A stretch of DNA of 64,000 nucleotides from a bacterium (lineage in GTDB: Bacteria > UBA8248), in assembly GCA_965207065.1 (NCBI GenBank), contig OZ242260.1, positions 160,001 to 224,000 of the forward strand, given 5' to 3'. Shown here piece by piece: positions 1 through 64,000 of this stretch (its first letter is position 1; each line of letters opens with the position of its first letter). Both the position numbers and the translations under genes were made by a program. A model generated the notes under the pieces. The model was not told the origin of the DNA and searched no databases. It saw only the letters and a program-made list of their open reading frames with translations.

Positions 1-30
1 GAGCGTAACTCCAACCCAGTGAACGCATCA

Positions 31-1212
31 TTATCGATTAGTACAGTAGGGACTGCGAAGTCCCTGCCTCGCTTCCGCAAGCGGCCGGTCGAACTGTTTT
101 ACCACGGAAGCGAGGCAGCCACTATTTGCTAAGTCCCGTTGTGCTGTCTGGAACATCTGGACATAAACTCTGAGTTTGGTGCACTGGTCACTACTTTTTC
201 GGGTTAAGGTTGCCAGCGTTCGTGCAATCCTCTGTCTGACTCTTCGCTGGGCCAGCTCACAAGATTGGCTGATCCTTCGAGTCCTTCCGCTTCTATCGAT
301 TACCCCACCCTGGTTCATTCCACCGCCCGGGGAACCCGGATTCATATTCTCCTCTTTGCGCATTTCTCGTTCTTCATCCCGGATCATTTGTTCCAATTCA
401 TCCCATTTTGTTTTATCCGGCAAGTCTACTCTATCCTGCTCATCCGGCAAGTCTACTCTATCCTGCTCATCTGGCAGTTCTGCTCTATCCTGCTCATCTG
501 GCAGTTCTGCTCTATCCTGCTCATCTGGCAGTTCTACTCTATCTTGCTCATCTGGCAGTTCTACTCTATCTTGCTCATCTGGCAGTTCTGCTCTATCCTG
601 CTCATCTGGCAGTTCTACTCTATCTTGCTCATCTTCCTGGTTTTCCTTTATTGCTTCATCTATTTCATAGAATTCGCATGTTACTTTACCGACTGAAATG
701 GAGGGATTCTCCCCGAGTGGATTCCACCTCTCAACACCTTCCTTGATAGCTGCGTGCTGCGAATCAATCTCTTTCATGCCAGATTCTTTATTTTGTTTAT
801 ACTTCTGGTAGAGCAGATCTCCATGTAGTTGATTAAATGGGTATGTTTTATAAAAAGTTGTCCCGGAGCCGGCAAAAAGGCTTTCTGCAAAGCCTTCCAG
901 CTTGGTGATCCCGAATTTTTCCAAACCATTCAATTCTAAAGTAAGTTTTACGCAATTTTTTGAACCTAAAAAGCCGTAATTTGAATGAAATGCATATTTG
1001 TATTCACCCCTATTCGTTCGCCCTACATATCTCACATCAAATGACACATTAAATCCACATGGCTTACGCTTCCACTTCACTCTGGTGTCGTAACACATAA
1101 AATCATCCCAATCTGGTCGGCTCAAATCAGCATCGGCATTAGACGACGGCATCATTGAGCAGGTCATCACAAAAAAAACAACAATCAGTTTCAACTTGGT
1201 TTTGGCATTCAT
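31..1212 (-). CDS. Exported hypothetical protein with acidic 9-aa tandem repeats and a Cys-containing C-terminal helical region
   Basis: Signal-peptide-like N-terminus; (DEQDR[VA][ED]LP) x8; RBS-like GGGGAG upstream. Confidence 0.8.
   Translation of the reverse strand: MNAKTKLKLIVVFFVMTCSMMPSSNADADLSRPDWDDFMCYDTRVKWKRKPCGFNVSFDVRYVGRTNRGEYKYAFHSNYGFLGSKNCVKLTLELNGLEKFGITKLEGFAESLFAGSGTTFYKTYPFNQLHGDLLYQKYKQNKESGMKEIDSQHAAIKEGVERWNPLGENPSISVGKVTCEFYEIDEAIKENQEDEQDRVELPDEQDRAELPDEQDRVELPDEQDRVELPDEQDRAELPDEQDRAELPDEQDRVDLPDEQDRVDLPDKTKWDELEQMIRDEEREMRKEENMNPGSPGGGMNQGGVIDRSGRTRRISQSCELAQRRVRQRIARTLATLTRKSSDQCTKLRVYVQMFQTAQRDLANSGCLASVVKQFDRPLAEARQGLRSPYCTNR
418..633 (-). repeat. 27-bp in-frame tandem repeat, 8 copies
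   Basis: Unit approx. TGGCAGTTCTACTCTATCCTGCTCATC read directly. Confidence 0.95.
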
Positions 1213-1242
1213 GGTCTTACTCCCCGAGTTGTGTGTGACAGT

Positions 1243-1554
1243 TTAATTTTCGCCATAAAGGCCAAGGTACTTTGTTGTGAAATTCGTGTTCTCCAGTCTC
1301 GTCACCTTAAAGCCATGACGCCCCAATGCCGCTCCGATATCATTCGCATCGTTCAGCGGGTTCACCAGCTTTGTCGCAGACCGCTAAGATGTGTTGCCGA
1401 TCACCAGCGCAATCCTCTATTCTGTCAGTTCTGCTCGGTGAAAATCTAAACCAGCAATCCCTCCAGTAACCCAGACAACAAAATGTAGAGCGGCATTGCC
1501 AAGCTCTCCCGCATGATTTGCAGTCCAATCTCGCAAGGATAGTGAAATTCTCAT
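1243..1554 (-). pseudogene. Truncated caspase-family (peptidase C14) remnant
   Basis: Manual translation: E*RIALVIGNTS*RSATKLVNPLNDANDIGAALGRHGFKV; TAG stops at 1419-1417 and 1386-1384. Confidence 0.8.
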
Positions 1555-1596
1555 GACCCAAGACATCGCCGAAAGAAATTCGAGTTTTCGGCGACT

Positions 1597-2538
1597 CTAA
1601 TTCTCCAAAATACTTAGAACCTCTCTTTTGAGGGAAATTGAATCCATTTTCATATGGACAGCTCTCTTGCGAATCATCGCCAAGAGCTTTGGCCAGTCGC
1701 GCACCCAGCAACATTGATGATCGAATTCGGGGACAGAGAAAAAATGGACATTTGCCCGGGAAACTCGTTGGCGATACCGCTTCATGACCGCGGGAGGCAC
1801 AACCAAGTCCCGTCCGCCATGAAAGTGAAATTCACGCGACAACCCGAGAGCGGGCACATGCTCGGATGGATTGAGAGAATCTTTGAGAGGCGATACCTGG
1901 TGATGATTTGCCCAGGCGGAGATATCCAGAGGCGCGGCGACCGTAACCAATTCATCCACATCCATTCGGCGCGAAGCGACGAGCGTTGCAATAACGCCTC
2001 CGCCGGAATATCCGACGAGCGTGAGTCGATCTTCGGAAGACAACTTAGAATCCGTGATTGCGCGGTCCATCGCCTCAATGACTTCCGGCGAGTATCGCCC
2101 AGTAGTCCAGAGAGAAGAGTCACAACTGGTGATGAGCTTGCTGCCGACATATTGGCAGGGTCTCGCAAGATAAAGAACACCAGGGTCGGGAACGCGCAAA
2201 GCCAAGCGGAGAGCGACTGGATCATCGGGGGTAGGATCACTTGAAACCTGAGAGCGACTAAGCCACGCATTTCCGTCCCCCTCGATATAGACAACTATGC
2301 TCCCTGGGCTACGGCCCGGTTTATGGAAACCGATTATCGGAATTCCTTCGTGCGCAAACTGCTTATATTTCCAATCTGAACATGCCGGAAGCGGACATAT
2401 CCCCGATGCGCCCTCATATTCTGATGTTGCGCAACCCATCATCACACATGCTAAGACGATGAAGAACACTCGAAAGCAACGACACATACCCACATGACAG
2501 GCAACCGGATGTGAAAGCAGTGCTACCTTTCGATTCAT
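1597..2538 (-). CDS. Alpha/beta hydrolase (esterase), probable lipoprotein
   Basis: YIEGDG, GYSGG nucleophile motif, FDHQCCW; lipobox-like MMGC; start uncertain. Confidence 0.85.
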   Translation of the reverse strand: MNRKVALLSHPVACHVGMCRCFRVFFIVLACVMMGCATSEYEGASGICPLPACSDWKYKQFAHEGIPIIGFHKPGRSPGSIVVYIEGDGNAWLSRSQVSSDPTPDDPVALRLALRVPDPGVLYLARPCQYVGSKLITSCDSSLWTTGRYSPEVIEAMDRAITDSKLSSEDRLTLVGYSGGGVIATLVASRRMDVDELVTVAAPLDISAWANHHQVSPLKDSLNPSEHVPALGLSREFHFHGGRDLVVPPAVMKRYRQRVSRANVHFFSVPEFDHQCCWVRDWPKLLAMIRKRAVHMKMDSISLKREVLSILEN

Positions 2539-4988
2539 AACCCGGCGAGCGCGAAGTCCTCGCCGCGTGAATAGCCGACGGGTTTCTGGCTGATAGTTTC
2601 CCTGACAAGCCGACGGGAAAGAAGCGGCATTTCCCTCGTTGCATACCTGATAATCTCACCTACGGAAATTTTTTCATTTCGATCTTCATCCGCCGCGCCC
2701 TGGATACCTTCGAGTATCAGATAGGTCAGGGCGCCATGTGGCACGGAGAGCAGTTCGATTGCATCCTCATCCGCCCGCGAAGCCGCCAGTATATGAATGC
2801 CGCCCACACGCGCGATTCTGCGCAAAGTTTTTTGTCCGACGGCATCATCGAGCGCCCTTCCCGCTGAGGAGGATACGGCGTCAACGACTGCGCCGGACCG
2901 GCATGAATCAAGAATGAGAAACACGCGCTGCGCCTGAGTTTTCGTCAAGGAATGCATCAAGCGCCGACTGGAGATACCGTGCCGGCGTATCAACTCGGTT
3001 TTCCTCTCCGCTTTCGTGTTCCAGGCAAGCGTGTACGGGAGAAGATACCATTCCCAATTACCCTTGCTGCCCTCCTCTCTCAATGCGTAGCCGTGACCAG
3101 CAAAAAAGACCACCAGAACATCCTGGGGCGATTGGGATTTTCTCGAAAGGTGCTCTTCAATCGTGATTGCCTTCGCATGAGAATCCAACAGGGAAACCAC
3201 GCTCACGTCACTGTATAAGTCTCCACTCCGGTTACGCAGCACCGAGACGACAGCATTCGCGTCGTTACGAGTGTATTCCAGCTTCCAGTCAGGCCGAGCA
3301 TAGTCGCCGATACCAATGGCCACCACTTGCATCCTGGGCCGGCGTGGCTCAGGGGCCGCAAGCGTCACCCTCGTAAACGCCGGTTGGCCTTCGACCCCTG
3401 CAGGGCCAACCCCAATCACTTTGAAGGTGTTTTCCCCTGGAGTAAGCGAAACCGCATATTCAATGATATCGCCTATAGGATCGGAGACCATCTTCTCGGC
3501 AGGAACGAGCTTTCCATTGTGATACAGCCTGATTTCGAGCACATCCCGTCGGGGATAGTTCGAGGGTAGTCTGATTTTGATCCTTGAACGCCCATCAGCA
3601 TCGACCTGAAGACTATCAATCGGATCGATCGAAACGCTCGGAGGCGAAACATAGCCTTCTTCGGATAGATCGCGAATGTCTTCATTCAGGAAAGGTTGCG
3701 GTCCGCTACCAAGTTTCCCCAACAGTCCAGGCTCGAAATAGCTCTCGGAGAAAGCGTCGACCGGAAGTGTTTGCGCTACTGTCTCGCCAGCCCATGCCAG
3801 CGCATCGATACCGTTCTGAGGTCCATCGAATCGGCCTTTGCGGTCAAGAACTGTCCATCCGACATCTGTGGAAATCAAACGCGCGATGCGCGCCTGCTCA
3901 TCGAACGAATAGATCCCAACCGTTCCCTTCGATTCTCCGACGAAAATCCATCTTCGAGCGCCGTCCACTAAAAGCGCGCTTGCGGACTCTGTAGCCAGTT
4001 TCAGCGAAGTGACCTGGCTGATTCCAGCCGATATGGCCCAGATACTAACCTTGGCATCCTCTCCACTCGCTGAGACATGCATACCACCCCGGTCAACCAC
4101 GAGGAGTCGAATGGCGCCGGGATGGGCAGTTTCTCGCACAGAAATCAGCTCCGGGACTTCTTGGTCCGGGATGCGCCAAACACAGATGTTGCCTTTTTCA
4201 TCCCCGAATATCACTCGCTCGTCATCAGGCGCAAAAACTCCCGCAGTTACTGCAATAGAGTCCTCACAACCATCGATTCTCGTCGTTTTTTGCGACCCTC
4301 CGCTCTGTGCGACTCTCACAACCATCGTTCCCTGAACCGTGTTGAATACGATCTTCGAACCGTCTGAGGAGATAATTGGTCGACTATCAGGGTCGGCATC
4401 GGAAAACTGTTCGACTTCATCAGAACCATTGCGTTTCACAAACCAGAAGCCGTCAACCTCACTACGATATGCCACGACATTTCCATTCCCTGACAAGACT
4501 GGTTTGAATTCAGAATCGATTCCTTCAATATCCTCACCAATCTGCTGAACCGAGCCGTCTGGACGAATGGAGAATAACGAACCGTCCCTGCGGACGACTA
4601 TGGCTTCCAGGGAGTCCCCCTCTCCGCGAATGGCGCCTGAGGCAATCTCGTTTCCCAGGACTCCTCCCAATTGCACTCCGCGCCGGAGGTCCCACAACCT
4701 TGCGCTTTCATCTCCAAGTACGGTGAACAGATATGCCCGTGCCTTATCCGCATGTAGCTCAGTTACCGGGCCGGCTACGTCGCGGGTAATGTTGAGAATG
4801 GGGCGAATAACGGTGCGAACTGATCTGATGACCGGCTTGGTGAGATTTCGAATGGAACGACGCAATCTACCCAATCCCTGGGCGTCCGCAACCGACGGAA
4901 TGCATGCCATTACAATCCAAAGAAAAAATAACCCACACAGTGTGAGGCAAAAGAAACAACGTCCATCAACCGTTCTTTGGCGTTTCAT
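2535..4988 (-). CDS. Exported WD40/beta-propeller + caspase-family (C14) protease
   Basis: WD-like repeats (ARLWD, ICVWR, VSIWA); dyad motifs FFAGHG and ILDSCRSG; start placed at ATG 4988. Confidence 0.88.
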   Translation of the reverse strand: MKRQRTVDGRCFFCLTLCGLFFLWIVMACIPSVADAQGLGRLRRSIRNLTKPVIRSVRTVIRPILNITRDVAGPVTELHADKARAYLFTVLGDESARLWDLRRGVQLGGVLGNEIASGAIRGEGDSLEAIVVRRDGSLFSIRPDGSVQQIGEDIEGIDSEFKPVLSGNGNVVAYRSEVDGFWFVKRNGSDEVEQFSDADPDSRPIISSDGSKIVFNTVQGTMVVRVAQSGGSQKTTRIDGCEDSIAVTAGVFAPDDERVIFGDEKGNICVWRIPDQEVPELISVRETAHPGAIRLLVVDRGGMHVSASGEDAKVSIWAISAGISQVTSLKLATESASALLVDGARRWIFVGESKGTVGIYSFDEQARIARLISTDVGWTVLDRKGRFDGPQNGIDALAWAGETVAQTLPVDAFSESYFEPGLLGKLGSGPQPFLNEDIRDLSEEGYVSPPSVSIDPIDSLQVDADGRSRIKIRLPSNYPRRDVLEIRLYHNGKLVPAEKMVSDPIGDIIEYAVSLTPGENTFKVIGVGPAGVEGQPAFTRVTLAAPEPRRPRMQVVAIGIGDYARPDWKLEYTRNDANAVVSVLRNRSGDLYSDVSVVSLLDSHAKAITIEEHLSRKSQSPQDVLVVFFAGHGYALREEGSKGNWEWYLLPYTLAWNTKAERKTELIRRHGISSRRLMHSLTKTQAQRVFLILDSCRSGAVVDAVSSSAGRALDDAVGQKTLRRIARVGGIHILAASRADEDAIELLSVPHGALTYLILEGIQGAADEDRNEKISVGEIIRYATREMPLLSRRLVRETISQKPVGYSRGEDFALAGL

Positions 4989-4989
4989 A

Positions 4990-5307
4990 TCATTGGGCGT
5001 CAGAAGGTTGGTTGCCATACGAAGCAGGAGAAACGCCTTTTTTCCGAGAATCCTGCTCAGACGTTTCTTTGACAGTCTCAGCTTTGTCGCTGTTGGTTTT
5101 CAAAGTGGGTCGTGTGACGGTACGAACGGATCTGATGACCGGTTGCGTGAGATTCCGAATTGAATCTCTCAATTCACCGGACCCCTCGGCATACGCAACC
5201 ATCGGGATACTCAGCATTACAACCCAGAAAAAGCAATATCCAACGATTACGGAGGAGGAGTGACATTCAACAGCTGTTGTTGTTAATTTCATGTCATCTC
5301 GCATCAT
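4990..5307 (-). CDS. Small exported protein sharing its N-terminal segment with the WD40-caspase
   Basis: Fills the gap between two caspase genes; about 45 aa similar to the WD40-caspase leader; start 5307 or 5292. Confidence 0.55.
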   Translation of the reverse strand: MMRDDMKLTTTAVECHSSSVIVGYCFFWVVMLSIPMVAYAEGSGELRDSIRNLTQPVIRSVRTVTRPTLKTNSDKAETVKETSEQDSRKKGVSPASYGNQPSDAQ

Positions 5308-5320
5308 TTGATGACATATT

Positions 5321-7330
5321 TCAGCGCGAATCGGGCGAAACGATATTGTATTGCAGCGTCGCGATACTCCAACCTGAGCCACGAGCAGTATTGGGTACTG
5401 AAGAGCCGGATCGTAGGGCTTCTCCTATCTCGACGAGATAGGCCGCCGGAGACGGCACCACACTCAGGTCTTTATGCAGCGAAGCCAACTCCAAAACCCG
5501 ATCGTTCTTATCAGTCACAATAGCAACGAGCAGACCAGCACCAATTGGTGGGGTTGCCCGAAAACGAAAGCCGGCTTTCTCTCCTGGCAGGCGCACGGTT
5601 TCGCCCGGACGCATTGAGGATGAAACACCGCTGCGCAAACTTTGCTCATTGGGAAATATCTGAACCAACTCTCCCGCCACATTGATATCCAGCAATACGA
5701 GATGCCCCTTGCGGTCGCTTTCGACGATGATATCCAGATTGGTCCCTGGTGCGAGATTTACTCCCGGGTCGATTCGTAGTCGGACGCCTTTCTTCACGTT
5801 TGATGTCGGGCGAGCCGACGGACGAACAAGAATGTCTTTCGCGAGAGTAGCGTTTCGGGACAAACCCGCGTTTGCATTAGTAAACGCGGGGACCTCGAGC
5901 CGACCCGACGCCACCTGAACTTGTGGCGTCAAACCGAGGCGGCAATCATCGGAATGCCTTTTGCAGTACGCCTCGGATTCTTTGAGCACATACCGGTGGA
6001 GCTCGTCCATCGTCACGATGCCGTCGCGGTTTTGATCCGCCTTTCCATCACGCGCTCCCCAGAGCAGGCGTCTCGTATACACGCTTCCGCCACCCGAACG
6101 GCTCGAGGCTTCTCTGTCCACCAGCGCTTTCTGATCCGATCGGACGGCCGTCCAGATGGCGAAATCGGGATCGCTCGACTTCAATAGGGGTTCCTGCCGC
6201 GATTCTCCCTTGCCACCAACGCCGCGCGTTCGCGCGATTCGAATCGGCGAACCATCCGGCAGGCGAGGCGTCTTTATGTATTTCCAGCTCTCCAGGTCTC
6301 CCGCGCTTCTGGTGCTCGTGCCCGAATGGCAGGCATCGACCACGACATGAACCCGACGGCCAACTAAACGACCTAACAGAACACCGAGTTCGTCATCCGT
6401 AATCATGCCTTTTATCTTGCCGCTCTCATCCACGGATGCATCGACAGGGACTAATGTTTCATCCAGGTTGTCTGCTTCGTCTCCGTCCGTGTCGGGTTGT
6501 TGAAAACCATGGCCACTGTAGAAGAGGAATACCTCATCACCGGGATTTGTCCCATCGACCAGCCACTCCTTGACCGAGGACATAATGTTTTTCTTGGTCG
6601 CCTCTCTATCCAGCAAGAGCCGGACGTCCGATTTCTTGAATCCCACATGCCCTTTGATGAAGTCCTCTATATCCTTGGCGTCGTTCACCGGCCCGTTCAA
6701 GCGAGACACGTGCTGATATTTGTCGATTCCGATGAGAAGCGCCCGCCTGCGATTGCGCTCGACATTTTCGGCGGGCGCACTGCCTCCTAACTTCGTTATT
6801 TCGACGCGCCTGTTCCGCGCATGCGTCGTCGGAATCCCGTCGATTGGAAAACTCTCTCCCAATCCGACCTCAACCAGACGGTTTCCGACCACGCCCATTT
6901 CGTTCTTGAGGTAGCGCGTCACTGCGCGGGCGCGCCTTGAGGACAAACCTCGATTGTACTTGCTGCTTCCGGTGCTGTCGGTGTGGCCCAGTACTGCAAA
7001 CATTAACGGGCTGAGCGCATCTGTTTTGAGGGCTTTACCCAGTTCTTTCACCTGCGCCAGGGCGGTGCGCGTGAACCGAGCCGAATCGATTTCGAATTGA
7101 ATGGCCGGAAGAACAACTCTCGCCGGTCTCGCATCGGTGGGTTCCGAAACGATTCCCCTTGTCCGAGGCTTGGGCTTCATCTGGCGGACGATGTCGTCCG
7201 ACTTGACGATCTCTCCCCCGCTTGCCGGCGGTATCGACATAACCAAGAAACTCAGACAAGCGGTGGCCACGATACCAAGGCGGGTCGGTGATATGGGAAA
7301 CAACGAATGGAAACGCGCTGAGAGCCTCAT
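5321..7330 (-). CDS. Exported OmpA-C-like + caspase (C14) + DUF4384-like protein
   Basis: GHTD..G...YN..LS.RRA and NRRVEI (OmpA-C); RALLIGID, FYSGHG, DACHSG (C14); QIFPN-containing C-terminal domain. Confidence 0.9.
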   Translation of the reverse strand: MRLSARFHSLFPISPTRLGIVATACLSFLVMSIPPASGGEIVKSDDIVRQMKPKPRTRGIVSEPTDARPARVVLPAIQFEIDSARFTRTALAQVKELGKALKTDALSPLMFAVLGHTDSTGSSKYNRGLSSRRARAVTRYLKNEMGVVGNRLVEVGLGESFPIDGIPTTHARNRRVEITKLGGSAPAENVERNRRRALLIGIDKYQHVSRLNGPVNDAKDIEDFIKGHVGFKKSDVRLLLDREATKKNIMSSVKEWLVDGTNPGDEVFLFYSGHGFQQPDTDGDEADNLDETLVPVDASVDESGKIKGMITDDELGVLLGRLVGRRVHVVVDACHSGTSTRSAGDLESWKYIKTPRLPDGSPIRIARTRGVGGKGESRQEPLLKSSDPDFAIWTAVRSDQKALVDREASSRSGGGSVYTRRLLWGARDGKADQNRDGIVTMDELHRYVLKESEAYCKRHSDDCRLGLTPQVQVASGRLEVPAFTNANAGLSRNATLAKDILVRPSARPTSNVKKGVRLRIDPGVNLAPGTNLDIIVESDRKGHLVLLDINVAGELVQIFPNEQSLRSGVSSSMRPGETVRLPGEKAGFRFRATPPIGAGLLVAIVTDKNDRVLELASLHKDLSVVPSPAAYLVEIGEALRSGSSVPNTARGSGWSIATLQYNIVSPDSR

Positions 7331-7360
7331 GATGTGTCCCTCCAGGCGTTGATTTAAAGT

Positions 7361-7993
7361 CTAGTCGATAAGAATCACCTGCTGAGCCCTGGCCCATACA
7401 CGATGCTTTTTGCGCAAGGTGATCGATAAATCCTTCGCCACCGATTGCGCCGAACCGTTCAATGCCAGAAACGGACCCGCGCTGTTTTTCTTATTGACCA
7501 TAGCCGGGGTCAAAGGGGCATTCGTCTTCGACGCAATGACAGTGAGCAATTCCGCGCCCTTGGGACGCGAAGCCGTAAGCATATACTTGGAACCCTTCCC
7601 GGGAATACGAAGCCCCGCACTGGCTTTCACGAAATTATTTTTCGCGTAACGGTTGGGAAAAATCTGATGCACCTTGCCGCTGGTTCCCGTGTCGAAAACC
7701 CAGATATAAGCGTCCTCGGAGGGCTTGACCGTGAGCACCACGTTGTCACCATGCTTGTACTTGCGGTTAGCACGGTCCACGCTGGCATTGACGGATAAAC
7801 CCGAAGCAGCGCTCGCTCCGCTAGGCTTCGCCGGCTGGATTTTCGCCATAGGCATCTGACGAATATCCAAATCCTTCAAGTACGACTCCGCCAAGGCATC
7901 GCCCAAGCCCACGCCCCCAGCATGGAACGCTACGGCAACCACCATAGCTACAACACTGACTCCAATGAAACGAAATCGAGAAGTTATTTTCAT
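7361..7993 (-). CDS. Exported DUF4384-like protein
   Basis: Signal peptide; YKHGDNV..DAYIWVF..GKVHQIFPN..PKGAELL pattern. Confidence 0.85.
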   Translation of the reverse strand: MKITSRFRFIGVSVVAMVVAVAFHAGGVGLGDALAESYLKDLDIRQMPMAKIQPAKPSGASAASGLSVNASVDRANRKYKHGDNVVLTVKPSEDAYIWVFDTGTSGKVHQIFPNRYAKNNFVKASAGLRIPGKGSKYMLTASRPKGAELLTVIASKTNAPLTPAMVNKKNSAGPFLALNGSAQSVAKDLSITLRKKHRVWARAQQVILID

Positions 7994-8099
7994 TGTCCCA
8001 ATCTCCTTCTTCGTTTGGGTTGAAAGGTATCGTCCCCCGAATCATTAGCCCCTAGACAATTCGTTCATTAGCAAATTCGCCCGTCCGAGGTACATTCGC

Positions 8100-9401
8100 T
8101 CAATTGCCGACAATCGAGATAAACAGCGTCCTCATGCTCAGATCGCTCGGGTTGATGCGATCGCGGAACTGTTTCACTCTCTCGTAAAATTGCTCCGGGG
8201 TGAGGTAGAGGCTCGCGACTCCACCTCCTGCGCTGCTCAGAATATCCGCACCGGCCAGAAACTCCAGTTTTTCCCGGGTAGCGATGAGATAGAAAGCTTC
8301 TCTGCCCGCCGGTGGCTTCACGGTTACCCTCATACCGCTATCCTTCAGCGGAAAATCGACGATCTCGGCCGCCTTCATCGGCATGTTGTCCATCAAACGT
8401 GTCACCTGACACGACGTGCTCACATGGAAAACGCTCATAAAGGTGGGAGCACCCACCCGCATTTGAAAAGTGAGCGGTTCGCCGAAATTGAACTTATTGT
8501 TCGGCACCGCCCACGCCTCGGCAATAAATTTGCTTATTGCTCTAAGCGGTCGCAGGTTACATTCGGTGTGCTTGGCTTTTTTCGGGGCGCTCGTCATTTT
8601 GGATATGAAGAGTGTTCTCATGCTCAGATCATCCGGATTCATTCGGTCGCGGAACTGTTTCACTCTCTGGAAGAATTGCTGGGGGTTGAGGTCGAGGCGC
8701 GCGATTCCACCCGCCCCGGTACTCAGGATATCCGCACTGGCCAGAAACTCCAGTTTTTCCCGGGTTGCGATGAGATAGAACGCCTCCCTGCCCGCGGGTG
8801 GTTTGGCGATCATTCGCATTCCGCTGTCCCGCAGCGGAAAATTGACTATCTCGGCCGCCTTCATCGACATGTTGTCCAACAAGCGCGTTACCTTACACGA
8901 CGCGCTCACATGGAAGACGCTCACGTAGGTAGGAGAACTCACTCGCATCTGGAATGTGAGCGGTTCGCCGAAGTTAAACTTGCGATTCGGCACTGCCCAT
9001 GCCTCGGCAAGAAATGTCCTGCCCGCTTTGAGTTTCTTCAGTCCGCATCGGGTGCGCACAACCTTCTTTCGCTTTCCCATCTGCGCCTTCTTCCGCATCT
9101 GCTGCTTCGTTCCCGCCTGAGAAATTTTTTGCTTCAGCATCTGATCTCGTTCCTTCGACATCTGTTGTCTTTCCTGCTGAAGACGCATCCTTTGTTCACT
9201 CTCAGCTTGTTCCCTCTGCATTCTCGCCTGCCTTTCGGCCCCTTCCTGAACCGTAGTCATGACATCTTGAGCTGCCCTTAAGTCCTCCGGGTCGCAACCC
9301 GTCGCAGTGCCTAACAACAAGACCAGGCAAAGTCCAAACAACCCCCGAATTCCAATAGATGCGCAATTGTTTTTGCTGCGCTTCATCGTCACGTTTTTCA
9401 T
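8100..9401 (-). CDS. Lipoprotein with Gln-rich coiled coil and two tandem DUF4384-like domains
   Basis: Lipobox-like ATGC; internal duplication with 486-bp (162-aa) period; FGEPLTF and PPAGRE motifs. Confidence 0.8.
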   Translation of the reverse strand: MKNVTMKRSKNNCASIGIRGLFGLCLVLLLGTATGCDPEDLRAAQDVMTTVQEGAERQARMQREQAESEQRMRLQQERQQMSKERDQMLKQKISQAGTKQQMRKKAQMGKRKKVVRTRCGLKKLKAGRTFLAEAWAVPNRKFNFGEPLTFQMRVSSPTYVSVFHVSASCKVTRLLDNMSMKAAEIVNFPLRDSGMRMIAKPPAGREAFYLIATREKLEFLASADILSTGAGGIARLDLNPQQFFQRVKQFRDRMNPDDLSMRTLFISKMTSAPKKAKHTECNLRPLRAISKFIAEAWAVPNNKFNFGEPLTFQMRVGAPTFMSVFHVSTSCQVTRLMDNMPMKAAEIVDFPLKDSGMRVTVKPPAGREAFYLIATREKLEFLAGADILSSAGGGVASLYLTPEQFYERVKQFRDRINPSDLSMRTLFISIVGN

Positions 9402-9465
9402 GAGCAGGCTCCTTTGTTTTTCTCGATAGGCGCGGTCATGCCTCCTACTATCACCCCCGACCTTC

Positions 9466-11226
9466 CTAAAAGAAAATCTTCACGAAAACGTTGCCGCTCG
9501 TCGTTTCTTCTTCGTCTTTCCTGCTGGTGGAAATCGATAGACTGAACTCGGCGCTCGAGCCCAACGGTGAGCGGAGACCGACTTTCCCCTCCCAGCCAAA
9601 CTTGTCTCTCACGGACGTACTTCGAACGATGTCGTAATCCATTGACGCGCCGACAAACAGGCGGGCATCGGCTTTCACCGCAAATGCACATTCTCCGCCT
9701 GCAATCGCCTGGCCGAGGTAGATGTTTTCTCCGCCGCCTTCATGTGTATAAGCGAGTTGACCGAACCCGCTTAATTCGACCTTGCCAAATTGCTTCTGCG
9801 CGAGCATGGTCAGGGAAAACAGCGTGCGCATCGCCTTTTCATTGTCTTCCGGCGTCGGGTTGAACTTCTTTTTTTTGTTCAGATAGGTGAGCGCGGCCTG
9901 CGGCACGAGCGTAAGGTTTTTATTAAGAATATGTGCCGTATAAGCCGTCGCCGTGAGACCTTGCGTCCGTCTTTGGGTCCCTCCCAGCAACGACTCCCTG
10001 GTATACTCCGTGCCCAAGCCGAAACCGAGCAGACTCTGCGGGGTGAGCAACGTGTCCATCATGACGAGAACGTAACGCGAGTTGGCTTCGAAGAGGCCCT
10101 CGCCACCACTCGATTTGCTGTAGCCTATGTCTATTGCCAAATTCGGCGGATAATCGGGAAGCGCCTCGTCCCCTGCGTTGAGTCCTGTTACTCCGCTCGA
10201 AGTTCGCGCCGGCCTGGCGAAACTGCTCCCGCCCGCAGGACGCAGCTTCTGAACCCGGTTCACCACCGTGCGTGAAAGATAGGCGGAAGCCGCGCGGATC
10301 GTTGCAAGCGTTGCCTCCCTTTCTGAAACATGCTCGGCGCAGCGTCTCGCCGCAGTCGCGTGGCCACGCGCTGCAGTCGCCGCCTCACTTGAATTTTCTG
10401 CCGCATCCGTCGCATCCGTCGTCAGCATACCTGCTTGTCTCGTCGCATCTCGCGCATCATCCGCCGCGCTCTTGGCGGCGTCCGCCGCCTCTCGCGCCGC
10501 GTCCACATGCCGCGCAATGGAAGCAAAACTCTGACCAGTCAGGTAATCTGCCGCCTTGTTCGCCGAAACAGCGGCTGCTCTCGCCGCTTTCGCCGCTTTT
10601 CTCGCCGCCTCCGCCGCCTTCTCCAGGTCATCTGCTGCATTTGCAGCTGCCTCTCTCGCTGCTCTAGCCGCTTGTTCCGCCTCGTCCGCCGCTTTGTCCG
10701 CATTGTCTGCAGCATCTCGGGCATCGTTCACGGCGTTTCGTGCATCATCCAGCGCTCTTTGCGCTTCTGCTAAATCTTGAGCTGTTGGACTCCTTGGCAC
10801 AGTAACTGTTGTTCCATCTGCGGATGCTATGGAGACGACAGTAGCTCCCGCATCCGCTGCTGCATCCGCCGCTGCTCTCGCATCAGCTGCTTCCTTCGCT
10901 GCTTCCGCAGCAGCTTTCGCAGCAGCAGCGGCTTGCTCTGCCTGTGTCGCCGCTGCTTCCGCTTTGTCCTTTTCGCTTTTAACCATCGATGCTTTGCTTA
11001 CTGCTGTTTTTTTCTCTTCGCCTGCCGATTCCGCTTCATTTTGCGCATCGTCCGCAAATGCCACACACTCTTTCGCCTTGGCGACGATGCTACGCGCCTC
11101 ATCGATGATCCTCTGAATCTCGTCGAGGTCGGGAAGGCCCTGCGCGTGAGCGGGCTGGAAGCCGGCAAAGAGCACAAACGTGAAACATATATGCAAAACA
11201 AATACACAACGTGTGAATAGAGTCAT
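9466..11226 (-). CDS. Autotransporter-like protein with Ala-rich helical passenger and C-terminal beta-barrel
   Basis: Signal peptide; Ala-rich region; GLNAGD linker; amphipathic beta-strands ending in Phe. Confidence 0.78.
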   Translation of the reverse strand: MTLFTRCVFVLHICFTFVLFAGFQPAHAQGLPDLDEIQRIIDEARSIVAKAKECVAFADDAQNEAESAGEEKKTAVSKASMVKSEKDKAEAAATQAEQAAAAAKAAAEAAKEAADARAAADAAADAGATVVSIASADGTTVTVPRSPTAQDLAEAQRALDDARNAVNDARDAADNADKAADEAEQAARAAREAAANAADDLEKAAEAARKAAKAARAAAVSANKAADYLTGQSFASIARHVDAAREAADAAKSAADDARDATRQAGMLTTDATDAAENSSEAATAARGHATAARRCAEHVSEREATLATIRAASAYLSRTVVNRVQKLRPAGGSSFARPARTSSGVTGLNAGDEALPDYPPNLAIDIGYSKSSGGEGLFEANSRYVLVMMDTLLTPQSLLGFGLGTEYTRESLLGGTQRRTQGLTATAYTAHILNKNLTLVPQAALTYLNKKKKFNPTPEDNEKAMRTLFSLTMLAQKQFGKVELSGFGQLAYTHEGGGENIYLGQAIAGGECAFAVKADARLFVGASMDYDIVRSTSVRDKFGWEGKVGLRSPLGSSAEFSLSISTSRKDEEETTSGNVFVKIFF

Positions 11227-11619
11227 TTAATAGTCACCTTTCGTAGGATTGAACCAAGTGGCTAAGAGCCGCATTCTCATGGTGTCTTCCTGCTGGTTGT
11301 TTCTTCATATATTCACGCCATACGAGGAATGTGAATCCGGTCGTTTTGCTTTGGAAGGTTTACCTAGATGAAACGCATGCTGTTCAATACGCCAATCTTG
11401 GTAAAATCACCGATGTCATTTACCGTCGCGCCCGACCGGTTCAGATGATTCTATAAATTTCTGTGTTGCTCGTTCTGTCTATTTTGCAGTACTTAAAGTA
11501 TAGGAAGCTGAACGCTGATTCGCGCCCCCAATTTATGGGGGGAAGAGGTGATTTATTGGAATTTTTTCAGTGGCCAGGGAAGGGAGATATTCGGAAAGGT
11601 GGACGACGTCGTTATAGGC

Positions 11620-12789
11620 CTAGGACTGGTTCTGCCTTTGGTCTCGAGTCTCCGGAACGTAGGCCAGCGGCAGCAAAAACCGCATAAGATCTGCCTGCCG
11701 GGAGAGGCCGAGCTTGGTGAGCATGTTCTTTACGTGCCAGCGAATCGTACTTTCCTTTCGGCCCGTCGCCGCGGCGATCTCATGGATGCTCATTCCTTCT
11801 GCCAACAGCACCGCCACCCGGCTCTCCGCCATCGTCAGGCCGAGGGTCGCCCCGGCCATGGCCGGATCGATACGGAGCCGGCTCTCCGGGTCCACGACCA
11901 GAACGAGCGCCGCAACCGGCCAGACGTGAAGGTCCGTCTCCTGCTGAACCACCGGGTTGACGTGCAGCAACAGCGGAAGGGCCGATGCACCACGCCTTAC
12001 CATCGTAGAGCCGCCGATGCTCTGAGCCCCGAACGGCGGCAGCGCACGCTTAAGCAGTCCTTGGAGATTGGCGTTGTCCTCCGATTTGCGGGCGAACAGG
12101 AAACCGCGCTCGTCGAACAGACCATCTCCGGTCCTCAGTAAATCCCGGACACGGTCGTTCATTTCCACGATCCGCCCGCGCCGGTCGAGCTGGATGATGC
12201 CCAACCCGGTGGTGTCTAGCAGCTCCGTGAGGGACGCTCCCAGAGCGCCCGCGCTGGCCAGCGCCTGCCGGACGCTCACGTATAGGCGGATATGGGGCAG
12301 GAGACGGCGGAGCGAGTCGATTTGGGCGGACGACCAGCTGCTGCCGTCAACCGGGTCGTGGACGAACCAGCCAATGCTCAAGCTGTCGGGTCCGTCCAGG
12401 CGCACGTTGATGGTGTTCCGGGCATACACACGGGTCGAGAAATCATTGAATACGACCGAGGTCATCCGCTCCTTCTCGGTGTAGAGGTCGGCCATATGGA
12501 CCAGTTGGCTGTCGGGGCGATGCTGCAGGCGTGGGACACGCTCGTCCAGGGGGTAGTAGACCTCGAAGTACTCACGTTCCCATTCGTGGTGTCGTTGCCC
12601 GTGGTAGAAGAACCCCGCGTAGTAGAACTGGATGTCCTCCCCGGAATCAATATCGCCGATCACGAGGCTGTTGCCGTGCACGCGGAGGATGTCGTCGATC
12701 AGCGCGGAGGCGGTCGGCCAGTGCGTATCGTCCAGCGCCGCCTCTTGCAATGACACCAGGATGCGCTCGAACTTCCCCCGTTCGCTCAT
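11620..12789 (-). CDS. LuxR-type C-terminal HTH regulator with PAS-like domain
   Basis: GLTMAESRVA..G.SI.EIA...TIRWHVK..KLG..RQADL; GIIQLDRRGRIVEMN. Confidence 0.9.
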   Translation of the reverse strand: MSERGKFERILVSLQEAALDDTHWPTASALIDDILRVHGNSLVIGDIDSGEDIQFYYAGFFYHGQRHHEWEREYFEVYYPLDERVPRLQHRPDSQLVHMADLYTEKERMTSVVFNDFSTRVYARNTINVRLDGPDSLSIGWFVHDPVDGSSWSSAQIDSLRRLLPHIRLYVSVRQALASAGALGASLTELLDTTGLGIIQLDRRGRIVEMNDRVRDLLRTGDGLFDERGFLFARKSEDNANLQGLLKRALPPFGAQSIGGSTMVRRGASALPLLLHVNPVVQQETDLHVWPVAALVLVVDPESRLRIDPAMAGATLGLTMAESRVAVLLAEGMSIHEIAAATGRKESTIRWHVKNMLTKLGLSRQADLMRFLLPLAYVPETRDQRQNQS

Positions 12790-13317
12790 GGCAGCGTCCT
12801 CTATAGCGGACTCTCTACCAGTCCATATCCCAATATCACGGGCGGCAGGGTTTTTATTTGTTACCCGTACGCGCCGCTACAATAATGGGCATGAACATCG
12901 CCGTGGCCGAACCGTCTCACCTTCTGCAGGGCGAAATCGACGGCATTGTGTTCGCGCTGCCGGAGCGCGAAAAGTTTTGTCCCGGAAGCGGTAACGAACC
13001 GCATTCCCGGGCCAAAGTCAATTGAACAAATCCGACATCGTATTTCACTTCGCCGGTGTTCAATTCTGCTTCGCTGGCGGTACAGAGGTATGCACCCGTT
13101 TCGCTCTGCATGTTCAGGCCAAATTACAATAATTCAAGTATAGGATATCGCGCGCTTCTTGGCCCCCCAAATATTGAGGGGGTATAGGGAAATCTTTATC
13201 TGTATCTACGGTATTTTCGGGAAAATGGACAAAATCATCACCGCTCTTAGGCTGCTTCTGTTTTCAGTCTTGAATCACTGAGACGTAGGCCTGCGATAGA
13301 ATGAGCCTCACCAGTTC

Positions 13318-13626
13318 GGACTGTATGCCCACTAATATCTGCCGAACGAGGCTGCCGAGCAAATTAGGCCCGTCGTGGAAGAATTGTTCAGCCCAGGCAC
13401 GCCGTTCACAGCACAGCACCTTGCCAAGCTATCAAAGCACTTAGGAGTCCGAAACGGAGACGACGCTGACCACCGGTACTGCGTGTACGACAAGAAAGTA
13501 AAGCGCGCTTTCTACCGACGCGACGGAATACAATACATCATAGAAAAACTTCGGGAAAAACCCGACGACTGCCTTCTGAGATTTGCTTCCAAAGCCACCA
13601 TTCAAGCGCATGAAACCCGAGAATGA
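13318..13626 (+). pseudogene. C-terminal gene fragment, possibly DUF3644/EC042_2821-like
   Basis: 83-aa ORF continues upstream through TAA at 13333 (LYAH*YLPNEAAEQI); family call from memory only. Confidence 0.35.
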
Positions 13627-14137
13627 CCCGTATATGTTACATCCATTTTCTCGTCGGTTAATTGCTCAGGATAATTCGTGAAATTCTCGGTGCAACCTAA
13701 TTTTCTGCACGTAGGACAATATCGTAATTCATGCTTTTATCTTGCCTAGGCAGGTCGCTCTTCAATCAGATGCTTTCATAAAGGCCTCTTGGAAATAATC
13801 CGGGAACACAACCAAATTCCTGGATGGAATAAAGGAAGAAGTACGACCAGAAGTGTGTTCCCACCAAGCATGAATTATCTGCGTCAAAACTACTAACGCT
13901 AGCTGTTAGATACTAGCCTTTTGTTTCCTTATGTAAGTTCAATATCAAAACCTACTCTGGAAAACCTTAGGCATGTTGAATTTTACAATTTAGAATTTGC
14001 TCTACACACCGTTTCATTAGAAAAAAGCGGCAGTGAAGAAGTATTTTGACTCAAAATTATTATGTTCCTATTGATCATGAATCATGAACCTCATGAACCT
14101 TATGAACCATTATATTTATGGGAATTATAAATAAACG

Positions 14138-14166
14138 TTGACAAGAATAGTGAAAGGGTGTATATT
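14138..14166 (+). promoter_or_regulatory. Sigma70-like promoter of the transposase
   Basis: TTGACA-17 bp-TATATT. Confidence 0.6.
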
Positions 14167-14193
14167 GTTCTTATCAGATAAGGAGATAAGGAC

Positions 14194-15132
14194 ATGGCGC
14201 AATCAGCACCCGGCAAGGCCTACCGAAACGGAATCTCGATAATAGAACTCGCTGAAATGTTCCCCGATGAGGATTCGGCCCGGAAGTGGTTTGAATCCCA
14301 GCGTTGGGGCGATCAAAGGTGTTGCCCTCATTGCGGAAGCGTCAAGACGAGCGATGCCTCTCACAAGTACATGCCTTACTGGTGCACCGATTGCCGAAGC
14401 TATTTCAGCGTTCGCACCGGCACGCTCCTTGAATCATCCAAGGTTCCTCTCAAGAAGTGGGTATGGGCAATCTATCTACACCTCACGAATCTCAAGGGCA
14501 TATCCTCGATGAAGTTGCACCGGGATATAGGCGTGAGCCAGCCGACGGCATGGTTCATGCTCCAGCGTATCCGCAAGGCGTTTGAGGATAATGACGATCC
14601 TCCCTTCGGCGGCCCGGTGGAAATGGATGAAACGTATTTCGGCGGCAAGGAGAGGAACAAGCACAACTCGAAGAAGGCGAAGGCCGGACGCGGGCCGGTA
14701 GGCAAGGTCGCCGTTGTAGGCGCGAAGGACAGGAAAACCAACAAGGTGAAGGCCCGGGTGGTGGACAGCGTGGACGGACAGACCATCAGCGATTTCGTGG
14801 ACGAGCATATCCTGCCCGGAGCGGAGCTTTACACCGACAGCGCAACATCCTACAATCGGGTTTCAGGAATCGAGCATCACGCGGTGAATCATTCAGTCGG
14901 GGAGTATGTGAGGGATATGGTTCATACAAACGGCGTGGAAAGCTTCTGGTCGATGCTCAAGAGGGCGCACAAGGGCGTCTATCACAAGATCAGCCCGAAG
15001 CACCTTCACCGGTACGTTGCAGACTTCGCCGGAAAGCACGGCATCCGCCCCCTCGATACAACTGCCCAAATGGCCGCGCTGGTTCACGGCATGAACGGCA
15101 AGCGGCTCAAGTGGCGGGAGTTGATTGCATAG
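14194..15132 (+). CDS. IS1595-family transposase
   Basis: Zn ribbon CPHC..CTDC, HTH, VEMDETY, YTD, HTNGVESFW. Confidence 0.96.
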   Translation: MAQSAPGKAYRNGISIIELAEMFPDEDSARKWFESQRWGDQRCCPHCGSVKTSDASHKYMPYWCTDCRSYFSVRTGTLLESSKVPLKKWVWAIYLHLTNLKGISSMKLHRDIGVSQPTAWFMLQRIRKAFEDNDDPPFGGPVEMDETYFGGKERNKHNSKKAKAGRGPVGKVAVVGAKDRKTNKVKARVVDSVDGQTISDFVDEHILPGAELYTDSATSYNRVSGIEHHAVNHSVGEYVRDMVHTNGVESFWSMLKRAHKGVYHKISPKHLHRYVADFAGKHGIRPLDTTAQMAALVHGMNGKRLKWRELIA

Positions 15133-15135
15133 TGG

Positions 15136-15477
15136 CTAGCAACGATCCTCATCCATGGGATCCTCCTCCTTGGGACCTCCCTCCTTGGGATCCCAATTCA
15201 ACAAATTATGAATACCAATCTCAAGAAGAATATCGCGAATTGAGCCAACTATCTTTTGAACGTATTCATAATTCAGTCCGTGCGATCTTATCTGATCTTG
15301 CTCGCTCTCAATCGTGCGTTCCAAGTGATGCAAAAAGTTCTCGGCAGTTATCTCATCGCGATTTTCAACATAGTCCAACGCATGAATTGTGTGAGTCAGG
15401 TATTTCAGGAATAGCGAGAAAACCAAAGCAATCAATTCAGGTGATACTCCAGATAGCTCATTGTCTTTGTCCATCAT
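15136..15477 (-). CDS. Acidic hypothetical passenger protein
   Basis: ORF with RBS AGGGGA directly after the MTase-HNH stop. Confidence 0.6.
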   Translation of the reverse strand: MMDKDNELSGVSPELIALVFSLFLKYLTHTIHALDYVENRDEITAENFLHHLERTIESEQDQIRSHGLNYEYVQKIVGSIRDILLEIGIHNLLNWDPKEGGPKEEDPMDEDRC

Positions 15478-15486
15478 GCCAGTCCC

Positions 15487-16735
15487 CTATCTCAATTGAA
15501 GTTTCAGTTTCAGGTATTCCATCCCCCGGTCTCCCTTAATCCGGTTGCATGAGCCGCATAGCAGTTGCAGGTTCTCGATGTGATCCGTTCCGCCGTTCGT
15601 GCGGGCGATGATATGGTCAACCTCAAGATGCCGAATCTCGAAATGCGTCGCGCATCCGGCGCAGTTGCCCGATTGCTCGCCGTACAGTGTCTTCTTGTGG
15701 GTTCTGTAATGGGGAATATCGCCCATATCAGTCCGTTGCGGGATATCCGATCTTCGTACAGCGAGACCAAATAGACCGAGTTCATCCCGAAGGCGCATAT
15801 CGACCAAATCCTGAGCCTTTGCAGATACGTCAATCCCTATCCAGTCGCGTACAAGTCTCTCTGCCGCAACACAAGCCGTGGCGCACCCGCAAAACGGATC
15901 TAACACAATATCGCTCCGATTTGATGACGCCTTGATGATGCGCTCTAAAAGAGCAAGAGGCTTCTGTGTTGGATATCCTGTCTCTTCTTTGTTTGTTGAC
16001 GGAAACCATCCCCTGCGGCTGGATAATTGCATGATGTCCGACCATACGCTCGAAAGCGGCATGCCGGGGCTTTCATCAAGGTATTGCCGGAAAACTTCCC
16101 CCTTGCGTGAGCGTGTACGGTAAGCCCTTCCGTGCTCATCGGTATGGCGAAACCAGTCTTTGATGTACTTTTCAGAGTAGGGAGTATTCTGTCGATTGTA
16201 GAGGTGCTTCCCATAATTTGAGGCGTATACAAGGAGGCAATCGTGAACCTTGACAGGCTTCCCCCCCCCCCGCCCTTCCGCCAGACGGCGTTCCGTAGTT
16301 CCATATAATCTCGTTCACGAAATTGTTTCGACCGAAAATAGAGTCCATGACAAGCTTAAGGTAATGACTGGCGAACTGGTTGCAATGCAGATATATGCTC
16401 CCCGTGGGTTTCAATATCCGCTTCATTTCAAGGATGCGATCCGCCATATAGCTCAAGTACGCCTTATCGCTATCCGTCATGGCCGCAAGCAGCACCTGGT
16501 ATAGCTGGGGGTGCTTTGCCTCGATGAGGTTGATACCCTCGGTGTCCAGGTCGCTGAGAGTCCATATATCCTTGAACTCGGCGCCCTCGGCAGGGCTTCC
16601 TATCGGCGCGGCGTAGTTGGCATTTGAGTTGAAGGGTGGATCAAGATATATCAGGTCAACGGATGCGGAGTTCATCCCCCGCATGATGGGCAGGTTGTCC
16701 CCGGCCCATATTGTTCGATTCGCCCAGTTCTTCAT
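15487..16735 (-). pseudogene. Beta-class N6A/N4C DNA methyltransferase fused to an HNH nuclease, +1 frameshift at a G11 tract
   Basis: IYLDPPF, YPTQKP, DPFCGCAT, CAGC..VDHI..GG..NLQLLC..CN..K; removing one G at 16261-16271 gives a 415-aa ORF. Confidence 0.88.
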
Positions 16736-16907
16736 GGGCAGAGAATACGTGATTAATCTGGAGGCGTCAACGCTTCTTTATAATTCCCATATTTATAGTT
16801 CTTTATACTATGTATAACTATATTATTTTTCTTAAAGTAATATAGACCTAATGGTTCATATGGTTCAAAAGTATTGATTTTATTATGTTTAATTGATTTT
16901 TTATGGT

Positions 16908-18425
16908 TCATTCATGGTTCATAAATGAACCCTTTTGGGGCAATTCAGGCTTGACCCAAATGTTTCCTTTGGCGGTATGTTTCTTTTCCCACCCACATTT
17001 CTTCAGATATGAACCCAAACGCTTCGCTGACATCGTGCTGTATCCTTGGTGCTCATCGAATAGTTTCTTGTTGATTTCGGATATCTTCATGCGAGTTTTG
17101 GGGTCGATTTGGCTTGAAAATTTTTCTATTATTTCAAACGTAATATCATCACGATATGCATTTTTCTGATTGATCGTTGCTTGTTTTTCGCTGATTAGTT
17201 TCATCTTGTCATACGCACGTCCACCGTTAAGATATTCATCATAAGCGTCGCTGATGCATTGTTTGATTCTTTGGTTATCGGTGATGGTCTCGTATTGGCA
17301 ATCTTCTTTGTTTGACCCTATCTCCACGATGACGAAGCGCCGGTTGTCCCATTCATCATCCATAATGGGAAATTCCGCATCCGTGGTTCCGATGATCATG
17401 GTGGTTCTGGGAGAAACAGATGTGTATTTGTCGAATTTCTTATCGTATGTATCCGTGCTGGAGGTGATGAAGGACTTGAGTTTTTCAAGTTCCGCTTTCT
17501 TCATGCCCATCAATTCGTTGTTTTCCACGAACATTTTTCCCGAAATGCTCATCACAAGAGATCGATATTGTTCGTGAAAATTGAAGTTGTTGTTGATGAA
17601 TTCGGACCGTAATTCGAAATCTGAAGGCAACAAATTGCCCACAAAAATTGATTTACCGATACCACCCGCCCCTTTCAAGATTGGGATGTAATCCATTTTG
17701 CAGCCAGGATTGAGCATCCGTTCGATAGCGCCGAGATAGAGATACCTGCCAACCACCCGGTTGTAATTGTTGTCTTCCACGCCGAAACAATCGATCAGGC
17801 ACCTTTCATGGTATAGATCACCCGATGGCCCCATTTCCTCATGTATGGACTTGATATATTCCTCCATCACATTCTTTTGGTTATCCAGCGCCATGCTTTC
17901 CACGGCATCACGCATCATCACACTCGAGAATTCCGCTTCGGATAAATTTTTACCGTGATTAAATTTGAATTTTCGTGCGATTTCAGCACGAAGTTGCAAG
18001 ACATGGTCATCACTTAGACGAGAGGTTTTTCCTTCCCTTTGGATATATATGGTGCCTGAAACAACATCTTTGAATAGACGCACATCCAGCTGCCGCAGGG
18101 CATCTTTCGCTCCCGACATTTTTTTCTTCAAGATGTTCTCACCATCATTCCCGGTGCTATCTTTGGCATTTATTTGTTTCTGGTGTGTCTCCGCATCAAG
18201 CCAAATTTGTTGTAATTCCTCATCGGAAAAACACTGATACCCATCCGAATTTTCCTTGTTCAATTTGAGAAACGATGCTTTGAAATCATTCAAATTGGCC
18301 TGTGGAATTGTTCCTTCCAGATGTTTCTTCCATACCTCATTGGTGGATGCAACTAGTTCGGTGTGTAGTATGGTTTTTTCGAAGTTTGTTTCGGGGTGTG
18401 TTTGTGTTTCTGCGTTGTTCGACAT
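16908..18425 (-). CDS. Virulence-associated E (VapE/VirE)-like P-loop helicase
   Basis: PGCKMDY..ILKGAGGIGKS Walker A, LKSFITS, IGTTD, NRRF; RBS AAGGAG. Confidence 0.87.
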   Translation of the reverse strand: MSNNAETQTHPETNFEKTILHTELVASTNEVWKKHLEGTIPQANLNDFKASFLKLNKENSDGYQCFSDEELQQIWLDAETHQKQINAKDSTGNDGENILKKKMSGAKDALRQLDVRLFKDVVSGTIYIQREGKTSRLSDDHVLQLRAEIARKFKFNHGKNLSEAEFSSVMMRDAVESMALDNQKNVMEEYIKSIHEEMGPSGDLYHERCLIDCFGVEDNNYNRVVGRYLYLGAIERMLNPGCKMDYIPILKGAGGIGKSIFVGNLLPSDFELRSEFINNNFNFHEQYRSLVMSISGKMFVENNELMGMKKAELEKLKSFITSSTDTYDKKFDKYTSVSPRTTMIIGTTDAEFPIMDDEWDNRRFVIVEIGSNKEDCQYETITDNQRIKQCISDAYDEYLNGGRAYDKMKLISEKQATINQKNAYRDDITFEIIEKFSSQIDPKTRMKISEINKKLFDEHQGYSTMSAKRLGSYLKKCGWEKKHTAKGNIWVKPELPQKGSFMNHE

Positions 18426-18933
18426 AATTCTTTCTCCTTGAAATGGGTTGAAAAGTGTCTTGTCTCGTTGTCATTCAGGTTTTTTGCGGTTGGGGAGTGT
18501 GCCCACCCCCCAACCAAACCCAAATCAAGAAGTCAAGACAGGAGTATTTATCAATTTTGAATTTTCACGATGTATTTCTGAAAATCATCACAAATGAGGA
18601 CAGCGGGAATTCGGTATCGGCTTCGTCGGTTATCTGTCAGGGAGCATTTCCAAGAGTAGGATTTTGCTGCGCCCTGCAAATCAACAAATGCTTGATATCA
18701 CGCAAATGTTCATGTTGCTTCATGGTGATTTCCTCGAACTCTCAAAATTATTCAGATGTCCTGGTCACTACATTTATGCACGTATTCAAAGAGCACGAGG
18801 AAATCTTGAACTGTCCATCTTCTTCGCCCATTACTATTTGTGCGTTGAGTCATCATCAAATTAATTCGCCAACTACCTACTCATATGTCAACGACCCAAA
18901 CGACCGATCCATGTGTCAGAAAGTGAGGATCGT

Positions 18934-20169
18934 GAGTTACCCTCAGATCTTGTGTATGGGCTGAATTGAAGAAGGCGGCGCATTCCTGCTGAAATAGGGT
19001 TGTCAGAAGCCCGGTCATTCAGCACATAGGAGATGCGCCACCATGCACAAAGATACGACGATTCCCTTTACCAATCCAGCCTATCGAGACGAGTTGAGCG
19101 AACTGGTGCGCGAGGGCGCGCAACGAATCATCCGCCAGGCCGTGGAAGCGGTGTTCGGGGCCTTCCTGGAGGAACACGCGGACGAGCGTGAGGCGCGGGG
19201 CCGTCGCGCGGTGGTGCTGGGCGGCTACCTGCCGTAGCGGGAGGTTTTGACGGGGGTCGGCCCGGTGCGGGTTCGGGTCCCGCGGACGCGGGACAGGTCG
19301 GGCGCGGGGCGGTGCTTCCGCTCGGAGTTGTTGCCGCCGTATTTGAAGAAGACGAGGCGTGCGGAGGCGGTGATTCCGTGGCTGTACCTGAAGGGGATAT
19401 CGACGAATGACTTCGGTGAGGCGCTCACGGCGCTGTTCGACGAGTCGGTGAAGGGCTTGTCTGCGGCGACGATTGTGCGGCTCAAGGGCGGCTGGGAGCG
19501 CGAGTACGCACAGTGGCGCGAGCGGGACTGGTGCGGCGAGGAGTTCGTGTATCTGTGGGCGGACGGCATCTACGTGAACGTGCGCGGCGGGGAGCGACGT
19601 TGTCTGCTGGTGGTTGTGGGCTGCGACACGCGTGGCCGCCGAGGTGTTTCCCGAGACCCGGGCGCAACGCTGCTGGGTGCACAAGACGGCGAACGTGCTC
19701 GACAAGCTGCCGGGGCGCGTTCAGGGCGAAGCGAAGTCCATGCATATGGCGGGCCGACACCCGGATAAATGCGCAAAAGGCGTTCGAACGCTTCCTCGCC
19801 ACCTGGGAGGCGAAGTATCTCAGGGCCGCCGAATGCCTGGCGAAGGATCAGGAGGAACTACTTGCCTTCTATGACTTCCCGGCGGCGCACTGGGGGCATC
19901 TGCGGACGACGAACCCCATCGAGTCGACCTTCGCCACCATCCGCTTGCGAACGGCGAAGACCAGGAACTGCCTGAGCGAGAAGACGGCGCTGAGCCTCGT
20001 GCATCAGCTCGCCATGAGCGCCCAGAAGCGTTTGAGCCGACTACGCGGCTTCCGTCATCTGGCCGAGGTAATTGCCGACATGAGGTTCGTCGATGGAGTG
20101 AACGACAAAGAAACGGGCAGGAGGGCCGCTGGATTCAGGATGGCCATACACCACATTTGACCGTAACTC
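18934..20169 (+). mobile_element. Degenerate IS256-family element
   Basis: TIRs GAGTTACCCTCAGATCTTGTGTATGG / GAGTTACGGTCAAATGTGGTGTATGG; no clear target duplication. Confidence 0.85.
19043..20160 (+). pseudogene. IS256 transposase pseudogene
   Basis: LYLKGIST, YLWADGIY, QRCWVHK, LRTTNPIESTF spread over several frames; TAG at 19235; internal deletion near 19640. Confidence 0.92.
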
Positions 20170-20389
20170 GAGGTTTGCTAAGCTGAAATCTTTGTTAACT
20201 GTGGTGGGGACTCGCCATAGCCGAGAGCGACATACGCTCGTGATCAAAATTAATCCCAATGTGTTCCCATTTACTATATTGAGTGAAAATTGTAGATACA
20301 GATTCTCAACATCGTGTGGTGGATGTAGGAACGAATGGGCATTCGCTCAGCCAATCGGTCCGTCTCCCAGGACCGACCACTGAAACGGC

Positions 20390-21160
20390 CTAACTTGAAG
20401 CTTGATCCGTAGTACCACGCATAAATTCTTTGAACGTGGCTATATCTTCGTCGCTCGGAACGTTATTGTCGGCCAGCGCACGGATGTCATCGGCAATATC
20501 GCGTCGATTTATCATGCCCAAACTATAGGCACCGTTTTCAAGCTCGTAATCAATTGAGCCACACCAAGGATTGATACGTCCTTGCCCCGGACGTAGCGCG
20601 ACCGAATTGTTTTTCTTCCATACTTCATGTTTAGCTAGCGTAACTCGGATTGCTTCAAGGCGTATGAATAAAAGGCATGTGCGTTTTAGGTCACGTTTTA
20701 TCGTCTTTAGATTATCTGGGTTGTCAATTACTGACTGGAGTTGGAGAGCGCGATATTCCCGGCCGAAATGTGGAGGCCCCACTTTATTTTTGCGCGCTAC
20801 ATGCTTTTGCGCGAGCCCACCAGATTCTGCCCATTTGATTATGTCTCTAGCACGATGCCGCCAAGTCCTAAGGAGTTCGTAAGCTGCAAATATCCACATT
20901 TGCGATTGAGCCGAAAGGAAGACAACTTTAGAAACTGGAGTTTGCTCTTCTCTAGCCGATATTTCCAAAAGTTCGTGCTCAAACTCGGTCAGCCACTGAT
21001 CTATAATTGCGAGATTGAAAGCCTGCATACACAAAAACGGGTCGTCTCCAAATAAACTGAGATTGCAAAGTGCGGTGCGGAGTGAGGGCGAATCAATCGA
21101 AGACATTGGCGAATAAGGCAACGAATTCCCATAATCCTTATTTGGTTTCATGTCGCTCAC
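20390..21160 (-). CDS. Hypothetical protein, possible HEPN-like domain
   Basis: Helical 256-aa ORF with an R-x5-H motif (RVTLAKH). Confidence 0.6.
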   Translation of the reverse strand: MSDMKPNKDYGNSLPYSPMSSIDSPSLRTALCNLSLFGDDPFLCMQAFNLAIIDQWLTEFEHELLEISAREEQTPVSKVVFLSAQSQMWIFAAYELLRTWRHRARDIIKWAESGGLAQKHVARKNKVGPPHFGREYRALQLQSVIDNPDNLKTIKRDLKRTCLLFIRLEAIRVTLAKHEVWKKNNSVALRPGQGRINPWCGSIDYELENGAYSLGMINRRDIADDIRALADNNVPSDEDIATFKEFMRGTTDQASS

Positions 21161-21498
21161 ATATCGCCCAATCTACTGTCATGGCGTCAATATCGGGAAC
21201 CGATTTCACTTATTTCGAACATGAAAATATGATGCAGAATATTCTTACTGGAAGGGTAGTTCTGCGTTTCAACCCCCTACCCGTAACTTCCGCAAGGTTC
21301 ACAAAACATGCCTCTAGGCCGCTGCGGCAACGTTAAGCTCGATCAATCTCGAAGGTCAAGTACCTAGACCTAAAATAGCAATTTGGAGGAATGCAACCGG
21401 CTGACTTGGAGCAGGGAATGGTGGTTCCTGAATGAAAGCTACAGGGCACCGACATAACAGCAGGCAAGTTATTTTGGACCGAATATTGGAGGACTGTG

Positions 21499-21678
21499 CG
21501 ACACGGAACCGCTAGGATACGCAGAAGTTAGAATCCGCCCGCTTCCGGTTTGATTGCACCTTGAAGAAAGCGAATCCCCAACGAAACTCCCCAAAAACAA
21601 ATACTCAAAATATTTTCAACAAACTACAAAGACTTCACGTCCGTTGGAAATCCCCCGCCGCCTGAAAACGGGCGAAAA
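21499..21678 (+). repeat. Imperfect ~180-bp direct repeat, copy 1
   Basis: Aligns with 34694-34872; first 54 bp are 45/54 identical. Confidence 0.85.
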
Positions 21679-22083
21679 GCCCCGTGAATTTATAGAATTT
21701 TTCGGAAATACCGAGTGATGAAACCCGACTAAGGAGGGGGGCGGGTTTGACGACCATTGCGGGATAGATTGCCAAGCGATTAAGAAGCGATGGTCGTACC
21801 CGTCCACCGCCTCGAACCGCCTGACCAGAGTCTCGTCGCCGTCGAGGAATCTGAACGCCCACACGTCGTCGGCACCGGTGGCAATCGTCCCCCCAAGCCG
21901 CCCGTCCGGCTTCGCTCCGCCGACCTAAAAAAAAATGGTGAAGCAATCCGTCTGTGTGCTAACATTCCCACCGGTTAATCGTTGTGGTCGGTTAATGAAG
22001 CCAAGAGCTTCGTCGGCGGAACGGGTGATGGCGACTCTGACGATGGGTTCGTCGTTTCTGCAACGCCCAAGAAAGGATATTTC

Positions 22084-23361
22084 GTGGAAGCGAACCTCAC
22101 CGTCATTCTGATCGTTGCCGTCTGCTCCGGTCTCTATATGGCCTGGGGGATCGGCGCCAACGATGTTGCGAATTCGATGGGAACCTCGGTCGGGTCGGGG
22201 GCCATCACGGTAGGCACCGCCATCGTGATCGCGGGCGTATTCGAATTCCTCGGGGCGTTTCTGGCCGGCGGCGAAGTTACCTCGACGATCCGCAAGGGCA
22301 TCATCGACGCGGATGCGCTCGGCCAGGATTCGGACCTGCTCGTCATCGGCATGCTGTCGGCGCTCCTGGCGGCCGCCGTCTGGCTGACGGTCGCCTCCAG
22401 ATTCGGCTGGCCCGTCTCTACCACGCACTCGATAGTCGGCGCGATCATCGGATTCGCGGTTGTGGCGGTCGGGTTCGAGGCCGTCCGCTGGTGGGGCGTG
22501 GCGAAGATTGTCGCGAGCTGGGTCGTCACGCCCATCCTCGCCGGAACGATCTCGTTTCTGCTGGTTCTGAGCGTGCAGTGGCTGATCTTCAATAAAGACG
22601 ATCCTGCAAAGTACGCGCGCCGTTATGTGCCGGTCTACATCTTCGCCGCGGTGCTCATCACCTCGGTCGTGACGTTCGTCAAGGGCTTGAAGCACGTCGG
22701 CCTTGATCTGGGTACACCCCTGGCGATCTTCTATTCGGTGCTGTTTGCCGCCGCCATCGCGTGCGCCGGCCGCGCCGTCATCAATCGCATGAGCTTCGAG
22801 AGCGGCGATTCTCACTCGGGGGGAGGGTCGCGCTTCGCTAACGTCGAGCGGGCATTCGGAATCCTGATGATCGTCACCGCGTCGGGCATGGCGTTTGCCC
22901 ACGGCTCCAACGACGTCGCCAACGCCATCGGGCCGCTGGCCGCAATCATCGCCGTGGCGACGACCGGCGCGGTCGCCTCGAAGTCGGCGGTTCCACCCTG
23001 GCTTCTGCTGGTCGGCGCCTTCGGCATCGTCGTCGGCCTGGCGACGTTCGGGTACCGGGTAATGGCGACGATCGGGAGGAAGATCACGGAGCTCACGCCG
23101 AGCCGCGGGTTCGCCGCCGAGTTCGCCGCCGCGTCGACGGTGGTGGTGGCGAGCGGTACGGGGTTGCCGGTCTCGACGACGCAGACGCTCGTGGGCGCGG
23201 TAATCGGAGTCGGGCTGGCCCGTGGCATGGGCGCCCTCGACTTCGGCGTGGTGCGCACGATCTTCGTGTCCTGGGTTGTGACGCTTCCCGCCGGGGCCGC
23301 GCTCGCGGTGCTGTTCTACTTTATCCTGAGCCTGATCTTGGGCGGGAGCGCCGGGCCATGA
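22084..23361 (+). CDS. pit: Inorganic phosphate transporter (PiT family)
   Basis: GANDVANSMG, PVSTTH, HGSNDVAN; GTG start after AAGGA. Confidence 0.95.
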   Translation: MEANLTVILIVAVCSGLYMAWGIGANDVANSMGTSVGSGAITVGTAIVIAGVFEFLGAFLAGGEVTSTIRKGIIDADALGQDSDLLVIGMLSALLAAAVWLTVASRFGWPVSTTHSIVGAIIGFAVVAVGFEAVRWWGVAKIVASWVVTPILAGTISFLLVLSVQWLIFNKDDPAKYARRYVPVYIFAAVLITSVVTFVKGLKHVGLDLGTPLAIFYSVLFAAAIACAGRAVINRMSFESGDSHSGGGSRFANVERAFGILMIVTASGMAFAHGSNDVANAIGPLAAIIAVATTGAVASKSAVPPWLLLVGAFGIVVGLATFGYRVMATIGRKITELTPSRGFAAEFAAASTVVVASGTGLPVSTTQTLVGAVIGVGLARGMGALDFGVVRTIFVSWVVTLPAGAALAVLFYFILSLILGGSAGP

Positions 23362-23999
23362 GATTCGCCGAGGAATTCCTGCTCCTGCTCCGCGCCGAGG
23401 ACGGAACGCTCTCGAGGGCGGCGGAATGGTTGGTGCGGGCCGCGCTCGGCGCCGCCGTGTTGATGGATCTCGCGCTCGAGAACCGCATCGACACCGACCC
23501 CGACGGGTTGTTCCTCACCGATTCGACGCCGGTCGGCGACCCTCTGCTCGATCCGATGCTCGCCGAGATTGCGCGGGCGGAAACGACCCATGACGCCCTC
23601 TACTGGGTGGATCACGCCACCCGGCACGCCGACGAAATCCGCGAAACCGCATTGGAGCGGCTCATCGGGAACGGGGTACTGGAACTGAAGGATGACCGCT
23701 TCCTCTGGATATTCGGGACGCGACGCTACTTGGTCGCGGATGAGAAGGTCGAGCGTGCGTTGGTGAAACGGATCAGAACGGTGCTCTTGAGCGAGGTGAT
23801 TCCCGACCCTGAGGACATCATCATCATCACCCTCGCGGACGGCTGCGGCCTCATCGGCCCGCTGTTGTCTTCCGACGAGGCGGCTCGGGCTGCGCCGCGG
23901 CTCGAACTGGTGCGGATGATGGACCTGATCGGGCGGGCGTTCCTGAACGCCATGGACGTGGCCGTCCAGCCCGCAGCGGGCAGGCTCGACCGGAGCTGA
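23358..23999 (+). CDS. GPP34/GOLPH3-family protein
   Basis: FAEEFLLLL..GAAVLMDLAL..RI..TPVGDPLLD..LWIFG..RY. Confidence 0.85.
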   Translation: MRFAEEFLLLLRAEDGTLSRAAEWLVRAALGAAVLMDLALENRIDTDPDGLFLTDSTPVGDPLLDPMLAEIARAETTHDALYWVDHATRHADEIRETALERLIGNGVLELKDDRFLWIFGTRRYLVADEKVERALVKRIRTVLLSEVIPDPEDIIIITLADGCGLIGPLLSSDEAARAAPRLELVRMMDLIGRAFLNAMDVAVQPAAGRLDRS

Positions 24000-24133
24000 C
24001 CCCGCCGACCCCCGTCGATTCGCCTTGCAATGCAAGATCGGGATTGCGCCCCCACGACGCACGGCCCGGTCGACCACGGCCACCCGTTCGGCAGGGTCAA
24101 CCGCAGGCGTCTGCGGCTGATGACGATCGGAAA

Positions 24134-24622
24134 CTAGAAGAAGAGAATCAACAGGAAGAGGCTTACCAGGCCGCCGATCATGAAACAGGCGGCGCTGACG
24201 GTGCCGGCCACCGTGGTGTAGTCCGCGATGCGAAACGTCTCGCTGTTCACCGTGAAGAGCACTTTCGTGCGATCCAGGTTGCCGTCGACGAACTGCTTGA
24301 GCCCGTCTTCCGCCCCGTGGGCTTCTTTCACCGAGACCAGGGTCACCAGAACGAGGGTAAGAGCCGCCATGAGAACGCCGGTTCCGAACACGACCAGAGC
24401 CAGCAGGAGCATCCAGTGGTAGAACGCATTCTCAGCCTTCGCGTTATTGCTCATGAACCCGATGATCAACGCGGTGCCGCCCGCATTGCCGTAGAGCAGC
24501 ATGCGCCCCGACTCGGTGATCAGCCGGAACATGGTGCCGCGCCGCAGGGCGATGACCTTGTAGAGTTCGCGCAGCCACTCCTCTCCGACTTCTTCGGTGG
24601 AAAACTCGTCTACCTTTTTCAA
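24134..24622 (-). CDS. Membrane protein, about 3 TM helices
   Basis: Hydrophobic segments; TTG start overlaps upstream stop. Confidence 0.75.
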   Translation of the reverse strand: MKKVDEFSTEEVGEEWLRELYKVIALRRGTMFRLITESGRMLLYGNAGGTALIIGFMSNNAKAENAFYHWMLLLALVVFGTGVLMAALTLVLVTLVSVKEAHGAEDGLKQFVDGNLDRTKVLFTVNSETFRIADYTTVAGTVSAACFMIGGLVSLFLLILFF

Positions 24623-25815
24623 GGCCGCCCTCTCCTTTCGTGGAATCGCCGCAGTTCCCGAGATTCGGTCATCCTGACGTATTTCGAGCCGAAGTTGGTC
24701 CCGGGCTTGAATTCAACGGTCCAGTCGTCGATGAGTATTGAGCCGGCGGCCAAAGCCTGCCGCAGGAATCTCTCCCGCGTAACTTCCCCGCCCGTGCGTT
24801 CCAGCACGGCGATGACGAAGCGCCCGAGAATGTAGCCCTCCAGAGACAACTGGCTGAAGGCGGGCTGAACGGAGCCATTGCGCTTCTCCTCCGCTCTCGC
24901 CAGCATGGCGCGCTGGTAACTTCTGACGATTTTTCTGCTCGCGTCGTTCGCGTCCGGCAGCACCTCGCTCATCATGATTTTGCCGCTCGGCGCTTTCAGC
25001 CTCCGCCTCAAACTCTCGGATTGGGCGATGGACAGAATCGTCATGATGTAACCGTATCCCAGGTCGTTCGCGAGATTGATGATCTCCGCACTGGCCCCAC
25101 CCGTCCCGCCGATCATCAAGACGTCGAGGTCGGCTTTTTGCAGGACGAAAAGGCCCGCGTGAACGGCATGGGTGTTGCGCGAAAAACTCGCTTTCGCCAG
25201 GACGCGGAGTTTGTGCCCGGCGAGCGCCGCCCGGTAGCTCTTCAATATGGAGCGCCCGAAAGCGTCGTCCTGATAGATGATGCCGAAGCGCTTCTTCCCA
25301 TGGTAACGAACGATGTGGTCCACCAAGGCGCGGACCTCCTGGGAATAGCTCGCCCTCAGGTGGACGAGGTTGGGATACCGCTTGGCGTCGCGTAGAAAGT
25401 CGGCGCCGCTCAGGACGCCCACCAACGGGATACCGGCGTTTCGCAGCACCGGCGCGGCGCGCTTCGTCGTAGGGGTTCCCGTTCCGCCGATCAAGGCGAG
25501 CACGTCGTTTCCGGCGGCGAACCTCTTCGCGTTCGCCGCGGCTCTTTGCGGCTCATATCCGTCGTCGAGCGAAATCAACTTCAACACCCTCCCGCCTACG
25601 CCCCCGCGGGCGTTGCGCTCATCGAGCGCCGCGTGGAGGCCGCTCTGGAAGAGCAAACCCGCGCGCCTGGCCGGCCCCGAGATGCTGACGGTCTGGCCGA
25701 AAACCACCGCCTCCGCACTCACGCCGGGCGCCGCCGCCGAGAGCGACGGAGCCAGCAGCAGCGCCAGCGCCAGAAAGGGCGCCGCCCGAAGCATTCCGAA
25801 CAGTCGATCCGTCAT
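24619..25815 (-). CDS. Periplasmic binding protein, Leu/Ile/Val-binding-like fold
   Basis: Signal peptide; LDDGYEP, GTPT, RASYSQE, YQDDAFG. Confidence 0.9.
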   Translation of the reverse strand: MTDRLFGMLRAAPFLALALLLAPSLSAAAPGVSAEAVVFGQTVSISGPARRAGLLFQSGLHAALDERNARGGVGGRVLKLISLDDGYEPQRAAANAKRFAAGNDVLALIGGTGTPTTKRAAPVLRNAGIPLVGVLSGADFLRDAKRYPNLVHLRASYSQEVRALVDHIVRYHGKKRFGIIYQDDAFGRSILKSYRAALAGHKLRVLAKASFSRNTHAVHAGLFVLQKADLDVLMIGGTGGASAEIINLANDLGYGYIMTILSIAQSESLRRRLKAPSGKIMMSEVLPDANDASRKIVRSYQRAMLARAEEKRNGSVQPAFSQLSLEGYILGRFVIAVLERTGGEVTRERFLRQALAAGSILIDDWTVEFKPGTNFGSKYVRMTESRELRRFHERRGRP

Positions 25816-25816
25816 C

Positions 25817-27133
25817 TTATTTTCCCGTCTTACGCCCATGATTGTTCCCGCCCGCGCCAAGCATCTTCTCCGTCATCGGCCTCTGGTCCGCCCGGTTTCC
25901 GAGTCCTCTGCGGCCGCGCGCGCCGTGGCGATGGGAGAATATGGAGGGGGTATCGAATATGAGAGAGCGGGGATTGGCCACCCGCGCGTGATCGCGCTCC
26001 GAGCGCCTTTTGTGGAACTGGCCTTGCATCAGCGGCTTGTCCGACCGGGTGGTTTCGAACTGGTGGATGTAGGGCGGCATCGTGGCCCTGCTCAATCGCC
26101 CATCGCCGTCGGCGGACGTATGCGGCATTCGCGTCACCATTTCCGCCCGGGCATGGCCTGCCCCTTCCGCCGGGCCGAACCCGGCCACGCCGTCGAGCAT
26201 GTTGATGTCGATGGTCGAGTCCTTACCCGGATTCACCACCGACAGGGTCGCCTCGGTGAAGATCGCGCGCATGCGCTGCCAATAACGCGTGATGGCCACC
26301 TGTTTCGGGTTCTTCCTGTATTCGGCCAGCAACGCCTTGAAGGCGTGGACGCTGCCTCGCGCCTGAACGAGGCGTTCGCGGGCGTTCGCCTTCGCGTTCA
26401 TGATCAGCGCCACGGCCTGCCCCTTGCTGCGAGCGAGGAGTTTTTCCCTCTGGCTGTTCGCCCGGCTCACGACCTGCTCGCGCTCGGCGATGGCGTCGTT
26501 GACGTCGCGGAACGCCTGGAGGGTCTCGGGGATCGGGCGCACCTCGACGATGTTCAGCGTGACGAGTTCAACCCCGACGCCCAGCGATTCGAGGCGTTTA
26601 CGCACGATATCGGACAACTGCCGTTGAATGACGTCGCGGTTCGAGGTGAAGATCAAGTCGATGTAGTTTTCCCCCAGTATCTTCACCAATCCCTCCCGGA
26701 CGAGCATGGTGAGCATCGTGCGGGGGTCGGAGGCCGCAAAGAGGTAGGAGCGCAGGTTCTTGATCTTGTATTGAACGGCCACATCCGCTTCGAGGAGGTT
26801 CATGTCTCCGGAGAGTATCGTAAAGTTGATCGTGCCGCCGCGCCTGCTCCCTACCTGGTATCCGACGATCCTCTTGACCTGGCGGACGTACGCTCGTTCG
26901 ATGAGTGGGACGGCGTAGCCCAGCCCCGGGCCGATTTCGGCGTCGACCACTTTCCCGAAGCGGGTGCGTACGGCTTGCTCTTCTTTCTTGACGACGTAGA
27001 AGCCGCTCGCCAGGAATCCGAGCACGCAGACGGCGACAAGACCGCCGATAATTTTCTTGTAATTCCGCCCGAAATAGTCGAATACGGCGTATATGATTCG
27101 CGTGCTCGGCGGCTTTGGATGTTCTTCGTTCAT
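25817..27133 (-). CDS. hflK: HflK-like SPFH protein with long C-terminal extension
   Basis: TM then SGFYVV..EQAVRTRFGK, SGDMNL, AFRDV..A. Confidence 0.85.
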   Translation of the reverse strand: MNEEHPKPPSTRIIYAVFDYFGRNYKKIIGGLVAVCVLGFLASGFYVVKKEEQAVRTRFGKVVDAEIGPGLGYAVPLIERAYVRQVKRIVGYQVGSRRGGTINFTILSGDMNLLEADVAVQYKIKNLRSYLFAASDPRTMLTMLVREGLVKILGENYIDLIFTSNRDVIQRQLSDIVRKRLESLGVGVELVTLNIVEVRPIPETLQAFRDVNDAIAEREQVVSRANSQREKLLARSKGQAVALIMNAKANARERLVQARGSVHAFKALLAEYRKNPKQVAITRYWQRMRAIFTEATLSVVNPGKDSTIDINMLDGVAGFGPAEGAGHARAEMVTRMPHTSADGDGRLSRATMPPYIHQFETTRSDKPLMQGQFHKRRSERDHARVANPRSLIFDTPSIFSHRHGARGRRGLGNRADQRPMTEKMLGAGGNNHGRKTGK

Positions 27134-28041
27134 CGGCCCGTCCCGTCCTGGCGGGGCATCTCCTTGCTGTCGAGGTATTTGAACAGTTCATTGTCCGCCG
27201 GCAGCATGAGAGTCGTGTTCCGGTCGATTATCAGATCATAGCTGTCGAGGGCGCGGATGAACTTGTAGAATTCCGGATCCGCCTTGTACGCCGCACCCAG
27301 CAGCGCCATCGCCTCGGCTTCCGCCTTGCCCAGAATGATCGTCGCCTCGGCGTGGGCGTCGGCGAGGAGTTTTTCGTGCTCGTTGATGGCGCGAGCCTCA
27401 ATGCGGATCGCCGTCTCCTCCCCCTCGCTCCTGTAGCGGGCGGCGATGCGGGCGCGCTCGGAGATCATCCGCTGAATCACGCTCGGCCGGTTCGCCACCG
27501 GCAGCGTGTATTCGACGATTCCGGTCCGCACCACCTCCACGCCGTAATTCTTCCTCGCGGTGGGCGCGATGAGGCCCAGAATCTTCTGAGACGCCTCGCT
27601 CAGGTCTTCATGCTCCAGACCCAGACCGATGAAGGCGTCGCGCGCCTTGTTGGAGATGATGATGCCGCTGCTCGACATGTAGAGGTCCTTGAGCCGATCC
27701 GTCGCGCTCTTGCCGGTACGGATGGACTCGACGAAGAGAATGGGGTCCCGTATGCGCCAGAGTAGGTATCCGTCGATGAGAACGCTCTTCTGATCTTCGG
27801 TAATCAACTCCTGGGTGAGGCCGGTCATGGCGTGAATGCGCCGATCGACCTTATAGACCCTGGATATGGGCCGGGGCCATTTCATGTGGAGACCGGGCTG
27901 TCTGGCGGGAGGCGAAATCTTGCCGAAGTGGGTCAGCACGCCCTGCTGCGTCTCCTCGACGACGTAGAAGCAGTCGTAGGCTACGACGAGCAGGACAACC
28001 ACGGCGATGGCCGTGACGATTCTCTTTGCGCTGAGGGTCAT
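27130..28041 (-). CDS. hflC: HflC-like SPFH protein
   Basis: VEETQQGVLTHFGK, WRIRDP, RMISER..IAARYRSEG, DPEFYKFIRAL..Y. Confidence 0.9.
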   Translation of the reverse strand: MTLSAKRIVTAIAVVVLLVVAYDCFYVVEETQQGVLTHFGKISPPARQPGLHMKWPRPISRVYKVDRRIHAMTGLTQELITEDQKSVLIDGYLLWRIRDPILFVESIRTGKSATDRLKDLYMSSSGIIISNKARDAFIGLGLEHEDLSEASQKILGLIAPTARKNYGVEVVRTGIVEYTLPVANRPSVIQRMISERARIAARYRSEGEETAIRIEARAINEHEKLLADAHAEATIILGKAEAEAMALLGAAYKADPEFYKFIRALDSYDLIIDRNTTLMLPADNELFKYLDSKEMPRQDGTGR

Positions 28042-30788
28042 CTCTTTTCTCTCCCCGTTTCATTCGCTCCGGCGATGGAAGCATTGCGCGCGACGTTTGA
28101 TTTCGCCGCCGCGGCGTGGGCGCCGCTTCTCTCATTTCCGCTATTGTTCCCGCCTTGGGCCGCTTCGCCTTCCGATTTTTCCGATTTGGCTGCGCCGTCC
28201 TTCTCTTTCTTGCCGTTTTTCTCTGCATGGGCGGCGGCATTCCCATCCCCTGCATTCTTCCCTGCATGAGCGGCGCCGCCCGCTGATTTCGCCGATTCGC
28301 CGTGGCCGCCGCCGGTTTGCTTCTCGCCGCTTCCACCACCGTGGCCCGCGCCGCCTTTGGATTTTTCCGATTCGCCGCCGCTCTTGCCGTCCCCGCCGTC
28401 TTTCGCGCCATGGCCCTTATCTTCGCCGGGGCCGTTCCTCCCGCGCGCGGTCTCGTGGGTTCCATGCCTCGTCCCCAACGACTTCCTCTTCCAAAGCGCG
28501 ACCTTGGCCAGACTGCCCTTTTCGGGAACGATGATCTTGGAGTTATGCGAGAGCGCGATTTCGAGTTTCTCGCGCCACAGCATGTTCCGGAGAACCTCCG
28601 GAGCGCTTTGCACGGCCCTGGACACCCGAAGGAGCGCATCGGCCTCCGCCCCGGCGCCCTTCACCCTCCGGTACGCCTCGCCGTCGGCCTGCTTCACTTC
28701 GTAATCGGCGTTGCCGTGCGCCTGGGGAGTGAGCGACACCAGGAGCCGCTGCGCGTTGACGATGATGCGCTCCTTGTCCTCCTGAGCGCTCGATACCTCC
28801 CGGAACGCGCTTATCGTCTCTTTCACGGGGCGGATGGACGCCAGGTTCACCTTGACCAGTTCGACGCTTCCGAACGCCGAGGCTCCTACGTCCGGGTGTC
28901 CGGAATCCGTCCTGGTGGAGAAATGCGCGAACAAATGGGTGACTTGCTTTTCCAGGGTTTCGCGGTGAACGTTGAGCAACTGCTCCAGACCCCGTGCGGA
29001 TACGAAGGAGCGCAGGTGATCCCGGACGCCGTCCTCGATGATTTTCGGCGCGTTCAGGACCCGATAATGGTAGGCGAAGGGGTCTTTCACCCGGTACTGC
29101 ACGTTCACGGTGAGGGAAACCAGATTCAGATCGCCGGACACGTATTCGTGGACGTCGCCGGACATGATGGACTTCACTTCCCGGACCGGCCATTTATCCA
29201 CCTCGACGAAGGGCCAGGGAGCGAGATAGTGCAGCCCCGGCTGCAGATCCTTCCAGTAGACCTTTCCGAACAATCGGCCGTAGCCGACTGTACCGGGAGG
29301 AACGGTCGTGAAGCCGGTGCCGAGGAAGATGAGGAGAATCAGGCCCGTGAGCATGAGGCCCATCGGCGTTTTCAGGGAGAAGGCGCCTCGTATGGGCCGG
29401 CCCCGGGTGAGGCGCTCCCATAGGCGTTTGCAGGGCTCGGACATGGAGCGGATGTTCTGCATCAGATCCTCGTATCCCGTCCGGAAAGCGCCGGCGCGGA
29501 AACGCCATATGATGAGGGCTAAAAAGGCCAGGGCGCTGCCGTATTGCAGCAACAGGATGGCGGGGGAGTCCGAGGCGTCGAGATTCACGGGGAGCGCGAA
29601 GCCGGTGGCGAAGAAAAAGGAGTCGATCAAAACGGCGAAGATGACGGTTACGACGATGACGACGCCGACATAGATGGATGCGAAGCGCGTGCCGAACTGG
29701 TTCATGATGACCGCGATGGTGCCCGTGTTGGTCGCCGGGCCCGTCATGAGAAAAATCAGCGCCGCCCCTGGGCTGAAGCCCTTGGCGACGAGCGCCGCGG
29801 CGATGGGCGTGCTCGCGGATGCGCATATGTAGAGGGGAATCCCGATGATGACCATGATCGGGTAGGACGCCCAGCGGGCGTATTCGTTCTGCATCAGGTC
29901 GCTCGGGATCACCAGAAAGAGCAATCCGCCCACGAAGACGCCGAAGAGCAGCGAGAAGAGGATGTCGTCCGCGATTTCGATGAAGCCGTAGCTGAATATG
30001 TGCCTGACGATCGTCCTGAAGCCCGGCAGCCGATCCTCCTCGGGCGCAGGGGCGAGGGCGGCCTCGGCCGATTCCTCATCGACGAGCAATTCCTCCTGAT
30101 AGAAGTCCGGCTTCACCCAGGACGCGGCCTTCCAGTTTCGCACCGATACGGCGACGCCTATCAGCCAGCGGCGCATGGCATGCTTCAGTTGCGTGGGGCT
30201 GATATAGCAGTCCTCCGAGCCCGGCATGAGCGGCTCGTGCACGCCGTGGTCGTGGCCGTGATCATGGTCGTGTCCGTGGCCATGATCATGCCCGTGATCA
30301 TGCCCGTGATCATGCCCGTGATCGTGGTCGTGTTCGCCTTCCTTCGCTTCGCCCTGGTCGGTTCTGATGAGGCCGATGCAGAAAATGCCTGCGACGACCG
30401 CGGTGACGAAGCTGATGAGGGGCCGCACTATCGCCGCTATCCACCCGAAGAAGGCGTTCGTCACGAGGATCGAATCGGCGCCCGTTTCGGGAGCCGTTAT
30501 CAGAAAAGACATGCACGAGGAGCGCGAAGCCCCCTTCCGCCGCATCTCGGCGACCACGGGCACGACCGAGCAACTGCACAGCGGCACGGGCACGCCGACT
30601 GCCGAACTGACGCTTACCGATTTCAGGCCATCGTCGCGAAGCCACCGGAGAATGGCCTGGCGGGAGATGAATACGTGGATGAGGCCGGAGAGGAACAGCC
30701 CGAGCAGCAGCATGGGCGAGAGCAGAAGGAACGACATCCACAAAAAGTAGAAAAAATCAGCGAATCTGCTCGCCAACTCGGTAGTCAA
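28038..30788 (-). CDS. ArsP/DUF318 (SO_0444-like) metal permease with His-rich loop fused to an HflK-like SPFH domain
   Basis: PLCSCSVVP, PETGADS, YICASASTP, GPATN; (HDHG)n loop; then FTTVPPG..FGK..PGLHY..PWP..AFREVSSA; TTG start after GGGGGA. Confidence 0.88.
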   Translation of the reverse strand: MTTELASRFADFFYFLWMSFLLLSPMLLLGLFLSGLIHVFISRQAILRWLRDDGLKSVSVSSAVGVPVPLCSCSVVPVVAEMRRKGASRSSCMSFLITAPETGADSILVTNAFFGWIAAIVRPLISFVTAVVAGIFCIGLIRTDQGEAKEGEHDHDHGHDHGHDHGHDHGHGHDHDHGHDHGVHEPLMPGSEDCYISPTQLKHAMRRWLIGVAVSVRNWKAASWVKPDFYQEELLVDEESAEAALAPAPEEDRLPGFRTIVRHIFSYGFIEIADDILFSLLFGVFVGGLLFLVIPSDLMQNEYARWASYPIMVIIGIPLYICASASTPIAAALVAKGFSPGAALIFLMTGPATNTGTIAVIMNQFGTRFASIYVGVVIVVTVIFAVLIDSFFFATGFALPVNLDASDSPAILLLQYGSALAFLALIIWRFRAGAFRTGYEDLMQNIRSMSEPCKRLWERLTRGRPIRGAFSLKTPMGLMLTGLILLIFLGTGFTTVPPGTVGYGRLFGKVYWKDLQPGLHYLAPWPFVEVDKWPVREVKSIMSGDVHEYVSGDLNLVSLTVNVQYRVKDPFAYHYRVLNAPKIIEDGVRDHLRSFVSARGLEQLLNVHRETLEKQVTHLFAHFSTRTDSGHPDVGASAFGSVELVKVNLASIRPVKETISAFREVSSAQEDKERIIVNAQRLLVSLTPQAHGNADYEVKQADGEAYRRVKGAGAEADALLRVSRAVQSAPEVLRNMLWREKLEIALSHNSKIIVPEKGSLAKVALWKRKSLGTRHGTHETARGRNGPGEDKGHGAKDGGDGKSGGESEKSKGGAGHGGGSGEKQTGGGHGESAKSAGGAAHAGKNAGDGNAAAHAEKNGKKEKDGAAKSEKSEGEAAQGGNNSGNERSGAHAAAAKSNVARNASIAGANETGREKR

Positions 30789-31107
30789 AGGGTTATCCCC
30801 CAAGGAAGGGGTTCCACAAAAAAAACTTTCGTGGAGCGCCTCGTGTAACACCCCAACCAACATAGTGATAATTCGTCAAGTTACAAGGCGAAAGGGGGTA
30901 TGTCAACGAATTTCTTCAGGCGCACTTACATAGTTTTCGCAGAAAGGTGTTCTGCGAAGAGGGGGCGGGAAAATTTCCCGTCAAAACCATCTGCCGAGGC
31001 GTCCGGGCCGGCGAACGCCGCTACTACGAAAATTCAGGCGCGGGCTACCGGGAATACGCGGGGAGCCGGGCGGACTCGCTCCATATCCCCGGGAAACGCC
31101 GCCCAAT

Positions 31108-32250
31108 TTATTTCCCCGAAAGGCACGTCCCGAGCGATTTCGCCATGCTGCGCATGAGGGTGAAATACGCGTCCTCCCCGGCGGGGATTCCCGTACCCAG
31201 CGGATCGAGCACGCCGGTTCCGGCCCCCGTGCCCTCCATGATGACCTTCACGAGCCTGGGCTGGAACTGCGGCTCGGTGAACACGCAGATCGACTTCGTG
31301 TCCCTGATCTTCCTGCGTATCGCCACCAGGCGCGCCGAGCCCGGCTTCTTCTCGGGCGAGAGGGTCACCGAACCGATGGGGGTCAGTCCGTAGCGTTTCT
31401 CCATGTATTGATACGCATCGTGAAAGACGATGTAGGGCGCGCCTTTCACGGGGGCCAGCGCCTGCGCGAGTTCCTTGTGCAAGGCGTCGATGCGGGCCTT
31501 GAGGTTTTGCGCGTTCGACTCGTATTTTTTCTTGTTCGCAGGATCCACCTCTTCGAGTTCATGCGCGATGGCGTCCACCCACCTACGGGCGTTCATGGGG
31601 TCGAGCCAAATGTGCGCGTCGAAGCCTCCGTGATCCTCCTCATCCCCATGATCACCCTTGGCCTCGGCCTTCTCGTGATGATCGTCGTCTTTCGCCTTGG
31701 CTTCCATTTTCTCGTGGTCGTCATCCTTCGCCCCGGTTTTTTCCTTCTCGTCATGATGATCATCTTCAGCTTTCCCGCGTTTCTCCTTGTCGTGATCATC
31801 GTCCCCGTCTTTCGCCTCTTTGCCCTCATCATGATGATCGCCTTCGGCCTTTTTCTCTCCGCCGTGATCATCGTCGTGCCCTTCCCACAAACCGCCTTCC
31901 CTGAGCTTCAACAACTCCAGTCCTTTCAATTCTCCCAGGGCGACGACGTTCGCCCTTTTCGGCAGAATTTCGAGAGGCCGCTCGAGGCCCGGGGCGAGCA
32001 CATCGCCCACCCAGAAAATCACGCGCGCTCTTTCGAGCTCTCTGGCGTCGGAGGGTTTGAGGGAAAACGTATGGGGCGAGGCAACGCCCTTTATCAGAAG
32101 ATAGGGTTCGCCGATCCCTTTCATGACTCCCGAAACCAGCGAATGAAGCGGTTTGATAGAAGTCACCACCCTTGGGGCGGCCGATGCGGGAGCGGCATGG
32201 TGAGCTGTCAAGACTATTGCCAGAAACCCGACGGTCAATAAATTTTTCAT
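31108..32250 (-). CDS. znuA: Zinc ABC transporter substrate-binding protein
   Basis: VVTSIKP, SPH, long His/Asp loop, DAHIWLDP, FHDAY; start at ATG 32250. Confidence 0.95.
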   Translation of the reverse strand: MKNLLTVGFLAIVLTAHHAAPASAAPRVVTSIKPLHSLVSGVMKGIGEPYLLIKGVASPHTFSLKPSDARELERARVIFWVGDVLAPGLERPLEILPKRANVVALGELKGLELLKLREGGLWEGHDDDHGGEKKAEGDHHDEGKEAKDGDDDHDKEKRGKAEDDHHDEKEKTGAKDDDHEKMEAKAKDDDHHEKAEAKGDHGDEEDHGGFDAHIWLDPMNARRWVDAIAHELEEVDPANKKKYESNAQNLKARIDALHKELAQALAPVKGAPYIVFHDAYQYMEKRYGLTPIGSVTLSPEKKPGSARLVAIRRKIRDTKSICVFTEPQFQPRLVKVIMEGTGAGTGVLDPLGTGIPAGEDAYFTLMRSMAKSLGTCLSGK

Positions 32251-32296
32251 GAATAATATCCCTTTTGGCCTGGAATGTGATTGAAGACAATGCAAT

Positions 32297-32315
32297 AATG
32301 GTATAGTATAATATA
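32297..32315. promoter_or_regulatory. Probable Zur box in the divergent znuA/zur promoter
   Basis: AATGGTATAGTATAATATA resembles the AATGTTATA-N-TATAACATT consensus. Confidence 0.65.
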
Positions 32316-32342
32316 TCTATTTTCTGATCAAGGAATAATTAA

Positions 32343-32831
32343 ATGCCATCAAGCAACAATAATTTTCCCAACAGACATCACGACCATGCGGTCTGTATCG
32401 AGAGTGCGCTGGTACAAGCCGAATTGCTTTGCAGGGAACGCGGAGTAAGGCTCACGCCGCTCAGGAGGCGCGTTCTAGAAATCGTATGGGAGAGCCACGC
32501 GCCCCTTGGCGCCTACGACGCGCTCCAGCGCATGAACGCAGGCGGGGAGCGAAACGCTCCGCCCACCGTCTACCGGGCGCTGGATTTTCTCCTGAAGCAC
32601 GGCCTCATTCACCGCATCGAGAGCATGAACGCGTTCGTGGGATGCGCCACACCGGAGTATACTCACAAAGGCCAGTTCTTCATCTGCCGAGATTGTGGAA
32701 ACGTGGCCGAGGCGCACAGCAAGGAAATCAGCGAGGCCATCGAGGCAAGCGCCACCCGAACCGGTTTTCTGGTGGAAACGCCAGTCGTGGAAATCAGCGG
32801 TCAGTGCCTGGAGTGTCATGACAATGAATGA
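32343..32831 (+). CDS. zur: Zinc uptake regulator (Fur family)
   Basis: RLTPLRRRVL, PPTVYRALDFL, CRDC..CLEC; znu context. Confidence 0.93.
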   Translation: MPSSNNNFPNRHHDHAVCIESALVQAELLCRERGVRLTPLRRRVLEIVWESHAPLGAYDALQRMNAGGERNAPPTVYRALDFLLKHGLIHRIESMNAFVGCATPEYTHKGQFFICRDCGNVAEAHSKEISEAIEASATRTGFLVETPVVEISGQCLECHDNE

Positions 32832-33609
32832 AGCGCGACCTCCCCTCATTTCCGTTGCGAACCTCAACTTCGGCATCGGGGAGACGACGATTCTCCAAAA
32901 CATCAACCTCGAAATATCGGCGGGCGAAATCCTCACTCTTGTCGGCCCTAACGGCGCGGGCAAAACCACCTTGGTCCGCGTGCTGCTCGGACTGCTCAAG
33001 CCCGACTCGGGCGAGATCCGCCGAAAGGAGGGCATTTCGGTCGGCTACCTTCCCCAGGCTTTCGAGGTGGACCCCTCGCTTCCGCTCACAGTGCGCAGGT
33101 TGTTAAGCCTCACGCAAAAGCCGTCGCTCAAGCAGATGGAGGCGCATCTCGAAGAGGTGGGCGCGAGAAACCTGCTGGATCATCCCGTCCAGAGCCTCTC
33201 GGGTGGAGAGCGCCAGCGCGTGCTTCTCGCCCGCGCCCTGCTGCGCAATCCCGAACTTCTCGTTCTCGACGAACCCATCCAGAACGTGGACATCAACGGA
33301 CAGACCGAACTCTACCGACTCATCATGAAGATCAGAGACAACAGGGGCTGCGGTGTTCTCATGATCTCGCACGACCTCCACCTCGTTATGGCGTTCACCG
33401 ACCTCGTGGTGTGCCTCAACAAGCACATCTGTTGTTCCGGACATCCCGAAGCCGTGAGCAAGCACCCCGAATACCTCGCCCTGTTTGGAAAGCAGGCGGC
33501 TGAGAGCCTGGCGGTCTACACACACAGGCACGACCACGTTCACGGACCAGAAGGGGAGATACTCCCCATCGAACCCGAAGAAGCCCATCACCATCATGGA
33601 GACACCTGA
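32824..33609 (+). CDS. znuC: Zinc ABC transporter ATPase
   Basis: GPNGAGKT, LSGGE, LDEP, SHDL, HICCSG, His-rich tail. Confidence 0.95.
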   Translation: MNEARPPLISVANLNFGIGETTILQNINLEISAGEILTLVGPNGAGKTTLVRVLLGLLKPDSGEIRRKEGISVGYLPQAFEVDPSLPLTVRRLLSLTQKPSLKQMEAHLEEVGARNLLDHPVQSLSGGERQRVLLARALLRNPELLVLDEPIQNVDINGQTELYRLIMKIRDNRGCGVLMISHDLHLVMAFTDLVVCLNKHICCSGHPEAVSKHPEYLALFGKQAAESLAVYTHRHDHVHGPEGEILPIEPEEAHHHHGDT

Positions 33610-34400
33610 TGGAGGATTTCATGCTCAGAGGTCTCATGGGAGGGGTGGGCGTCGCCCTGGTCACGGGCCCCGTGGGCTGTTTCATCGTCTGGCGCAAGAT
33701 GGCCTATTTCGGGAATTCCATGTCCCACACGGCTCTCCTCGGCGTGGCGATAGGGTTCGCCTTCGGGGTGGATATCAGGCTCGGCATCCTCATCTCCTGC
33801 ATCGGCCTCGCGCTCATCCTCCTGATGCTGCAAAGCCGGAAAACACTCTCCACCGATACGCTGCTGGGCATCCTGGCGCACACGGCGCTTTCGGTGGGCA
33901 TCATCGCCGTCAGCGTGCTGGAGACGCTCCGGGTCGATCTGATAGGCTATCTCTTCGGCGACATCCTCGCGGTCGGCCCGCTGGATTTGTGGTGGATCTA
34001 CCTCGGCGGGGCGGCGGCGCTGGGTACGCTCGCGTGGCTGTGGCGAGGCCTTCTCGCCGTCACGGTGAACGAAGAACTCGCGAGCGCCGAGGGGATACCG
34101 ACATTCGCCGTGAAACTCGTCTTCATGCTCCTGATCGCCTTCATCATCGCCATCGCCATGAAGTTGATAGGAATACTGCTCATCACCTCGATGCTCATCA
34201 TACCGGCGGCGGCGGCGCGGCGATTCTCCAAAACACCCGAGCAGATGGCGGCGCTCGCCGCCCTGGCGGGGACCGTATCAGTAGTGGCGGGTCTGTGGGT
34301 GTCGGTCGCATGGAACGCGCCCGCAGGGCCGTGCATCGTTGTGGCGGCGGCGGCGCTGTTCCTTTTCAGCCATACCTGGGAGATCCTGACCGGTAGGTGA
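33609..34400 (+). CDS. znuB: Zinc ABC transporter permease
   Basis: GCFIVWRKMAYFG..SH, YLFGDIL, IIPAAAAR. Confidence 0.95.
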   Translation: MEDFMLRGLMGGVGVALVTGPVGCFIVWRKMAYFGNSMSHTALLGVAIGFAFGVDIRLGILISCIGLALILLMLQSRKTLSTDTLLGILAHTALSVGIIAVSVLETLRVDLIGYLFGDILAVGPLDLWWIYLGGAAALGTLAWLWRGLLAVTVNEELASAEGIPTFAVKLVFMLLIAFIIAIAMKLIGILLITSMLIIPAAAARRFSKTPEQMAALAALAGTVSVVAGLWVSVAWNAPAGPCIVVAAAALFLFSHTWEILTGR

Positions 34401-34693
34401 TGAACGGCGCGGCACCCCCTGACTAGACTGCATCGAACGCACCGTTACCTCGGATGTAAGCATTCGGTGGCAAGGTGATGGCCGTGCTGAAACCGGTGCC
34501 TACATGAAGCATTGTCCGAAAAGAGTCAGACCAGCGCAGTGTCCTCACCACTTCGGCAGTGGCAGGAGATTCTGGTGGTCCCGGTGAATCAGCAGCATTC
34601 TCACTTACCGTGGGGGACATTGGCCCGCGTCGTTAGCACTCACTCCGGAGAGTCTGTGGTCCGCTCTATCATCCCACCAGCGAACGGATACCC

Positions 34694-34872
34694 CGACATA
34701 GACCCGCCGGGATATGCAGAAGTTAGAATTCGCCCGCTTTCGGCTTGTTTACGGACTGCGGAAGGCGAATTCTGAAAGAAACCTCCAATTACCGATACTG
34801 ACAATACTTTCAACAATTTATAATTGTTTCACCCCCGCCGGAATTCCCCCACCGTCTGTAAACGGGCGGAAT
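34694..34872 (+). repeat. Imperfect ~180-bp direct repeat, copy 2
   Basis: Aligns with 21499-21678. Confidence 0.85.
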
Positions 34873-34907
34873 ATCCTATTTTAAATGCACCTCATATTCA
34901 GCAGGAA

Positions 34908-35342
34908 TTATTCTCTTTTGAAAGATTTGATAGTTTCAATCTCAATACCTTCATTGTATTTGTCCACCTGATTCGGAATCGTGAACAAGTCGATAAACCA
35001 CCAGATTGCATAGGCAAACAACCCCATGAAACCAATCGCTATTATGAATTCTCCCTCTGATAATTCTTCGCTCGATACATGAAGCGCACTCGGATCAAAA
35101 CTCATGATGAGGCCAGATAACAGAAAGATGGAAGCAATGGATGGTCCGATGATATAGAGTATTCCCGCCCAAATATTGCCGAGATAGAACTTGTGGATGC
35201 CGAGAAAACTAAGGAAGAACCATAACACATAAGTGAGACTGACGGATTTTTTCCGTCGCTCAATTTCACTTTGCAAGATATGAAATTCCCTGTCGCTAAG
35301 ATTGGATTTTAGAGCTATCAGTTCTTTGGAGCGGTCTGTCAT
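34908..35342 (-). CDS. TM2-domain membrane protein
   Basis: KKS..YVLWFFL..LGIHKFYLG..WW.IDLF.IP. Confidence 0.9.
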   Translation of the reverse strand: MTDRSKELIALKSNLSDREFHILQSEIERRKKSVSLTYVLWFFLSFLGIHKFYLGNIWAGILYIIGPSIASIFLLSGLIMSFDPSALHVSSEELSEGEFIIAIGFMGLFAYAIWWFIDLFTIPNQVDKYNEGIEIETIKSFKRE

Positions 35343-35848
35343 ATTATTGCTTCCTCATTGGTTTTCTCGTCATTATTCTTAACTTCAAGTCGAGGAATTT
35401 CTATATGCCATTTTGTCTCCAATGAGTCCAAAAACTCATTCATGGGAAAATAAGAATAGCCTTCATCTGGCTTTGCCTTGAACCCTTTTTTGAGTAATCC
35501 TCGGATATATATTTCGTTATAAAAGAAGGGAAATGATAAGATGCAGATTATGGTTAAACCCACCATGGATAGGGCAATATATTGGGTGGATTGAGAGAAT
35601 TCGGCTAAACTAGTTTGTGTGAAAATTGACGATGCGTAAACTCCGGGAATCCCGCACAAAAACATAATGATTGCCCATTTCGAGTCTCCTCTCCACGCTG
35701 GTACTCCCCAGGCAAAGAGTAGTCCTAAAAAAAGGGCTGACCATGAAAAACCAACTGGCGCTTTTTTAATGTGCGCTCTCTTTTTCCACCACGATAATGA
35801 TTTGGTATCTTGATTTTCTTTCATAAACACGATCTTCGCGTAAGCCAT
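35339..35848 (-). CDS. DUF2628-like membrane protein
   Basis: KKAPVGFSW..P..RGD.KW..YN..YI..LLKKGF. Confidence 0.75.
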   Translation of the reverse strand: MAYAKIVFMKENQDTKSLSWWKKRAHIKKAPVGFSWSALFLGLLFAWGVPAWRGDSKWAIIMFLCGIPGVYASSIFTQTSLAEFSQSTQYIALSMVGLTIICILSFPFFYNEIYIRGLLKKGFKAKPDEGYSYFPMNEFLDSLETKWHIEIPRLEVKNNDEKTNEEAII

Positions 35849-35986
35849 GTATTCCTGCCTCAAAAAGAAATATGGGAATAGCCCGTCTTCGCTGTCGGGC
35901 CGGTGGCCTTTCAATTCAAGAAAACTCAACTAAAACCAACTTTTTATTTGACGGTTATCATTTGCGGTTTTTTTATTTTGCAAACT

Positions 35987-36145
35987 TCAATTATCTGCCC
36001 AGTATCTGAAAAGCATTCTTATAAATAAGGCGGAAACGAGAATGATTCCGTAAATTTGATATTTCCATTTTCGCCAGAAATCTTTTTCTTCTTTGTCTCT
36101 ATCGTCTTGAGCCTCTTGAGCGATTGACTCTTTGTCTTTAGTCAC
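35987..36145 (-). CDS. 52-aa single-TM small protein absent from the ORF track
   Basis: AGGAAGGA RBS, GTG start, MTKDKESIAQEAQDDRDKEEKDFWRKWKYQIYGIILVSALFIRMLFRYWADN. Confidence 0.6.
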   Translation of the reverse strand: MTKDKESIAQEAQDDRDKEEKDFWRKWKYQIYGIILVSALFIRMLFRYWADN

Positions 36146-36166
36146 ATTTCCTTCCTTCTAGGATGA

Positions 36167-36778
36167 TTACGACTCTTTGCTATGGTCGTTATTTTGTCTT
36201 TTTTCATCGCCCATCATTCGCGCCCTTATAGAACCAGACGATAAGAGCAGACCTAAAGCGGAAAGAAGAATCAATACCATTTTCCCGCCATAGGTTTCCC
36301 AAAATGGTAATTCTGTATTATGTGGTAGAGAGACATGCGCGAGACTTGCGAGTTTTTCTAATTCAGTGCGATTGAATTCAACATAGACAACTTGGTCTGA
36401 GATTTTTGAGTTCTCAATATAACCACACCATCGGATGTGATAATTCCAAACTGGTAACGAAAAGATCGTAATCGACTTGTAAATTATTCCGACATCAAAG
36501 AAATGTCCGTCTGTTGTTTTGAAAGGTGGAGTATCCGGAAAATCTACGATTTTGATCGTGTTTTCCCCGCCGTAAGTAAAAGGAGCAAATTTTCGGATCC
36601 AAGTCTCCACTGAAGGTGGCTCGTAATATTCAACATATCCAAGAATGGCGATCATGATGATTACGGCAATACTAATTCTCAGTGGTTTGGACGCAGTAGA
36701 TGAGCGAGTCACAGTCCCCTCATATGAAAAGGGAATATCCAACCGTCCCGACACTTGATCGGGCCGGTTGCCAGACAA
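36167..36778 (-). CDS. Two-TM hypothetical membrane protein
   Basis: Two hydrophobic helices flanking a soluble domain; start uncertain. Confidence 0.65.
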   Translation of the reverse strand: MSGNRPDQVSGRLDIPFSYEGTVTRSSTASKPLRISIAVIIMIAILGYVEYYEPPSVETWIRKFAPFTYGGENTIKIVDFPDTPPFKTTDGHFFDVGIIYKSITIFSLPVWNYHIRWCGYIENSKISDQVVYVEFNRTELEKLASLAHVSLPHNTELPFWETYGGKMVLILLSALGLLLSSGSIRARMMGDEKRQNNDHSKES

Positions 36779-37245
36779 CGCACAGATTGCTCGGTGGGTT
36801 CCCGCGTATTCCCGCAGGGATGCGGTCTTCTATTTCGCAGGCGACCCGAATTAAAGGTCGATCTGCACGTTATCTGGCAAGAAGTAATATGGATGATGGG
36901 GTTTGGATTTGTCAATGATTAACAGTTCGTCGTTGATTGAATTTTACGAAAACTTGAACTTATCTTCGTGTTTCGTGTGTTATCCAGGTGGGTCATTTCA
37001 TTAGAGAATGGTCAATTCAGATTGAATCTGGAGAAGTGAACTAGGCTTTGCGCTGAAACGACCTTGGAAACATTTTCGTTGGAAACCAAGAACTTTGGAT
37101 ACCGGTCGAAAATTGCGAAACAACAAGCTCAAACGACTTCGGCTGTCACGGAAATCCATCTAATGCCGGAGTATATTTTTGTCCTACCAGGCCATCGCGA
37201 TGAATGGTCCTCTCCCACTTCAAGTAGGCTGTCAGCACCAGAAAC

Positions 37246-37275
37246 TTGACATATTATATTAAAATATGTTATAAT
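37246..37275 (+). promoter_or_regulatory. Consensus sigma70 promoter upstream of xis-int
   Basis: TTGACA-18 bp-TATAAT with extended -10 TG. Confidence 0.7.
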
Positions 37276-37479
37276 ATTATTAATATTTAGCATGAATGTG
37301 TCTGGTTTTTTCTTGTGCCAAGCCCACAAATTTATTCAATGCCAATGATGTAACGCTGTGGGGCTCTTCCTTGATTGAGGAAATCCAATAGGGGGAATTG
37401 TGCGCAAGTTATGCTGCTTAAAACCAAGAAAAAGAAATCTGTATTTTGGTGAATTTTTTTATCATAAGGAGAAATTTAT

Positions 37480-37899
37480 ATGCATGAAATGAATCACAAT
37501 CCACAAAATTACGAACCACGGTTACTTCAATTTCCGCTAGGGATAGAGGAGGATGCTGATAGCAAGATGAAGGCGAAAATCCCAATGCATTCTCTAGAGG
37601 CACAATTCCCACCTTTAACAAAAAACGGGACTCTGCGAAATTCTCAACCTGCAAATGACCGAAAGCGCAGATCCTCCACTGTGCCGACCATCTCGGCGAA
37701 AGATCTCGAAAACAACAAATACCTAACCGTCAAGGAAGCAGCTATTTATACCAACACTCCAGAGAACACTATCCGCAGTAAATGGATAGCGATGCGAAAA
37801 GCCCCATATCACAAGATAGGGAAATCAGTAATGTTCAATCGTGTCGAACTAGATGAGTGGATGGAGCAGCAGAAAATCGAACCCATTACTATAGATTAG
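37480..37899 (+). CDS. Excisionase-like HTH protein
   Basis: YLTVKEAA.Y..TI..PYHKIG..V.F...ELDEW; start uncertain. Confidence 0.85.
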   Translation: MHEMNHNPQNYEPRLLQFPLGIEEDADSKMKAKIPMHSLEAQFPPLTKNGTLRNSQPANDRKRRSSTVPTISAKDLENNKYLTVKEAAIYTNTPENTIRSKWIAMRKAPYHKIGKSVMFNRVELDEWMEQQKIEPITID

Positions 37900-37910
37900 A
37901 GGAAGTATGA

Positions 37911-39038
37911 ATGGACAAAAGAAGAAAACACATACCCGCCAACTCGAAGTCATTGCCAAAAGGGATTCAGTTTTTTCCTGAAAAAAAGAAGTTTGGGATT
38001 GATATACATGCAGATGGGCGACGCATCAGGAAAGGCAACCTCCCCAATAGGGCAACTGCCGAGCGCGTGCTAGCCAAACTTAGAACCGAGATCGCCGAGG
38101 GAAAATATCTGGATAAGAAGAAAATTAAAAATCCCCTTTTCTCTGCGGTCGTCAAAGAATATGAAAAATGGGCACAGTCCCGAAAGAAAAGCTATGAGAA
38201 CACAGAAAAATATCAGCTTAAAGAATTGATGCGCGAGTTCGGAGAAAAGAAACTCGCCGATCTCACTCCCACAGTGATTGAAAAATTCCTAACCAAATTA
38301 ATGGAGCGCGAGGGTCGAACACCAGCCACATGCAATCGATATCGTTCTTTACTTAGTCGTGTATTTCATAAAGCCATCGATTGGGAATTCTTCGAAGATC
38401 GAAATCCCATCACCAAAGTGTCCAAAATGAGGGAGCCATCTGGGCGTGAAAGAGTGCTTCGGGGAAATGAGAGGGAATGTCTGCTAGCGGCGGCTGAAGA
38501 ACCACTTAAGTCATTCATTCTCGCCGCCCTTTGTACAGGTTGCAGGAAAGATGAACTCCTCCAACTTCAGTGGGCAGAAGTCGATCTTGATTCCGATATC
38601 ATCAAAATATTAGGTGAGAATGCAAAAACAGGTAAATCTCGGGAGATACCAATCCATCCAGAACTTAAAGAGATTCTAATCAATCTTCCTAGTCGCTTTC
38701 AGGGTCAGTTCGTCTTCATCAATCCAAATACCCTCAAACCTCTGCGTCAGCCAAAAGGTGGTTCCATTTACATTAGGAGGGCATGGAAACAAGCTACCGA
38801 ACGTGCAGGTATAAAGGATCTACAATTTCATGATCTTCGTCATGACTTCTGCACAAATGCCATGAGAAGTGGTATCCATCCAAAAATCGTTCAGGAGTGG
38901 ATGGGGCACTCAAAATCCATCATGACAGACCGGTATACCAATTTTGGTTTTGAGGAAACCCGAGCAGCAATGGCTAAACTTTCATCTTCTAACGATGATG
39001 CAACGTCCACTAAAACGTCCATCGCAAATTTAGGTTAA
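37911..39038 (+). CDS. int: Tyrosine recombinase/integrase
   Basis: TGCR, NAKTG, FHDLRH, MGH, TDRY; abuts the tRNA 3' end. Confidence 0.96.
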
Positions 39039-39069
39039 CCGCAAAACTCATCCAAGTCATTGTATTTGT

Positions 39070-39145
39070 TGGTGGAGCTGAGGGGGATCGAACCCCTGAC
39101 CTCATGACTGCCAGTCATGCGCTCTCCCAGCTGAGCTACAGCCCC
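39070..39145 (-). tRNA. tRNA-Ala (GGC)
   Basis: GGGGCTGTAGCTCAGCTGGGAGAGCGCATGACTGGCAGTCATGAGGTCAGGGGTTCGATCCCCCTCAGCTCCACCA. Confidence 0.98.
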
Positions 39146-39244
39146 ATACAGGAGGATTTTCCTGAAACCCCCGAAGGGTGCGCGAAGGAATGTAGCGGAA
39201 ACCGCGCGCCCTCGTCAACGCTGGAGTGAGAGGAATGAAGCGTC

Positions 39245-40366
39245 TCAACCGCCTGGATCCGGCTCCTCAGCAAACGCCTGCACCTGATCCGCAAGTTCCG
39301 AGAAATCGGCGGCGCCCGTCGTATCCTCGGTAATGACTTCCACCTCTTCGGGTCCGCTCGCTCCGAGCCCGAGTTCGACCGCGCGCCTGATCTGGCGGTG
39401 CGACCAGACGGGGTAATCGCGCAGGAGTTCGGACCCCATGGCGCGCACCACCGATGCGCCCACAACGTCCACGGCGACCCGGTCATCCCCTGCGATGATC
39501 ACGTTCGGTTCGCGCTCCTCCCCGGTGTAGGGACCGCCCGATATCCAGCACTTCGTGCCGTCGAGCACGATGAGGGAGGGCGAGTAGAGCAGGTTCGTCT
39601 CCATGATCATCTCCGCCATCTGGGAGACGAAATGCGCGCGAACGCGGTCCCTCGGATGCACGAACCCGTAGACGTTCTTGAGCGAGAGACTGAAGCGCGG
39701 CCCGCCGCCGTGACTCTTCATGGTGGGCAGGTTGACGACGTGCTGACCGGGCGTCATGAGGCGCTCGATGCAGTGCACCCAGCCACCCCAGCGAATCGCC
39801 TCAGGAACGCGGGCCTTCACCCAGGGCTCCTCGTCGAAGCGAAGGAGGCTCACGCCGGTTCGCTCCTGAAAATCGTTCATCCCCCAGCGCTCGAAGTTCC
39901 CGCGCGCCGGCAGGGAGAGGAGTCCGCCCATCTCGCCCACGGCCAGTTCCTCACAACCCGCATCTTTCAGGAGCGCGACGACGGTATCGAGCGTATCGGG
40001 ATGCGTTGAGGCCGGGAACGGGTCGGCGGAGTTGAAGTTGGGTTTCAGGAGCGCGGGTGCTGCCGAATCGATGATATGCCGGACCCCGCCCAGTTTTTCG
40101 ACCGCCAGGCGTATGGCCTCATCGCGCGTCTCCCCGCGCACCATGGCCACGAGGCTCCTGCCCTCTCGCTTGAGTCTGGGCGGGCGAAGGGGCGGCACTT
40201 CCGCTTCGGGGTAAACCTGTTTCGTCTCCTGGAGCGCGCGGTAGGCCGCCGATTCATCGAAATCAAGAACATTCCTGAAATTCTCGGCCCGCGTCTCCAC
40301 GGGGGTATCGAGTGGAACGATCATCTTCACATCCTCCCGAAGAAGATGGTAATCCTCATTTCCCAA
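39245..40366 (-). CDS. DUF362 domain protein
   Basis: LLKPNFN..PASTHP, NLPTMKSH, SLKNVYG, GGP..G. Confidence 0.85.
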   Translation of the reverse strand: MGNEDYHLLREDVKMIVPLDTPVETRAENFRNVLDFDESAAYRALQETKQVYPEAEVPPLRPPRLKREGRSLVAMVRGETRDEAIRLAVEKLGGVRHIIDSAAPALLKPNFNSADPFPASTHPDTLDTVVALLKDAGCEELAVGEMGGLLSLPARGNFERWGMNDFQERTGVSLLRFDEEPWVKARVPEAIRWGGWVHCIERLMTPGQHVVNLPTMKSHGGGPRFSLSLKNVYGFVHPRDRVRAHFVSQMAEMIMETNLLYSPSLIVLDGTKCWISGGPYTGEEREPNVIIAGDDRVAVDVVGASVVRAMGSELLRDYPVWSHRQIRRAVELGLGASGPEEVEVITEDTTGAADFSELADQVQAFAEEPDPGG

Positions 40367-40470
40367 AGAAATTGATTCTACCCCGAAGGGCTGATTTGCG
40401 AAACTGCCAGGGCCTCTCTCATTCCTTGAGGGTCAATGACATCTGATGAAAAAGAACCACTCCCCCTTTG

Positions 40471-40720
40471 GGGGTCGTTGAAAAAGACCTCTCCGCCTCA
40501 TCCTGAATAGCGGCGAAGCCGCGTATCGAAGGATGCCCTCTCGCCCCGGCGCGAGGCGTTCGACTCCCCTCGCCCTTCGATGCAAACGCTCCTTTCTCAG
40601 CCGCGTTCTACCTTTGGCGGCTACTCAGGGTGAGGAAAGAGGCGTTGGCGGTTTGCGTGGGTCGAACGCGACCGGGGAGGGAGCGTTCGCTGCCTTTGAC
40701 GAGGCTTTTTCAACAGCCCT
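40471..40720. mobile_element. MITE-like element A
   Basis: Ends GGGGTCGTTGAAAAAG / CTTTTTCAACAGCCC. Confidence 0.65.
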
Positions 40721-40957
40721 TGAAGGCATTTATGGCGTAACCATTCTTCCATGATTATGATTTCACTCGTCCGGCGAGGCCAGAACGAAACCCGAGAGGC
40801 AAGAGATTTTGACCGGATGAAATTGTCTTTCGCCTTTATCCTGTATTAGACTCTGGCCCCATCAGCGCAAGGCAGGACAAGCGAGTCCCAAAGACGCATC
40901 GCCTCCCGAAGCCTCCCAAAGCGCCTCGACGAAGATAATGAACCTTTAGGAAGGTTT

Positions 40958-41797
40958 TTGATGCTTTTTTTCATTCAGTTCCTGGCGATGGGCTTAGGGG
41001 TAGGCGTGCTGGGCACGCTGGTGGGCGCGGGCGGCGGCTTCATCCTCACGCCCCTTCTCCTGCTGATCTTCACCGACCAGCCCTCGGAAGTCATCGCCGC
41101 CACTTCACTCAGCGTGGTCTGCCTGAACGCCCTTTCCGGCTCAGTCGCCTATTACCGCCAAAAGCGAATCGACATCAAGACAAGCGTCTCTTTCGCGCTG
41201 GCCGGTTCGGTCGGGGCGATAATCGGCGTCTTCGCCACGAGCGAGGTCGCGCGGGGGCCGTTCGACTTCCTGCTGGGAATGGCCTTGCTGATCCTTTGCA
41301 TCTCCATCATCAACCCGCCGCCGCCCTTCGAGGCAACGCGCGAGAGCCCCGGCGGCATCGGCGCGCTGGCGCACCGGCGCATTGTGGACAGCCATGGCAA
41401 AGTCTATGAATACGCCTTCCGCTTCCGGCTCGGCGCAGCCTTAAGCTCCATCGTGGGTTTTCTGGCGACGTTTCTGGGCATCGGGGGCGGCCCCATGCAT
41501 GTGCCGCTGATGATACGAATCTTGAGGATTCCTCCCCACATCGCCACCGCCACCTCGCAGTGCGAGCTTCTCTTCACCACTGCGCTCGCCGTGGCGTTTC
41601 ATTTCATCCTCGGCAACCTCCACGCGATGAAGAGCGTGATTCTTCCCCTCGCGATCGGGATAATCGTTGGCGCGCAGGCGGGAGCCGCCATCTCGCACCG
41701 GGTGAAATCCCTCACCCTCACGCGGATTCTGGCGGTACTGATGACGCTCGTCTCTCTACAGCTTCTCTACAAGGGGGCGAGCGAGTGGTTCTGGTAG
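40958..41797 (+). CDS. TauE/SafE family transporter
   Basis: GAGGG..P, ATS, LGIGGG, GAQAGA. Confidence 0.92.
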   Translation: MMLFFIQFLAMGLGVGVLGTLVGAGGGFILTPLLLLIFTDQPSEVIAATSLSVVCLNALSGSVAYYRQKRIDIKTSVSFALAGSVGAIIGVFATSEVARGPFDFLLGMALLILCISIINPPPPFEATRESPGGIGALAHRRIVDSHGKVYEYAFRFRLGAALSSIVGFLATFLGIGGGPMHVPLMIRILRIPPHIATATSQCELLFTTALAVAFHFILGNLHAMKSVILPLAIGIIVGAQAGAAISHRVKSLTLTRILAVLMTLVSLQLLYKGASEWFW

Positions 41798-41924
41798 TTG
41801 TCACGCCGACCTGGAAAATCGATGCGGCGTATGTGAAAATAAGGACTCTGGTCAAAGACCACCGGGACAATTCCATTCAACAAGGCGTCCGCACGGAGCG
41901 GCGGACGAGAAGGAGATTTTGAAC

Positions 41925-42707
41925 ATGTCGGAAAGAGTAACCGTCGTAGAGGTCAGGGACAAAACCCTCTGGGTGGGGCTCAACCGCCCCAAAACGCTGA
42001 ATGCGATGAATTTCCAGATGATCAACGAAGTCATCGAAGCCTTCACGCGGCTCGATGAGGACCCCGATATCGGCGTGGGCGTCATGTACGGCCTGAACGG
42101 GAACTTCTCCTCGGGCGGCGACATGGACATGATGCTGGGGCTGAACTACCAAACGGGCCACATCTGGAACAACAAGATGCGGCGTCTGTGCATGACGCTC
42201 AGGAACTCGGGCAAGCCCACCATCGCCATGGTGCGCGGCTGGTGCATCGGCGGCGGCAACGAGTGGCAGCTCTACTGCGACCTCTGCATCGCGAGCGAGA
42301 ACGCGACGTTCGGCCAATCGGGCGCGCGCGTGGGCGCGCTGCCCGTGGTGGGCGCCACGCAGTACCTCCCGCTTCTGATGGGCGATCGCAGGGCGCGCGA
42401 GATGCTGTTCCTGGCCAAGCGCTACCCGGCGCAGGAGGCCAAGGAAGTCGGCCTCATCAACGAAGTCGTGCCGGATAACAAGCTCGAGAAGACTACCGAG
42501 GAGTGGTGCGCCACCATCAACTCCCACGCCCCGGCCACCCTGCGCTACATGAAGACGAACCTGAACTTCCTGGGCGACCTCCACTACCCCTCCTGGATGC
42601 ACGGCAGCGAACTACTGAACGCCGTGTGGAACAACGAGCAATCCGTCGAGGGAATGAACGCGTTCAAGGAGAAAAGGCCACCCGACTTCAGCCGCTTCCC
42701 CCGCTAG
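41925..42707 (+). CDS. Crotonase-superfamily enzyme (BadI/MenB-like)
   Basis: LNRP..LNA, FSSGGD, CIGGGNE, FGQSG.RVG, AF.EKRPPDF. Confidence 0.9.
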   Translation: MSERVTVVEVRDKTLWVGLNRPKTLNAMNFQMINEVIEAFTRLDEDPDIGVGVMYGLNGNFSSGGDMDMMLGLNYQTGHIWNNKMRRLCMTLRNSGKPTIAMVRGWCIGGGNEWQLYCDLCIASENATFGQSGARVGALPVVGATQYLPLLMGDRRAREMLFLAKRYPAQEAKEVGLINEVVPDNKLEKTTEEWCATINSHAPATLRYMKTNLNFLGDLHYPSWMHGSELLNAVWNNEQSVEGMNAFKEKRPPDFSRFPR

Positions 42708-42788
42708 GGGCGACGGAGAAATCTGGCGAAGAGAATTTATTACGACCCCGTCGGACGTGCGCCCTGCGCGTCCGCCGGTTCACGTACC

Positions 42789-43283
42789 ATGCCGCTTCAC
42801 TCGATGTCCACCGGAGGAAAATGGGTGGCGCGCGAGAAAGTCGGGCCACGCCCCGGTCATGTACGCAGCGGTGCGGGCGTAAATGCGCGCTTCGTGGATG
42901 CGGAAGCCCTAGACTTGCTGCTACTCCCGCGCGATGCGTTCGGCTTCGACGCGGAAATTTACGCCGGGGCCGAGATTCTGGTCGACAGCATGGAGCCGCT
43001 GCTTCCGGAGGGCTGCTTCGTCCTCATCGATTTGAGCGACAAGACGCCGCGCCGAAACGGCATTTACGCCCTGCACGGGGCGGACGGGCAGTGCGCGGTC
43101 AAACACGTCGAGGTGATCGACGCGAGGCGCATGGCCCTCATCCCGGAGAATCGCGCGGCGTTTCGTGCAGAATTATGGGAACTGGCGACCGGAGAAACAA
43201 TGGAAGATAAAATTATCGGCAGGGTCGTCTGGCGCACCCTTCGCTTGAAGAATAACGCCGGAGAAGAGCCGCCGGGCCGCTAG
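42789..43283 (+). CDS. Stand-alone S24 peptidase-like domain protein
   Basis: DSMEP, GIYA, AVK, LIPEN, IIGRVVW. Confidence 0.7.
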   Translation: MPLHSMSTGGKWVAREKVGPRPGHVRSGAGVNARFVDAEALDLLLLPRDAFGFDAEIYAGAEILVDSMEPLLPEGCFVLIDLSDKTPRRNGIYALHGADGQCAVKHVEVIDARRMALIPENRAAFRAELWELATGETMEDKIIGRVVWRTLRLKNNAGEEPPGR

Positions 43284-43945
43284 CGGGCGTAGCCCTTTCG
43301 CCTGTAGACGCCGGGGGAGCCCGGCTCCTGGCGGTAGTAGCTCCTCACGCGCGACGTCCACTCGGAGGCGTTCATGTGCTTCCACTCCGGCGTTTCGCGC
43401 ACGGATTCATCCTCCATCTCATAGAGGACGATCATGAGCCGCTCCCCCTCCACGGGGCTGTAGCGGCGCATGCGCCTCACCCCCGGCACCTTCTCGCAAA
43501 GGGGGCCGCGATCCCGTGAATACCAGCCGTTGAAATCGGCGAGCCTGTCCTGGGGCACGTTGATTCTGCCGAACTGAATAACGGGGCCGAGACCCGCCGC
43601 CTCCACCGAGGGGAAATCCGGCGGCCGGCCCGGCAAGCCAGGATAGACCTGCGCGCTGACGAGGCGAATACGGGTCGTCGGAGCGACGGGGGAGCCCATC
43701 TCGGCCGAATCCATGAGCGAGGCGAACTCCTCTCCATAGTATACGTGGACGTTCTCCGCCTCCACGAGGTTCAGAAAGCGCGGCGCGCCGTCTATCACCT
43801 CATAGCTCGCCCCTCCACTCACGCCCGGGACTTCGAGCATCCGCGAGAGGCGAACCTCATTAAGCCACGCGCTTGCTTCCGCCTCCTCGCCTTCCGCGAA
43901 GTCGAACAGCTCGGCGAGCAAACCCATTCCATGCGTGCGTACCAA
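43280..43945 (-). CDS. DUF4286/EthD-like two-domain protein
   Basis: Duplicated (F/A)..W...(E/K)VPGV pattern. Confidence 0.7.
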   Translation of the reverse strand: MVRTHGMGLLAELFDFAEGEEAEASAWLNEVRLSRMLEVPGVSGGASYEVIDGAPRFLNLVEAENVHVYYGEEFASLMDSAEMGSPVAPTTRIRLVSAQVYPGLPGRPPDFPSVEAAGLGPVIQFGRINVPQDRLADFNGWYSRDRGPLCEKVPGVRRMRRYSPVEGERLMIVLYEMEDESVRETPEWKHMNASEWTSRVRSYYRQEPGSPGVYRRKGYAR

Positions 43946-43994
43946 AACAGTCTTGCCTCTTTGACGACGGGAAATAGAATAAGGAGAGTCTACA

Positions 43995-44306
43995 CTATTC
44001 CTTCTGGAGAGCCACCCGTATCGTCCCCCCGTACTGCGCGGCCACCAGGTGATGGGGGCGATACCCTTCCTTGAGAATTTCGACCGTGAACGTATCGGCG
44101 TAATGATCCTTTATCTTCTTCCAGGGGATGAGGACCGGCGATTTGCCTATCTTCTCCTTGCCGAGCTTGACCGTAGCGCCCGGAGGCTCCGTGATCACCT
44201 CCACGCCGCGCGGCACCATGTCGCCGCATCCGCTCAAAACGAGAAAGGCGGCGAGAAGCGCCCATCCCATGCCGAGGGTCTTGCGCATTTTTTGTTTCTC
44301 CTTCAT
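43995..44306 (-). CDS. PEGA-domain lipoprotein
   Basis: LSGC lipobox; TEPPGATV..IGKSP..KEGY. Confidence 0.8.
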   Translation of the reverse strand: MKEKQKMRKTLGMGWALLAAFLVLSGCGDMVPRGVEVITEPPGATVKLGKEKIGKSPVLIPWKKIKDHYADTFTVEILKEGYRPHHLVAAQYGGTIRVALQKE

Positions 44307-44457
44307 TGCTGTGCCCATCAAATACCATGTATTCATACGAAGCGGGTTCACCGGAAGGCCCCCACATTGAATCTTACAAGATTATGAACCCATCTCTTGA
44401 CAAAATCCACCTCGAAACACATTCTCGGCGAGAAATTCGGGAGGGGAGGAGTTCCAC

Positions 44458-44931
44458 TTGCGCTGTCACCGCTATTATTTCGACCTCATACTCGAGGGCA
44501 TGGACAAATACAACCTCGCCGACTGCATCGTGGACGAATACCTGCCCCTCACCGCGCAAATGCCCATCTGGGAGATTGCGGAAAAAATCCGCGAGGGACA
44601 CCTCCACTTCGAGCACGAAAGCCTGGAGCCTCTCGAGGAATTCCCGAAAAACCTGGAGGCTTTCAGCGCCTATCTCCACCAGGTGGTCAAGGGCTTTCAC
44701 GCTGTCGAAGAGGCGGAAGACGCCCGAGTCCGACTCGTGAAGGCCCAAAAGATACTCGCGCTGAGAGGCGAAGTCGTCACACTACCGCTACGGCTTCCGC
44801 CCACGCTCCTGCTCAACGACCTGGACCCCGACGCGGAGGACCTCGACCACATCGAGGCTCGCTGGCCCGACTACCCGCGCTGGTTCCAGGACGGGATGCG
44901 CAGAAAACACCCCTACTTGAGGCGTCTCTAG
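44458..44931 (+). CDS. Hypothetical protein
   Basis: 157-aa ORF with host-like GC3 codon usage. Confidence 0.7.
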   Translation: MRCHRYYFDLILEGMDKYNLADCIVDEYLPLTAQMPIWEIAEKIREGHLHFEHESLEPLEEFPKNLEAFSAYLHQVVKGFHAVEEAEDARVRLVKAQKILALRGEVVTLPLRLPPTLLLNDLDPDAEDLDHIEARWPDYPRWFQDGMRRKHPYLRRL

Positions 44932-44949
44932 GTGACTCGGTGAAGCGAA

Positions 44950-46482
44950 TCAGGGACTGATCTTCAGGAAGTTCGGGTCGCTCTCATCCCCATAAGCTTC
45001 GAGCGGCTCGCCCGCATCCTCCGTGTCGCCCGCTCGGGGGGGATCCTCCTCGGGAGTGGCGCGCTCGCTCTCCTCTGCCTCGTTCGCGTCATCTGCTTCC
45101 AGCAGCTCGGGTGAGTCATCCGCGGAGAAGATTTGCGTGCCGTCATCCTCCTCGCCCGCCTCACGCGCCTGCAGCGCGCGCGGGGTTTTCTCCACGGGAG
45201 AGACCACGCCGATCTCCCCTCCCGGCGCGCTGCCGTACTCGCCGAATTTTCTCGCCGACACCAGCACGCGTGATTCATACGAACCCACCGCCTTGTTGTA
45301 GGCTTCGACGGCGCGGTCCAGACCCCGGCCCATGGCGTCGAAATGCTTCGCCAGCGTCTTCAAGCGCGCATGGAGTTCCTGACCGAGCGCGCTTACCGCT
45401 TGGGCGCTCTCGGCCACCTTCTCCTGCCGCCAGCCGTAGGCCACCGCGCGCAACAGGGCGATGAGCGTCGTGGGCGTCGCCAGAATCACCTGCCGGCTCA
45501 CGCCCTCCTCTATCAGTCCGGGTTCCTGTTCGAGCGCCGCGCTGAAGAAACTTTCGCCGGGCAGGAACATCGCCACGAACTCAGGTGTTGACTCGCACTG
45601 ATCCCAGTACGCCTTCGAACTCAGGCGGTTCATGTGATCGCGAATCTGGCGCGCGTGATCTCCCAACAAGGCGCGGCGCGCCTCCTCATCCTCCGCTTCG
45701 AGCGAGTTGAGATAGGCGTCGAGCGGCGCCTTGGCGTCGACCACCACGTTCTTCCCACCGGGCAGCTTCACGATGAGGTCGGGGCGCAGGCGCGCCTCCT
45801 CGCCCTCGAGTGTCTGCTGCTCCACGAAGTCGCAATGCGCCACCATTCCGGCCATCTCCACCACGCGCCGAAGCTGCATCTCTCCCCAGCGGCCGCGCAC
45901 GTTCGGCGCACGCAGGGCCTTTACGAGATTCCCCGTCTCCGATTGAAGCTCTTTCTGGCTGCTCGCGAGGGATTTCACCTGCTCGGTGAGAGAACCATAG
46001 GCCTCCCGCCTGGCTCGTTCGAGGTCTTCCACCTGGGTGCCCACCTTGTCGAGCGATTCCCGGATGGGAGTAACGAGGGTCTCCACCGCCTTCTGGCGCG
46101 CTTCGAGGTCGCCCTTGGCCTCGCTCTGGAATTTTTCGAGGGTCGACTTGGCCAGATCGAGGAAAGAGGCGTTGTTGCTCTTGAGAGCGTCTGCGCTCAG
46201 CGCGCCGAAACTCTCGCGCATCTCCTCCGTCGCGCGGCGAAGCAGATCGAGTTTTTCCTGCGCCGATTTTCGCTCGTGCGCCAGATCGGACTCGAGGCGC
46301 GCCACGTCCTCGCGCAGGCTCATGCTCTTCTCCAGTTCTGCGGCGTGGGACGCCTGGGCGTCGGCCTTTTCCATCTCGGAGTTGCGCAGCATCTGGGACA
46401 GGCTCGAAATCCGCGTTCTCATGGCAAACCAGCAGCACAATACGAGAACTGCGGCTCCCAAGGCGACGTGCCAGATTTCCAT
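44950..46482 (-). CDS. rmuC: DNA recombination protein RmuC
   Basis: RGRWGE.QL, RPD.IV.LPG, VDAKAP, MFLPGE, ATPTTL. Confidence 0.96.
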
Positions 46483-46649
46483 GCGGGGATTCTCCCGGGG
46501 GCGGTGATTTTTCGTGGCGGGCGGGGTTCGGCAAGTTCTGCGGCTATTGTATCAGGATTCGCGCAAATATGCTCACTGGCAGATTTTGGTCATGAAAACG
46601 GGCAGCCACGGGGGGCCGCCCCTACGGAACACTGCGCCCGAAACGAGGC

Positions 46650-46777
46650 GTAGGGACAGGCCCCTGTGCCTGTCCTGACGAAGGACGACCACGGAGGGCC
46701 GGACAACCCCGTGGAGGGGTTGTCCGGCTACAAAACCAACGTACCCCACCGCTTCAGGGGACCTTTTCAACAACCTC
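46650..46777. repeat. GTAG-type REP-like palindrome and isolated MITE right end
   Basis: GTAGGGACAGGCCCCTGTGCCTGTCC; GGGGACCTTTTCAACAACCTC. Confidence 0.5.
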
Positions 46778-46849
46778 TCTCCGCCCGCAAGAAACGGCTC
46801 GTCCGGGCTACAAGGCACCAGGGAACCCCTCCTCCCCGCCCCTATGAAC

Positions 46850-47125
46850 TCATTCTTCTTCTAGGCGGACGGCGGTGTCGATGAGGATGCGGTATATCCG
46901 CTCGAGGACCTCGGGCGGGCACGGACCTTCATTGCCATCCAATATCCTGGCGATCACCTCGTTCTCGCGCGCCTCGTCCCTGACGGCGATGCCTTGCGCG
47001 TTCTTGTATTCGCCGACTTCGAGGCAGATTTTGAGCCGCTCGTTGATGAGGCGGATGATCTGCGCATCGCACGCATCTATCCGCTCCCTGAACCCGGACA
47101 AACTATCCGCCATGCGGAACTCCAT
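46850..47125 (-). CDS. Chorismate mutase (type II)
   Basis: LSGFRERID..D..I..L..ER..VGEYK..RD.ARE. Confidence 0.92.
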   Translation of the reverse strand: MEFRMADSLSGFRERIDACDAQIIRLINERLKICLEVGEYKNAQGIAVRDEARENEVIARILDGNEGPCPPEVLERIYRILIDTAVRLEEE

Positions 47126-47254
47126 TTGAGCTTAGTGAAAACAGATACGCGATTATACCACGATTCGCGGCGGTTTCATTCCTTCAGGCCCAATCCCTGC
47201 GAAAACGCCGTATCGGGGCCTCATCCTGAGCAGGCGCGCAAGCGCTCCTTCATC

Positions 47255-47509
47255 GGGGTTGTTGAAAAGTACTCAGAAGGAGCGCGCAAAATTTCACTCC
47301 ACCCTTGAGGGGGAGTCGATGAGGTGAGGGTGTGAACCCGAAACCGAATCGGTGGGGGAGATTAATTCTGTGGCATGTCCCCCCACCGAATCGGCCTTCG
47401 CCCAAGGGCTTGGCCTCTTCGACTCCTCCTCGAGGGGGGAGTGATGTCTCCTCTCTCGTCAGTCGCTTATATACTTCGAACCACGAAATCAGGACTTTTC
47501 AACTACACC
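47255..47509. mobile_element. MITE-like element B
   Basis: Ends GGGGTTGTTGAAAAGT / ACTTTTCAACTACACC; internal CACTCC..GGAGT hairpins. Confidence 0.65.
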
Positions 47510-47627
47510 GGCGCGGGGCGTTTTTCATTGCCGTTTGCGCCGTGAATTTGATATGTTGCTCTCATTCGACGCGCGAATCTTTTCGCTACATCGACATAAA
47601 TTCTCTCCCGAAAAAGGAGTCTTTCAC

Positions 47628-49478
47628 ATGCCGCATCGTTTTCGTCTGCTTGGCGCCATCATTTTCGTTCTCGCACTTGGATTCGCCGGAAGCGCTCAGG
47701 CGCAGAGCTTCAGCAACGTCGTCGTCTTCGGCGACAGCCTGAGCGATTCGGGCAACGCGGCCGCCGCATCGGGGCTGCCGCTGCCGCCCGGCACCAGCTT
47801 CACCACGAACCCCGACCCCGTCTGGGCCGAAATAGTCGCGGAGTCCTTCGGCGCATCCGGTGCATACTCGCTCGCGGGCGGGCCGAACTACGCCTTCGCC
47901 GGAGCGTGCATGAACCCGGCTACGCCCTGTGATGTCGACGATTCGCCGACCGTGACGGAGCAAATCGGCATGCATCTCGCCGCACGGGGCGGTAGCCTCG
48001 ACACGAATTCGCTCTATACCATCTGGGGCGGTTTGAACGACATCGCCGACTCCGCGCTGAGCAATCCGGCTACCGCGCTGGGCCACGTTATCGCGGCCGC
48101 AGACGTGAACGCCGCGCAGATACGCCGCCTCCGAGAAACGGGCGCCCGCCACATCGTGGTGTTCAACATGCCCGACGCCTCGCTGGCGCCTTTCGCCGTC
48201 GCCCTGGGTCCAGCCAATCAAGCGGGGCTCAGAGCACTGGTCGACCAATACAACCAGAAACTCTACGCCGGCATTCGCGAGAACGAGGGGGGCGTCGTTC
48301 CCATCAACATCCATGCCGCGCTGGGCGCGCTCGCCGCGAACCCGGGGAGGTACGGCATTACCAACACCAACGGAACGGCATGCGGGGTGCCGAATGCGGG
48401 CAGCGCGGTCTCCATCCAATGCGGGCCTGCGGGTACTCCCTTTCCCGTAACCTATGCGCCCGGCGCGAACGAGACGTATCTGTTCGCGGACCGCAGCCAT
48501 CCAAGCGGCGCTGTCCACGCGATGCTCGCGAACATGGTCACCTCCACGCTCGCGGCTCCGCTGCAGGTATCTCTTGCGGGCGAGGCGGGCGCAGATGCGG
48601 CGGCCGCTCACCACGGCGCCATTTCGGCGGAGCGGGATGCCGACTTCGCACTGCCCGAGGGAGGCTGGCGCGGTTATGCGCGGGGGCAGTTCGGCAGGAA
48701 CGACGCAGGCGCTCTGCCGCGTCTCGGGGAAATCGAATCCGAGATGACCGGCATTACCCTGGGCGCAGGCCATCGCGCCGGGCCGGACCTCTCCTGGGGC
48801 GCCGCGCTCAGCGTCGTCCGCCACGGGAACGAACTTTACGGGGCGAACCTGGAGGGCGACGTCGTGCTCGGCTCGCTGCACGGCGCGTGGCGCAGCGGCG
48901 GCCTGCAGGTGAGCGTCGCCCTGACCCTGGGACAGTCGTCGATAGACGTCGAGCGTCCGGTCACTCTCGCGGCGTTCACGCGCACCGAGCGCGGCTCCAC
49001 CGAAGCCGCCCAGTTCGGGGGCGAATTCGAGCTGGCGTGTATGCTGGGCGCTTCGGAGACGCTCCGGCACGGCCCGTTTTTCGGACTCTCGCTGCTCAAC
49101 CAGGAGGTCAAGGGCTACCGGGAGAGCGGGAATTCCTCGACCGCGATGAATTTTTCCGATTTCTCGCGCAACTCGCTCATCATGAGCGGCGGCTACCGCT
49201 TCGGCTGGAGCGTGGGCGGACTTCGCCCCTACGCCCGCATCGCCTATGAGCATGAACTCGAAGACGACCCCATCCTCGTCTCGGCGGGGTCGAACACCAT
49301 GCCGGGGCGCTTCAGCATCCCGGGCTTCGAGCCTGCGAGCAGCATCGTGAGCACCGACTTGGGCGTGAGCGCGAAACTGGGCGAGCGCACGAGCGGCCTC
49401 TTGAACTACTCCGGACGCTTCGGCGAAGACTCGCGCCGCAGCCACCAGTTCTCGCTCGCCTTGAGGATGGTGTTTTGA
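47628..49478 (+). CDS. GDSL/SGNH lipase autotransporter (EstA-like)
   Basis: FGDSLSD, NYA.AG, GGLND, FADRSHP; barrel ending in Phe. Confidence 0.93.
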   Translation: MPHRFRLLGAIIFVLALGFAGSAQAQSFSNVVVFGDSLSDSGNAAAASGLPLPPGTSFTTNPDPVWAEIVAESFGASGAYSLAGGPNYAFAGACMNPATPCDVDDSPTVTEQIGMHLAARGGSLDTNSLYTIWGGLNDIADSALSNPATALGHVIAAADVNAAQIRRLRETGARHIVVFNMPDASLAPFAVALGPANQAGLRALVDQYNQKLYAGIRENEGGVVPINIHAALGALAANPGRYGITNTNGTACGVPNAGSAVSIQCGPAGTPFPVTYAPGANETYLFADRSHPSGAVHAMLANMVTSTLAAPLQVSLAGEAGADAAAAHHGAISAERDADFALPEGGWRGYARGQFGRNDAGALPRLGEIESEMTGITLGAGHRAGPDLSWGAALSVVRHGNELYGANLEGDVVLGSLHGAWRSGGLQVSVALTLGQSSIDVERPVTLAAFTRTERGSTEAAQFGGEFELACMLGASETLRHGPFFGLSLLNQEVKGYRESGNSSTAMNFSDFSRNSLIMSGGYRFGWSVGGLRPYARIAYEHELEDDPILVSAGSNTMPGRFSIPGFEPASSIVSTDLGVSAKLGERTSGLLNYSGRFGEDSRRSHQFSLALRMVF

Positions 49479-49716
49479 GCGGGGCGGGGGAAAAGGGTTG
49501 GGGCCGGGCGACAAACGAGTCGCAGGAGAGATTGTCCCACGCATATATGCGGTCCGACCGACGGCGGTGAGCAAATCCCTCGGCGCCGGATAGCAGGACC
49601 GCTCGCCGCTCCGCCCGATGCGGCCTTGCGGCTTTCCGGGAAAAGCGCGATGATGAAACGTCTAACTGAGGCGAAAACAGGTTATTTCATCCTCCATACA
49701 AAGGAGCGGAAAACCC

Positions 49717-50049
49717 ATGAGCAGCGAGTTGGCGGCCAAGGAATGCGTGCCTTGCAAAGGCGGCGTGCCCCCGCTTGAGGGAGAGGCCCTCTCCGCCCTG
49801 CAGGAGCAGCTGGGCGGCGATTGGCAGGTGGTGGACGAGCATCACCTGGAAAAAGAGTACCGCTTCCCCGACTTCCGGACGGCGCTTGATTTCACGAACC
49901 GGGTGGGTGAGATGGCCGAGGAGCAGGGCCATCATCCCGACATCTATCTGGCGTGGGGGAAGGTGAAGGTCACCGTGTGGACGCACAAGATAAACGGCTT
50001 GACGGAGAGCGATTTCGTCTTCGCGGCCAAATCGGACCAGGCATTGTAG
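49717..50049 (+). CDS. phhB: Pterin-4-alpha-carbinolamine dehydratase
   Basis: CVPC, HHPDI, WTHKINGL..DF. Confidence 0.94.
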   Translation: MSSELAAKECVPCKGGVPPLEGEALSALQEQLGGDWQVVDEHHLEKEYRFPDFRTALDFTNRVGEMAEEQGHHPDIYLAWGKVKVTVWTHKINGLTESDFVFAAKSDQAL

Positions 50050-50127
50050 AGAACGCATTCTTATCGTGAGGACGCACGAAGAGGACGTGAAACCGCGTCC
50101 TCTTTTTCTTTTCGGGGCAGGGGAAAC

Positions 50128-51192
50128 TTGCGAATCGCTTTTCTGAACTCCTGGACCCTCGACGTCGCGAAAGGCTCGGGCACGGCGGCGGCCATCACGG
50201 GCCTGGCGGGCGGGCTGGAAGCAAACGGGCATACGGTGGAGATCATCGGCCCGGACGAGCGCGCATCGAGCCTTCTGCTCCAGAGGCTGCTGTATAATCT
50301 GGAGTTGAAGGACCGCATATCGCCCGATGATTTCGACCTCATCGTCGGCTTCGACATCGACGGCTTCGACCTGAGCATAACAGTCCCCTTCATCGTCTAT
50401 CTGCACGGAATCTCGGCCGACGAGATGCGATTCGAGCGCGGCGCGCCTCGCCAGTACCTGCGCGCGCTCTCCCATCTCGAACGCGCCAACGCGCATCGCG
50501 CCGACAGGGTCATCGTCACCAGCGAATACAGCCGGGGCGTGGCCTGTGAGGCGTATGGACTGCCGGCGGAGAAAGTCGGCGTCGTGGGAAACGGAATCCA
50601 TCCGGCCCATTGGGAGCGCGTGAGTGAGTTGAGGCGTCCGGCAGGCCGCACCATCCTCTCGGTGGCGCGTCAATACCCCAGGAAGAACACCAGGAGCCTC
50701 GTGGGGGCCATGCCGAGGGTGCTCGCGGCCGCGCCCGATGCGAAGTTGCGCGTCGTGGGCGGCGGCCCGGAATGGAAGAGCCTGGAAAAACAGGTAGACA
50801 GGCTGGGCCTCGGGACCGCCGTGACGCTTCTGGGCGAGGTGCCCGGCGACGAGGCCGTGCGCCGTGAATACGGGGCGGCGGACGTTTTCTGCCTGCCCTC
50901 GCTCCAGGAGGGCTTCGGCATCGCATATCTCGAAGCCATGGCGGCGGGCCTGCCCGTGGTGGCGCTCGACGTGGCGGCGGCGCCCGAGATTGTGGGGGAT
51001 GCGGGCGTCCTGCTGCCGCCGCCTGTGGATGAGGCCGCCCTGGCCGGCGCGCTCATCGACCTGCTGAAGAACCCGGCCTTGCGCGAAGAACTCGGCCGGC
51101 GCGGAGTCGAGCGCGCCGCCGCATACTCTTGGCGCGCCGTGGCCGGGCGCTTCATCCGGGAGGTCTCTCCCTGCCTGGGCGGCGCACCCTGA
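50128..51192 (+). CDS. Glycosyltransferase family 4
   Basis: RKN, PS.QEGFGI..LEAMA.GLPVV. Confidence 0.93.
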   Translation: MRIAFLNSWTLDVAKGSGTAAAITGLAGGLEANGHTVEIIGPDERASSLLLQRLLYNLELKDRISPDDFDLIVGFDIDGFDLSITVPFIVYLHGISADEMRFERGAPRQYLRALSHLERANAHRADRVIVTSEYSRGVACEAYGLPAEKVGVVGNGIHPAHWERVSELRRPAGRTILSVARQYPRKNTRSLVGAMPRVLAAAPDAKLRVVGGGPEWKSLEKQVDRLGLGTAVTLLGEVPGDEAVRREYGAADVFCLPSLQEGFGIAYLEAMAAGLPVVALDVAAAPEIVGDAGVLLPPPVDEAALAGALIDLLKNPALREELGRRGVERAAAYSWRAVAGRFIREVSPCLGGAP

Positions 51193-52056
51193 CTCCCCGC
51201 GCCCCCGAATGCGGGCAGTTGCGGGGAGATGCGCGGTAGGCGAAAAACTTTATTTACCGCCATATCTGAGTGCAGGACGCTAAGATTTACATGGCAACCC
51301 TTTTGATTACAACCACTTGCAGGAGCACAACATTTCAGGAATTTATCGAAAAACCCCGTGAATTTATCTGAATTTATCGAAAATATGATTATTTGCATTT
51401 TCTTCGTCACGCCTGGGCCCACGAATACCCCTCCCCTGCTCATGGTGATGAAACCCGAGAGAGAATCGAGGCCGAACCAGGCCAATGCGGCTGAAACCGC
51501 CGTCATCACGCTCACCCCATCGCCTGAATCCATGAGAAAGCCTCCGCGTCTTTTGTCAATTCCGGCTGAGGAAGAAGGAATTGACCGAATCATGCGGGAA
51601 AATCGTTTTCCCGCGCCTGGCGCACGATAACAGAGGGCGGGGTTGCAGGAAGTACGGCAATTGCGGGGAAATGCGGGTCAAAGCTGGAGGGAGACAGAGT
51701 TTACGTCTTAGTAGGGGCGGCTCGCGAGCCGCCCGAATTCTTTTGAAGTTTTCGTCATTCCCGCGAATGAAGGTGAGAATCGACAGGTTGACCAGAATCA
51801 ACGTGTTACTCGTGAACGTAGAGCTTCCGTAGTGGTGTCGGACTTCCTCGAGGAGGGGGAGTTCGAGCGTGTCCGCCCTATGGCGTTAGAGGGGAAAGAC
51901 ACCGTAGGGGTGTCGAGCTTCCCCGATGAAGGGGAGTTCGAAAGCGTCCGCCCACACCCCCCTCGCCTGCTTCCAGCTGTTCGTTGATTCGGAGGGAGAA
52001 GGTGGGGCAGGCTTAGTAAGAAGTAGACAATCGCCATTCTCACTAATAACTATAAT

Positions 52057-53019
52057 CTATTCATTACCATAGTCTGGTTCATATTCAGCCTCTCGTTCTT
52101 CTGTTTCAAAATGTTCCGTCTCCAAGCCAGCCACTTCAATTTCTGCTTGGTTTACTAAGTGAAGTTCACAAACAGCGCAGTAAAATTCTTCTGCAACAAA
52201 GCATTTCTCAACAATTTCCCACAATCCCCCCCACCAATCCTCTCCCACATCAGAGATTGCGTCTACGACAATTTCTTCTCCATATTGTATTCCCGCCATA
52301 AACGCCTTTCCTTCGCAAGCGGGACATTTCAATTCCCAATCCGCATCAGATATGAGCGTGAAAAAATCGCGATACTGAAATACGCTTTTGGTCTCGGCGT
52401 CAGCAAGGGCTTTCTCACGGTCTCGTTTATTCTTTTTCTTAAACTCATTTGCTGCATATTCGATCTTGGTCTTAACGGCATCTCTAATTGCTTCTTGAGC
52501 TTGTTTGACAATCTCTTTGGGGGCCTTAGCTCGGTCGGCTCCTAACCATTCATCTAATGAAGAAAATGATATCTCTAATATTAGTTGAATAGCATGCCAG
52601 TAATGACGCTCCCAAGCCTCTAATTTCATGTTTTGAAATGGAACTTCACCAGAATGCAATTCTGCATTTCTCCTGTGAGAAATCGCATCGCAAAACTTTT
52701 TTACATTCTCATCGAATTTCTTTGACAAGCGACGTAGCCGTTCGAATAGTGTTTTAGCTGTGATCGTCTTTATATCGGTACTAATGTTTATACCCGATGC
52801 AGCAAAAAGTGACTGGTAATGAGTAGGATCGACTATCAAACTAGGATGAATCGAAGATAGCGTAGACTTGCCCAGCAATTCGATCGAAAGCGAAGCCCAA
52901 AGCTGGTATTGATCTAAATCTCCTTGACTCTTACATCGAAGCGCCCTCTGTATATAAACTTTAGATTTTCCTAGTAACGCTTCTTTCTCTATCGCTAATT
53001 GTAGATTACCCTTTTTCAT
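52057..53019 (-). CDS. Putative HEPN-domain protein with C-terminal Zn ribbon and acidic tail
   Basis: RNAELH (R-x4-H), CPAC..CAVC; ATGA overlap with the upstream gene. Confidence 0.7.
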   Translation of the reverse strand: MKKGNLQLAIEKEALLGKSKVYIQRALRCKSQGDLDQYQLWASLSIELLGKSTLSSIHPSLIVDPTHYQSLFAASGINISTDIKTITAKTLFERLRRLSKKFDENVKKFCDAISHRRNAELHSGEVPFQNMKLEAWERHYWHAIQLILEISFSSLDEWLGADRAKAPKEIVKQAQEAIRDAVKTKIEYAANEFKKKNKRDREKALADAETKSVFQYRDFFTLISDADWELKCPACEGKAFMAGIQYGEEIVVDAISDVGEDWWGGLWEIVEKCFVAEEFYCAVCELHLVNQAEIEVAGLETEHFETEEREAEYEPDYGNE

Positions 53020-53738
53020 TGAACGTACACCCTGAGAAGTAAACGATCCGTTGTAGTATTCAACTGCTCTCCACGACCGTGGAGAACGCGCCAATTATCA
53101 ATAACAAGCACATCACCAATACACCAAGATATTTTATTGAGTTGATGCTTCTGTTTGACATAGCTGTAGAGTTCCATCGCTACTTTACTTTCTTCGTTAA
53201 TAGCCACCATACAACCAGGATCGAGGCGGATAAATTTTCGCTGAGTTGATAAAATGCTTGAATAAAAGGATCTCCGTCCATTTTTAATCAGGAATACTGA
53301 TGACTGAACTAATGTCCGTTCCTCTGGAGATAAAATTATTTCAGAAGTATCAAGTAACAACGTAGATGTAGGGATAGCCCCAGGATTGACACAACCAAGA
53401 AACATATAACGACAAGGAACGCGCCAATGACTGGTATCACAATGCAAGGGGAATGGTGCTAAACTATATCTCCCGCTTAATGAATTCGGGTTTCCCGTTT
53501 CTGCATGTCGGGGAGAGAGTTTTTCGACGACCCCAAATTTATGACGAAAGGGTTCTCCGATGCGAGAAGCAACAGTTTCCAGAAATTCTGCTAGCTCATC
53601 AGGATCGCTAATGCCAGCCGATGTCTTAGCCCAGCCTTTACGTTGTAACTCTTCGAGAAAGCTTGACTCAGAATGCTCGAACCATTCTTTTATACGCAAA
53701 CCCAATGCTAAGTTCTCACTACACATAAGAAACACCAC
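53016..53738 (-). CDS. TauD/TfdA-like Fe(II)/2-oxoglutarate dioxygenase
   Basis: FPLHCD (HxD), W..GD..VIDNWRVLHGR, R.L.R. Confidence 0.85.
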   Translation of the reverse strand: MVFLMCSENLALGLRIKEWFEHSESSFLEELQRKGWAKTSAGISDPDELAEFLETVASRIGEPFRHKFGVVEKLSPRHAETGNPNSLSGRYSLAPFPLHCDTSHWRVPCRYMFLGCVNPGAIPTSTLLLDTSEIILSPEERTLVQSSVFLIKNGRRSFYSSILSTQRKFIRLDPGCMVAINEESKVAMELYSYVKQKHQLNKISWCIGDVLVIDNWRVLHGRGEQLNTTTDRLLLRVYVQ

Positions 53739-53945
53739 CCGCTCTGGCCTGCTACACCTCGTCTATGTCGGACCGTTAATTCATTTCCAATCTCGTCCGC
53801 TCATAGCTCTGTAAAGACTGGCAACGTCCCGGATGAAATCTCTCCCTGCATGAAGGGATGTACACCCCATTTCACCACTGAAGGCTTTTGGGGTATCGAC
53901 GCGCCATGACCATTTCCTATTATGCAACTAAATTGAAAGGATTAC

Positions 53946-54290
53946 TTAGTCTGGAAATGCGCGAATGAACGTAATAACAAGAGCAACCTTCCCTAGCGGT
54001 GTTTCTACCTGCACAATTTCACCAGCAGCATCTCTAGGCAAGGAAAATTCAACCACAAACTCTATTCCGCCAGACGGTGCAAAATATCCTTGTACTAATT
54101 GGATGCCCTCTGGAATCTTGACTGTAATTTTGAAATCAAACTTCTGCTTCTCTGTATTCTACACGTAGCTTCCATCGTACTCGCCGCCTGCTGAGTCTGC
54201 TCCGATGACCATGTTAGTATCCAAAACAATGACCCCGGCACCAAATCCAGCTGAGCCTGCGTACTCAATTTTATAAAAACCTTCCCTCAC
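53946..54290 (-). pseudogene. GrlR-like small beta-barrel gene with one in-frame amber stop
   Basis: RBS GAGGAG; MREGFYKIEYAGSAGFGAGVIVLDTNMVIGADSAGGEYDGSYV*NTEK..; TAG at 54161-54159. Confidence 0.65.
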
Positions 54291-54531
54291 ACGAATTCTC
54301 CTCTAAGGAAACGCTAAATGAACGACCTTACGGTATCATGTCCTAATGTTCATCTACAATTTTGAACTCTTACTTTATGATAGATTAAATTGACTTAGGG
54401 GATTTTTTACTACCTCCTCAACCTCTCCGCTGAAATCCGTGATGCCAACACATGCCCCCGAAACGAGAGAAGAAACCATCCAGCTCAGAATAGCGATTGA
54501 CAAGCAACGCTTGACAGTCGACTATCACTGC

Positions 54532-54843
54532 ATGAAGAAGAAACCCCCCATGCCCATGAAGAATCCACCGCATCCCGGCAAGGTCGTGCGCGTATCGTGT
54601 CTGGAGCCGCTGGGCCTGAGCGTGACCGAAGGCGCCAGGGCGCTGGGCGTCAGCCGCCAGGCGCTCTCGAACCTGGTGAACGGGCGCGCGCGGGTGTCGA
54701 GCGAGATGGCGATTCGCCTCGCCAAAGCCTTCGGCTCGACGACGGAGACCTGGATACGCCTCCAGACGGCCTACGACATCGCCCAGGCGCTTGAGCGTGA
54801 GGATGAAATCAAGGTCGAGCGCTACGAGCCGCAACCGGCGTGA
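54532..54843 (+). CDS. higA: HigA-family antitoxin
   Basis: [29 protein letters not shown]. Confidence 0.93.
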
Positions 54844-54913
54844 GGCGAGGTTATTGAAAAAGCCCCCTTTCAAGGGGTAGAAGCGATACCCCCACCCGCT
54901 CGGAGCCGATCAA

Positions 54914-55103
54914 ACACCCCAAGATCCAATCTCGCTGAGGAATTACCGGGAGTTCGGTTGAGCAGAAAGCAGAACAGCAGGGTGACGATCGCCCGCGCTA
55001 GTCGGCCGCGTCCTCGCCTCGGGCGTGCGCCAGCTCGCGCGCGCTCGGGTTGACCGACGGGCGGAAGGGGACCTCGCAGACCTCGGCGCGGTCGGGCCGC
55101 CCC
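54914..55103 (-). repeat. Duplicate of the 3' end and downstream flank of the GcvT-like gene
   Basis: Aligns with about 56008-56201; encodes PDRAEVCEVPFRPSVNPSARELAHARGEDAAD. Confidence 0.93.
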
Positions 55104-55252
55104 GACACGGCGATAAGGATTGCGAGGTTCATCCCTACGACGCGGAGAATTGGAGCCGCGTCGGGGAAATGATAGGATGGGTCGCTCCGCGAGGCTCCAT
55201 TCCAGACCCCACAAGGAAAACGGACGATGCAAAGCGTTGAGAGACTCGCGCC

Positions 55253-55747
55253 ATGAAGCCCACCGCATACATCGAAACATCGGTTATCAGCTATCTCACT
55301 GCGCGACCATCCCGCGATGTCGTGGTCGCAGCGTATCAGGAAATAACACGCGAGTGGTGGCGAGATGCGCCGGACAGATTCGCTCTCGTCGCCTCGGCGC
55401 TCGTCGTCGCGGAAGCCGGAGCGGGCGACAAGGATACGGCCCACTCCCGCATGATGGCCCTCGAAGGCGTTGCGCTTCTTGATGCAACCCTGGACGCCGA
55501 GGAACTCACCCGGAACCTGCTTGATTTCGGGACGCTTCCGCGCCAAGCCGTCGATGATGCCGCGCACATCGCCATTGCCGTTACGAATGGCGTCGATTAT
55601 CTGGTAACATGGAATTTCCGGCACATTGCGAATGCCGCAATGCGAGGCCGGATCGAGCGCGTATGCAGAGAGTCGGGTTATGAACCGCCCGTCATATGCA
55701 CGCCCAACGAACTGATGGAGGCCGACCGTGCGGACAACGCAGACTGA
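55253..55747 (+). CDS. PIN-domain (VapC-like) protein
   Basis: YIETSVISYL, DAAHIA.A, DYLVTWNFRHIAN. Confidence 0.92.
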   Translation: MKPTAYIETSVISYLTARPSRDVVVAAYQEITREWWRDAPDRFALVASALVVAEAGAGDKDTAHSRMMALEGVALLDATLDAEELTRNLLDFGTLPRQAVDDAAHIAIAVTNGVDYLVTWNFRHIANAAMRGRIERVCRESGYEPPVICTPNELMEADRADNAD

Positions 55748-55922
55748 CCCCATAATCGCCGAGGTCCGGGCCGCGCGGGATGCGCACGCGGCGCGCTTCG
55801 GTTACGACGTGGCGGATATTTTCCGGGACATTCGGGCCATGCAGGACGCATCCGGTTCCGAATACGTCCGCCGTCCCGCGCGCCGCGTCACCGCCATACC
55901 CGACGATTCACCATCGCCGTAA
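55728..55922 (+). CDS. Small PIN partner protein (probable antitoxin)
   Basis: DPIIAEVR..RD.HAARF.YD; overlaps the PIN stop. Confidence 0.75.
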   Translation: MRTTQTDPIIAEVRAARDAHAARFGYDVADIFRDIRAMQDASGSEYVRRPARRVTAIPDDSPSP

Positions 55923-56094
55923 TGCCCGGCGCGGACGACCGGGCGGATACGATCGAACTTCTCTTCCTCAGGAAGCTCGACACCCCTACAAAACCCTCCA
56001 TCTCCCATCACCCCCGCAAGACCCGATCTCGGTGAGGATTCGCCGGGAGTTCGGTTGAGCGGACAGCAGAACAGCAGGGTGACGATCGCCGGTG

Positions 56095-57399
56095 CTAGTC
56101 GGCCGCGTCCTCTCCCCGGGCGTGCGCCAGTTCGCGCGCGCTCGGGTTGACCGACGGGCGGAAGGGGACCTCGCAGACCTCCGCGCGGTCAGGTTTCCCC
56201 GGCTCGCCGGCATACTCGTCCGGCAGCCAGACCAGCAGCTCGGTCCCGACCGCCGACTTGCCGACCGGCACGTAACCCAGCGCGATGTTGCACCCCAGCT
56301 CCGGGGCGTGCCACGGCGAAGTCAGGTAGCCGATCGGGTCGCCTCCGCCTGTATCCGAGACCAGCCAGAAGTCGGGCGCGTAGTCGTCGATCGGCTTGCC
56401 GCCCAGCTTCATGCCCACCATCACCATCGAGAACGGCGGACGCCCCGCGTCGATCTCGTCCCGCATCCGTTCGAGGGCCGCCCGGCCGATGTAGTCGCCC
56501 TTTTTCCTGCGCGGCACCTGATAGGCCAGGTTGCACTGAAAAGGCGCCGTCTCGTGGTCGATGTCCTGCCCCCAGGAGAGGATGCCGGCCTGGATGCGGC
56601 GCTGATGGCCGGGAGCGGTGACCATGAGCCGGTGCGGTTTGCCTGCGTCAATCACCGCGCGCCAGAGCTTCTCGGCGTGCAGGGTGGCGTCGCGCAGATA
56701 GATCTCATAACCCTTCTCTCCCGAAAAGCCGGTCTGGGTGACGACCACCGGGCAGCCCGCGACCTCGCCTTCGAGGACGCCGTAGTAGGGGATGTCCCGG
56801 ACGCCCTCGCCCAGTAAGTCGACCATCAGCGCGAGCGACTTCGGCCCCTGGATCTGGAGCGGGCAGACGTCGATCTCGTTGATCTCCACGTCCATCCGCT
56901 TCCCGACGTTGACGCCTTGCAGCCAGAACAGCAGGTCGGAGTCCGCCAGCGAGAACCAGAATTCCTCCTCGGCCAGGCGCAACAGGACCGGGTCGTTCAG
57001 AATCCCGCCCTTCTCGTTGCAGAGAATGACGTACTTCGCCTGCATCGGCCGGATGCGGGTCGCGTCGCGGGTGATGACGTAGTCGACGAACCGCTCCGCA
57101 TCCGGTCCCCTGACCTGGATCTGCCGCTCGACCGCGACGTTCCAGAGCGTCACGTGGTTCGTCAGCGCCTCGTGCTCGACGGCTGCGCCGCCCGCCTCCG
57201 GCCTCACGTAGCCGCGCGGATGGTAGACGCGGTTGTAGACCGTGGCCCGCCAGCAGCCCGCCTCGTGGGAGAGATGCCAGTAGGGCGACTTCCGCACCCG
57301 CGTGGAGATGAGCATCTCCACGGGCGTCCGACCACTCTGGCGCAGGTTGACGGGAACGATTCGGTCGGACTGGTCGACGCTGTGCGGCTGGCCGCTCAT
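56095..57399 (-). CDS. GcvT-family aminomethyltransferase (DmdA-like)
   Basis: RKSP, VYN, WNVAVERQ, GILNDPV, QIQGP, GFSGEKGYEIY. Confidence 0.88.
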   Translation of the reverse strand: MSGQPHSVDQSDRIVPVNLRQSGRTPVEMLISTRVRKSPYWHLSHEAGCWRATVYNRVYHPRGYVRPEAGGAAVEHEALTNHVTLWNVAVERQIQVRGPDAERFVDYVITRDATRIRPMQAKYVILCNEKGGILNDPVLLRLAEEEFWFSLADSDLLFWLQGVNVGKRMDVEINEIDVCPLQIQGPKSLALMVDLLGEGVRDIPYYGVLEGEVAGCPVVVTQTGFSGEKGYEIYLRDATLHAEKLWRAVIDAGKPHRLMVTAPGHQRRIQAGILSWGQDIDHETAPFQCNLAYQVPRRKKGDYIGRAALERMRDEIDAGRPPFSMVMVGMKLGGKPIDDYAPDFWLVSDTGGGDPIGYLTSPWHAPELGCNIALGYVPVGKSAVGTELLVWLPDEYAGEPGKPDRAEVCEVPFRPSVNPSARELAHARGEDAAD

Positions 57400-57457
57400 G
57401 GCTTCTCCTGCTCCGCCGCGCCTTAGGACTTTCCGGCGCGGCAAACGCTCGCTCCCC

Positions 57458-57680
57458 GGGGCTGATGAAAAAGTCCTGATTTCGTGATTCGGTTCAACGA
57501 ATGTAAAGTTGTAGGGGTCGCATATATGCGACCCTGCCTTTTATGCCTGTCGACCATGGGCCGCATATATGCGGCCCCTACATGACCAATCACACCCGTT
57601 CGCGCCGAGCCGGTTTCCCCTCCACCATCGCGTGAGACTCCATACTGCCCGTAACTTGAACGGGCTTTTTCAGCAGCCCC
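57458..57680. mobile_element. MITE-like element C containing a REP-like pair
   Basis: Ends GGGGCTGATGAAAAAGTCC / GGGCTTTTTCAGCAGCCCC; GTAGGGGTCGCATATATGCGACCC at 57511 and an inverted copy at 57558-57581. Confidence 0.7.
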
Positions 57681-57751
57681 CTCGCGGGGCGAGTTCGCCG
57701 CCGCTACCGGGGCGTCCCCCGACTCTCGCGACCCTTGAAAATAACGCTGAT

Positions 57752-57777
57752 TATATGCCATATATGCCGTATATGCC
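57752..57777. promoter_or_regulatory. Triple 9-bp direct repeat, candidate operator
   Basis: TATATGCC at 57752, 57761 and 57770. Confidence 0.45.
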
Positions 57778-57815
57778 ATGTTTCAAGGCTGACCCTTCCG
57801 ACTCCGGGGCCGGGC

Positions 57816-60407
57816 ATGCCGCGGGTCGTGACCGTCATCCGTACGGGGGGAACCGTTCTGAAAGACGCCGTCACCAGCCCAGCCGAGAGCGCTTCGCCGC
57901 CGCCGCGGGCGACGATTGCCGTGATCGGCGCCGGTATCGTCGGAAACTGCCTGGTGGGACACCTGGCGGATCTGGGGTGGGAGGACCTGCTGCTGATCGA
58001 AAAAGGGCCGCTGCCCGACCCCGGCGGTTCGACCGGCCACGCGTCGAACTTCATCTTCCCCACCGACCACAACCGCGAAATCACGATGCTGACGCTGGAG
58101 AGCCAGCGCCAGTATGCCGCGCTCGGCGTCAACACCACGTGCGGCGGCATCGAAGTGGCGCGCACGGACGCCCGCATGGAAGAGCTGCGCCGGCGGATGA
58201 CCTCGGCCCTGTGCTGGGGCATCGAGGCCGAGCTGCTCAATCCCGCCGAAGTGGTCGCCAGGGTGCCGTTCGTGAACGGTGACGTGATCCTGGGCGGCTT
58301 CTACACGCCGAGCGTCTCGGTGGTCGACCCGGTCCGGGCGGGCGCCATCATGCGCGAGGGGGCGCAGGCCAGGGGCGTGCTGACCGTACTGGAGGGCACC
58401 GAGGTCACCGGGCTCGAGGTATCGCGCCCGCCGTTCGGCCGTCCGCGGGTCCGGGCCGTGGCGACGACGCGCGGCGTGATCGAGGTGGAACAGGTGGTGA
58501 TCACGTGCGGCGTCTGGAGCCCGAGGGTCGCCGCGCTCGCCGGAGCGACCATCCCGCTCACCCCGGCGGTGCACCAGATGGCCGACATGGGATCGATCGA
58601 CCTGCTGCGAAGGACGGGAAACGAGATCGACTATCCGATCGTCCGCGACATGGACACCTTCATGTACGAGCGGCAGAGTCACGGGGCGATGGAGATCGGC
58701 TCGTACGCCCACCGCCCCATCCTGGTGCATCCCGATGACATTCCTTCCAATGCGGAGGCGGAGCGGACGCCCACCGAGCTGCCCTTCACCGGCGATGACT
58801 TCGCGCCGCAGCTCGAGCATGCCCGGGCGATCATGGGCGAATTGCTCGCCGGTTCCGAAATGCAGTATTCGGTGAACGGACTGCTGTCCCTGACCCCGGA
58901 TGCGATGCAGGTGCTGGGCGAGACCGCCGAGGTGGAGAAGCTCTGGTCGGCGGCCGCCGTCTGGATCAAGGAGGGCCCCGGCACCGCGCGCCTGATCGCC
59001 GAGTGGATCACCCACGGCTATCCGCGCCTTTGCGATCCGCACGGCTCGGACATCACGCGGTTCTACCCGCACGAGCGAACCGAGCGGCACATTCATCAGC
59101 GATGCCGCGAACACTTCAACAAGACGTACGGAATCGTGCATCCGCGTGAGCAGTGGGCGTCCGATCGCGGCATGCACCGGGCGCCGTTCCACGATCGCAC
59201 CGTGGACCTGGGCGCCGAATTCTTCGAAGCGCACGGCTGGGAGCGGCCCCAGTGGTACGCGTCGAACGAGGACCTGGTCGCCCGCTACGGCGTTCCGGAT
59301 CGTCCGCACGAATGGGATCGCCGCTGGTGGTCGCCGATCATCAACGCGGAGCATCTCCACATGCGGGAGAAAGTCGGAATCGTGGATTTGAGCGCCTTCC
59401 AGATCTTCGACGCCTCAGGCCCCGGCGTCGTGCCCTACCTGGAGCGGTTGACGGTCAACCCCTGCGACCGTCCGGTGGGCTCCTCGATCTACACCCCGCT
59501 GCTGACGCCGGACGGCGGTATCCGCGCCGATCTCACCATCCAGAGGCTGGCGGACGACCGGTTCCGCATCGTGACCGGCGTCTTCGACGGCGCGCGCGAC
59601 GAGGTCTGGTTCCGCCGCCATCTGCCCAATGACGGCTCGGTTCAGTTCGAGAACCAATCGTCGGCGTTCTGCACGATCGGGGTATGGGGGCCGGATGCCC
59701 GCGCGTTGCTCTCAGAGATTGCGGACGCCCCGCTGACGCAGGAAGCGTTTCCGTACGGGACGGTGCAGGAGGTGATTATCGACGGCGTTCCGGCGACGAT
59801 GCTGCGCATTTCCTACGTGGGCGAGAGCGGATGGGAGATCTACACGCGCACCTCGCACGGCGCGCGCCTGTGGGACGCGATCCGGGAGGCGGGCCGCGCC
59901 TTCGACGCCCGACCCGTCGGCATCGGCGTCTACGGCACAACGGGACGCCTGGAAAAGGGATACGCGCTCATGGGCGCCGATCTCACCTCCGAATACTCGC
60001 CGGTGGAGGCCGGTCTGGCTCGGCCCCGCGTGAAGGCGGCGGAATTCATCGGGAAGCAGGCCTACCTCCAGGCGCGCGACGAAGGTCCGGCGGCGAAGCT
60101 GTGTACGCTGACGGTTGATAGTCACGCCGGCGAATCCGGTGCGGAACGGTTCCCCGCCGGCGGCAGCGAACCGATCCTGACCCTTGAGGGCGAGCGCCTC
60201 GTCGACGCCCGCGGACGGGAGTCCTTCGTCACCTCGGCCGGCGCGGGACCCTCCCTCGGCCAATACCTCCTGCTGGCCTATCTGCCGATCGATCAGGCAG
60301 CGGCCGGCAACAGGTTACAGGTGCAATACATGAACGAGCGCTTCCCCGTGACCGTGGCCTCGCCCTCTGAGATGTTCGACCCCGAGGGCGCCCGCATGAA
60401 AGCATAG
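57816..60407 (+). CDS. Dimethylglycine/sarcosine dehydrogenase-like FAD oxidoreductase with GcvT domain
   Basis: IGAGIVG, GSTGHA, GWERP.W, RISYVGE.GWE, RLEKGY; start uncertain. Confidence 0.92.
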   Translation: MPRVVTVIRTGGTVLKDAVTSPAESASPPPRATIAVIGAGIVGNCLVGHLADLGWEDLLLIEKGPLPDPGGSTGHASNFIFPTDHNREITMLTLESQRQYAALGVNTTCGGIEVARTDARMEELRRRMTSALCWGIEAELLNPAEVVARVPFVNGDVILGGFYTPSVSVVDPVRAGAIMREGAQARGVLTVLEGTEVTGLEVSRPPFGRPRVRAVATTRGVIEVEQVVITCGVWSPRVAALAGATIPLTPAVHQMADMGSIDLLRRTGNEIDYPIVRDMDTFMYERQSHGAMEIGSYAHRPILVHPDDIPSNAEAERTPTELPFTGDDFAPQLEHARAIMGELLAGSEMQYSVNGLLSLTPDAMQVLGETAEVEKLWSAAAVWIKEGPGTARLIAEWITHGYPRLCDPHGSDITRFYPHERTERHIHQRCREHFNKTYGIVHPREQWASDRGMHRAPFHDRTVDLGAEFFEAHGWERPQWYASNEDLVARYGVPDRPHEWDRRWWSPIINAEHLHMREKVGIVDLSAFQIFDASGPGVVPYLERLTVNPCDRPVGSSIYTPLLTPDGGIRADLTIQRLADDRFRIVTGVFDGARDEVWFRRHLPNDGSVQFENQSSAFCTIGVWGPDARALLSEIADAPLTQEAFPYGTVQEVIIDGVPATMLRISYVGESGWEIYTRTSHGARLWDAIREAGRAFDARPVGIGVYGTTGRLEKGYALMGADLTSEYSPVEAGLARPRVKAAEFIGKQAYLQARDEGPAAKLCTLTVDSHAGESGAERFPAGGSEPILTLEGERLVDARGRESFVTSAGAGPSLGQYLLLAYLPIDQAAAGNRLQVQYMNERFPVTVASPSEMFDPEGARMKA

Positions 60408-60471
60408 CAGCCCGAGGTACCGCACGGCCCGGCCACCGCAGGAAGCGTCCCGGAGGGTCGGCTCCGCGCGG

Positions 60472-60507
60472 GGATGAAATCGAGGTCGAGCGCTACGAGC
60501 CGCAACC
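60472..60507 (+). repeat. Copy of the higA 3' end
   Basis: 35/36 identical to 54801-54836. Confidence 0.85.
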
Positions 60508-60517
60508 CCCCTTGTCA

Positions 60518-60730
60518 GGGGTGTTGAAAAAGCCCGCAATGCCGGTATGACGGCAACGGGATACCGCCTTGCCGGAGGGAGTGTAGGGGTCGCATACATG
60601 CGACCCGCATGCCACGAACGGGAAGGGCCGCATAATATGTCGGACATATATGTCCGACCTACAACAGAAACGACATTAACGCCGGTATGACGGTGGTTTT
60701 CCCGCATTAAGGGTCTTTTTCAACAACCCC
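60518..60730. mobile_element. MITE-like element D containing a REP-like pair
   Basis: Ends GGGGTGTTGAAAAAGCCC / GGGTCTTTTTCAACAACCCC; GTAG palindromes at 60583 and 60639-60662. Confidence 0.7.
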
Positions 60731-60733
60731 TCA

Positions 60734-62074
60734 TCAGTCGCGTTTGACCCCCACCGCCTGCTCGAAAACCTTGATCGGATCGAAATCCTCAATCTCGACC
60801 TCGGGCAATGTAAGGCCCGCATACGCTCCCGCCGCGTGGAATTTCTCCAGCAACTCCTCATCGCTCAGCGGCCTCTCCGGCATCCCGCGGGCCGCGCCGC
60901 AGAACCCGGCGGCGGAGCGGCCATCCTTCAAGGTCAGCGTGAGGCGGATGCTTTCGGGGTATTTTTTGCGCATGGCGTCGGTGGAAAGGTCCGGGGCGCG
61001 CTTCACGCTCACCCGCGCCATGATGGCGGCCTTCTCGGGGCTGACGGCGCCGGGCGCCAGGTCCTCGAAGCGCACCCGGCCATGGAGCGCGGCGCAGGCC
61101 AGGGCGTAAGGCAGGCTGAACTGCATCTCCTGCGGCGTGGCCGGATTCTGGAAGACGAGACTCTCATACACGAGCTGCGGTACTTCGGCATGAACTCCTG
61201 CGACCTCATCCGCGCTCGCGCCGAGTTCCGCCATGAGCGCGTTCATCTGCTCGATGGCCGCGAGCGCCGCCGAGCAGACCGGACTGGTCTTGAACAGCAG
61301 GCCCGGGTCGCACAGGCGCCAGCGCCGGCCGATGGTCTCGAGTTCGGCTTCTACGGCTGCGCCCTGATTGAGCAGTTTCAAAAAACCCCGCTCGTCCTCG
61401 AACGCGTCTTCCGGTCCGGTAAGCCCGGCCCGGGCCGCCCGGGCGAACGTGACCGCCCGACGCGCGCTCTCGCCGACGAGGAGGGGCTTGGCGTCCGTGC
61501 CCAGCACGGCCTTCCCGCCGCCTGAGGCGGCCGCAGCCAGACCGATAGCGCTCGTCATCGCGTCCTCATCAAGCGCCAGCAGGCATCCCGCGGCGGCGGT
61601 CGCGCCCGTGAGCCCTAAGGTGACCGTGCTCCACCAGCCGCGAAAGTAGTGCTCGTGCGTGCAGAGGTCGGCGAGTGCGTACGCCACCTCGGAACCCGCG
61701 ACGAAGGCGCGGCGAAGCGAGTCGGCGCCGGATCCGAGTTCCTGCGCGAGGGCCATGGCGGCGGGCAGCACCACCGCCGAGCCGTGCATGATCCCCGTGT
61801 AGGACGTATCGTCGAAGTCCCAGACGTGCGCCGCCGTTCCGTTCACGAGCGCCGCGGATTCGGCATCCGCCCGCCCGCCGGTCGCCAGCGCCGCCCGCCC
61901 TTCCCCGCGCGTCACCTCGGCCAGGGCGCGGGCAGATGGATGGGCGCCCCCCGCGAGAATGACGCCCAGGGTGTCGAGCATGGCCCTGTTCGCAGCCGTC
62001 CTGACCTCGGAATCGACCCGCTCCAGACCGCAGGCGAACCCCGCGAATCGCCGGGCGATTGACGGTGTTTTCAT
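60734..62074 (-). CDS. MmgE/PrpD family protein
   Basis: AALVNG.AAH..DFDD..H, G.E, K...VG, FK..P.C, FSLPY. Confidence 0.92.
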   Translation of the reverse strand: MKTPSIARRFAGFACGLERVDSEVRTAANRAMLDTLGVILAGGAHPSARALAEVTRGEGRAALATGGRADAESAALVNGTAAHVWDFDDTSYTGIMHGSAVVLPAAMALAQELGSGADSLRRAFVAGSEVAYALADLCTHEHYFRGWWSTVTLGLTGATAAAGCLLALDEDAMTSAIGLAAAASGGGKAVLGTDAKPLLVGESARRAVTFARAARAGLTGPEDAFEDERGFLKLLNQGAAVEAELETIGRRWRLCDPGLLFKTSPVCSAALAAIEQMNALMAELGASADEVAGVHAEVPQLVYESLVFQNPATPQEMQFSLPYALACAALHGRVRFEDLAPGAVSPEKAAIMARVSVKRAPDLSTDAMRKKYPESIRLTLTLKDGRSAAGFCGAARGMPERPLSDEELLEKFHAAGAYAGLTLPEVEIEDFDPIKVFEQAVGVKRD

Positions 62075-62304
62075 GTGGCGATGCTGTTCCGGGGCGGGGG
62101 AAACGAGGCCGTAGCGGAAATTATCGCTGCGGGTCCGCGCAAGAATAAACCAAACGAGAAATTTCGGGAACCAAGAAATCACGAGCGGTATCAAATAACG
62201 CTCGCATGATCGCGGGCGTCCACCCGGGACACGCAGATACTTCCCTTAAGTGCGTTTCCCGACCGGTAGGGCCACCCCCGCTCACCCGCAATCCTTCCCT
62301 CTTC

Positions 62305-62512
62305 GGAGTTTTAAAAAAGCCCTGAGAGGGTAAAGGCAACTCCATTGAAAGGGAAACCCCGTATAGTCAACCCCCCCTACCCCCCCTTGTCAGGGGGGTA
62401 TAAGAAGGCGATGCATTCCCGCCGGGCAGAGGGGGCTTTGCTTTTTCTTGCCCCCCTGATAAGGGGGGGTAGGGGGGGTTACTCCCTTGACAAAGGCTGT
62501 TTCAACAAGCCC
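62305..62512. mobile_element. Degenerate MITE-like element E
   Basis: Ends GGAGTTTTAAAAAAGCCC / GGCTGTTTCAACAAGCCC; internal CCCCCCTTGTCAGGGGGG hairpins. Confidence 0.5.
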
Positions 62513-62515
62513 TTC

Positions 62516-62956
62516 TCAGTCGAGCCCTCTCCTCCCCTTCACCCGCAGCGCCGCGCGCCTCAGGCGGCGGAACCAGGGATAGAACGCGCGGGCGCGCTTT
62601 GGGTTCGAGGCGAACCACTTGGCGAGCCTGCCAAACCAGCCAGTCCCGCTCGTCATCGCTTCGAGCGCCGTCATCGCATCTGCGCCCTGATAACTGCGGC
62701 CATCCAGGACGAGCACCATCCCCTCATCGACCTCGCAGCCAGCCTCCCGCAACTCACTGATGAGTTCGGGCGCCCGGTTCGCGTCGATCAGCGTGAGAGG
62801 CCGCCCGTCCGGCGTCTCGAACCCCGATTTTCGCGCATAAAAGCTGCAAAACGGACACTCGCCGTCATAAAGTAAATATGCGTCCTGCGCGGATGCGCTT
62901 GCGGGTTCTTTGTGATCGGCCTCTTGCGAAGTCATCATCGCCTCCCCCGTTTCCAC
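62516..62956 (-). CDS. DCC1-like thiol-disulfide oxidoreductase (DUF393)
   Basis: LLYDGECPFC, YQGADA. Confidence 0.88.
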   Translation of the reverse strand: METGEAMMTSQEADHKEPASASAQDAYLLYDGECPFCSFYARKSGFETPDGRPLTLIDANRAPELISELREAGCEVDEGMVLVLDGRSYQGADAMTALEAMTSGTGWFGRLAKWFASNPKRARAFYPWFRRLRRAALRVKGRRGLD

Positions 62957-63047
62957 GTCCGCATTCTCCGCGCGGAAGGGCGCCGAAGCAAGCGAGTGCA
63001 GCTGTACAGCGGAGGATCATGAGTTGGAGGTAAATCGAGATTAAAAA

Positions 63048-63527
63048 CTAGATTGAGTGGCGCTTCTCAAAACCCTGAAAATGCGTGAAATTCACAGCCG
63101 TGTCCCGACCTTTCGACAAGGCCGCGCGATAGAGGTCGAGATCAACCGTAAGAAGCGGCGTCTCTACTGTGGCGACTTCAAGGAGCGCGGCATCAGTAAG
63201 CCCGAGCCGCCTGAACGCGTTATTTGCCGAGGCAATCTCGCTGACTACGTGTATTTCTTCACTTTCCTGAATAACGAATCGGAGCCTGTCCAAAAAGCGC
63301 GATCGCTCAGGTTCTCCGTGCTGGGCGAGCAAGTTGGACGTTTCGGTAAGCGTATTCGGTGTGACGAATACCTGCTCAACCCGGTCAAGCAGGTTCCGTA
63401 GACTTTCAAAATCTTCGGCAGTGAAATTTTGTAGACGGCGATGACTGCTGATCAGTTTCTCGCCCATGCTACCCACGATGAGCAAAACAAGAAGGTTCGT
63501 GTCGATGAAGAATCCAGACGGGGGCAT
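63048..63527 (-). CDS. PIN-domain protein
   Basis: IDTNLLVL, TP..LTE.SNL, GLTDA, LLT.D. Confidence 0.85.
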   Translation of the reverse strand: MPPSGFFIDTNLLVLLIVGSMGEKLISSHRRLQNFTAEDFESLRNLLDRVEQVFVTPNTLTETSNLLAQHGEPERSRFLDRLRFVIQESEEIHVVSEIASANNAFRRLGLTDAALLEVATVETPLLTVDLDLYRAALSKGRDTAVNFTHFQGFEKRHSI

Positions 63528-63531
63528 CTAT

Positions 63532-63813
63532 TTATGTTGAAGCGGGCAAGACACGATCTGTGATTGACAACACATGGCCGCTACGAGCATGAATGACCAC
63601 GACCTTATATGAGCGTGCCGGATATTGTTCACCAAGCGCAGTAGTCAGTTTATTTCGATGATCCCATGGCCGATGAAATCCGATAGTCACTTCCCACTGA
63701 TCGAGGTCCATATCCAACCGAACTTCCTCGAGTCCAATATCCGTAATCGTTTCATCACTGAATAAATCGATAATGTATTCTTTCGCCGTTTTCACGGCCT
63801 GCTTCACTTCCAT
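63532..63813 (-). CDS. Hypothetical protein, partner of the PIN gene
   Basis: RBS AAGGAG; GLEEV..W.VTIGF..RSYKVV.I. Confidence 0.75.
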   Translation of the reverse strand: MEVKQAVKTAKEYIIDLFSDETITDIGLEEVRLDMDLDQWEVTIGFHRPWDHRNKLTTALGEQYPARSYKVVVIHARSGHVLSITDRVLPAST

Positions 63814-63912
63814 TGGAGTCTCCTTTTCGTTATCGGGTCCTCCAAGAAAAGTCATATCACGACTCTAAAACAGGGACAAGGAAACCGCCCTGATCGGGAG
63901 ATACGCCCCCCC

Positions 63913-64000
63913 CTACCACCCCACTGCGTAGGACTCGCGCCTCGGGTCGGCGCCGCCGAGCAGGAAGCCCGTCTCGGGGTCTTTCACGATCGCGCAGACG
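63913..64000 (-). CDS. ggt: Gamma-glutamyltransferase C-terminus (partial)
   Basis: VCAIVKDPETGFLLGGADPRRESYAVGW*. Confidence 0.8.
   Translation of the reverse strand, partial: VCAIVKDPETGFLLGGADPRRESYAVGW

Follow-up and report, generated by a model that had tools for sequence, protein, structure and literature searches.

Bacterial HflK and HflC have FtsH as their sole established partner (7vhp, 7wi3, 9cz2), and in the E. coli HflK the residues 85–351 comprise the SPFH domain and the coiled coils that build the cage. Among the metal permeases, SO_0444 is described as being needed under ZnSO4 or CuCl2 stress, judged by mutant fitness and complementation (PMC3219624), and within the NF033936 family tolerance of excess Zn or Cu is known for SO_0444 itself only; a Cys-Ser-Cys (CSC) sequence is presented as the signature motif of the permease family (bioRxiv 10.1101/2022.07.06.499078). 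Here we describe a bacterial locus, found in a window of 64,000 nucleotides, in which an SO_0444-type permease continues in the same polypeptide into an HflK-like domain. We consider it moderately probable that the five genes of the locus form one conserved, mobile module for the homeostasis of zinc and heavy metals, in which the permease would be tethered to a periplasm-facing SPFH assembly.

In the 5′ to 3′ direction the module encodes the permease–SPFH fusion, an HflC-like protein, a second HflK-like protein, a binding protein of the Peripla_BP_6 type and a three-helix membrane protein (Table 1). The tight coupling of the genes claimed in a preceding sequence-only reading follows from the ORF coordinates, with 4-nt overlaps at 28038–41, where the fusion-gene stop overlaps the start of the HflC-like gene, at 27130–33 and at 24619–22, and the reported 1-bp gap before the binding-protein gene is likewise correct, because translation from the ATG at 25815 begins with the signal peptide MTDRLF.... 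The fusion gene likely starts from the TTG at 30788 proposed in the same reading, which is preceded by GGGGGA and coincides with the point where the homologues begin in the alignment. As had also been stated, the module lies downstream of znuA, which likely starts from the ATG at 32250 and shares the strand of the fusion gene. The two genes are 245 nt apart, and a scan of this interval revealed no terminator-like site. Both hexamers of the promoter-like element upstream of the fusion gene are kept in five close relatives (L001–L005), except for one base of the second hexamer in L003; a consensus promoter scan did not detect the element. Contigs from four RNA libraries in three studies cover genes 1–5 and span the gene junctions at 24619, 25817–25860 and 27130, although such contigs may include DNA and a single transcript is not provable from them.

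Table 1 Features of the permease–SPFH locus and its surroundings; positions are numbered from the first nucleotide of the window.
Feature	Position	Strand	Remarks
PHO4/PiT-type transporter and coupled GPP34-family gene	21982..23999	+	Pfam; convergent with the module
Five-gene module	24134–30863	−	ORF list
Small membrane-protein gene	24134..24622	−	162 aa
Binding-protein gene	24619..25815	−	ORF extends to 25860; ATG at 25815; signal peptide
Second HflK-like gene	25817..27133	−	438 aa; N-terminal TM helix
HflC-like gene	27130..28041	−	303 aa; N-terminal TM helix
Fusion gene	28038..30863	−	941 aa counted from ATG
C-terminal tail	28041..28466	−	G/K/E/A/H-rich; ~residues 800–941
HflK-like SPFH and coiled coil	28503..29348	−	Residues 506–787
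Linker and single anchor helix (fusion junction)	29295..29498	−	Basic; 9 K+R in 38 residues
Permease domain	29508..30737	−	Residues 43–452; NF033936
His/Asp/Gly-rich loop	30234..30338	−	~Residues 176–210; permease central loop
Promoter-like element	30878..30906	−	TTGACA-17 nt-TAACTT, TG before; 5′ of fusion gene
znuA	31108..32295	−	Pfam ZnuA E 8.5e-68; long His/Asp/Glu-rich loop
Zur-box-like site GGTATAGTATAAT	32300..32312	+	Divergent znuA/zur promoter
zur-znuC-znuB	32343..34400	+	FUR family E 2.5e-14; divergent from znuA
HTH_17 (excisionase-like) gene, tyrosine integrase, tRNA-Ala(GGC)	37480..39145	.	Probable right end of variable island

The fused open reading frame is confirmed both by its domains and by its conservation. 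Pfam places ArsP_1 at residues 46–413 (E 7e-46) and Band_7 at residues 520–705 (E 3e-14), and the SO_0444 Cu/Zn efflux model NF033936 matches with 313.8 bits against a cut-off of 300, its positions 3–348 of 351 corresponding to the permease domain. Homologues of the fusion protein number 392 at E≤0.001 and range from 517 to 1647 aa, and PF03773 and PF01145 occur together in nearly all of the best 120 of these. Many residues are invariant in the alignments of both halves, and the linker and the anchor helix are conserved as well. Read support is provided by two RNA-library contigs, X16 record 8 (28746–29460) and X18 record 24 (29394–29588), which cross the permease–linker–SPFH junction without gaps. 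The gene is a single ORF of more than 700 aa in 79 of 80 loci from independent assemblies, and the only case resembling two separate genes is the locus L065, where it appears as two ORFs of 450 and 288 aa. The long ORF is thus not a product of faulty sequencing, misassembly or an overlooked stop codon that joined two genes, and the residual probability that we assign to such an artefact is practically nil.

The permease part is made up of two homologous halves, one with the motif PLCSCSVVP and the other with PLYICASASTP, and of a ninth hydrophobic helix, as judged from hydropathy and the model helices. The Cys-Ser-Cys motif (C96-S97-C98) is invariant in 13 aligned sequences, as is C347, and in an alignment of 92 sequences C71, equivalent to C96 of the whole protein, is invariant while S72 and C73 are nearly so. 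The translation also shows the EHDHDHGHDHGHDHGHDHGHGHDHDHGHDHG loop and, at the other end of the protein, a tail rich in G/K/E/H. The loop, which contains the DNA repeat family D1 at 30245–30328, is kept in most homologues and has a pLDDT below 50 in the model; by a 4+4+1 helix count and a cytoplasmic linker it would be periplasmic, although broken helices could reverse the side. Stand-alone permeases of 403–516 aa are equally similar, with 60–70% identity over 87–100% of the permease region, which means that the permease family functions without an SPFH partner and that the high cross-phylum identity is partly a property of the family.

Downstream of the linker, the fused region aligns with residues 85–351 of the E. 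coli HflK (7vhp_E, E 4.8e-17 in phmmer) and thereby covers the whole HflK ectodomain. A Foldseek search with the AF2 model of the domain, which has a block-mean pLDDT of mostly 70–90, matches 7vhq_E with an E-value of 2.2e-13, and all matches are to SPFH cage proteins, namely HflK/C, QmcA, prohibitin, stomatin, erlin, flotillin and vault. The long C-terminal tail is present only in this lineage and a few others, while most homologues end at about residue 810–830 in the alignment. All three SPFH proteins of the module exceed the Band_7 (PF01145) cut-off of 23.6 bits, scoring 53.7, 64.0 and 70.4. Of the equivalog models, the HflK model TIGR01933, with a cut-off of 159.4 bits, is reached neither by the fused domain (125.8 bits) nor by the second HflK-like protein (148.7 bits; Band_7 E 2.5e-19), and the HflC-like protein is above the cut-off of TIGR01932 (175.6 versus 134.4 bits). 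The HflC-like protein is 65–94% identical across the loci and 31% identical to the canonical HflC of the genome, whereas the second HflK-like protein, which ends in a long basic, His-containing extension, shares 28% identity with both the fused SPFH domain and the canonical HflK. The genome has six Band_7 genes, of which three belong to the module, two make up a canonical pair, hflK-hflC, at 1.97 Mb and one is located elsewhere, and the identity of the module proteins to the canonical pair is 23–31%. These comparisons support the three SPFH proteins as a dedicated set additional to the canonical hflKC pair. Hydropathy and charge analysis places positive charges before each SPFH anchor helix, a distribution that agrees, as does the signal peptide on the binding protein, with the periplasm-facing arrangement suggested earlier. 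PADLOC anti-phage models gave no families for any of the five proteins.

The fourth gene encodes a clear Peripla_BP_6 protein (E 2e-48, 166.3 bits against a Pfam cut-off of 31.7), with 4kv7 as its best solved relative (E 1.6e-41), and it is conserved in 75 loci. The claim that it lacks a nearby ABC partner proved correct. While the genome has 43 BPD_transp_2 matches, the closest, at 138.8–140.5 kb, is about 45 kb away and lies beside another binding protein; no LivH/M-type ABC permease is found within about 45 kb of the gene and none in the module in the 80 loci. The closest paralogue in the genome, at 36% identity, is also an orphan (L094:5736–6923) and is situated in an operon with a HAMP histidine kinase, which has a weak TorS-sensor match, and a response regulator–SpoIIE protein; such a setting points to sensing and not to transport. 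The small protein encoded by the fifth gene has no Pfam or NCBIfam match, and with no Foldseek match to solved structures at E≤0.001, no DctQ/TctB-like fold was found. Its AF2 model (pLDDT 85) shows three long helices, and the family has 33 representatives in 1.84 billion. Conserved in the alignment A4 are W16, R28, M31, N46, G49, H69 and the motif KEAHGAE, and the conserved charged segments, the N-terminal helix and the KEAHGAE loop, are predicted to be cytoplasmic from the charge distribution.

The module was confirmed at 208 genome loci, of which 80 were kept, all from MAGs of 10 named phyla. Conservation of the operon is high, and 74 of the 80 loci keep the full set of five genes in the same order; five others are interrupted by the end of the available sequence, and L065, which has the split fusion, is without the hflC-like gene. 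Within the genus the distribution is patchy. The module is situated to the left of a tRNA-Ala/integrase junction that is probably the right end of a variable island holding it, and all five same-genus genomes without the module share the DNA that lies right of the tRNA. The module tree conflicts with the phylum labels, and therefore the module probably moves horizontally. The convergent PHO4/GPP34 pair also stands beside the module in alphaproteobacterial MAG loci, and in L054, L060 and L071–L073 the identity is 80–82% for PHO4 and 70–76% for GPP34.

The genomic context of the module is overwhelmingly one of metal transport. At least one of the ZIP, ZnuABC-like and CusA/CzcA-type gene classes occurs within 8 kb of the module in 69 of the 80 loci: ZIP in 35, where in 30 cases it directly follows the small-protein gene and shares its strand, CusA/CzcA-type RND, adaptor or OEP genes in 36, and znuA in 19. 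In three loci, L054, L060 and L072, the module is enclosed by znuA on one side and znuCB on the other, all on a single strand. The znuA of the window scores 265.3 bits with NF007091, the cut-off being 268, and zur-znuC-znuB have paralogues elsewhere in the genome; the site GGTATAGTATAAT of the divergent promoter resembles the GTTATATTATAAC site of the second znu locus of the genome. Within the window no Zur-box-like site with up to three mismatches is found between znuA and the fusion gene. Across the loci, 5 of 79 have a Zur-box-like site in the 400 nt preceding the fusion gene, compared with about 0.4 expected, and the pattern of these sites recurs at the znuA/zur promoters in L001, L002, L004, L005 and L073. 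Importers (ZIP, ZnuABC) stand beside exporters (CzcCBA-like) in this context, and together with the Zur-like sites, which would imply induction in zinc shortage, such a mixture is a poor fit for a plain detoxifying exporter.

In the model that we favour, the three HflK/HflC-type paralogues would each have a single N-in anchor helix, with the SPFH domain and coiled coil in the periplasm, and would assemble, by analogy with the E. coli HflK/C, as a ring or cage at the periplasmic side of the inner membrane. One HflK-like subunit would be covalently joined through the basic cytoplasmic linker to the permease C-terminus, and the tether would therefore keep the transporter permanently inside the patch of membrane bounded by the assembly. 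The SO_0444-type permease has the His-rich loop and a putative metal site made of the CSC and C-A-S-A-S motifs, and by family homology the protein may move Zn(II), possibly Cu or Cd, over the inner membrane, most likely outward from the cytoplasm. The binding protein and the three-helix protein would be obligate partners, for which we favour a sensing or regulatory role over substrate delivery.

The opposite direction is proposed by a zinc-acquisition reading: under the control of Zur, Zn or a chelate of it would enter the cell through the permease after capture by the secreted binding protein, with the small protein coupling the substrate to the permease. The parts would amount to a secondary transporter of the TRAP/TTT kind that depends on a binding protein, and the SPFH ring would hold them together. 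The znuA or znuABC genes that adjoin the module, and flank both of its sides in three loci, the frequent ZIP neighbour, the Zur-box-like sites and a secreted binding protein without an ABC partner would all suit such a role, and a binding protein, a small membrane protein and a large permease make up the TRAP/TTT parts list. However, the characterised relatives of the permease, SO_0444 and ArsP, are all exporters in the sources consulted, Peripla_BP_6 proteins are not known as metal binders, and the closest solved relatives of the binding protein are labelled as leucine/isoleucine/valine-binding or generic ligand-binding-receptor proteins. The signalling operon of its nearest paralogue, the small protein without a Foldseek match at E≤0.001 and the CzcCBA-type exporters near the module in 36 of the 80 loci also speak against import, which appears unlikely.

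The complete HflK ectodomain in the fusion and the established partnership of HflK/C would instead be explained if the SPFH trio recruits the FtsH of the cell, with the permease as a tethered substrate or client, its level set by proteolysis, and the SPFH part as a degradation switch rather than a transport compartment. The genome does have two ftsH genes, but with positions of 2.09 and 3.58 Mb they are 1.9 and 3.4 Mb distant from the window at 0.16–0.22 Mb, in agreement with the earlier observation that none is close; nor is ftsH present near the module in the window or in the set of neighbour families that recur across the 80 loci. Since, moreover, the canonical hflKC pair is kept beside the divergent module proteins and two extra conserved genes are left unexplained, we regard an FtsH adaptor as quite unlikely. 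A sensor device, in which the binding protein senses a periplasmic ligand and gates or signals via the small protein while the permease serves mainly as a metal sensor, would account for the two-component and partner-switching surroundings of the closest paralogue and for the predicted cytoplasmic location of the conserved charged segments in the small protein. No kinase, cyclase or DNA-binding domain is present in the module or recurs beside it, though, and the motifs of the permease transport site show full conservation, which makes this reading very unlikely.

Compared with SO_0444/NF033936 and the ArsP/SaoE relatives, the tethered permease is alike in the full-length model match, the CSC motif and the metal-related neighbourhood. 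SO_0444 itself is reported to have a ZntR-like neighbour (PMC3219624), whereas around the module there are zinc importers and, at some of the loci, Zur-like sites instead of a ZntR-type activator. The permease also has an added central His-rich loop, and it does not have the stand-alone architecture of the SO_0444 family, as the protein continues into the TM and SPFH region. The orphan binding protein with a non-ABC membrane partner recalls the TorT–TorS-type co-receptors and the TRAP/TTT systems, although these are analogies only: the binding protein is of the Peripla_BP_6 type and not a TorT, DctP or TctC, and the module has no Pfam or NCBIfam matches to DctP/TctC or DctQM/TctBA that would place it among the TRAP/TTT transporters.

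Closer parallels are found among the SPFH proteins. The SPFH–NfeD operon QmcA–YbbJ of E. coli (8z5g) likewise pairs an SPFH protein with a dedicated membrane partner. The fused domain finds QmcA when solved structures are searched by sequence (E 5.1e-07) as well as with Foldseek (E 6.7e-10), but the module has no NfeD domain according to Pfam and NCBIfam. The orientation of QmcA is also the opposite, facing the cytoplasm. With the E. coli HflK/HflC–FtsH cage the module shares the alignment over the cage-building part of HflK, an HflC-like protein that passes the family cut-off, single N-in anchors with the bulk of each protein outside, and translationally coupled adjacent genes of the HflK and HflC types. 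It differs in having three SPFH chains rather than two, one of them fused to a nine-helix metal permease, in the HflK-like chains that fall below the cut-off, and in the two further conserved genes and the absence of ftsH nearby. A conserved but unstudied module of this kind could reveal functions of bacterial scaffold cages other than the holding of FtsH. The sequence-only reading knew of no characterised example, and indeed no characterised permease–SPFH module was found in the literature; the wider idea of an SPFH cage around a transporter, however, has a precedent in human stomatin, whose cages are described as enclosing aquaporin-1 and UT-B (PMC12407830). In the stomatin cage (PDB 9zd2, of which 9zd2_E is a Foldseek match of the fused domain), an SPFH oligomer surrounds a channel or transporter, and by that account the client is bound non-covalently within a homo-oligomer on the cytoplasmic face. 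In contrast, the module carries the client in the same polypeptide and is predicted to form a hetero-oligomer that faces the periplasm.

The fusion of a permease to an SPFH protein in the first gene of the module is real. The sequence-only reading had proposed it from a single ORF, and a word-indexed search of 5.8 billion proteins found 392 relatives of similar length; nearly all of the 120 matches listed, at 58-89% identity, combine ArsP_1 (PF03773) with Band_7 (PF01145), and the few names among them are only 'SO_0444 family Cu/Zn efflux transporter' or the JGI label 'YraQ ... / HflC'. RNA-library contigs (X16 record 8, 28746-29460; X18 record 24, 29394-29588) span the join of permease, linker and SPFH domain unbroken, and others connect neighbouring genes at 24619, 25817-25860 and 27130; contigs of this kind can include DNA and are no proof of a single transcript, and the lack of cover over 30716-32400, which includes znuA, carries no evidential weight. 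The TTG at 30788, preceded by GGGGGA, is probably the true start of the fusion, since this is where the homologues begin.

Features of the module and its surroundings
Feature	Position	Strand	Remark
Short word GTTCTACTCTATC	531, 558, 612		within 531-624
VapE-like (primase/helicase-type) gene	16908-18425		left of the module
Low G+C stretch	20000-21500		0.46-0.49, versus ~0.6 in the module
~180-nt repeat, two copies	21499-21677; 34694-34871		~74% identical; bracket the PHO4-to-znuB block
PHO4/PiT-type transporter and GPP34 gene pair	21982-23999		translationally coupled
Small protein gene (gene 5)	24134-24622	minus	ORF
Binding protein gene (gene 4)	24619-25860	minus	ORF; signal-peptide start ATG 25815
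hflK-like gene (gene 3)	25817-27133	minus	ORF
hflC-like gene (gene 2)	27130-28041	minus	ORF
Fusion gene (gene 1)	28038-30863	minus	941 aa from ATG; family matches ArsP_1 (residues 46-413) and Band_7 (residues 520-705)
Inverted repeat, 9 nt	30936-30958		not conserved in relatives
znuA	31108-32295		long His/Asp/Glu/Lys-rich insert
Zur-box-like site	32300-32312		znuA/zur promoter
Zur-box-like sites right of znuB	35338-35350; 37268-37280		3 and 2 mismatches, respectively
HTH_17 (excisionase-like) gene, tyrosine integrase, tRNA-Ala(GGC)	37480-39145		looks like the right junction of an island

The couplings described earlier, four-base start/stop overlaps at 28038-41, 27130-33 and 24619-22 and a 1-bp gap before the binding protein gene, were all recovered, the gap depending on an ATG that opens a typical signal peptide. 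znuA lies upstream on the same strand, as had been stated, with zur-znuC-znuB divergent from it. The fusion exceeds the cut-off of the NCBIfam SO_0444 Cu/Zn efflux equivalog (313.8 bits, cut-off 300) and falls below that of HflK (125.8 bits, cut-off 159.4), the second protein passes as HflC (175.6 bits, cut-off 134.4), the third is HflK-like at 148.7 bits, below the cut-off of 159.4, the fourth matches Peripla_BP_6, and the fifth has no match in Pfam or NCBIfam. A role in defence was considered and dropped, since a PADLOC run returned zero matches.

The post-permease region of the fusion aligns with residues 85-351 of E. coli HflK, that is, the SPFH domain and the coiled coils, and an AlphaFold2 model of residues 26-810 (mean pLDDT 70.9) retrieves with Foldseek the SPFH cage proteins HflK/C, QmcA, prohibitin, stomatin, erlin, flotillin and vault. 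The only non-SPFH matches of the fusion in the PDB, by Foldseek and phmmer, are two weak ones on the His-rich loop (E 0.002 and 0.005). A search for long proteins with an HflK2-like domain, which would point to comparable joins in other pumps, gave none, a negative of little weight. As neither search found a solved ArsP_1-type fold, the topology of the permease, two homologous four-segment halves plus a ninth helix, is left between alternatives: the His-rich loop would be periplasmic if all segments span the membrane and cytoplasmic if broken helices re-enter. Basic residues precede the single hydrophobic helix in each SPFH chain, and the fusion linker carries 9 Lys and Arg in 38 residues, which fits an N-in, periplasm-facing orientation as in HflK/C and agrees with a secreted binding protein. 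In alignments of 13 and 92 sequences the invariant residues extend over both halves of the fusion and include C96-S-C98, C347 and the linker, C98 being nearly invariant in the larger set.

The small membrane protein belongs to a tiny family, with 33 representatives at E<=0.001 among 1.84 billion sequences and only unnamed "hypothetical" clusters in the ESM Atlas. H69 and the motif KEAHGAE are among its conserved positions, and its model consists of three long helices (pLDDT 85), for which Foldseek gave no PDB match at E<=0.001; an analogy to TRAP DctQ or TTT TctB is thus left without structural support. A complex prediction of the permease domain with the mature binding protein and the small protein, scored for the latter as the partner, gave 0.00, which weighs neither way.

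The order of the five genes is clearly conserved. A scan of one genome per species gave 208 loci encoding a relative of the fusion, of which 80 were kept, all MAGs by title, from 10 named phyla and, in nine loci, without a phylum label; 74 of the 80 hold all five genes in the same order on one strand, and five are cut by the end of the available DNA. The remaining locus, from an Opitutales MAG (L065:7980-11571), encodes the permease (450 aa) and the SPFH part (288 aa) of the fusion in two separate ORFs and lacks the hflC-like gene; decay of the copy, a naturally split form and an assembly error are all conceivable.

Clustering and annotation of the flanking ORFs of the 80 loci places the module largely among metal transport genes. 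A ZIP transporter follows the small protein gene in 35 loci, in 30 of them on the same strand, CusA/CzcA-family RND pumps with adaptor and outer-membrane proteins occur in 36, znuA in 19, znuB in 17 and Na/Pi cotransporters in nine, and 69 of the 80 contain genes from one or more of the classes ZIP, Znu-like and RND. Some of the 'znuC' matches, at no more than 26-30% identity, may represent other ABC ATPases. In three loci (L054, L060 and L072) the module sits between znuA and znuCB on one strand. The PHO4 gene of the window, coupled to a bacterial gene of the GPP34 (Golgi phosphoprotein 3) family, also accompanies the module in the alphaproteobacterial MAG loci L054, L060 and L071-L073 at 80-82% (PHO4) and 70-76% (GPP34) identity, and in L073 a Zur-box-like site separates the pair from znuA.

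The proposed link to zur and znu held in part. A Zur-box pattern, taken from the second znu locus of the same genome, is present in the znuA/zur promoters of five loci (L001, L002, L004, L005 and L073), and in 5 of 79 loci (L024, L056, L058, L064 and L071), against ~0.4 expected, it is also seen upstream of the fusion at a distance of 400 nt or less. In the window its sole occurrence is the site at 32300-32312 in the znuA/zur promoter, and none lies between znuA and the fusion at up to 3 mismatches. This spacer contains instead a promoter-like TTGACA-17-TAACTT, kept in five close relatives except for one base in L003; a consensus scan, which is weak evidence either way, reported neither this element nor a terminator, and Rfam gave nothing below E 0.6 over 21100-35000. 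The two Zur-box-like sites right of znuB lie near small genes without known function and a TM2-domain gene. The second zur-znuCB/znuA locus of the genome (616452-619646 of its contig C1) is complete, 67-85% identical and has the canonical box GTTATATTATAAC, and a third copy of znuB and znuC (~2261996-2263815) is accompanied by a zur fragment. The ZnuA of the window scores 265.3, just below the equivalog cut-off of 268, and its unusually long insert comprises roughly 90 residues with HDD/HHE repeats.

The distribution within the phylum is patchy. Among 51 genomes surveyed, the fused gene occurs at 91-95% identity in five other genomes of the genus and as fragments in a sixth; it was not found at E<=1e-20 in 16 further ones, several of them 99-100% complete, and the other genera hold only unfused permeases of 34-59% identity. 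The integrase and tRNA-Ala region resembles the right-hand boundary of an integrated island, since the DNA right of the tRNA is conserved in all five same-genus genomes compared that lack the module. In those genomes the DNA left of the module (8000-16800) is not adjacent; left-flank synteny did not define the left end, and no second copy of the tRNA-Ala 3′ end was found as an att site within the window. The VapE-like gene and the low G+C stretch fit foreign or mobile DNA. The ~180-nt repeat, present in a dozen or more further copies in the genome at 68-96% identity and without an Rfam match, may be a MITE-like element or a structured RNA of no known family, and GTTCTACTCTATC, which came up solely among the near-matches of a motif search, recurs in a way that hints at a short repeat array where the window begins.

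A FastTree phylogeny of the 80 fusion proteins groups them by lineage and needs 14 label changes against a minimum of nine, with Bryobacterales nested in a group of proteobacteria and Arenicellales adjacent to Gemmatimonadota; the labels are the submitters', and such conflict is no proof of transfer. Stand-alone permeases are 60-70% identical, as similar as the fused relatives, and high identity alone is therefore no evidence of transfer. In a plasmid collection searched by tblastn, none of 72,556 records covers at least 80% of the fusion, 42 match in part, the 15 listed all on the HflK-like part, and the one neighbourhood inspected is unrelated (groES/EL and transglutaminase-family genes). 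With possible source runs set aside, runs of several studies contain half or more of the sampled words, and six such runs, from six studies, are labelled sponge metagenome.

Taken as a mechanism, the HflK/C-type assembly would carry its client covalently, fixing an SO_0444-type permease in a membrane patch fenced by an SPFH ring, and the module would act in zinc and heavy-metal homeostasis. Judged by its family, the permease would export Zn or Cu from the cytoplasm, which would fit a position upstream of CzcCBA-type pumps, whereas a function at low zinc is suggested by the Zur-like sites and by the neighbouring ZIP and Znu genes. Export, including export for periplasmic metallation, is given roughly half of the weight, and import between a fifth and a third. 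An elaborate form of the export reading, in which the three SPFH chains seal a periplasmic chamber over a cluster of tethered permeases, seems improbable when all its parts are taken jointly: zinc would be pumped from the cytoplasm into the chamber and not the open periplasm, His-rich loops and tails would buffer it before its transfer either to secreted zinc proteins or to the binding protein inside the chamber, Zur would switch the chamber on at zinc scarcity, and the cassette would be traded among co-habiting bacteria, for which the labels of the DNA runs point to sponges.

Three rival explanations were considered. To our knowledge, enclosure of FtsH is the only well-understood job of bacterial HflK/C-type SPFH cages, and the module might accordingly be an FtsH-adaptor switch; with ftsH genes only at 2.09 and 3.58 Mb, the genome has none near the module, as had been noted, and of its six Band_7 genes three belong to the module, a canonical hflK-hflC pair at 1.97 Mb accounts for two, and the last is separate. 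The module chains are 23-31% identical to that pair and ~28% to one another and, judging by sequence, are not the housekeeping HflKC. A binding-protein-dependent importer would draw on the Peripla_BP_6 protein, whose best match among solved structures is 4kv7, labelled 'probable Leu/Ile/Val-binding protein'. This protein is a true orphan, as had been suspected: the genome has 27 Peripla_BP_6 and 43 LivH/M-type matches, and the nearest LivH/M-type permease is ~45 kb away, beside another binding protein. A sensor device is suggested by its closest paralogue (36% identity), likewise an orphan, in an operon (L094:3550-9044, equal to G000:C1:717549-723043 of the same genome) with a HAMP histidine kinase, a HATPase_c_2 (anti-sigma-type) kinase, a response-regulator-SpoIIE phosphatase and a response regulator, which looks like a binding-protein-dependent partner-switching pathway. 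Given this signalling operon, a sensing or regulatory role is at least as likely as substrate delivery for the module protein.

If the fenced-permease reading is true, it would add a new layer to bacterial zinc homeostasis, with a transporter in a protein-fenced membrane patch and an orphan binding protein, and the sealed chamber, if real, would be a protein-walled compartment for metal handling or metallation in bacteria. A client, the metal permease, is welded to a cage subunit and kept with four partner genes across at least 10 phyla, and the module offers a defined, testable SPFH-client pair; it probably also exemplifies how uncultured bacteria exchange a metal-handling cassette by horizontal transfer. 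In a literature search neither an ArsP/SO_0444-SPFH fusion nor the five-gene module was the subject of any paper, and the one publication in which 'ArsP' and 'SPFH' co-occur is a census of transporters in Asgard archaea. Among known systems HflK/C-FtsH, the SO_0444 family and QmcA-YbbJ come closest, and a likeness in concept is seen in the human stomatin cages, which, according to PMC12407830, enclose aquaporin-1 and UT-B.
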